Source of the DNA: an uncultured Mycobacterium sp.
Lineage (GTDB): Bacteria; Actinomycetota; Actinomycetes; Mycobacteriales; Mycobacteriaceae
Direction of reading: 5' to 3'
DNA: 32,525 bases
NCBI GenBank assembly: GCA_964598975.1
Contig: CAZRFC010000004.1
Span: 1-32,525, forward strand
Below are positions 1-32,525 of the stretch, in pieces (the stretch's first letter is position 1; each line of letters starts with the position of its first letter). The position numbers and the translations under genes were made by a program. Under the pieces are notes generated by a model. It was not told the DNA's origin. It searched no databases and worked only from the letters and a program-made list of their open reading frames with translations.

Positions 1-1500
1 TCCTGCGAACGCTCGTCGCCCAGGGCGGCTCGGTCGCGCACGTCCTCGCTGGCCTCGGCGATGATGCCGCGCAGGGCGTTGTACTCCTTCAGCTCGGCCT
101 GGGCGTGCTTGACGGGCGTGCCAAGGTCGCTGAACACCAGTTGCGTGCCCTTGTGCTTGGCATACTGCTGGTAGCGCTCGAAGATGTTGGCCGCGGCCGC
201 ATCCACTCTCCCGCCGGGCTCCCGCTCGATGCGGTCGACGTCCACCAGCCGGATGTCCATGGCCGCCTTGCGCGCGTCGGTCATCAGGGACAGGTGGTTG
301 TCCTCCCCCTTCTTCGGCGGGCCCTTCTTGGCCTCCAGCACCTTGGCGCGCTTCACCAGATCGGCCATGTACTCGCGCTGGGCCGGCGTCTGCTCGATGC
401 TGACCGGGATGCGGCGGCCGGTCTTCACCGGCGGCAGCGGGTATTCCTCGCCGTTGTTCTCCTCTCGATAGGCCTGCTTGATGTCCTGGTTCGTCACCGT
501 GTCGGCGACCTGATCGAACAGGCGCAGCAGCTCGTGCACGTTGACGAACGTGCTCATGCGGTTCTGGGCCTTGAAGCCGTCTCCGCTGGTCTTCTGCATC
601 CAGACCTGGGTGACTTCGGCGTAGGTGTTGGCCCATGCGTCGAACGACTGGAAGCCCAGCTCCTCCATCTGCTGGGGCATGAGGTACCGCATCATGTGGT
701 ACTTCTCGGCCAGCGAGTTCGAGACGGGCGTGCCGGTGGCGAACACCACACCCTGACCGCGGCCGTTCTTCTCCATCACCTCCTGGGTCTTGACGTACAT
801 ATCGTAGGCGCGCTTCGCGCCCGCGGGGTCGCCAAGGCCGGCCACGCCTTGCAGCTTCGTCGTGTAAAGCAGGTTCTTGAAGAGGTGCGCCTCGTCCACG
901 AATAGCTGATCGACGCCGAGTTGGTCGAAGTCCAGCAAATCGTCCATGGCCTTGTCGCGCAGGGACTTGATGCGGTTCTCCAGCCGCTCGATCATCCCCT
1001 CAAGCTGCTTGACCGTGCGCTTCTTGGCCGACTCGTTGCCGTCGCCATCCTGGACTTCCTCCAGCGCCTCCTTGAGGAGCGCAACCTGCTTGTCGTTGAA
1101 CTTCGCCTCAAACTCGGCGCCGGGCCGGATGAATCCGAACGAGCTGTGGGCGATCACCACGGCATCCCAGTCGCCGGTGGCAATCTTGGCCAGGAACCGG
1201 CGGCGGTTCTCGCGCTGGAAATCCTTCTTGCTGGCCGTGAGCACGCGGGCGCCCGGGTACAGGCGGTAGAAGTCGGCCGCCCACTGCTTCACCAGATGGT
1301 TGGGCACCGTCACCATGGGCTTCTTGGCCAGCCCGGTGCGGCGCAGCTCTATCGCGGCCGACACCACGGTGAAGGTCTTGCCGGCGCCGACTACGTGATC
1401 CAGGAGGGTTGTGCGGTCCTGAACGATGCGCGCGATGGCGTTGCGCTGATGGCGGCGGAACTTGATGATGCTGTCCGGCACCTTGCCGGGGAACGTCATC
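1..1500 (-). other. SNF2/SWI2-type helicase domain of the giant protein (partial)
   Basis: TLLDHVVGAGKT (Walker A, about 1374-1410), VPNHLVKQW, LFVDEAHLFKN (DEAH at 885-896), FATGTPVSNS and KGTQLVFSDLGTP, all typical of DarB-type helicases. Confidence 0.92.
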
Positions 1501-4500
1501 CACGAACCGTCGTAGTTGCGCACCACGTAGTTGTTGTTGGTGTCGTTGTAGGCGCGAACCAGCACCTCGGAGCGGTCCGGGTCAGAGAACAGCCAGTCGT
1601 TGAATCGGTCGCGGATTTCCTGCGCCTTGACGTTGGCCATCTCGGTGGCCTCCTTGTCCAGGTGCGTGCCTTCCTTGTCCCGATACTCGACCTTGATGGT
1701 GCGGTTGTTCAGCATCGCAGCCAGAAGCTGCTCGCCCGTGTACTTGGGGATGCCCCACTTGTTCGAGTTGTTCACCTCCGAGCCGACCTTGATGTAGGTG
1801 GCATAGGAGCTGTTCATCTTCTGGTACTGGATGCTGGCCTCGGTGCCTTCGCCGAACAGCTCCTTGGCGAAGTCCTCATAGACCGATGTGGGAACCCACG
1901 GGGCGCCGATCTTGGCGCCAATCTCGTGGGCGGGCACATCCTCGGGCTGCACGCGCTCCAGCGCCGACACGTTGCCGGCCATGCCGGCCGCCTTGGCCTG
2001 GGCCAGCTTCTTGCGCACGTTGCCGGACAGGTAGACGTCGCGTAGCGTGTACTCGTCGGTGGCAGGATCCAGGAACAGAAGCGGGCTGTCTCCGCTGATC
2101 ATGTCCTGGAGCACGTCCTGCGCTGGCCGGCCCAGCAGCTCGGCGATATAGGCGGTGTCCAGCCGGCCGCGCTCGGCCATGGACACGGCAATCGCATCCT
2201 CCGGCTTGTCCACGCGCTGCACCTTGGTGCGCGAGTTCACCACGCTCTGCCGGAAGATCGCCGACTTCTTGGCTGTGCTCTTCGTCGGCTTCAGGCCCAT
2301 CTTCTTGGCCTCTGCCGCGCCGATGCCGGGCGTGTAGTCCGTCTCCAGCGACAGCAGCAGGGGGAAGTCCGGGTCATCATCGAACACCCGATAGGTGCCC
2401 CGGTCGTTCAGCAGATGATGCTTCTTGACGAACTCGTCATACTGCTCGTTGAGCTTCTGGCGAAGGGCATCCATCTCCTCGCTGCCGGCGAACTCCGCGG
2501 CCAGCAGGGAGCGCAGTGTCGAGCGCATCTCTGCCAGCCGGCGCAGCTTGTCGAACCCGTCCGCGCCCAGCGACGTCTTGGCGGTCCACTTCGTCTCAGC
2601 AGTGATTTCCACGCCCCGCGGTTCGCCGGCCATGTCGGTCAAGCGCTGGATCAGCTTCCCGTCCTCGATGAAGAACCCGCCTTCCTGGACCGGCGGGTTG
2701 CGCAGGGCGATGACGGCCGCGTCGACCATATCCGAGGTGCCCATCTCAGCGGCGCTCTTGTAGACGCTCTCAGGCAGCCGGGCAACGGCCTCCTTCAGCA
2801 GTGCGGCGGTGTCCTGCCCGGGACGCGCGACCACGGCCGAAGCGCCCTTGCGGTACATCGTACCGTAGGGCCCGAATTCACCCAGCATCATCTCCGGGTG
2901 GTCGTGGAAATACTGGTTCAGGGGCAGCTTCTCGCCGGTGGCGGATGTCCAATTCGGCGCAGCCATCCAGGCCGCGGCCTCCGCCCTTGCGGCCTTGCTG
3001 CCCCATTCGGACTCGGGGCGCTTCTGCAAGAAGATGATGTCGGTTGTGACCTCGGTGCCGGCGTTCTTGCTGAATGCGTTGTTGGGCAGGCGGATGGCCC
3101 CGAGGAACTTGGTGCGGTCGCCGATGTACTTGCGCGCGCGGTCGCCCTGGGCGTCCAGGAAGCCGCTGGTGACAACCTGCGCCAGGATGCCGCCCTCGCG
3201 CAGCATGTCCACGCTCTTGGCGAAGAAGTAGTTGTGGAGGGTCAGCCCCGTGAGGTGCTTGCGGCCGCTGGAGTCCGTCTGCGAGTCGGCGGCGAATGGC
3301 GGGTTGCCCACCACCGCATCGAAGTAGCCGTCATTGCCCTTGAACTCGGTGAAGTCCGCGAGCTGGACGTTCTGCATCGGGTACAGCGCGTGCGCGATGG
3401 TCGCTGCCATGGGCTCTCGCTCCACCGCCGTCACCCGTCCCGCACTGCGCATGTCCTGCGGCATCAGCCCGATGAAGTTGCCCACCCCGGCGCCCGGTTC
3501 GAGCACGCGACCACCCGTGAAGCCGAAGCGACGCAGCGCGGCGTAGATGCCGTCCTGCACCACTTGCCGGCTGGTGTAGTGGGCGTAGCGCGTGCTCCGC
3601 TTGGCCGCCGCGTACTCCTCTTCGGTCAGCAGCGACTTGAGCTCCACGAATTCACGCTGCCAGTCCGGCTTGTCCGCATCGAAGGCCTCCCACACGGCGC
3701 CCCAGCCGGCGTACTTGGCCAGTACCTGCTGCTCCTCGGGCGTGACCACGCGGCCGCCGCCGAGGGTGGCCTCCTGCTCCATCAGCTCCTTGGCCAGCCG
3801 GACGGCGGCGATGGTGTCGCGGAACTTCTGCTTCTTGCCGCCCTCGCCCAGCTCGAAGTCGTCCTCGATGGTGAAATCCTGGGGCTTGAACTGCGGCGGT
3901 TGTGCGGGCTCCAGCGTGGGGCTGGTCAGTCCGTCATCGGCTCCTTCTCGCCGGGCATCGTCAAAGAGCCCAGGCCCTGCATCAGCTCGCGGTGGGCGCG
4001 GAACCCCTCCGTTTCCGGCAGGCTTGGCTCCGCGCCGGGCTCGGCCTCCGGAAACAGGTGCACCCGCGCCTGCTCCCATGCCTGCTGAAACTCCAGACCC
4101 TGGGACAGCAGAATCTGGAGCTCCTTGCTGGTCGTCTCGGCCGCCTTGGTCAGGTACTCGTCCAGATCCCCGCTTGCCGTCAGCCGCTGGAACGTCTGCG
4201 GACGGTTCTCCTCCAGGTGCGCCCTCGCTTGGGCGATCCATGTTGCGTGCTGTGCCATCTTGGCCTCCGTTGTTGGCCGGTGGTGCGGCCGGTGTCGTCG
4301 TGGTCGATTCCTCGTCGTCTGCCAGCACGTCCGCCAGCTCGGTCATCACCACCTCGCCCTTGGGCGTGATGGCCTTGTCCTGGTGTCGGCGGGCCGTGGC
4401 GATGTACGCGCCTTGCAGGGTGTCCAGCGGGATGGCGTCGGCCGCGTCCTGGTCGATGGCATCCGCGATGAACTTGCGCACGTAGCGCGCGGCCTGCTTG

Positions 4501-7500
4501 AACTTCACATAGCCCAGGTCCATCGCGCCCTCGAACAACTCGATCACGATGGGGAGCATGGCCTGCTCCTGCTCCGGCGTGATGTTCATGCGCGTGTTCT
4601 TGGACAGCAGTTGCGCCAGCTTCGCGGCGGCGCCCAGCATCTTGGCCTTGGCGGCCTTCTCCTGCTCGGTCAGGGGGTCGGGCTTGGGGGCGGCAGTTGG
4701 AGTGGGGGCGGCCGGTGCATCCGCCTCTTTCGGGGTCCATCCAGCCTTTCGCAGTGCGACGAGCTTCTCCTTGATGTCGTCCGGAAGGTAGTTCCAGAGA
4801 ACCTTCGTCAGGTCGCCGTCTTTCCCGTAGCCGGCGCGCTGGTTGCTCACTCCGATGGCCTGGAGCGCTTGCACGCGGCCGGGCGCCAGCAGGGAATCCT
4901 TCTGGCCCCGTGCGCCACCGACGCCCCACCATCCCTCGATGCCTGCGCGGTCCTCGTAGCCCTGCATCTCGGAGTCCAGCTCGTCACGCTGGCCGACGTC
5001 CGGCTTCTTGGTCGTCAACTGGTCGCGCGGGTAGGCGGCGCCTCGGCGATCCGCCATGCCGTCCCACATGACCATGACCACCTTGCCGTCTTCCTTGAAT
5101 CCGCGCACCACTCCAGCGTTTCCGCTGTCCTTCGCGTAGACGGTCTGGTTGACTGACAGTTGCTCGCCGGCCGGGTTCTCGCTTGGCGGCCGGTCATCGC
5201 GCGCCGGAGCCCGCATCGCAACCGACACGAAGTCGCGCACCATCCTCGAAGCCTCGGCCCCGTATGGCACATCGGCAGACTGCGCCACAGTTCCGCCAGC
5301 GAATCTGGTGACGAACACCGTCCCGTTGTCGGGTGACAGTCGGGCCTCCACCTCATGCCCGCTGCCGAGGTCGATGCTCCACTTGCGCGGGTCCAGTCCG
5401 TCCAGTTCGAGGCCGGCAGTCAGCATGGCTCGGCCGAACTGCACCACCGGGCTGTTGTCTCGGGTCTCTTGGGCGGCGCCTTTGCGCGGCGCGGCCGGGG
5501 CGCTGGTCGCCTTGGGCCTGCGCTCCTTGATGGCGTCGCGCAGGGCCTTGTTGGCAGAGTCGATGGCCCGGTCGTTGCCGTCGTCGGCCACGAGGTCGAA
5601 CACCTCGCGCTCGCTCATGCCGGCGTCCAGCGCTTGCTGCACCAGCTTCTCGTCCACGCCGCGGAACTCGCGCGCGATGGTCTTGGCCACCCCCAGATCC
5701 TGGGCGTTGTTGGCCATGAAGAAGGCATACGCGAAGCCCTCGGGCGTCAGGCTGCGGCCGAACTTGTCGTAGCCGGACAGCTTCGTGATCTTGCTGCCCT
5801 CGGTGGGCTCCACGTTGGCCTGGGGGAGGTCCGTCTCGAAGCTGCCCCACAGCATCGTGCGCTTCGTGTACGGGTCGCCATAGTTGTGCGGCTGGAACGC
5901 CAGCGTCGGGTTGGGCAACCCGGTGAGCTTGGCGATGCGTCCCACGGGGTTCTCCAGGGCCCAGATGGACGGGCGGAACAGGGAGATGGTGCGCAGGGTC
6001 TGGCGCACGAGCTCGATGCTGGCCTCGGTGCGGCCGTCGGCGTCCTTCTTTGACCACGCATGCGCACCCGAGCTGCTGAAGTCGGTGCAGGGCGGCGCGG
6101 CCAGAATCGCGTAGACGTTCTGGATGTCCAGCTCCTCGATGAGGTACTGCGCGCTGAAGTCGTTGATGTCCTGGCCGTTCTGGATGTCGAACGTGATCAC
6201 GTTGTAGCCGGCGTCGCGCCACGGCTGACTCCACACCCCGGAAGCATCGAACAGGGACAGGACCGTCTTCTCGCTGTTCGCGCTGTCTTCGCCCTGGGCC
6301 ATGGCGTGGGCTTTCCACTCGTCCAGGCGCTTCTTGGCCTCCTCGGGCGTCATCACGCCGGTCGTCGCCTTGTCGGCGTCCACCATCTTGTCGGCGGGCT
6401 TGAAGAGGTCGTCGTAGGGGTCCTCGTCTTCGCCCATGCTCTCGTTCATCAGCTCGACGAACGCCTCCTCCGGTACCGGCAAAGGCGCCTTGCGCGAGTT
6501 GGTGGCCTCGGGCGCTTGCTGCTCGTCCTGCGCCGCGGCGGCCGGCATGATGCGCATGACGGTCTTCTGCCAGCCCGGCTCCAGGGCATCCCACGGCTGG
6601 GCGCTCACGCGGTCGATGGCCTTGCCCTTGGCCTTCGTGTTCTGGGTCAGCAGCACGCGGCGCTCGCCGGGCGTCATGCGGTCCCAGCGGGCACCGACGT
6701 CCGAGCCCTGGCCGGCGGCCGGCGGCGCTACATCAGCGCTCGGGGCGCCTTCTGCATCAGCAGCCACAGGTCCGCCGGACGGACCAATCTCACCTGCCCG
6801 ACCGTCTGCGGCATCAGCGGCAGCGGCACCAGGATCGGCGTCTGGCGCAGGCGCCGGGGTAGGCGAGGCGGCCGCCGCGCTGGAATCGTCGGTGGTCGCA
6901 CTCGGGAACTCCTTGACCGTGTTCAGCAGTTGGGTGATCGGGGCCTTCAGCCGGATGATCCGGATGGGCTTGTCGTCTTGCAGGGCTTGGGCCCACTGGT
7001 GGTGGCCGTCGAGGATCCGGTTGTCTGCGCTCACCAGGATGGCGCGGTTGCCGCCCGTGAACGCTCGGGCCTGCTCGATCTTGGCCGGGCTGTACTCAGC
7101 CTGGGTCGGTCGCAGCGTGCCGGGGGACACGTCCAGCTCTTCGCTGTGCTCGATGCCGCGGGCGTTCAGGAAGTTGACCATCGCGCCGCGGTGCTCGGCC
7201 TTGATCTGAGGCATGTCGGTGCGCGGCACGTCCAGACTGCGCATCTCGGGCGGGAACCGCTTCCAGCCGTCTACTTCGGCAGCAGCATCTCCATTGGCAT
7301 CACTTCGTCCGTCCAGACCACCGAGAGCTCGTAGCCCACCAGTTTCGCCTTGACCAACTTGGGGGTCAGCATCACTGGCGCCTGCTCCTCGACCACCTTG
7401 ATCCGCCAGACCTGTGGGGGCAACATCCAGTCCAGCATCGCCGCCACGTGGCGCCACTCCGGTACCGGCCGGCATGCCTCCTGGCGCAGCAGCCCCAGGT

Positions 7501-9053
7501 GCTCCGGCAGGTTGGCCGGCGGTGGAAGTTGATACGGCGGACTGGTCAGCAGACTTGCTGCCGCCGAGTGCGTCAGGGTTCGCTTCATCGGGAGCTCCAG
7601 GTTTCGTGCGCGGCCGGACAATCCAGCCGCCCTGCACGGGGATCGTGATGCCACCAATGGCCGAGGCGGTCTTGTTGGCCGCCACCTCGGACAGGGGGGC
7701 GCCGGCCGGGCCGATGCGGTCGCCCGGCTCGATGATGGCGTCCATGTGCGGAAGCTGGCGCACCGGGCGCTCGCGCACGCTTTGCAGCTCCCGATTGGCG
7801 TCCTCTCGCATGCCGGCGATGTAGTCGTCGGCGCGGCGGTCCTCCAGGTTGGATCGCGCGGCCGTGATCATCGAGGCATTGGTGTCTGCGCCGCCCAGCG
7901 ACGGAACGCCCAGCAGCGCAGCCGGATCGGTGCCGGTGAGGGACTTCTCCATGCGGGCGGTAGCGTCGCCAACCTGGGCCGCCGGCACGCCGCCCGGCAT
8001 CTCGGGCATCTTCACCGACTTCTGGAAAGCGTCGATGGCCGTGTCCACGTCCGGCGCGGCGATGATGTCGCGCGGCTTCTTCTCGGGCTCGGCGGGCTTG
8101 CGCAGGGCGCCAGCGAGGTTCGCTCCGCCGCCCATTGCGGCGCCCGACAGCGTGCCCAGCACGGCCGCCTGCGAGACTTGATAGTCCAGGGGGCGGTCGA
8201 GCGCGATGTTCTGGAGCACTTGCTCCATGACGGACTGGGGCAGCTCCTCCAGCAGGCCCTCAGAGACGGCCCCTTCGAGCACTTGGCGGGTGATGCCCTT
8301 GGCCACCTTCGGGTTGACCGCGGCTCCGGCGAGCATCGTGTCGACGTCGGCGATGCCCAGGCTCTTGGCCACCCGGGCTCCCAGCATGCCGAACAGGCTG
8401 GTGGCGGCGCCGGTAGCCACGGCCAGCCTTGGCTGGTCGCCGGTCAGCAGGCCGTCCTTGGTTTCCTGGCGGATCTGCTCGGCCGCGCTGCCGGCCGATG
8501 CGATGCCTTCGCCCAGGGCGCCGGCCATGCCCGCGCCGATGCGCCCGCCGGCAGCGGCCACCATCCCGCGGCCGGCCAAGCCGCCGGCACCCATCAGCGG
8601 CAGGCTCTCCACGATGGAATGACCGATGGTGGACGGGTTGCTGACAGCCGCCTTGAAGGTGTTCCACAGCCCCTCGGCCTTCTGGACTTGCTCGTTGGCG
8701 GCCTTCTGGGCGGGGCTGTAGGCCTCGTCCAGCATCTTCTTGGCCTCGCCCGGCCGGAAGCCAACCTCCTCCAGGGCCTTGCCGGCCCGGCCGCCGGTAA
8801 CGATGTCGGCCAGACCGACGGCCGCTTCGGGTACGCCGATGGCGCCCTTGAGTGCACTCAGTCCGGTGTCGGCGACGGTTCCCCAGAAGGTTCGGGGTGG
8901 TGCCGGCGGCTCCTTCGGCGTGACGCCGAGCTGCTTGGCGACCTGTTCACGCGGGAGGTCCGCGTAGTAGGCCATGTGGATGGCGTCGACCACCTGATCA
9001 TCGTCCAGACCTTCCAGGTGGGGCAGCGTTGCCCGAGCTTCTTGCAGATTCAT
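1..9053 (-). CDS. Giant DarB-like polyvalent (probably virion-ejected, antirestriction) protein, >3017 aa, 3' end outside the window
   Basis: ATG at 9053 with AAGGA upstream (MNLQEARATLPHLEGLDDDQVVDAIHMAYY...). The same frame at the window edge reads KGTQLVFSDLGTP. No minus-strand ORF in this frame appears in the track, consistent with no internal stop. Contains ParB-like, PC/ENP C5-MTase, EPGAGVG/NPPF N6-MTase and HVVGAGKT/DEAH SNF2 motifs. It is the last gene of the ejection-protein block. Confidence 0.93.
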   Translation of the reverse strand, partial: MNLQEARATLPHLEGLDDDQVVDAIHMAYYADLPREQVAKQLGVTPKEPPAPPRTFWGTVADTGLSALKGAIGVPEAAVGLADIVTGGRAGKALEEVGFRPGEAKKMLDEAYSPAQKAANEQVQKAEGLWNTFKAAVSNPSTIGHSIVESLPLMGAGGLAGRGMVAAAGGRIGAGMAGALGEGIASAGSAAEQIRQETKDGLLTGDQPRLAVATGAATSLFGMLGARVAKSLGIADVDTMLAGAAVNPKVAKGITRQVLEGAVSEGLLEELPQSVMEQVLQNIALDRPLDYQVSQAAVLGTLSGAAMGGGANLAGALRKPAEPEKKPRDIIAAPDVDTAIDAFQKSVKMPEMPGGVPAAQVGDATARMEKSLTGTDPAALLGVPSLGGADTNASMITAARSNLEDRRADDYIAGMREDANRELQSVRERPVRQLPHMDAIIEPGDRIGPAGAPLSEVAANKTASAIGGITIPVQGGWIVRPRTKPGAPDEANPDALGGSKSADQSAVSTSTAGQPAGAPGAAAPGGMPAGTGVAPRGGDAGLDVAPTGLADQGGRGAGASDADPQVGQGETGGLRALGGLDGRSDANGDAAAEVDGWKRFPPEMRSLDVPRTDMPQIKAEHRGAMVNFLNARGIEHSEELDVSPGTLRPTQAEYSPAKIEQARAFTGGNRAILVSADNRILDGHHQWAQALQDDKPIRIIRLKAPITQLLNTVKEFPSATTDDSSAAAASPTPAPAPDADPGAAAADAADGRAGEIGPSGGPVAADAEGAPSADVAPPAAGQGSDVGARWDRMTPGERRVLLTQNTKAKGKAIDRVSAQPWDALEPGWQKTVMRIMPAAAAQDEQQAPEATNSRKAPLPVPEEAFVELMNESMGEDEDPYDDLFKPADKMVDADKATTGVMTPEEAKKRLDEWKAHAMAQGEDSANSEKTVLSLFDASGVWSQPWRDAGYNVITFDIQNGQDINDFSAQYLIEELDIQNVYAILAAPPCTDFSSSGAHAWSKKDADGRTEASIELVRQTLRTISLFRPSIWALENPVGRIAKLTGLPNPTLAFQPHNYGDPYTKRTMLWGSFETDLPQANVEPTEGSKITKLSGYDKFGRSLTPEGFAYAFFMANNAQDLGVAKTIAREFRGVDEKLVQQALDAGMSEREVFDLVADDGNDRAIDSANKALRDAIKERRPKATSAPAAPRKGAAQETRDNSPVVQFGRAMLTAGLELDGLDPRKWSIDLGSGHEVEARLSPDNGTVFVTRFAGGTVAQSADVPYGAEASRMVRDFVSVAMRAPARDDRPPSENPAGEQLSVNQTVYAKDSGNAGVVRGFKEDGKVVMVMWDGMADRRGAAYPRDQLTTKKPDVGQRDELDSEMQGYEDRAGIEGWWGVGGARGQKDSLLAPGRVQALQAIGVSNQRAGYGKDGDLTKVLWNYLPDDIKEKLVALRKAGWTPKEADAPAAPTPTAAPKPDPLTEQEKAAKAKMLGAAAKLAQLLSKNTRMNITPEQEQAMLPIVIELFEGAMDLGYVKFKQAARYVRKFIADAIDQDAADAIPLDTLQGAYIATARRHQDKAITPKGEVVMTELADVLADDEESTTTTPAAPPANNGGQDGTARNMDRPSEGAPGGEPSADVPAADGKRGSGRVPDQGGRDDQQGAPDSAVPGSGVSAGMGAGAGAPVSGGRARRGAKPAGNGGVPRPPRADAGPGLFDDARREGADDGLTSPTLEPAQPPQFKPQDFTIEDDFELGEGGKKQKFRDTIAAVRLAKELMEQEATLGGGRVVTPEEQQVLAKYAGWGAVWEAFDADKPDWQREFVELKSLLTEEEYAAAKRSTRYAHYTSRQVVQDGIYAALRRFGFTGGRVLEPGAGVGNFIGLMPQDMRSAGRVTAVEREPMAATIAHALYPMQNVQLADFTEFKGNDGYFDAVVGNPPFAADSQTDSSGRKHLTGLTLHNYFFAKSVDMLREGGILAQVVTSGFLDAQGDRARKYIGDRTKFLGAIRLPNNAFSKNAGTEVTTDIIFLQKRPESEWGSKAARAEAAAWMAAPNWTSATGEKLPLNQYFHDHPEMMLGEFGPYGTMYRKGASAVVARPGQDTAALLKEAVARLPESVYKSAAEMGTSDMVDAAVIALRNPPVQEGGFFIEDGKLIQRLTDMAGEPRGVEITAETKWTAKTSLGADGFDKLRRLAEMRSTLRSLLAAEFAGSEEMDALRQKLNEQYDEFVKKHHLLNDRGTYRVFDDDPDFPLLLSLETDYTPGIGAAEAKKMGLKPTKSTAKKSAIFRQSVVNSRTKVQRVDKPEDAIAVSMAERGRLDTAYIAELLGRPAQDVLQDMISGDSPLLFLDPATDEYTLRDVYLSGNVRKKLAQAKAAGMAGNVSALERVQPEDVPAHEIGAKIGAPWVPTSVYEDFAKELFGEGTEASIQYQKMNSSYATYIKVGSEVNNSNKWGIPKYTGEQLLAAMLNNRTIKVEYRDKEGTHLDKEATEMANVKAQEIRDRFNDWLFSDPDRSEVLVRAYNDTNNNYVVRNYDGSWMTFPGKVPDSIIKFRRHQRNAIARIVQDRTTLLDHVVGAGKTFTVVSAAIELRRTGLAKKPMVTVPNHLVKQWAADFYRLYPGARVLTASKKDFQRENRRRFLAKIATGDWDAVVIAHSSFGFIRPGAEFEAKFNDKQVALLKEALEEVQDGDGNESAKKRTVKQLEGMIERLENRIKSLRDKAMDDLLDFDQLGVDQLFVDEAHLFKNLLYTTKLQGVAGLGDPAGAKRAYDMYVKTQEVMEKNGRGQGVVFATGTPVSNSLAEKYHMMRYLMPQQMEELGFQSFDAWANTYAEVTQVWMQKTSGDGFKAQNRMSTFVNVHELLRLFDQVADTVTNQDIKQAYREENNGEEYPLPPVKTGRRIPVSIEQTPAQREYMADLVKRAKVLEAKKGPPKKGEDNHLSLMTDARKAAMDIRLVDVDRIEREPGGRVDAAAANIFERYQQYAKHKGTQLVFSDLGTPVKHAQAELKEYNALRGIIAEASEDVRDRAALGDERSQ
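2850..3880 (-). other. N6-adenine DNA methyltransferase domain of the giant protein
   Basis: LAKYAGWG, AHYTS, VLEPGAGVGNF (motif I), VVGNPPF (NPPF at 3294-3305), LHNYFFAKS, GAIRLPNNAF, GTEVTTDIIFLQK. Confidence 0.93.
3926..4258 (-). CDS. Nested same-strand gene (+1 frame inside the giant ORF), 110 aa, TnpV-like helical protein
   Basis: GGAGG 5 nt before the ATG. Codons in this frame mostly end in G/C, while the host frame turns into G/R/P/A/D low-complexity sequence. HLEENRPQTFQRLTASGDLDEYL resembles the TnpV signature (YLKEHRP.LY..LL.SGKL..YL). Confidence 0.82.
   Translation of the reverse strand: MAQHATWIAQARAHLEENRPQTFQRLTASGDLDEYLTKAAETTSKELQILLSQGLEFQQAWEQARVHLFPEAEPGAEPSLPETEGFRAHRELMQGLGSLTMPGEKEPMTD
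5710..6270 (-). other. Compact C5-cytosine DNA methyltransferase-like domain of the giant protein
   Basis: TVLSLFDASG (variant motif I), ILAAPPCTDF (catalytic PC at 6087-6092), WALENPVG (ENP at 5946-5954), YTKRTMLW, RSLTPEGFAYAFF. Confidence 0.85.
6728..6901 (-). CDS. Candidate nested small gene (+1 frame), 57 aa
   Basis: AAGGAG 7 nt before a GTG. Reads MRPPTIPARRPPRLPRRLRQTPILVPLPLMPQTVGQVRLVRPADLWLLMQKAPRALM*. Over about 6730-6840 the host-frame codons are unusually A/T-ending and the +1 frame is G/C-ending. Confidence 0.4.
   Translation of the reverse strand: MRPPTIPARRPPRLPRRLRQTPILVPLPLMPQTVGQVRLVRPADLWLLMQKAPRALM
6905..7266 (-). other. ParB/Sulfiredoxin-like domain of the giant protein
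   Basis: PRTDMPQI...TLRPTQAEY...ILVSADNRILDGHHQW...IRIIRL matches the ParB-N PTQ and DGHH(R/Q) motifs. Confidence 0.8.
7271..7588 (-). CDS. Nested same-strand gene (+1 frame inside the giant ORF), 105 aa hypothetical protein
   Basis: GGAG 6 nt before the ATG at 7588 (MKRTLTHSAAASLL...EMLLPK*). Globular-type composition with G/C-ending codons. The host frame over the same interval is a G/A/D/P-rich linker. Confidence 0.72.
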   Translation of the reverse strand: MKRTLTHSAAASLLTSPPYQLPPPANLPEHLGLLRQEACRPVPEWRHVAAMLDWMLPPQVWRIKVVEEQAPVMLTPKLVKAKLVGYELSVVWTDEVMPMEMLLPK

Positions 9054-9072
9054 CCGCGGCGTCCTTGTGTGG

Positions 9073-9150
9073 CTTGCGCGCCCTTGGCGCAAGACCGTGA
9101 AAGTTGCCGGGGCAGCTACCCCGGCGTCGCCATTATCAGCCTGCCGGGGC
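9073..9150 (-). promoter_or_regulatory. Structured leader upstream of the giant gene (alternative hairpins; possible sigma70-like promoter)
   Basis: Minus-strand GCCGGGG-TAGCTG-CCCCGGC hairpin (9106-9125) followed by AACTTTC. A second CCCCGGC lies at 9143-9149. CTTGCGC/GCGCAAG stem (9073-9093) sits just before the SD. TTGTGA-N18-GATAAT overlaps the upstream stop. Confidence 0.4.
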
Positions 9151-9155
9151 TGGTT

Positions 9156-10583
9156 TCACAAGCCCAAGGCCTCGCGGACCCTGCGCTGTTGCGCGGGCAT
9201 CATGTCCTTCAGCAGCGCGTCGAGGCGCTTGCCGGCCAGACTGGCCTCGGCGGTGGCGCGTTGGACGGCGCCCTCCTGCTGCGACTTGGCGGCCTCCACC
9301 ACCTTCTGCTGGGCTTGCCGAACTGCCTGGGCAGCCTGGATGAGGGCGGGGGCACGCTCGCCCACGATCTGCTCGATTTCCGTGCTGCCCGAGGCGCCCA
9401 GGGCCGTGCGCACGGCCAGATCCGGGGACGGCGGCGCGGCCGGCGGCAGGGGGCCGCCTCGCGTGCCGGCGCGCAGCTTGGCGATCTTCTCCTCCATGGA
9501 TCCGCCGAAGTCCTCGCCCCGCTTCACCCGGCCGGCATCGTTGACGCCCGGGATGTCGCCCAGACTGCGCGGGAGCGCGGTTGGCCCCGCGGCCGGAGGA
9601 CCGCCAGCGGTGATCATGGACCGAGCGGGAGCGGCCGCCGGACGTGGCGCCGGCGCGGCAGGGGCCCGGCCGATGGTCACGCCGACCCGCTTGGCCTCCT
9701 CCTGGATGCGCTGAAGGTCGGTTTCCGCGCGCTCGATTTCCTCCGGCGTCTTCGCCTGCTGGCGGTGGCGCGTGGCCTTCTCGAACTCCTGGGTGTAGAT
9801 CGTCTGATAGTCGTTGTCGCCCGGCTGGATGAGCGCACCGGGCTTGCCGGCTGGCGCGCGATGGGCCGCCGAGCCTGATGGCGAGCGTGCGCCACGCATG
9901 CCCAGAGGGTCGGCCGCGGCCGGCTGCCCGGCCTCCTTGGTGCCGCGTGCGTAGAGGCCTTCGCGGCGCAGCTTGAGGGCGGACAGCTCCGCCTCCATGC
10001 GCTTCTGGTCCGGCGTGCCAGCCCATTCCTGCTTCGCGCGGGCGTTGTCGATGGCGGTGGCCTTGCGCTCGATTTCCTTGTCCAGCGAGTCGATCTGCTC
10101 CTTGAGCATCGGGTCGAGCTTCTTGCCGGATCCCTCCACCAGCGCGGTGGACCGGCCGGAGTAGTAGTCGGCACGAGCGCGCCGCTCCTCCTTCTCCGCG
10201 TCCGTCTCCTGGGCCTCCTTCATGGCCTTGGTGTTGGCGGCGATGGTGTCCCGGTTCTTGGTGTTGAACTCCAGGTCGGCGCTCTTGGCCTTGACGGAGG
10301 CGCTGACGGCCATGTCGGCACGCTCGGGCGCCCGGGTCTTCTCGTTCTCCCATGCCCGGGTGTCTGCCCGGATGGCCGTCTGCTCCGCGCGCTGCTCGGC
10401 CTGAATCTTGTAGCCCTCGGCCGTGCGAAGGCGCCACTCTTCCATGGCCTTCTGGTCGGCCTGGGCCTGCTTGCGCTCCTCTTCCTTCTGCATGAGGGCG
10501 GCCTCGTTCATCATGGCGCCGCCGAGCCCGGTACCGCCACCGAAGCCGCCGAGTGCGCCGATCATCCCGAATCCCATACCCAT
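9156..10583 (-). CDS. Putative internal virion/ejection protein, 475 aa
   Basis: Gly-rich hydrophobic N-terminus (MGMGFGMIGALGGFGGG) followed by charged coiled-coil sequence. GGAGG SD. Lies in the ejection block. Confidence 0.75.
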   Translation of the reverse strand: MGMGFGMIGALGGFGGGTGLGGAMMNEAALMQKEEERKQAQADQKAMEEWRLRTAEGYKIQAEQRAEQTAIRADTRAWENEKTRAPERADMAVSASVKAKSADLEFNTKNRDTIAANTKAMKEAQETDAEKEERRARADYYSGRSTALVEGSGKKLDPMLKEQIDSLDKEIERKATAIDNARAKQEWAGTPDQKRMEAELSALKLRREGLYARGTKEAGQPAAADPLGMRGARSPSGSAAHRAPAGKPGALIQPGDNDYQTIYTQEFEKATRHRQQAKTPEEIERAETDLQRIQEEAKRVGVTIGRAPAAPAPRPAAAPARSMITAGGPPAAGPTALPRSLGDIPGVNDAGRVKRGEDFGGSMEEKIAKLRAGTRGGPLPPAAPPSPDLAVRTALGASGSTEIEQIVGERAPALIQAAQAVRQAQQKVVEAAKSQQEGAVQRATAEASLAGKRLDALLKDMMPAQQRRVREALGL

Positions 10584-10584
10584 A

Positions 10585-11049
10585 TCAACCTCCCGCGTTG
10601 AGCATGCCGGTCATCGGCTGTGGGGCGCCCGGGGCGGCCGGCGGCATCTCGCCGCCACCCTGGACGCGCTGGTTGTGCTCCAGCACGGCTGCCTTGGCCA
10701 CCTCGGCGGCAAAGGTTGCGATGCTCTTCTCGTCGTTGGGGATCAGCTTGGCGCTGGCCAGCATCTCCGCGACGTTGCCGATGACCTCGATGCCGGCGAC
10801 CATCATGGTGAGCATGTCCACCTGCGCGCCCGCCTTCTGGGCCGAGTCGTAGATGGATTGCAGCAGCGGCGCGATGGCGTCGAGCACGGCTTCCTTCGGG
10901 TCGCCGGCCTGCGCCTTCGTGATGATGGCGTCCGCGTTCTGTCCCTGGCCGCCGATGATGTGCGTCATCGCTTGCCGGACGACAAGATCCTTCGCCTTGA
11001 GCTGCTGTGGGTCCAGGCCCTGCGTGGACTGCGGCGTGATGGGGTCCAT
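10585..11049 (-). CDS. Hypothetical helical protein of the ejection module, 154 aa
   Basis: AAGGA SD, tight packing with neighbours, phage-like codon usage. Confidence 0.8.
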   Translation of the reverse strand: MDPITPQSTQGLDPQQLKAKDLVVRQAMTHIIGGQGQNADAIITKAQAGDPKEAVLDAIAPLLQSIYDSAQKAGAQVDMLTMMVAGIEVIGNVAEMLASAKLIPNDEKSIATFAAEVAKAAVLEHNQRVQGGGEMPPAAPGAPQPMTGMLNAGG

Positions 11050-11061
11050 GGTAAAGATCCT

Positions 11062-11760
11062 TTACTTGTAGGGCGTGGCCGTCACCATGCCGCCCACCGG
11101 GCTGTAGCGCGATCCGGCAGTGCCGTAGCGAGCATTCGCGCGCGCACGGTTCTCGGTGTCGATCTTCTGGTCGTTCAGCTTGTCCTGGAGCATGCCCTGG
11201 CCGATGCCCGTGAGGACTCGCCCGGTGACGTCCATGCCAGCGCGCGTGCCCAGGAAGTCCTTGCCCTGCTTGAAGATGGTGTCCAGGATCCCGGTGGATG
11301 CGGACTGCTGCGTGGCCAGCCCGGTGCCGGCCGATGGAGTCACGGCCATGCCCGACGGCGCACTCTGCGCCAGCCCGGAGCTTGGCGTCTGCGCCAGTCC
11401 GGTGCTGGGGGTCGCGGCCGGCTGGGCGGCGGTCGATGGTGCTGCCGTCGCGGCATCGGCGCCCATGGGCGGCGCGGCTGCCGCAGCTCCAGCGGCCGGG
11501 GCCGCAGCTCCTGCCGCCTCGATGCCGGCGGCCGCGCCACCGCTGGCCACCGCTTCATCGGCGATGGCCGCGGCGGCCGTGGCGGCCTCAGAGCTCACCC
11601 CTCCGAGTACGCCGCTCAGTGCCGGAGCCACCACGTTGGCGATACCGGCTGTGACGGCGCCCAGCAGCGCCCCCTTCAGGATGTTGCCGCCCTGGACGGC
11701 GGCACTCACGGCGCCGACTGCGGCGCCTACGAGCATGGGGGTGATCAGTGCGGGTGGCAT
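11062..11760 (-). CDS. Putative ejection (pilot/DNA transfer) protein, 232 aa
   Basis: GGAGG-N4-ATG at 11760. Gly/Ala-rich hydrophobic N-terminus (LVGAAVGAVSAAVQGGNILKGALLGAVTAG), directly after the GNAT gene, as in podovirus ejection operons. Confidence 0.78.
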   Translation of the reverse strand: MPPALITPMLVGAAVGAVSAAVQGGNILKGALLGAVTAGIANVVAPALSGVLGGVSSEAATAAAAIADEAVASGGAAAGIEAAGAAAPAAGAAAAAPPMGADAATAAPSTAAQPAATPSTGLAQTPSSGLAQSAPSGMAVTPSAGTGLATQQSASTGILDTIFKQGKDFLGTRAGMDVTGRVLTGIGQGMLQDKLNDQKIDTENRARANARYGTAGSRYSPVGGMVTATPYK

Positions 11761-12134
11761 GTGGCCTCCTTCTTCAGGATGATGAATTCTCCGCGGCTTC
11801 CGCTTTCCTGGAACCCCAGCCGCTTCGCAAACTCGACGGCGCGGCGGTTGTCCTGGTGCGGTGTGGCGAAGATGTCGCAGTCGTGCGTCCAGGCGCGGTA
11901 GGCCCGCAGCAGCTTTGGCGATACCCAGCGGCCGTGGTACTCGGGCCGGACGGCGATGTGAACCATGTGGTTCTTGAACAGGATGCCCCCGAACATGCGG
12001 CCTTCGCTGTCCGTGATGGGCCACAGCTCCGTCTCCAGGCTGTAGTGCGCGAGCCATGCCTCGATGGGTGGCACGTTCATGCCGCACGCCACCATCACGT
12101 CATAGAACTCGCGCATTTGGCCCTGGTCCGGCAT
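11745..12134 (-). CDS. GNAT-fold acetyltransferase-like virion assembly protein (P22 gp14/T7 gp13-like position)
   Basis: HIAVRPEYHGRW and DNRRAVEFAKRLGF are GNAT motifs. TGATG coupling to the upstream gene. Confidence 0.82.
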   Translation of the reverse strand: MPDQGQMREFYDVMVACGMNVPPIEAWLAHYSLETELWPITDSEGRMFGGILFKNHMVHIAVRPEYHGRWVSPKLLRAYRAWTHDCDIFATPHQDNRRAVEFAKRLGFQESGSRGEFIILKKEATCHPH

Positions 12135-13513
12135 CAGGCCCCCGATCCGCCGAAGTCAGCGGTGATCAGCCCGGACCCGGCTGGTGCCGGCGCTGGTGCC
12201 GGGGCGGCGCCCTGGCTGTTGAGGAGCTGCTGCATGCGCGCCTTGGCCGCGGCCCGGCGCTCGAACGGCTGTGCGGGGTCGTTGGCGATGTTGGCCAGCG
12301 TGTCGATGTTGCTGATGGCCTCGATGCTGGTGTCTCCGGTGGGCACCGCGATGGTCAGCCACTCCTTCTGCCACCCGGGCTGTGCCGCAAACATATTGTT
12401 GACGTAGGTCAGATCCGAGTCGCGCACGGCCGCGGCTTGCTGGATGGCCACGGTCTTGTCGGCCGGCGTCATCTGGCTGGCGTTGATGTTGTTCACCGTG
12501 CTGTTGTAGCGCTCCATGGCCCGGTCGTTGGCGCCCAGGTAGTCCGCGCGCAGCTTGTACTGGCGCTCGGCTTCGTTGTTCGCATAGTCGGCGTCCTTCA
12601 GGCGCAGGTTCTGCTGGAACTGCTGCTCCGACAGTTGCGACTGCCCGGCGATGTCGCGCTCCTTCATGGCGAAGTCGTTGCCGGCGCGCACGTTGTTCTG
12701 CCGGTTCTGGAAGTACCGCTCGGCGTCCGGGCCCACGATTTCGATGGCCTTGGAGATGGCGGCCTCTTGCGCCGCCTGGAGCGCCATGGACGAGTTGCGC
12801 AGACCGCGTGCGTTGAAGGCCTGCATCTGCCGGTCGACGGCTTGGCGGATGACGGGGTTGGTGTAGTTGCCCTTGTCGTCAGTGGCGAGAACCTGCCCGA
12901 GGCGGCCCTGGATCGTCTCGTTGGAGAAGTCCATCGGGCTGTCCGTGATGCGGCCGTCCTTGCCCTTCTCGCCGGTCACGCCCGGGCTGGGCCCGGTGGT
13001 GCCGTAGCCGAAGCGCTGGAAGTGCTGCCCGAGCTGGGCGCCGGTCCAGAGCTGCTGGCCGTTGGCGTCCTTGATGGCCGTCGCAAGCTGGTCATCGCTC
13101 AGGTTGTAGTTGTTCTTGATTGCCCACAGGTTGGCCGTGGAGCGTGCGCCCTCTCCGGATGCCCAGTTCAGCCCCGCCACCTCCTTGGCCCAGTCGCCAC
13201 CGTTCACCGCGGGCGCGGCGGGCGCAGGAGCCCCGACCGGCGGCGACGTGGGGGCCGGGCTCACCCCGATCATGCCGGTGTTCGAGGTGGGCGCCGGGGC
13301 TGGCGATGGCGTTCCAGATCCGACCGTGGCCGATCCGCCCCACGATGGTACCGACGGCGCGGCCGGAGCGGCCGGGGCCGGCGTGGGCACGGGCGCGGGG
13401 CTGGTGGGGGCCGCTGCCTGCTGGCCGACGGGGCCAAAGGATGCGTTGCCGATCGGCGGCTCGGTCGGAGCGGGCGCTGCCGCGATCATGCCGGGGTACA
13501 GGAGTGCGGTCAT
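12134..13513 (-). CDS. Putative internal virion/ejection protein, 459 aa
   Basis: GAGGA SD before the ATG at 13513. Pro/Ala-rich N-terminus, then QAFNARGLRNSSMALQAAQEAAI and a Q/N-rich helical region typical of podovirus DNA-transfer proteins. Confidence 0.78.
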   Translation of the reverse strand: MTALLYPGMIAAAPAPTEPPIGNASFGPVGQQAAAPTSPAPVPTPAPAAPAAPSVPSWGGSATVGSGTPSPAPAPTSNTGMIGVSPAPTSPPVGAPAPAAPAVNGGDWAKEVAGLNWASGEGARSTANLWAIKNNYNLSDDQLATAIKDANGQQLWTGAQLGQHFQRFGYGTTGPSPGVTGEKGKDGRITDSPMDFSNETIQGRLGQVLATDDKGNYTNPVIRQAVDRQMQAFNARGLRNSSMALQAAQEAAISKAIEIVGPDAERYFQNRQNNVRAGNDFAMKERDIAGQSQLSEQQFQQNLRLKDADYANNEAERQYKLRADYLGANDRAMERYNSTVNNINASQMTPADKTVAIQQAAAVRDSDLTYVNNMFAAQPGWQKEWLTIAVPTGDTSIEAISNIDTLANIANDPAQPFERRAAAKARMQQLLNSQGAAPAPAPAPAGSGLITADFGGSGA

Positions 13514-13524
13514 TGGTGTTCCTC

Positions 13525-13728
13525 TTACATATCGGCCGTGTTGGTGCTGGGGTAGGCCCTGCCGACGCCCCACATGATGCGCACGGCCCCGTTTTCGGCC
13601 GCCGTTGCCGGGATGGTAATGGTCACGGAGTCGCCTGGGGTCACCGCGATGTTGTTCTTGCCCGCCAGCGCCACGATCACCGCCACGGCCACCAGGGCCG
13701 CGATCACCAGGGGAATCAGCTCGTTCAT
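13525..13728 (-). CDS. Small protein, 67 aa: hydrophobic N-terminus plus termini of a glycine-rich fibre domain
   Basis: ATGA overlap with the fibre stop. MNELIPLVIAALVAVAVIVALAGKNNIAVTPGDSVTITIPATAAENGAVRIMWGVGRAYPSTNTADM. Confidence 0.72.
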   Translation of the reverse strand: MNELIPLVIAALVAVAVIVALAGKNNIAVTPGDSVTITIPATAAENGAVRIMWGVGRAYPSTNTADM

Positions 13729-14936
13729 GCGCCCACCCTTTCGATGAAAAGCTCCGTGTAGTACTCGGCCGTGCCCGCGCTCTGCGGCTCGCCGCCCGTC
13801 ACCGTCACGCCCACGCTGATCCAGTGCTCCACCTGCAGCACCTTCTGCGCCGCCAGCGTCACGCGGGCCCGCAGTTGCGCGGTGCCGCCCAGCGAGTGGT
13901 GCACGTTCTGGCCATACACCAGCGCCGCGCCGTCCGTCACGTTGGTGATCTTCAGCCGCGAGTGGAAGGTGTTGGAGCCCGAGTACTGCGGCGCCGACGC
14001 CTCGATGTCGTAGGTGCCCGCCGGCAGCGTCACCTGGTTGCTGCCCAGCGAGGCGCCGGCGATGGTGTTGGCCACCACCGTGTTGAGCGTGCGCACGTTC
14101 CAGGCGTTGGCCGTCAGCGACCCAGCGCCCGTGCCAGCCGTCTTCTCGTCGCGCACGTGCAGCAGGCCCGCCACCGTGGGCGCACCCGAGGCGCGGAAGA
14201 CCACGCAGCGGAACTGCGTGGTGGTGATCGCGCGCACCAGCACCATGTCCCCCGCGGCCAGCGTCACCGTCTGGCCGCTGGCCACGCCGGCGATCAGCAG
14301 GTTGGCCCCGGCCGTCAGCGGCCAGGCGTCGGCGGCCACCAGCCAGCGCTCGGCGCCGGCCTGCGGCGCCGCGGGCAGCCCGGTGGTGGTGGTGGTGCCC
14401 GTCACCGTCATCAGGTTGCCCTTCGCGGCGGCCCAGATGTCCATCGTGGTGGCCGCGCTGGCGATAGTCCCGCCGCCGAGCTCGTTGATGCCGGACGATG
14501 CGCTGCCGCCGAGGGTGGCCGTCGGCCCGGTCTTGCCGCTGACGTTGATGTTCCAGTCGGTGTAGGAGCCGGCGCCGGCCGTGTCGGTCGCGGCGGCCAC
14601 GTTGATGGTCAGGGCTCCGGTGCTGGAGTTGTAGGCTGTAACCTGACCCACCATGTACGCGGTTGGCGTGCCGGCGCTCGCCGCCACCAGAAGCTGGCCG
14701 ACGGACCATCCCTTGCTGGTGCTGGCCGTGAAGCTCTTGGATCCGGTGCCGATGGACACGGATGTGGTGCTGGTGCCGGCCAGCGAAGCCGCGGCCGCCG
14801 TCAGAAGGTCGGTCTGAACGTCGTCGAAGCCCGCAGAAACGGCGTCCAGGGCATCGTTGAGGTCCGCCGCCCGCACGGTGTCGAAGCGGATGAAGCGGCT
14901 GGCCGATGCTGGCCAATCGAAGTAGATGTTGCTTAT
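13725..14936 (-). CDS. Tail fibre/receptor-binding protein, about 403 aa; apparent start codon is ATA
   Basis: Thr/Ala/Gly-rich beta-type domains and a C-terminal C1q/TNF-like jelly-roll (NQVTLPAGTYDIEASAP). GAGGAG lies 7 nt before ATA-AGC-AAC (ISNIYFDW). Upstream in-frame TTGs at 14957 and 14975 lack an SD. Confidence 0.85.
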   Translation of the reverse strand: MSNIYFDWPASASRFIRFDTVRAADLNDALDAVSAGFDDVQTDLLTAAAASLAGTSTTSVSIGTGSKSFTASTSKGWSVGQLLVAASAGTPTAYMVGQVTAYNSSTGALTINVAAATDTAGAGSYTDWNINVSGKTGPTATLGGSASSGINELGGGTIASAATTMDIWAAAKGNLMTVTGTTTTTGLPAAPQAGAERWLVAADAWPLTAGANLLIAGVASGQTVTLAAGDMVLVRAITTTQFRCVVFRASGAPTVAGLLHVRDEKTAGTGAGSLTANAWNVRTLNTVVANTIAGASLGSNQVTLPAGTYDIEASAPQYSGSNTFHSRLKITNVTDGAALVYGQNVHHSLGGTAQLRARVTLAAQKVLQVEHWISVGVTVTGGEPQSAGTAEYYTELFIERVGA

Positions 14937-14958
14937 TTTAGCTCTCCTCTGCCACAAT
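14929..14958 (+). promoter_or_regulatory. Putative sigma70 promoter giving a leaderless HNH transcript
   Basis: TTGCTT-N18-CACAAT with a TGn extension. The ATG is 7 nt after the -10 box and there is no SD. Confidence 0.45.
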
Positions 14959-14965
14959 CGCGGCG

Positions 14966-15601
14966 ATGAAGACAATCACAAAGCAGCAGGCCATTGCGGC
15001 TGGTCTTACAGCCTACTACACAGGGAAGCCATGCCCTCATGGTCATGTTGCCCATCGAATAGTTTCCAGCGGAAGCTGTTCCGAGTGCGCGAAAGCAAAC
15101 GGCAAAAGGCATTACACGAACAACCGCGACGCCTACATCAAGAGGGCGACAGACAGGATAGCCGCGAACCCGGAGGCATTCAACGAAGCGTGCCGCAACA
15201 GAAGAAGCAACAATCCGGGCCTTCACAAAGACAGAGACAGGAAGAAGCGCGAAAAATACGGTCAGCAGTTGGCCATATACCAGCAGTTGTGGAGGCTTGC
15301 CAACCCAGATAGAAGCAGGCTTAACTCCAGGGCCAAGGAGGCGAAACGTCGAGCCAAACAAGCGGCCTCTGGCGGAAGCTATACGCGCGAAGAGTTGCTC
15401 AACCTTTACGTTCTGCAGCGCGGACGATGCGCCGAGTGCTGCGCCAAACTTGTGTAGCATCACGCCGATCACATACAGCCCATCGCTCTCGGAGGAGACA
15501 GTTCGATTCGCAATATTCAGCTTCTTTGCCCGACTTGCAACAAAAGAAAGAGTTCTCTCGATCCCATCGAGCACGCCAAACGACAAGGACGCCTTCTCTA
15601 G
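14966..15601 (+). pseudogene. Free-standing HNH homing endonuclease with an in-frame amber stop
   Basis: YYTGKPCPHGH...CSEC N-terminus, QRGRCAEC, TAG at 15455-15457, then in the same frame HHADHIQPIALGG...NIQLLCPTCNKRK to TAG at 15599-15601. Visibly lower GC than the flanks, and antisense to the late operon. Confidence 0.9.
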
Positions 15602-15606
15602 CAGCA

Positions 15607-17742
15607 TCATGAAGAAGGCCCTCCTTTGGCCCGGTAGAGGCCCGTGCGCGAGAAGTACACCAGAAGGCCTTGAAGGGTGACGGGGCGCACGAAGTCGCTC
15701 TCGAAGAAGATGATCAGGGCCATGTTCGATCCGCGGCCCTCCAGGTCGGCGTCAACCTGAACAATCCGCGCGCGGTCCATCTGCACGGTGTCCAGCGCGT
15801 CCAGGTCGAACGATCCGCCGATGGCGTCGATGTCCATGTCCTGCGTGCCGCCGTGGCTGTAGAGCCCGTCGTCGTAGTTGAACAGTTGGCGGAAGTTGAC
15901 CGTCACGAAGTCGGTCGACAGGTACTCGGCGCACATCTTGTGGAAGTGCTTCTCCACGTTGGGCGTCTTGTAGTGGTTGTACGGCAGGAACAGCGAATAG
16001 ACGATGGCCACGCCGTCGAAGCTGGTGCCGGCATCCTCCTCCATCACGTATCCGTCGCTCGTGCCCATGAACTTGTGCTCTCGGCCGTCGGACATGATGC
16101 CGGCGGCGAAGCAGGTTGGCACGTGGTCGTACTGGCTGATGGAGAAGGACACGTCCTTGGGCGTCAGCACGGGGTTGCCGGACATGATCGAGCATCGCAG
16201 GGCCATACCGTCGGAGAAGTACAGGCGGTACTGGTTCGTCTCCTTGGCCATGCGCGAGCCCACAACCTGGGTCATCTTGGCGTTGAGCGTGGTGCGCACG
16301 TTCTTGGACATGATGGCCGGCTCGAAGTCGCCGAAGTTCTGCGTTGCCTGGAGCGTGGTCAGCCCCTTGTCGTCCAGGAAGATGGCGTTGCCGGTGTTGT
16401 CCTGCACGGACCCCGAGAAAGCGCCGGTGTCGGTGGTGTGGTCACGCATCTCCCAGTCGAGGGAGCTGCTGCCGGCCAGCTTCTTGATCAGGTTGCGCGC
16501 GAACACGCCCAGGAGCTCTCCGCGCAGGGACGTGAGCCCGGTGATTTCCGCCCCGATGCCGAACAGGGCGGCCGTCGTGGTGTACGTCATCGGGCTTCCC
16601 AGGTCCGAGGACTGGAGTTGGCCGTAGGGGTAGGCGAGGAAGAGATGGTCCTTGAACGAGTCCACCAGGAACGGCTTGTCGCTGTAGTCAGTGAGCCCGA
16701 TTTCCCAGTTGTTGATGGTGCCCGAGCCGCCCACGCTGGTGACATTCACGTCGAGCTGGCCCGTGCCGCTGTTGTAGGCGGTCACGGTGCCGTTCATGTA
16801 GTTGGCCGCATTGGTCTGCTGCCAGATGGTGATGGCGTCTCCGGCCACCCAGTTCCGGCTTGCTGTGGCGCTGGTGAAGGTCTTGGCGCCGACGCCGATG
16901 GTCACGTTGGTGGTGCTCAGTGCCTCGCTGCCGTAGATCGGATCGGCATAGGTGAACGTGCCATCGCGCGTGAGGCTGAACAGTCGGCCCTTGCCGCTCA
17001 CTCCGAAGAGCGTTGTCTCGGTCGACGATCCGCTGAAGTTGGCCACCTCGAACTTGTAGGATGCGGACGGTTGCAGCCCGGTGCGCACGCTGACCCATCC
17101 ACTGGCCGATGACTTCCAGAGCGTGGCCGATCCGCTGCCGACGATGTTTCGCACGCAGTAGACAACCTCGTCGAACACGGCCACGCCCAGAATGGCCCCC
17201 TCCCCGGTCGGCTTCTGGATGAGCGCTCGCAGGTACTCGCGCGCGGCGGTCAGCGCTGCCACGTGGCCCGAGTAGCCGACGGACCCCACCTCGATGTCGT
17301 CGGCCGCCAGGGCGTAAGTGACGCCGCCGACCCGGATCAGGTCGTTGTTCTCCCACTCGCCGGACAGGCCCACCAGCAGCAGCGTGCCTGCCGCGTCGCC
17401 GCCGGCCCAGGATCCGGTCGCAAGGGTCACGCTCACCACCGTGGCCGATGCGACTGCGCCGTCGGTGATGGTGTCGCCGGCCACGATGGCCGACGATCCG
17501 GTGTCGAACGGCAGGATGGCGTAGTTGCACTCGCTGGGCTTACTGCGGCCGTCGAACCGCTCATAGCCCTGGATGGTGCGCGCGCCCTGGACGCCGAAGA
17601 TGGACTCCCAGTTGCGCACGGAGTACATCCGGCCGGGCTTGATGACCATGCCGGCCGCGTCCTCCTCCAGGCCGCCGGCAATCGGGATGTATTCCGACTC
17701 CCAGGGCTCTGCGAAGCGTGTGCGCTTGGGGTTGCCCCTCAT
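15607..17742 (-). CDS. Tail nozzle/packaged-DNA stabilisation protein (P22 gp10/T7 gp12-like), 711 aa
   Basis: ATGA overlap with the adaptor stop. IAGGLEE N-terminus and beta-propeller-like repeats. Located between adaptor and fibre. Confidence 0.8.
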   Translation of the reverse strand: MRGNPKRTRFAEPWESEYIPIAGGLEEDAAGMVIKPGRMYSVRNWESIFGVQGARTIQGYERFDGRSKPSECNYAILPFDTGSSAIVAGDTITDGAVASATVVSVTLATGSWAGGDAAGTLLLVGLSGEWENNDLIRVGGVTYALAADDIEVGSVGYSGHVAALTAAREYLRALIQKPTGEGAILGVAVFDEVVYCVRNIVGSGSATLWKSSASGWVSVRTGLQPSASYKFEVANFSGSSTETTLFGVSGKGRLFSLTRDGTFTYADPIYGSEALSTTNVTIGVGAKTFTSATASRNWVAGDAITIWQQTNAANYMNGTVTAYNSGTGQLDVNVTSVGGSGTINNWEIGLTDYSDKPFLVDSFKDHLFLAYPYGQLQSSDLGSPMTYTTTAALFGIGAEITGLTSLRGELLGVFARNLIKKLAGSSSLDWEMRDHTTDTGAFSGSVQDNTGNAIFLDDKGLTTLQATQNFGDFEPAIMSKNVRTTLNAKMTQVVGSRMAKETNQYRLYFSDGMALRCSIMSGNPVLTPKDVSFSISQYDHVPTCFAAGIMSDGREHKFMGTSDGYVMEEDAGTSFDGVAIVYSLFLPYNHYKTPNVEKHFHKMCAEYLSTDFVTVNFRQLFNYDDGLYSHGGTQDMDIDAIGGSFDLDALDTVQMDRARIVQVDADLEGRGSNMALIIFFESDFVRPVTLQGLLVYFSRTGLYRAKGGPSS

Positions 17743-18398
17743 GCAAGGGCCCCCCCGAGCATGATGCCTGGGCGGCACTTGCGCTCCATGGCGTCGATGT
17801 ACTCGTCGTACTCGCCTTTGGCGGTGTCGTAGCGCTGGGCATCCTTCACGCGGTCGCAGAAGAGCATCACGGCCCGCCACACGATGACGTCCTGGTAGTT
17901 CTCCGGGATGCGCGGCTCGTCGGTATCGGCCGCCAGTGCCTGCGGGTAGAGGTGGTACTCGTGCACCACCTTGAGGTTGGCGCGGTCTGGTACCGGGAAA
18001 TACTGCATCACGTTGTCCGGCTTCACCGTGAAGTGCGTCGGGATGCCCGCGGCCGGCGGGATGACGAGGTGCCGGAAGCGCTCCCACTCCCAGAAGGTCA
18101 GCCATTGCCGACTGGTGATGCCCACGGAGTTGTCGTAGCAGTAGGAGCCTTCCTTGCGCACGTCACGCAGGCCGCGCGCGTAGGTGTCCACGTCTTCGGT
18201 CAGGTCGAAGGTCGCGGTGATCCAGTTGAAGGTCCAGTCCTCGTGCATGTTTTGGATGCGCTCGTAGGCCTGCTGCACGAAGCGAACCATGTCAGCCTTG
18301 CGGCCGATTTGGTTCAGCACGGTGGTAGGCGCGGCGCCTCCGATGCCGGCCTCTCGATAGGCCTCTTGCACCAGTTCGATGAAGGTCCGGCTGGGCAC
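17739..18398 (-). CDS. Head-tail adaptor protein, 219 aa
   Basis: TFIELVQEAYREAG N-terminus, YFPVPD, DTDEPRIPENYQDVIVWRA. Typical adaptor pattern and position. Confidence 0.85.
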   Translation of the reverse strand: MPSRTFIELVQEAYREAGIGGAAPTTVLNQIGRKADMVRFVQQAYERIQNMHEDWTFNWITATFDLTEDVDTYARGLRDVRKEGSYCYDNSVGITSRQWLTFWEWERFRHLVIPPAAGIPTHFTVKPDNVMQYFPVPDRANLKVVHEYHLYPQALAADTDEPRIPENYQDVIVWRAVMLFCDRVKDAQRYDTAKGEYDEYIDAMERKCRPGIMLGGALA

Positions 18399-18400
18399 GA

Positions 18401-19231
18401 TCAGCGCTCCTGCATGATGCGGTTCGCCCAGGGGCGGCCGCGGGGGTTGTCGTCGCGCACGATGGCGAACGGGTAGCGCATGCTGGTGGTCTTGTGCACG
18501 ATGTTGCGGATGTCACCGGAGTCGGTGCGCTTCTGCTCGGTGCGGATCTGCACGGGCTTGGCGCGCATCAGTTGCTCCACGTACATGCGGCGCACGGCCG
18601 TGTCCTCTTCGCGCCACACGAAAATCTGCCGGCCGTTGACGGACAGCGGCACCGGGTTCTCGTCGCCCGGGATCGGGCTGGCGTGGATGCGGATGACGAC
18701 GAATTCGCGCATGAACGCCTCCATCTCGGCCCGGTCCCTGAACATCGGCGTGTCCACCGGCTCGATTTCGAGGTCGTCGCGGCGCAGCACCTTCTCCAGG
18801 TCGCCGGAAACCGGGATGTGAACCTGCTCCGGCGGGATGTTGGGCGTGTGCATCTCGCCATGGTTGAAGTACCTCGGCGTCACCGGGTTGTTGGCGGCGC
18901 GGCGCGCGGCGGCGTCCACGTTGGCCTGCAAGTCGGCCAGCGTCTCGGGCCGATGCAGTGGCTCGCCCGGATGGCCCACCGCGCTGGCGGTCTTCACGCC
19001 GGGGAACGGAGAGATGCCGATGGCGTCCATGTCATCGGCCGTGACGTTGCCGGATCCCATGGCCTGGGGGTCTTCGCCGTCTTGAATCACGGCCGGGGCA
19101 CTGGCGAACTGCTCCAGCGTCTTGGCCGGCATGTCGCCCAGCTTGGGGATGTTCAGGTTGGCCGATCCGGCGGAGGAACCCTTGCCTTGGTTCGTGCTTG
19201 GGGCATGGGTACGAGTGGCGGGAGCGTTCAT
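18401..19231 (-). CDS. Conserved virion-associated protein, 276 aa
   Basis: AAGGA SD before the ATG at 19231. The C-terminal FMREFVVIRIH...VPLSVNG...VRRMYVEQLMRAK domain is of the kind found between head and adaptor genes in phages with N4-gp56-type capsids. Confidence 0.75.
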   Translation of the reverse strand: MNAPATRTHAPSTNQGKGSSAGSANLNIPKLGDMPAKTLEQFASAPAVIQDGEDPQAMGSGNVTADDMDAIGISPFPGVKTASAVGHPGEPLHRPETLADLQANVDAAARRAANNPVTPRYFNHGEMHTPNIPPEQVHIPVSGDLEKVLRRDDLEIEPVDTPMFRDRAEMEAFMREFVVIRIHASPIPGDENPVPLSVNGRQIFVWREEDTAVRRMYVEQLMRAKPVQIRTEQKRTDSGDIRNIVHKTTSMRYPFAIVRDDNPRGRPWANRIMQER

Positions 19232-19260
19232 GGATGTGGTCCTTGTGGTGGGAAGTCGGT

Positions 19261-19290
19261 GCAAAGCCGGCCCCGAAGGGCCGACTTGCT
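19261..19290 (-). terminator. GC-rich hairpin with UUCG tetraloop (weak terminator or mRNA stabiliser)
   Basis: Minus strand GTCGGCCC-TTCG-GGGCCGGC followed by TTT, just after the 19308 stop. Confidence 0.6.
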
Positions 19291-19307
19291 CTCTCACTGG
19301 TCCTGGA

Positions 19308-19688
19308 TCAGCCTTCGGCCAGCCAGACGCAGTTCTTGGACGCCAGGATGGCGCCCAGCGTGGCGTTCTGGAGCACGCTGAAACCCTTGTTGTCGGAGTT
19401 CAGGGTGATGCCGCCGTTGCCGCCGGACGTCTCCAGGGTGCGGGTGCCGTTGGCCGCGGTCTTCACGCAGCCGCCGGCCGGCATGCCGTAGTGCCACTCG
19501 ATCATCACGCGGTCGGTGTAGTTGATCCAGCGCACGTACTTGGGCTTGAAGCCGCACGTGATGCTCACGCTGTCAGCCGCCACGATGGCCGTGGCATCGA
19601 AAGCGACGTGGCCCTGGGCGCGCAGCACTTGGCCTTGCGGGCCCGTGCCGTCGGCGGGCGTCTGGGTGTAGGTGGTATTGGTTGCCAT
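19308..19688 (-). CDS. Head accessory/structural protein, 126 aa
   Basis: AAGGAG SD. ITCGFKPKYVRWIN beta-rich motif. Lies downstream of the MCP. Confidence 0.8.
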   Translation of the reverse strand: MATNTTYTQTPADGTGPQGQVLRAQGHVAFDATAIVAADSVSITCGFKPKYVRWINYTDRVMIEWHYGMPAGGCVKTAANGTRTLETSGGNGGITLNSDNKGFSVLQNATLGAILASKNCVWLAEG

Positions 19689-19728
19689 TTCAGGCTCCTT
19701 GAAGTTGAGGGTTGACTGACTGGGTGGA

Positions 19729-20121
19729 TCAGGGCTCGATGCCCAGGTACGCGGTGCCGTTCATCGAAGAGCGCTTGAGAACCACAGCGCGCAGCGTGCC
19801 GGATGCGAGGTCGACGGCGCCACCCGACTCGTTCTGGAAGCGAACGGAGACGGTGTTGGCGGCACTGACGTAGGCCGTGACAGTGATGCCGGCGAGGTCG
19901 ACGGAGTGCGACACACCCACCACAAAATCGCCCAGGGCGGCGCCCGTGACGGTGATGGTGGTGGTCGCGCCTGCGCCGTCCACGAGGTTGGCGGCGTCGT
20001 AGGTGGCCGAGCCCACGAGAAACGCCGTCCGCTGGGCCTGGAAGAGCTTGCGGATGATCTTCTCGATGCGCTGCGACAGGCCGGTGACGCCGAGGGCCTT
20101 GTTGAGGGACTGGTTGGGCAT
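19729..20121 (-). CDS. Head decoration/cement-like protein, 130 aa
   Basis: AGGAG SD. TITVTGAALGDFVVG...AYVSAANTVSVRFQN beta-sandwich, immediately after the MCP. Confidence 0.78.
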   Translation of the reverse strand: MPNQSLNKALGVTGLSQRIEKIIRKLFQAQRTAFLVGSATYDAANLVDGAGATTTITVTGAALGDFVVGVSHSVDLAGITVTAYVSAANTVSVRFQNESGGAVDLASGTLRAVVLKRSSMNGTAYLGIEP

Positions 20122-20149
20122 GTTGGATGCTCCTGCTGAGTGGTTGAGC

Positions 20150-20169
20150 GCCCGGGAGTTACCCCGGGC
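20150..20169 (-). promoter_or_regulatory. Hairpin after the major capsid gene (likely mRNA stabiliser)
   Basis: GCCCGGG-N6-CCCGGGC with no U-tract. Confidence 0.45.
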
Positions 20170-20177
20170 TCATGTCA

Positions 20178-21218
20178 TCAGGCCAGATCCGGCGTGCCGC
20201 ACTCGATCACAGCCGCCCAGCCCTGGTTGAGCATGACGGCCGTGAAGTAGGTCTTCGCGCCGATGTAGCCGCGCTGACCCAGCGGATCCGCCGTGTCCTT
20301 GGTGCCGGGGCGGATGTAGCTCACGTCCAGCGCCTTGTCACCGCGCAGGGCGACTTGGCCCCAGGCGTCTTCGCCGCACACCAGCACGGGGTACACGTCG
20401 ATGTTCGCGGCCGACGTGGAGTACAGGCCGGGCGCGCTGGCCACCGCGGCGCCGGAGTCGGCATAGGCTGCCAGCTCGGGCGACAGGATGAAGCGGAAGC
20501 TCTCCACGCTGCCGATTTCCAGCGGGTGGATGACTTGCCGCTGGCCGTAGTCGGCCACGTGCTTGAAGCCCTCCAGGTCGCGGATGGCCGCTTCCATGTC
20601 GGTGTGGCAGAAGACCATGTAGCTGGCCTCCACGCTGGACGTGCCGAACTTCGGCGAGGCGTCCAGGATGGTGGTGCACATCTCGGCGTGGTTGGCCTTG
20701 AGGTTGCGCGTGACCTTGCGGATCAGGTTCACCGACAGCGTGGCCGTGACCGTGCCGCGCGAGGTGCCGCCGGCGTAGTAGGCGTTGGTCATCGCCTTCA
20801 GGGCGCCGTAGCGGACCATCTCGCGCACGAGGCCGATGCGCTGGCCGGTCTGCTTCTTCATCTCCGGCGCGATTTCGTCCTCGTACAGGTCGTCCACCAC
20901 GTCCGTCAGGGCGTAGAGGCACGTGTACTGCGACAGCGTGGCCGTGATGTCGGTCGAGGTCAGCGTGTCGGCCGTCGGCGTGACGCCTTCCGTGGCCAGA
21001 TGCAGGCCGGCGAAGGAGCCGACGTTGCTGGTGGTGATCCAGCGGTTGTCGGTGCCTCCGAACGGCAGCCAGCGGCGGAACTTGACGGTCTGGCCCACGT
21101 TCTTGGGCATGCGCTTCTGCATGCCAGTGATGCCGAGGACTTCCTTGGCATCGGCGTGCGCCAGGATTTCGCCCTTGAGTACGCCGACTCGCTGGGCTTG
21201 GGTGAGCATTTTTTGCAT
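20178..21218 (-). CDS. Major capsid protein, N4-gp56 family, 346 aa
   Basis: MPKNVGQTVKFRRW, TEGVTP, EIGSVESFRFI, DVYPVLVCGEDAW, DPLGQRGYIGAK. AAGGA SD. Confidence 0.93.
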   Translation of the reverse strand: MQKMLTQAQRVGVLKGEILAHADAKEVLGITGMQKRMPKNVGQTVKFRRWLPFGGTDNRWITTSNVGSFAGLHLATEGVTPTADTLTSTDITATLSQYTCLYALTDVVDDLYEDEIAPEMKKQTGQRIGLVREMVRYGALKAMTNAYYAGGTSRGTVTATLSVNLIRKVTRNLKANHAEMCTTILDASPKFGTSSVEASYMVFCHTDMEAAIRDLEGFKHVADYGQRQVIHPLEIGSVESFRFILSPELAAYADSGAAVASAPGLYSTSAANIDVYPVLVCGEDAWGQVALRGDKALDVSYIRPGTKDTADPLGQRGYIGAKTYFTAVMLNQGWAAVIECGTPDLA

Positions 21219-21270
21219 GATGCTGATTCCTTTTCAGGTGGTTGAGGTTGGACCTTGTTCAGGTGTTGGT

Positions 21271-22290
21271 TCAGTGCCTGCGCGCAGACATCTGACCCTG
21301 CCCAGGCTTGCCGCGCGCCTTGCGCCAGCCGGCCTCGATGGGGTCGAATCCGCGATCAGTCGGGGCTTCGCCGCCGGCCGCGGACGTTCCCGCCCCTACG
21401 GACCGCGCAATGCGATTTCCCTTTGCGGCCGCTTCCCTCGCGGCCTTGGTGATGGAGCTCTTGAAGTCGTTGAGCGCCGGGATGATGTCGTTGCTGTCCC
21501 ACGAATTCAGCAGCACTTGCTGGCGCTCCTCGGGCTGGGCCTTGACCCAACCCATGAAGGCTTCGTGCTGCTTGCCTCCGGCGAAGTAGTCGGCAGCGTC
21601 GGGGTGCGCGATGGCCACGATCTTGCGCTCGGTCTTGCGCTCCATCTCGGCCATCCTGGTGGACACGACTTGCTCCAGATCCTGCTCGGACATGGGGCCA
21701 CCCGTCACCACCTTGGACAGATCGCGCGCGACGGCCTCGGCGTACTCGTCGCCGAACTCTTCGCGCAGACTGGGGAAGTCGTCTTTCGTCAGCGCCCTGG
21801 GCTTCCCGGCGGCCTGCATCTGTTGCTGCAAGTGCCCGATGCGCCCGGCCAGTGTGTTGGTCGTGCGCTCCAGGGAGTCTGTGCGTTCGAGCTTCTCCCG
21901 CAGTTGCTTGGCGGTCATCCCGCCGAACACCACTCGGTTGTCGTCGTCGTTCGCGCCTGGACGTGGGTCTGCTCCATCGGCTGCGTCGGCCCCGGCGATG
22001 GCATCGCTGCCATCGTCATCGTCGCCATCGTCTTCGTCGCCCTGGTCAGAGCCACCACCGAAGCGCTTTTTGCCCGCGGGGATGGTTGTCTGCTGGTCGT
22101 CGTCGCCGTTGGCGTCGCCGTTCACTGCCTTGAAGCCGGCCATCATCCCGGCGAGCACTTCGGGGTCGTCTTCGGCGGCCTCGTCGTCGTCGTCGCGGGA
22201 GCGGCGCCCTTCGGCGTGCTCGTCGAGGTCAATGACCTCTTCTTGCACTCCAGGCGGGGTGTCGCTGGTTGTGGTGCTGGCTTGGCTCAC
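21271..22290 (-). CDS. Putative capsid scaffolding protein
   Basis: Very acidic N-terminus with helical core, directly upstream of the MCP. GTG at 22290 after GGAG is preferred; the track start is 22302. Confidence 0.78.
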   Translation of the reverse strand: MSQASTTTSDTPPGVQEEVIDLDEHAEGRRSRDDDDEAAEDDPEVLAGMMAGFKAVNGDANGDDDQQTTIPAGKKRFGGGSDQGDEDDGDDDDGSDAIAGADAADGADPRPGANDDDNRVVFGGMTAKQLREKLERTDSLERTTNTLAGRIGHLQQQMQAAGKPRALTKDDFPSLREEFGDEYAEAVARDLSKVVTGGPMSEQDLEQVVSTRMAEMERKTERKIVAIAHPDAADYFAGGKQHEAFMGWVKAQPEERQQVLLNSWDSNDIIPALNDFKSSITKAAREAAAKGNRIARSVGAGTSAAGGEAPTDRGFDPIEAGWRKARGKPGQGQMSARRH

Positions 22291-22291
22291 T

Positions 22292-22594
22292 TCACTCTCC
22301 ACTCAATGGGCCGACATAATCGTCGGCGGGTGCAGACTCGGGCCATACGAATGACTCGGACTGCCGCGATTCCGGTCCAACCTCAAGGCGGGCCAGAATT
22401 CTTTTCGCAAGGCGAATCTCGCCTCTGCGCAATGTGGTGTCTTGGATGCTCTCCGCGTTGTCGTTGGCCACGCGCATCTCATGGAGCTCTTGCGCCAGAA
22501 GCGCGGCGATGCGACGCACGGCTGGGTACATCAGCTCCTCGCGCGTGAGCACGATGGCCTCGATGCCGGTTCTCGTGACGGCTGGGGCGTTCAT
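22292..22594 (-). CDS. Small conserved protein downstream of portal, 100 aa
   Basis: ATGA overlap with the portal stop. MRVANDN...TTLRRGEIRLAKRIL motif. Confidence 0.78.
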   Translation of the reverse strand: MNAPAVTRTGIEAIVLTREELMYPAVRRIAALLAQELHEMRVANDNAESIQDTTLRRGEIRLAKRILARLEVGPESRQSESFVWPESAPADDYVGPLSGE

Positions 22595-24903
22595 GCCTGA
22601 AAGCTCTCCCCGGTCTTGGCGCGGCCGGCCGGCTCAGAGGGCGGCTTCAGCGTCTCGTGTGCCCGCGCGCTATCGGACAGCGCAACCTGGACGTTCAGCT
22701 TCTGCGCGGTCTGCGCCATGGCGGCCTTCAGCGCGTCGGTGCTGATCTGGAGCTGTGCGGCCAGCTTGCCCAGGTACTCCTCCTGCCGGCTGGCTCGGTC
22801 GTCCGCCGCGATGCGCTCGCGCACTTCGAGCTCGGACTGGTGGCGCGACGTGGCGCCTTCCTCGCGCACCTGGGCAACGAGGACCTGGGGCGGCGGTGCC
22901 GGAGGTTGGCTCTTGATCTGCTCCAGCTCCTCGTCGGAGCGTGCGATGGATTTCCAGTCGATGCGGTTGGCCTTGGACAGCACGGCCGCCAGCTTGTCCG
23001 GGTCGACGGCACGCGCCTGCATGAGGATGGGCGCCAGTTGGTTGAGCGACTGGTTCTCCAGGTGGCGATCCACCAGCGCGGTGGACCCGCGGGCGTCGAC
23101 CTGGAAATCCCGCTTGGCCGACATCGGCACCTCGGGGTCCATCTGTAGCCACTCGTGGTACCGGCGCAGATGCGGCTCGGTCACGTAGTCGTCGAAGTTG
23201 CGTGCGAGGCGGCGCAGCACGGTCGACCCGTTGTTGTTCAGGATCGTCATGCCGCCCACGGTGTCGGGCGCGTTGCCCTGCTGGCCCTGCATGAGGAGAG
23301 GCAGTCCGGTCGAGTCTTCGGCGAACTTCAGGGCCTGCCGCACCAGGAACTCCAGCTCGTTGACGTTGCTCTGGACGTTCGTGAAGCTGATGCAGTCCTC
23401 CATCTTGGCGTTGGCAGGCGCCTTGTCGTTGATGAGGAACACTGCGCGAGGCGTGAGCGTCCAGCTACCGCTGGCGGGCTCCACCCAGCCGCGGCGCACG
23501 CCCATGATGGGTCCGGACGTCAGGCCGGCGTTGTCCATCATGCTGCGAACGGATGCGTTGAGCATGCGCTGGGCGGTGCGGATCTGGCGGGCCACTCCAC
23601 GGCCGTAGGGCATGCCGACACGGCGCTGCCACGGGAAGTAGTCGTAGGGGAAGGCGCCGTTCATCAGGGGGTTGATGGCGGCCTTCACCACGGTGTCGTT
23701 GATCATCTCCAGCATGGCCGGCACCACGAACGACTCGTCATCGGGGATGTCGGCGAAGTCATCCTCGGGCACGCCGGCCGCGATGAGGTGCTTGCGCTCC
23801 AGGTCCATGTAGCCGATCCAGTACGGGTACACGGCGCCGATGCGCACGGCCTCCTGCTCGTCCTCGGGTACTTGGTCCTCGAAAATCTTGCCGGGGCCTT
23901 CACGGAGCACGCGCTCGATGGCGCCCGGGATGTAGCTCGGGTCGTCCAGAAGCTGGCGGATCTTGCGCCTGGAGATGGTGCCGAGCTCCCAGTGGTATGA
24001 CCCGTTGTGGATGTTCTCGCCGCCGGCCGGATCCGGGAAGCAGTTCTGCACCCGCACGCACTTGCTGACCGGGACGGCCTTCTGGTAGACCTCGCGGACG
24101 ATGTTGCCGTCGGGGCCCATGACGTTGCGCTGGAACTTCTTGAACTCGGCGATGGGCCCCTTGAGCACGCCGGTGCCGATGCGTGCGGAGTTCTCCAGCA
24201 TCTTGCGCACCTCGGCGTGCCATTGGCACTCGATCAGCCAGTCCTCGATGATCTTGGACGCCTCCTCGGCCGCCAGCTCCTCGTCGGTCTTGTTGTTCGA
24301 GGTGGTGCCGACCGGCATGGGCTGGGGTGCGGCGCCCTTGGCGAACCCTGGGCCGGTCGGCTGCGGGTTGGCCATGGCCTGCATGATGGGGTTGAGCCCA
24401 CCTCCAGGCGCTGCCTCTGGGCTCGCATCCTTGACTGGGGTGGCCTTCAGGCTCCAGGGCGCATCGTCGTTGGGCAGCAGCATGTCGCTGACCTTGGCGT
24501 GCGCGGCGTCCACGTAGGGTCGTGTGATCGGCACGAACACGGTGGATCGACCGGGGCGGCGGGTGTCGGTGCCGCTGGTGATGCTTCCGCCCTCGGGAGA
24601 TACCGGCTTGCCGACGTTCGTCTCGCCGTCGGGGTTGGCGCGGTCCTTGGCGTCGTAATACTCGTCGTCCTCCTGCCAGTCCATCTCGATGCCCAGGTTC
24701 GCGCGGTGCGTCTTGGCTTCGTCGAGTGTGTCCAGGGCGATGCGTCCCAGCGCGTCGAGGAGCGCTTGGCGCTGAATCTCGGCGGCCTCCTCCTCAGTCA
24801 TCTGCTCCTCGTCGGCGGATGACGAATCAGGCGCAGCGCCGGCACGCGCCATGCGCAGGGTGATGGGCGCGTTGCGGCCGGAGGCGACGGATCGGGTCAG
24901 CAT
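22591..24903 (-). CDS. Portal protein (P22-like), 770 aa
   Basis: Follows terL. ITRPYVDAA, GTGVLKGP, PYGRGVARQIRTAQRMLN, TVGGMTIL, plus a C-terminal helical barrel. Confidence 0.9.
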   Translation of the reverse strand: MLTRSVASGRNAPITLRMARAGAAPDSSSADEEQMTEEEAAEIQRQALLDALGRIALDTLDEAKTHRANLGIEMDWQEDDEYYDAKDRANPDGETNVGKPVSPEGGSITSGTDTRRPGRSTVFVPITRPYVDAAHAKVSDMLLPNDDAPWSLKATPVKDASPEAAPGGGLNPIMQAMANPQPTGPGFAKGAAPQPMPVGTTSNNKTDEELAAEEASKIIEDWLIECQWHAEVRKMLENSARIGTGVLKGPIAEFKKFQRNVMGPDGNIVREVYQKAVPVSKCVRVQNCFPDPAGGENIHNGSYHWELGTISRRKIRQLLDDPSYIPGAIERVLREGPGKIFEDQVPEDEQEAVRIGAVYPYWIGYMDLERKHLIAAGVPEDDFADIPDDESFVVPAMLEMINDTVVKAAINPLMNGAFPYDYFPWQRRVGMPYGRGVARQIRTAQRMLNASVRSMMDNAGLTSGPIMGVRRGWVEPASGSWTLTPRAVFLINDKAPANAKMEDCISFTNVQSNVNELEFLVRQALKFAEDSTGLPLLMQGQQGNAPDTVGGMTILNNNGSTVLRRLARNFDDYVTEPHLRRYHEWLQMDPEVPMSAKRDFQVDARGSTALVDRHLENQSLNQLAPILMQARAVDPDKLAAVLSKANRIDWKSIARSDEELEQIKSQPPAPPPQVLVAQVREEGATSRHQSELEVRERIAADDRASRQEEYLGKLAAQLQISTDALKAAMAQTAQKLNVQVALSDSARAHETLKPPSEPAGRAKTGESFQA

Positions 24904-24915
24904 GCGTGGTGGTCC

Positions 24916-26466
24916 TCAGAATCCCATGGCCGGGTCAAGCGGGACGGAGTGCGCGTTGACGCCCGTCATCAGTTGGTCGTAGAGCTGCGAGGCGGCCCGG
25001 CTGGGGATGTGCTCCATGACTTGGCCCTTGGTCATCACGATGTAGCGCCCGGCATCCATCGCGTGGTCCTTCTTCTTGACGATCTTGCCCTTCTCGTCGC
25101 GGCGGTACACGCGGCGCTCTGCGATGAAGTTCTGGCAGGAGCGGAACACCTTGAGTCGGCCGGTCGACATGCGCATCCACATCTCGTAGATGCCCGCCTC
25201 CACCGCGTTCTCGGCGATGGCGAGGTTCAGGCCCAGGTCGCCGTAGACCTTCAGCAGTTGGGTGCCGTCGGTCTGGCTGCGGCCGCGCGCTGCCGGGTCG
25301 ATGGCGCCTCGAAGCCACTTGCCGCGGGCCTGGATGGCGGTCGAGTGGATGGCCGGCTCGGCCTGACCACGGTAGTGCTCGCCGTAGAAGTAGAGCGTGT
25401 CGGTGTCCAGATCCTCGGCCATGAACATCGCGGCCGTGCAGTTCCAGCCGACGTCCAGGCCGTAGCCGCGTTTCCAGTGCGCCGGCAGCCGGAAGTCCGG
25501 GATGATGATGGCCTCGTCCTCGATGGGGTAGACCGCTCCGGAGCCGAGCTGGGGGATGCCCTTGGTGCGTGCGTCGCGCTGGTGCGGGGGCAGGGCGGCG
25601 TAGAGCTTGTCCTTGGCCTGCTGACTGAGGTGGGGCACATCGTCCCAGCCGCACGTGATGATGATGACGCCGGCCGCCTCGCCCTCGGAGTCCTGTAGGT
25701 TCTGCACGAGGTCGGTCAGGCCTTGCAGCGGCGTGAAGGTGAGCGTGCACAGCCCGCCGGTCGTCATCAGGCGGATCAAGCCCTCCTCGTAGACGTCCTG
25801 GGGGCACTCTTCGTCCGGCCAGAAGCCGTCGAGCTCCACGCCCTGGAAGATTTGGCGGCCCTGTTCGTAGCTGCGGAACCAGATTTCCGATGTCCCGCCG
25901 TGGGCTGACTCGATGTAGGCCTTCTCAACGGCGCCCTGGACGTTGCCGCGGCGCGGGACGATGCCGGTGATCCTGGCGCCGGGGATGAGCCCGGTGCCGA
26001 ACTTCTCGGGCCGATCGGTGGTGGACCCGAGCATCTTGAGCTGAAGGATGTCCCGTGTCGTCTCGTGGGTGTCGCCGCTCACCAGCAGCCGCACGGGCTT
26101 GTTGAAGCGTGCGCCTTCCCACCAGTGCGGGTATTCGCCGGTGAGGTGGTAGCTCCATTCGGTGCCGGCGCCCATGGTCTTGCCCACGCGGTTGGCGGCC
26201 ATGAACACGCGCTGGAAGAACTTGCGTCCGGCACGGAAGAATTCGAGCTGCTTGGGGTACTTGTCGCGCGCCAGCGGGCCGGAGTCCGGGAACATGGTGG
26301 CCAGTTGGCGCATGCCGGCGCGGCGCTGCACCTCGGCCAGCAGCTCGGCCAGCTCGGTGCGCTGCTTGGCGTCCAGGCGCCCCAGGTTGCCCAGGTTGCG
26401 CACGGGCATGGCGTCCACGCCGTCCGGGATGTGGCTCAGGCGCTCGATGGTGTCACCCACGCGCAT
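24916..26466 (-). CDS. terL: Terminase large subunit, 516 aa
   Basis: Walker A MAANRVGKT, Walker B FWPDEE, TFTP coupling motif, nuclease GLDVG and DHAMDA. Confidence 0.96.
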   Translation of the reverse strand: MRVGDTIERLSHIPDGVDAMPVRNLGNLGRLDAKQRTELAELLAEVQRRAGMRQLATMFPDSGPLARDKYPKQLEFFRAGRKFFQRVFMAANRVGKTMGAGTEWSYHLTGEYPHWWEGARFNKPVRLLVSGDTHETTRDILQLKMLGSTTDRPEKFGTGLIPGARITGIVPRRGNVQGAVEKAYIESAHGGTSEIWFRSYEQGRQIFQGVELDGFWPDEECPQDVYEEGLIRLMTTGGLCTLTFTPLQGLTDLVQNLQDSEGEAAGVIIITCGWDDVPHLSQQAKDKLYAALPPHQRDARTKGIPQLGSGAVYPIEDEAIIIPDFRLPAHWKRGYGLDVGWNCTAAMFMAEDLDTDTLYFYGEHYRGQAEPAIHSTAIQARGKWLRGAIDPAARGRSQTDGTQLLKVYGDLGLNLAIAENAVEAGIYEMWMRMSTGRLKVFRSCQNFIAERRVYRRDEKGKIVKKKDHAMDAGRYIVMTKGQVMEHIPSRAASQLYDQLMTGVNAHSVPLDPAMGF

Positions 26467-27106
26467 GCCGGCCCTCCACGTCGGTCACGGTCTGGTCCAG
26501 CATGGACGGCAGGTTCAGCCCCAGGGCGCGCGAGGCGGCCACGGCCAGCGACGGCTCCAGCCCGGCGATGCGCTTGATCAGATCCTCGGGCGAGGCTTGG
26601 GTGACGTTCATGTTGGCGTTCACCTCCAGCTTGTCGCCGTAGACCGCGTAGAGGCTCTTGCTGGCCACCCATTGCAGCTTGTCGGCCTCCAGCTTGGCCT
26701 GCTGGACCTTGCCCGGATCGACTCGGGTGCCCACGAGGCGGCCCTCGCTGTCCAGGACCGGCATGGAACAGTCGCGGCGTGTCACGGCGATCATGTCGTC
26801 CACCAGCACGTGGGCCCGCTCTTCGCGCGCGCGCGCATAGGCCGCCTTTCGCACGGGATCATCAAGCCAATTCCCCATCGCCCGCACCGACATGCCGCGC
26901 TCCGTGACGAATTGCGTCAAGTTCCCGCCGGCGTAGATGTACTCCAGGAACTCGTCGAAGGCGTCGTCTTCACCTAGTCGAGCGAGCCATTCGCGGAACA
27001 CCCGGGCCTTGTGATGTGAGCGCACGCCATCGCGGGAAGCCGCGCCAATGCTCGCTGTGGCGGCCGCCAAGCTGGATTCTGCGGGGCTGGGCGTGGCTGT
27101 CGTCAT
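26453..27106 (-). CDS. terS: Terminase small subunit (Sf6-like), 217 aa
   Basis: HTH followed by YARAREE...QAKLEADKLQWVASK...YGDK. Overlaps the terL start. Confidence 0.85.
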   Translation of the reverse strand: MTTATPSPAESSLAAATASIGAASRDGVRSHHKARVFREWLARLGEDDAFDEFLEYIYAGGNLTQFVTERGMSVRAMGNWLDDPVRKAAYARAREERAHVLVDDMIAVTRRDCSMPVLDSEGRLVGTRVDPGKVQQAKLEADKLQWVASKSLYAVYGDKLEVNANMNVTQASPEDLIKRIAGLEPSLAVAASRALGLNLPSMLDQTVTDVEGRHARG

Positions 27107-27118
27107 GGTGCTTTTGCC

Positions 27119-27454
27119 TTACCGCCCCTTGCGTGCGCGGTTGTAGCCCTTGGCCATGTCGGCTTCCATATCAGCCGGGGCGGTGGGTTGCAGGCTGTCG
27201 CCGGTGGGGCCCGGCTGGGCCGGGGCGGCTTCGCCGCCTTCCTCCATCTCGCCGGACTCCTCGGCCAGCTCCTGACGGGATCCGGTGGCCTGCTCTCCGG
27301 GGCCTTGCTCGTCTTCGCCCAGAACAGCTTGAACCGCGGTCATGGCGTCGGCCATGGATGGGAAGCGCTCGGCGGCCTGGGGGTCCAGGGGCTGGGTGGC
27401 GGGGGCCACCAGCACGGATCCATCCGGCTGCGTTTCGATGGTCAAAGCTGGCAT
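27119..27454 (-). CDS. Acidic hypothetical protein, 111 aa, first gene of the packaging operon
   Basis: AGGA SD before the ATG at 27454. Stop lies 12 nt upstream of terS. Confidence 0.72.
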   Translation of the reverse strand: MPALTIETQPDGSVLVAPATQPLDPQAAERFPSMADAMTAVQAVLGEDEQGPGEQATGSRQELAEESGEMEEGGEAAPAQPGPTGDSLQPTAPADMEADMAKGYNRARKGR

Positions 27455-27640
27455 GGTTCTTTCCTGGGCGATGTGAGCGTAGGCTAACGTGCTGATGGGG
27501 CGGATTGTAGGTCTGGGGTCAGTCTGGAAGGCCTCCAGGCGACTGGGGGGTGTTGCTGGCCGGCCACGTGGGGGCGTGGGTTGTGGGTTATCAGCCTGAC
27601 AATCCCGGCGAGGACTCACTAACTTGAGGGGTGCACCACC
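27455..27640. promoter_or_regulatory. Divergent promoter region
   Basis: Non-coding gap between divergent operons. Minus-strand TACAAT (27504-27509) is preceded by two CCAGAC repeats 11 bp apart and has no consensus -35. Plus-strand GACAAT (27598-27603) is preceded by TGGGTT x2. Confidence 0.5.
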
Positions 27641-27985
27641 ATGAGTATTGCGAACAACATCAACGTCGACCAGCTCCTGGGCACAGGGGTGACGGCGACG
27701 GGCGCCGGGACGGCGCTTCGGGGCTGGGGCGGTCGCAAGACCTACTCGGCGGCTGGGTACACCACCTCGGGGGCCGGCGCGGCCACCGTGACCATCGAGG
27801 GGTCGTTCGACGACGTGACCTGGGATGTGATGGGCACCATCACGCTGACCCTCTCGAACACGGCGGCCGCCGATGCGAACAGCGACTCGTTCCTGTCCAG
27901 CGACCAGTACCCGTTCGTGCGAGCCAACGTCACGGCCCTGTCCGGTACCGGGGCCTATGTGCGCGCGGCGCGCGGCCGGGGGTGA
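27641..27985 (+). CDS. Small beta-sandwich virion-like protein, 114 aa
   Basis: GAGGGG SD. ATVTIEGSFDDVTW...YPFVRANVTALSGTGA pattern of small phage structural proteins. Confidence 0.8.
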   Translation: MSIANNINVDQLLGTGVTATGAGTALRGWGGRKTYSAAGYTTSGAGAATVTIEGSFDDVTWDVMGTITLTLSNTAAADANSDSFLSSDQYPFVRANVTALSGTGAYVRAARGRG

Positions 27986-27988
27986 GCT

Positions 27989-29131
27989 ATGACTGTCTCA
28001 GTTGACACCACGAAGACGGGCGACCAGGGCAGTCTGTTCTCCACCCTGGCGATCCAGGCCGGCGGCGTGCTGGCCATGGCGGTTGGATCCACGTTCAACC
28101 TCTACAACACCGAAGACCAGACGACGAACCATGAGCGGCTGCGGTTTGACTGGTCCGCGAACGTGGCGCGCATCTGGACGCAGAACGACGGCACCGGTAG
28201 CGAGCGCGCTCTCCGCGTTGGCACGGTCACGAGCGATGGGCTGACCGACCCTACCGTCTACACCGTCTGGCAGGGGGCCAGTGTTCCCTACATCGACAAC
28301 ATCATCCCCTCTAGCTCAAGCACTTCCGCGAACGGCCACATTCGCTTTCAAAGCGGCAACTTCAGCGCCTCGTCTGGCACTCAGACATTCTTGAATATTG
28401 CTCCAGTGTTTGCACAGACTGGAACTGCGGCAGGCATCGCCTTCCTGGTGAACCCCAGCGGCACCTTCGGCAGCGCCGGTGGCAAGATTCAAAGCTGGCA
28501 GCTCGCCAGTTCTGAAGTGGCCTATATCAACACGCCGGGATCTCTCATCGTGGCTGGCGTGCTCCGAACGGCCACAGGGCTGAACTTCGGATCTACGCTG
28601 GGCGCGTCAGACCTTGAAGTTGTCCGCGACGCCGCCGACGCTCTCGCCCTTCGCCGTGGCGCCAACGCCCAGACTTTCCGCGTCTACAATACCTACACGG
28701 ATGCGTCGAATTATGAGCGGGGCGAGGTCCGTTGGTCTGCGAATGTCTTCCGCATCGGCACTTTCAATGCAGGTACCGGCAGCGCCAGGGCTGTGCATAT
28801 TGGACCGGAAGGCGCTGCTGACCTTCTCTTGATGACGTCAGGAACCACCAGACTGACTATCAGCAGTGGCGGGACCATGACCCCCGGATCAGACAATGCT
28901 GTCGATTTTGGCAGCGGTGCTAATCGGCTGCGCAATATTTACATCGGTAGTGGTGTGATGTTCTCTTCGGTGACGGTAGCAAACCTACCAGCATCTCCCG
29001 TTGAAGGCCAACGCTGCTTCGTGACCGACTCAACTGCCACCATGACCGCAGGGGTTGGCGCAGTGGTAGCCGGAGGCGGTGCCAACAACGTCCCTGTCTA
29101 TTACGATGGCGCCAACTGGCGTATTGGTTAA
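27989..29131 (+). CDS. Fibre/spike-like protein with internal repeat, 380 aa
   Basis: S/T/G/N-rich, with two 43-aa repeats. C-terminal TVANLP...FVTDS...VAGGGANNVPVYYDGANWRIG module is common in phage fibres. Confidence 0.8.
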   Translation: MTVSVDTTKTGDQGSLFSTLAIQAGGVLAMAVGSTFNLYNTEDQTTNHERLRFDWSANVARIWTQNDGTGSERALRVGTVTSDGLTDPTVYTVWQGASVPYIDNIIPSSSSTSANGHIRFQSGNFSASSGTQTFLNIAPVFAQTGTAAGIAFLVNPSGTFGSAGGKIQSWQLASSEVAYINTPGSLIVAGVLRTATGLNFGSTLGASDLEVVRDAADALALRRGANAQTFRVYNTYTDASNYERGEVRWSANVFRIGTFNAGTGSARAVHIGPEGAADLLLMTSGTTRLTISSGGTMTPGSDNAVDFGSGANRLRNIYIGSGVMFSSVTVANLPASPVEGQRCFVTDSTATMTAGVGAVVAGGGANNVPVYYDGANWRIG

Positions 29132-29149
29132 CTTTCACTAGGAGCAAAC

Positions 29150-29488
29150 ATGCCCAAAATCACTCTCGACATTTCCGACGCGCGGTACGCTGCGCTGCGC
29201 AAGACGCAGGAGCTGATGCTGCTGAACGGCGGTACCGCCACCACGCCGGAGGAGTACCTGCTGCTGGTGGTGAACGGCGCCTGCGATTCCTATGCGACGC
29301 AGTACGCGGACAACACGCCGGAAGGCCTTGCGACCCAGGTTGCCATCCACAAGGATGCGGCGGCGCGGGCCGAGGCGAAGGCGGCGGCCGAGGAGGAGAG
29401 GCGTGTGGCGGCCGAGGCGAAGGTTGCCAATTCGGTGGCTGATGGGGGAGAATCGGTTCCCCTTTACCAGCAACTGGAGAAACTGTGA
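29150..29488 (+). CDS. Hypothetical protein, possible fibre assembly chaperone, 112 aa
   Basis: AGGAG SD. Follows the fibre-like gene. Confidence 0.75.
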   Translation: MPKITLDISDARYAALRKTQELMLLNGGTATTPEEYLLLVVNGACDSYATQYADNTPEGLATQVAIHKDAAARAEAKAAAEEERRVAAEAKVANSVADGGESVPLYQQLEKL

Positions 29489-29886
29489 CCGCCAAACGTC
29501 GTCAACGCGAGCCGGCCGCCCCGAGCGCCCTGCTGAAGACCGTCGCCACCGGCGCCGGCATGCTTCCCCCGCCAGCGGCCAACGATGCCGCAGGCGCCGG
29601 GACTGCAACGCCCCAGCCCCCTCAACGCTCTGCCGCGGACGAGGCGCGAGTGCAGGCCATGCTCAACGCCCTGGGCCAGCAGCGCGAGGCAACGGCCGAT
29701 GCGGTGGTGAACCTTGCGGGCGAGGTGGCCGCGCTGAAGTCGATGCTGGACAACGCGAACCGCGTGGCCAGCGAGGCCATGAAGCTGTGCGCGGAAGCGT
29801 GCGACCTGGGGCTCCAAGCCGACAAGGCCAACGCCCCGCGCCTCCAGCAGATCCTGGCCCAGGTGCGGCCGCCGGAGGGCGCATGA
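29485..29886 (+). CDS. Hypothetical coiled-coil protein, 133 aa
   Basis: GTGA overlap with the upstream stop, GGAG SD, heptad-like C-terminal half. Confidence 0.72.
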   Translation: MTAKRRQREPAAPSALLKTVATGAGMLPPPAANDAAGAGTATPQPPQRSAADEARVQAMLNALGQQREATADAVVNLAGEVAALKSMLDNANRVASEAMKLCAEACDLGLQADKANAPRLQQILAQVRPPEGA

Positions 29887-30206
29887 TGTTCTTCCTGCTG
29901 CTGTCGGTGGTCATGGCCATGGTCCTGCTGGACTTCTGGCAGACCGTGCGCATCGTGCGGCCTGGAAGCGGGCTGCGGGAGGAGTACAACCCGCTGCTGA
30001 TCGCCGCCCTCAAGGTGGCCGACACGCCGAGCGGCAAGATGATGGTGGTCAACATCCACTTTTTCGTTTCGGGGGTGTTCTTCATCGGCGTGTCGATGTT
30101 GTTGAACATGCACTCCCCCGTGGCCGCGGGCGCCTTCCTGGGCGTGGTGGGCACGATGGAGTTCCAGTGCGTGCGCGACAACTGGAAGCTGGGCCTGCGG
30201 CCGTAG
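29883..30206 (+). CDS. Small multi-pass membrane protein (DUF5658-like), 107 aa
   Basis: ATGA overlap and GGAGG SD. Three hydrophobic segments with an LD...T...G..E..NP motif. Confidence 0.75.
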   Translation: MMFFLLLSVVMAMVLLDFWQTVRIVRPGSGLREEYNPLLIAALKVADTPSGKMMVVNIHFFVSGVFFIGVSMLLNMHSPVAAGAFLGVVGTMEFQCVRDNWKLGLRP

Positions 30207-30225
30207 GCGCGCGCCAGCACCATGA

Positions 30226-30250
30226 GAAAGGCCCCTCGCGGGGCCTTTTC
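30226..30250. terminator. Bidirectional intrinsic terminator
   Basis: AAAGGCCCC-TCGC-GGGGCCTTTT between convergent genes. Confidence 0.85.
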
Positions 30251-30453
30251 TACTTCTGGACCGGCAGCCGGCCGTCAGGGCCTTCCAGGCCCAGCACGCC
30301 CTCCTGCTGCATGCGCTGCATGAAGAACACGGCGCCGCTGAAGGACAGGCGGAATGCCTGCTGAAGGCCCTGCGTGGTGAAGCTCGTGCGCTCGCGCGCC
30401 CACAGCACGATCCGCCGGTACGTCTCTTCCTCGATTTCCTGGTGCGTGGCCAC
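30250..30453 (-). CDS. Stand-alone FtsK-gamma-like winged-helix protein, 67 aa
   Basis: GTG at 30453. EETYRRIVLWARERTSFTTQGLQQAFRLSFSGAVFFMQRMQQEGVLG follows the FtsK gamma pattern. Confidence 0.65.
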   Translation of the reverse strand: MATHQEIEEETYRRIVLWARERTSFTTQGLQQAFRLSFSGAVFFMQRMQQEGVLGLEGPDGRLPVQK

Positions 30454-30454
30454 G

Positions 30455-30811
30455 TCAGCCCCCCTCGCCCGGCAGCACGATGCGCGGCGCCTCGGCCATG
30501 CCGTCGCGCACGATGGAGAGGTTCTGCTTGGTGGTCTGGAGCGCCATGGCGGTGGCGTACTCATGCGAGACGATGCTCAGGATGGCCTCCCAGTTCTTGT
30601 TCAGCCAGTGGGCCGTAAAGACGGCCGGATCCGCCATGTTGGGCTTGCCGGACTCGCCCTCGATGGCTCCGCGCTCGCCCAGTGCGATGCGCATGCGCAC
30701 TTCACCGGCGTCGTTGCTGTCCAGGCCCAGCAGGGCCTTGAACTTCTCTTCCTGAAACGGCGGCTCCTTCGGCTTCACGCTGTCTTGTGAGTCGTTCGAT
30801 GCTTCGGTCAC
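30455..30811 (-). CDS. Hypothetical protein, 118 aa
   Basis: AAGGA SD with GTG start and typical codon usage. Confidence 0.75.
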   Translation of the reverse strand: MTEASNDSQDSVKPKEPPFQEEKFKALLGLDSNDAGEVRMRIALGERGAIEGESGKPNMADPAVFTAHWLNKNWEAILSIVSHEYATAMALQTTKQNLSIVRDGMAEAPRIVLPGEGG

Positions 30812-30849
30812 ATGCTTCCTTTCGGCTGGGGTTAATCGTTCGCGGGGTC

Positions 30850-31019
30850 TTAGGGTTGGTCGCGCGCCTGGACGATCAGATGCGCGCCGTCGTTCTTGGC
30901 CTGGAACTGGACGCCTGCCGCGCGCAGAACCTCGGGCCGCTCCGCCTGTTGCTGGCGCGCTTGGCTTGGCTTACCTTCTTCGCAGCGCGGAAGATGTCGC
31001 CCATCGTGTCGTCGTTCAT
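30850..31019 (-). pseudogene. Frameshifted, apparently truncated small phage gene
   Basis: ATGA-coupled MNDDTMGDIFRAAKKVSQAKRASNRRSG continues in another frame as PEVLRAAGVQFQAKNDGAHLIV. One base appears missing near 30934-30938. Confidence 0.6.
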
Positions 31020-31579
31020 GTCGTGCCCTTTCGGATGGCGTCGGCGCACTCGTGCCGCGTGTCGTGCTTCCAGTTCCCATTGACGTGCCTCTCCTCGCAC
31101 ACCTTCGCGCACCGCTCCCGCTCTGCCAGTACAGCGGCGCGGAGTTGGTCGGCGGCAGCTTCGGCCTGCATCTCCAGCTCGGCCACTCGCGCCTCAGCTT
31201 TCAGCGCACGCTCGCGCAACTTCTCCTGCGACTTGTAGGCGTGCCAACTACCGCCAGCACGCACGCTCTTGGTGATGGCTTCCACATCCTCGGGCGTGAG
31301 TTCGGTCATTGGCTTGGCCGGCGTGATGACTACGCGCCCAGCCTCCCAATCGAAGCCTGCGGCGATGCTGTCCACCTCGGTGGTGCCGTGGCCTGACATG
31401 CCGCCCGGATTGAACTTGCGCACGACAAGACGCCAACGACGTGATCCGCCCATCTTCTGAATACGTTGCAAGTGTTCGATCGCGGCATCAAGGCCGAATC
31501 CCTTTGAGGGCTCTGGCAGCGGCGGCAGATCGTCGTTCACTTCATGTCCTTTCCGGTCCAGTAGTTCGCGGTCAGTCAT
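31016..31579 (-). CDS. Hypothetical phage protein, 187 aa
   Basis: GGAG SD and ATGA overlaps at both ends. C-terminal AERERCAKVCE...CADAIR motif is common in phage accessory proteins. Confidence 0.75.
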   Translation of the reverse strand: MTDRELLDRKGHEVNDDLPPLPEPSKGFGLDAAIEHLQRIQKMGGSRRWRLVVRKFNPGGMSGHGTTEVDSIAAGFDWEAGRVVITPAKPMTELTPEDVEAITKSVRAGGSWHAYKSQEKLRERALKAEARVAELEMQAEAAADQLRAAVLAERERCAKVCEERHVNGNWKHDTRHECADAIRKGTT

Positions 31580-32082
31580 GTCTTCTCCGATGGAGGTACT
31601 GATGAGTCCGTGCCCCTCACGCCAGCGGCGGCTTCGGGCCACGCGCCCCAGCCCCAAGCCTGCTTGTCGTCGGTCGGATGCTTGTCGGTGCGCGGTCGCG
31701 AAGGCGTATCCCACGAACGGCCCTTGACCGTCCAGAGCAGCCGATAGCCGGCAGCTCGGAGACTTGCGCCGTCTTCGCTCGCCAGGATGTAGGTGAGGCC
31801 GCGCCGGAAGCCCTTGGCTACAGCGGCGCGGCGCGCGGCACCGTAGAGCATGCTGCATGCGTTCGGTGAGCCGTCCGTGCACAGGCGCGTGACTTCGACA
31901 GTCAGGCCGTCATCCAGCGCCCGAGCAACCGGCCGACCGCTCACCGCGACACCGCGCAGCACGCCAGAGTCGCAGTGCACGGCCTGCGACCACATATGGC
32001 CGACCGGAACGCCGTGGTGACGGTGTTGATCCGCGATGAACGCGAAAGCAACGTCGCGAGTGATTGGCCGCAGTTCAAGCAT
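31576..32082 (-). CDS. XF1762-family (Mom-like/GNAT-fold) putative DNA-modification protein, 168 aa
   Basis: HRHH, GVAVSGRPVARALDDG, EVTRLCTDG..NACSMLYGA, TYILASEDGASLRAAG. Confidence 0.85.
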   Translation of the reverse strand: MLELRPITRDVAFAFIADQHRHHGVPVGHMWSQAVHCDSGVLRGVAVSGRPVARALDDGLTVEVTRLCTDGSPNACSMLYGAARRAAVAKGFRRGLTYILASEDGASLRAAGYRLLWTVKGRSWDTPSRPRTDKHPTDDKQAWGWGAWPEAAAGVRGTDSSVPPSEKT

Positions 32083-32461
32083 TGCTGCTGCCCTCCCCAT
32101 CCGTTGCCGCGCCAGCGGCGGCAAGCCCGTTGTAAGGCCCGCCGTCGTCCACTCCAGGCTGGCCGAGTGGGTCCGTGCCCGCCACGCCATCAGGGTCGAG
32201 TGCAGCGGCCGCATCAAGTGCGGCTTGCTCCAGCTCGGAGAACCAGCGAACCGCTGCCACCTCATAACCGGCAAACTGGCTTCCGGGGTGGTGTGCCTTA
32301 TGGTCTGCGAGCCATTCCCGCGCGTCGCGTTCCGGGTTGATGCTGCTGCGATGATCGAAAGCGATGCAGTATCCCTTGTCCGTCGGGTTCTGCACGCGCC
32401 ACTCAACGGTGCCGGTTGCGAGCTTCCTGAGCGTGGCCGCAATGGTCTTTGCGTCAGCCAT
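32075..32461 (-). CDS. Hypothetical protein, 128 aa
   Basis: GGAGG SD and short overlaps with both neighbours. Confidence 0.72.
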   Translation of the reverse strand: MADAKTIAATLRKLATGTVEWRVQNPTDKGYCIAFDHRSSINPERDAREWLADHKAHHPGSQFAGYEVAAVRWFSELEQAALDAAAALDPDGVAGTDPLGQPGVDDGGPYNGLAAAGAATDGEGSSNA

Positions 32462-32525
32462 TCTTCGTTCCCTCCACGCCAGCGGTGCGTCTGACGACCG
32501 CGAGCACGCGATCTACGAGGCCGTG
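32454..32525 (-). CDS. 3' end of a gene entering from outside the window
   Basis: Open frame HGLVDRVLAVVRRTAGVEGTKNG* overlapping the next start. Confidence 0.5.
   Translation of the reverse strand, partial: HGLVDRVLAVVRRTAGVEGTKNG

Follow-up and report, generated by a model that had tools for sequence, protein, structure and literature searches.

The giant DarB-like gene described here holds, in the +1 frame of its own open reading frame, one small conserved gene, n1, and probably a second one, n2. We incline, somewhat beyond even odds, to the view that n1 encodes a free helical partner that restrains or chaperones the methylase-SNF2 module of the giant protein. The window, i.e., the whole stretch of 32,525 nucleotides that was analysed, coincides with contig C4 of an assembled genome of 4.4 Mb. 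Its gene content is that of a prophage or phage contig of podophage-like type; on its minus strand the genes for the small and large terminase subunits and the portal are followed by virion genes and then by the giant ORF. As the first-pass annotation had it, this ORF of more than 9 kb is uninterrupted: a single frame is open from 9092 to the contig end (3..9092, minus strand, 3030+ codons), with a likely ATG start at 9053. The gene is cut by the contig end, and neither a second copy nor a continuation of it was found elsewhere in the assembly. No RNA holder of half the stretch is listed.

Several parts of the giant protein can be recognized, all encoded on the minus strand. From the N-terminal side they include a small unnamed domain (7608..7733), a segment without a Pfam match that we take to be ParB-like from its motif (6903..7265), a segment resembling C5 DNA methylases that falls below the Pfam cut-off (5949..6182), an N-terminal cap with the adenine methylase domain (3099..3875) and the SNF2-type helicase (3..1466, cut by the contig end). 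The methylase covers approximately residues 1860-2030 and the helicase begins at about residue 2540. Upstream of the gene there is a match to the sigma-70-like consensus (9132..9161, minus strand; a consensus match only), and none occurs within 3800-9100, hence no internal promoter is seen for n1 or n2. The gene shares with polyvalent DarB-like proteins its place as a giant multi-domain gene behind the virion genes, with terminase and portal genes upstream on the same strand, and the fusion of an adenine methylase to an SNF2-type helicase, the pairing known from polyvalent proteins as the DarB dyad (Iyer et al. 2017, PMC5512222). Its homologues are annotated as DarB-like, those of PEp14, LASTA and Bcep22 lie in the same place, and relatives carry LPD, InPase and PRTase domains. 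One phage protein, gp69 of JC1, is described as virion-associated (PMC9144972).

Within the giant gene two intervals carry the signals of a second coding frame. The first holds n1 (3926..4258, minus strand, 110 codons from ATG to TGA), with the Shine-Dalgarno (SD) motif GGAGG at 4264..4268, 5 nt upstream of the ATG, and the second holds n2 (7271..7588, minus strand, 105 codons from ATG to TAG), with GGAG at 7595..7598, 6 nt upstream of the ATG. The GC content at third codon positions (GC3) of the giant frame is generally ~0.9 and falls to 0.3-0.5 within the nested intervals (0.45 at n1, 0.42 at n2), where that of the +1 frame is high (0.86 and 0.85, respectively). By codon-usage log-odds the +1 frame is ahead by 0.50 per codon in n1 and 0.41 in n2, while none of the 87 other 60-codon windows of the giant gene, a set that includes the third interval discussed below, has a +1 log-odds above 0 (maximum -0.07). 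The intervals end 51 nt (n1) and 6 nt (n2) before the methylase block and the ParB-like domain, respectively. Much of the initial description of nested ORFs with their own SD, start, stop and G/C-ending codons, placed just N-terminal of enzymatic modules, is thus borne out for n1 and n2, and the third interval that it entertained is not. It had also held that the -1 frame of GC3-rich genes is naturally poor in stops, which agrees with the ordinary genes of the window, where 59% of 105-codon windows are open in the -1 frame vs 8% in the +1 frame. Since the -1 frame is so easily open in this GC-rich genome, the open giant frame alone is weak evidence. Another +1 ORF, at 5356..5015, was rejected as a gene on its unfavourable codon usage.

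n1 is widespread. Eleven other called homologues share 51-73% identity with it, and it matches 907 clusters of a 50%-identity library at E up to 0.001. A tblastn search of phage isolates located n1 within genes annotated as DarB-like in PEp14, Stean, Pavtok, VvAW1 and LASTA; the same layout was seen in SopranoGao, Atu_ph08, PBC5, POI1126 and Mwe-JY07, and in Itty13 the gene lies under a mis-called annotation on the opposite strand. The nested gene is annotated in none of these 11 phage loci fetched by n1 homology, so that annotation misses it in the phages examined, as had been proposed. A tblastn search of plasmids returned a single phage-like plasmid, and scans of viral contigs with n1 alone, A1, n2 and A2 returned no true relative (L001 is a 9-residue chance match). 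Once loci from viral contigs (67), genomes (28) and metagenomes (3) had been added, a profile search gave 110 matches; merging identical DNA and dropping one match without a start left 90 distinct loci, the window included. L013 (phage CM2, a chance match) and L004 (no assignable start) are excluded from the counts. In 82 of the 90 loci n1 lies within an open giant frame and always in its +1 frame (79 by fixed thresholds and 3 added after inspection), a proportion biased towards nested close kin, since the patterns used for scanning were derived from phage proteins that are themselves nested. The eight others are PBC5, in which a frameshift joins n1 to the upstream half of the giant, and seven un-nested copies.

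The predicted n1 protein is all-helical (pLDDT 90) and resembles two families. It aligns with model positions 25-82 of the 111 of TnpV (PF14198) at E 1.7e-4, and its score of 22 bits lies below the Pfam cut-off of 27; 49 of 119 members of the n1 family match TnpV at E up to 0.01. Compared with TnpV, n1 is without the N-terminal part and a long insert and has a C-terminal tail of its own, and on this profile evidence we regard it as a distant relative of TnpV outside the family proper. The top match in two fold searches was PG0816 (PDB 2APL), a DUF1896 protein (PF08989), with Z 7.8 and an rmsd of 2.2 over 64 residues at 14% identity (Foldseek E 0.5); for a helical bundle such a Z score alone is not decisive. 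None of the 119 family members matches DUF1896 in sequence, profile comparison was negative for one DUF1896 protein and weak for another, and a PDB sequence search with the n1 profile returned nothing at E <0.4. Gene context agrees with the fold match. In Bacteroidota conjugative elements DUF1896 is a separate gene of 150 aa that precedes the same methylase as n1 does, and in 3 of 3 such loci its reading frame runs a few codons past the point where the methylase begins. DUF1896 was not found in 101 genomes of the phylum of the window and was found in 4 of 201 genomes of the phylum of genome G399, the best two of which were read. Homology between n1 and DUF1896 is suggested, not proven.

What stays constant around n1 is the methylase-helicase. 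The methylase lies downstream in 80 of the 82 nested loci and the other two end at a contig edge; the gap is usually 15-135 nt and widens to ~520-600 nt where another domain has been inserted, as in Atu_ph08 with its Pfam PBECR1-like domain. On the upstream side the neighbour varies, a helical domain being adjacent to n1 in 50 of the 82 loci, elsewhere in 11 and not found in 21. A set chosen by the methylase rather than by n1, made up of 9 of the 95 records so found in the phage collection, with P1 and two stretches from Bacteroidota added, has an n1-like +1 ORF directly before the methylase in Bcep22, Gervaise and USP_25, and in BKO1-TP3 a +1 ORF of another family, without an SD by the filter used. 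Two gut elements carry TnpV itself, at 110 and 87 bits and above the Pfam cut-off, within the +1 frame of their giant gene and 570-620 codons ahead of the methylase, so that TnpV, known from Tn4451-type transposons, is nested there as n1 is here. No n1-like ORF was seen in P1, in a Streptococcus element or in one 5'-truncated record, which indicates that the partner is not universal. All seven un-nested copies of n1 are intact genes; two adjoin a broken giant gene, and for five the DNA examined holds no methylase, some lying near restriction-modification or integrase genes. Because such stand-alone genes are intact, n1 would work as a free protein, and its retention without a giant fits either an activity in trans, e.g., inhibition, or an independent function. 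Complex prediction, with n1 given as a 119-row alignment and residues 1735-1990 of the giant without one, gave 0.37, 0.00 and 0.07 in three runs and is counted neither in favour of a partnership nor against it. We consider a partnership between n1 and the methylase-SNF2 module to be a little better than an even bet, with n1 likely inhibiting or chaperoning the methylase-helicase where the two are produced.

Additional nested families appear in these giants. A scan of the 82 giants for alternative-frame ORFs with favourable codon usage gave 48 further candidates, all +1 and none +2; six of them are truncated n1 calls and a few at the extreme 5' end are upstream genes. The clearest is a family of ~65 aa directly behind a domain that presumably is JAB-like, judging from its motif, for which Pfam gave no match. 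Domain and small ORF occur in the same 22 of 82 giants, and L090 has the two relocated together to a different region of the gene. Of 210 pairs compared, 184 are more alike in the nested frame than in the giant frame. This order of domain and then small gene recalls effector-immunity pairs. It also contradicts the rule, put forward at the outset, that the small partner precedes its enzyme: the ORF follows its domain in 22 of 22 cases. Other +1 candidates follow a PRTase-like or GGDEF-like segment or sit in giants of the PEp14 type.

The linkage of small genes to particular domains bears directly on the reading that competes most seriously with partnership, though we think it unlikely: that the nested genes are translated but work independently of their neighbouring domains, as a regulator or a recombination accessory factor, for instance, the giant being a compact operon that has swallowed any small gene lying between two fusing ORFs. 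In its favour are the five stand-alone n1 loci without a methylase in the DNA examined, the missing link between n2 and ParB (see below) and the presence of TnpV, with a postulated Xis-like role in excision, in transposons that are small and mobilisable (PMC3158075). Chance capture does not readily account, however, for n1 lying before the methylase in 80 of 82 loci while the upstream domains change, or for a second family that tracks the JAB-like domain without exception and relocates with it.

n1 is a conserved gene under selection in the nested frame, and the giant frame across it is also kept open. Of the 82 nested homologues, 78 begin with ATG and 74 have an SD ahead of the start; among other +1 ATGs an SD is found for 689 of 8107 (8.5%). 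In 46 pairs at >=90% identity (pairs that are not independent of one another), the nested frame has a pN/pS of 0.034/0.260 and the giant frame one of 0.092/0.056, the value for a methylase control being 0.026/0.386, and substitutions fall on nested third positions 3-4 times as often as on other positions. Of 3081 pairs, which are likewise non-independent, 3043 show higher identity in the nested frame than in the giant frame. In 25 representatives with <55% identity there are 556 sites at which a stop would arise in the giant frame through a silent T; none has that T, vs 50 expected from each gene's own T usage, and this avoidance extends to genomes of 44-50% GC; giant-frame stops are present in 3 of the 7 un-nested copies. 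The dual coding that had been proposed is hence upheld for n1 by frame-specific selection, a conserved SD and start and a giant frame that is held open, and n1 is very probably translated separately from its own start.

These start signals also weigh against the idea, to which we give little credence, that ribosomes on the giant gene shift into the +1 frame and so end shorter virion proteins with n1 or n2 as an alternative C-terminal tail. The PBC5 record, with n1 in frame with the upstream 2095 codons, speaks for this idea, but it is one locus of 90 and may reflect a mutation or sequencing error; an SD and ATG are conserved at a homologous position, several loci have a +1-frame stop 2-6 codons ahead of the ATG, and free-standing copies exist. 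More improbable still is that selfish elements gave rise to the nested ORFs by inserting out of frame, as with the HNH gene hidden in actinophage methylases within their ShiLan domain, which resembles them in architecture, with its own start and stop and a loop-like host frame left open (PMC11855218): n1 is small and all-helical, matches no nuclease family, lies between domains rather than inside a conserved active region and has an un-nested operon form.

n2 is rare, lineage-restricted and probably real. Five homologues were called, all known as protein sequences, three of them full length with 58-77% identity and the same start and end; five alignment rows gave a model without a confident fold (pLDDT 49). 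Searching phages with n2 by tblastn yielded chance matches only, and the 300 genomes of the host family one weak match (E 3e-4, in G069). Contigs from 8 other sequencing runs, two of which span the whole ORF, have no indel in n2. Across strains there are at least 32 differences, from the rows listed. In codons 1-68, 7 of 10 leave the n2 protein unaltered while altering the giant protein, an excess of silent changes over the 26% expected (p 0.004, from few and linked sites); in codons 69-105, n2 is altered by 17 of 22, and 12 of 22 have no effect on the giant protein. A core rich in silent changes followed by a drifting segment suggests that n2 is probably a real gene whose core is conserved and whose tail is loosely constrained, and its translation seems to us about twice as likely as its being untranslated. 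One change would be a stop on its own and co-occurs with a neighbouring change in the same contigs. That n2 serves the ParB-like domain, as had been supposed, found no support, an upstream nested ORF being present in 0 of 8 giants that share this domain. The small domain preceding n2 shows a weak resemblance (E 0.013) to a motif found ahead of other nested ORFs in three loci (L068, L084 and L050), and n2 is likely tied to that domain instead.

The third interval holds a +1 ORF of 57 codons with a GTG start (6728..6901, minus strand) and an Arg/Pro-rich product. Its codon advantage is a weak 0.14 per codon, its apparent SD is the coding sequence for the K-E-F-P-S end of the ParB-like domain, and related giants retain this peptide without the start codon of the ORF; we judge 6901..6728 to be no gene and the region to be an ordinary Ala/Pro-rich linker. 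For this interval, which is not conserved, we prefer the explanation that such ORFs go untranslated, being either relics or frames left open by chance in linkers rich in GC. As a general account we regard it as highly improbable: it is possible for n2, given how few its homologues are, the drift in its C-terminal third and the low confidence of its model, against which stand its SD, codon bias, silent differences and full-length homologues, and it is not an option for n1, given nested-frame selection, conserved start signals and avoided giant-frame stops.

If n1 is indeed a partner of the methylase-helicase, the arrangement may have begun as a pair consisting of a small gene and then a methylase-helicase gene, as with DUF1896 in Bacteroidota elements, where the un-nested counterpart that the proposed capture of two-gene units calls for can be seen. 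An upstream virion or ejection gene would then have become fused to the methylase by read-through of the stop-poor -1 frame of the small gene, and the G/R/A/D-rich linker would be a by-product of that fusion. There being no internal sigma-70 match, n1 would be translated from its internal SD on the late mRNA, so that a single transcript could yield a giant protein for packaging and ejection and a small cytoplasmic partner that is left behind. Other modules might have been captured likewise with their own small genes, sometimes behind their domain as in the JAB-like case, and n2 is likely one such gene. A broader proposition, which we offer tentatively and hold as a whole to be rather less likely than the partnership itself, is that the polyvalent giants of phages and conjugative elements were built by read-through fusion of enzyme and inhibitor cassettes, each antidote gene surviving as a +1 gene in a linker; that TnpV, DUF1896 and n1 form one superfamily of inhibitors of DarB methylase-helicases; and that stand-alone chromosomal copies are orphan immunity genes against incoming DarB-type anti-restriction proteins.

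Several consequences would follow. An unannotated gene is added to Bcep22, PEp14, Atu_ph08, VvAW1, LASTA and gut mobile elements; TnpV and DUF1896, both orphan families, gain a testable common role beside the DarB methylase-helicase; fusion through the stop-poor frame of a small gene offers a route by which multi-domain proteins may grow, with the "linker" as a by-product; and deleting or recoding linkers in such giants removes a second gene. No published description of nested genes in DarB-like giants was found in the main texts of the open-access literature: the main text of PMC5512222 has no occurrence of TnpV, DUF1896, overlap or frameshift, and the GenBank record of Bcep22 does not list the nested ORF.

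Of the known systems, P1 also bears comparison. Its Ulx protein has an accessory role in DarB antirestriction and provides a functional model for a chaperone role of n1; its small gene also adjoins darB, as a separate gene downstream of it, and n1 was rejected as a Ulx homologue for want of sequence similarity. The products of Rz and Rz1, a nested pair, work together. Fully nested genes on the same strand are themselves known, and those of the DarB-like giants are conserved and unannotated. In Thermus, rpmH is nested in rnpA (PMC9841429), and Rz1 is embedded in Rz (PMC9144972), with both genes of each pair translated. The HNH gene of ShiLan is a homing nuclease inserted in a gene, unlike n1, which is no nuclease and is fixed in position across distant phages. 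Finally, rpmH/rnpA and Rz/Rz1 are single small pairs, whereas DarB-like giants hold several unrelated small genes, which occupy the linkers of proteins of 3000-5000 residues and move with their domains.

Among the comparison loci (phage, prophage and genome sequences, numbered with the prefix L), a second conserved family of nested +1-frame ORFs, of about 65 aa, lies directly 3' of the JAB-like domain, so named for its motif, of the giant DarB-like genes (e.g., L012:18577-18786, and 21 further loci). The domain and the nested ORF are found together in all 22 loci, and where the domain has changed place, the ORF has moved along with it (L090:9401-9595). The PEp14-type giants carry a further nested +1 family, of 52-82 aa and with a strong SD, about 750 codons 5' of n1, the nested gene that precedes the methylase-SNF2 block (L005:9751-9981 and L084:7340-7588, with members also in L006, L007 and L019). 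Other nested +1 candidates close off PRTase-like, LPD37 and GGDEF-like segments of the giants (L073:17225-17410, L090:17282-17473, L084 near giant codon 4030, L005:17944-18168 and L044:1037-1240); at some of these the giant frame resembles a folded domain, and therefore both frames may be structured. At the position before the methylase that n1 holds elsewhere, Bacteroides phage BKO1-TP3 carries a +1 ORF about 87 aa long (L126, about 4600-4900), and profile comparison detected no relationship between this ORF and n1.

Within the window's own giant gene, a C5-methylase-like domain followed by a helical domain (5490-6270, minus strand) forms one unit common to the window and four to five other giants, and would be a second methylase within the same polyprotein. 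Elsewhere in the window, two minus-strand ORFs of 225 and 832 aa (14933-18105), without matches in a Pfam search, include a dip in GC (15001-16000) and probably represent the tail fibre region. A small block of plus-strand ORFs (27631-29886; 124, 114, 380, 112 and 133 aa), opposite in orientation to the virion genes, includes a stretch of reduced GC (28001-29000); its 380-aa ORF had no Pfam match.

Intact n1 genes also stand alone in bacterial chromosomes (L087, L092, L107 and L109, about 10000-10400; L089, 2438-2755; also L088 and L038), some with genes for type I restriction-modification, an integrase gene or IS elements as neighbours, and two lying within a decayed giant gene. Among the phage records, that of Itty13 (NC_070969) leaves a 4100-codon DarB-like gene unannotated (L010:6975-19311), where three shadow ORFs are annotated on the opposite strand. 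In phage PBC5, a frameshift, either a mutation or a sequencing error, splits the giant gene (L014:5755-21503) immediately 5' of n1 and joins n1 to the upstream half of the giant; this fusion was the sole significant viral match in the fold search.
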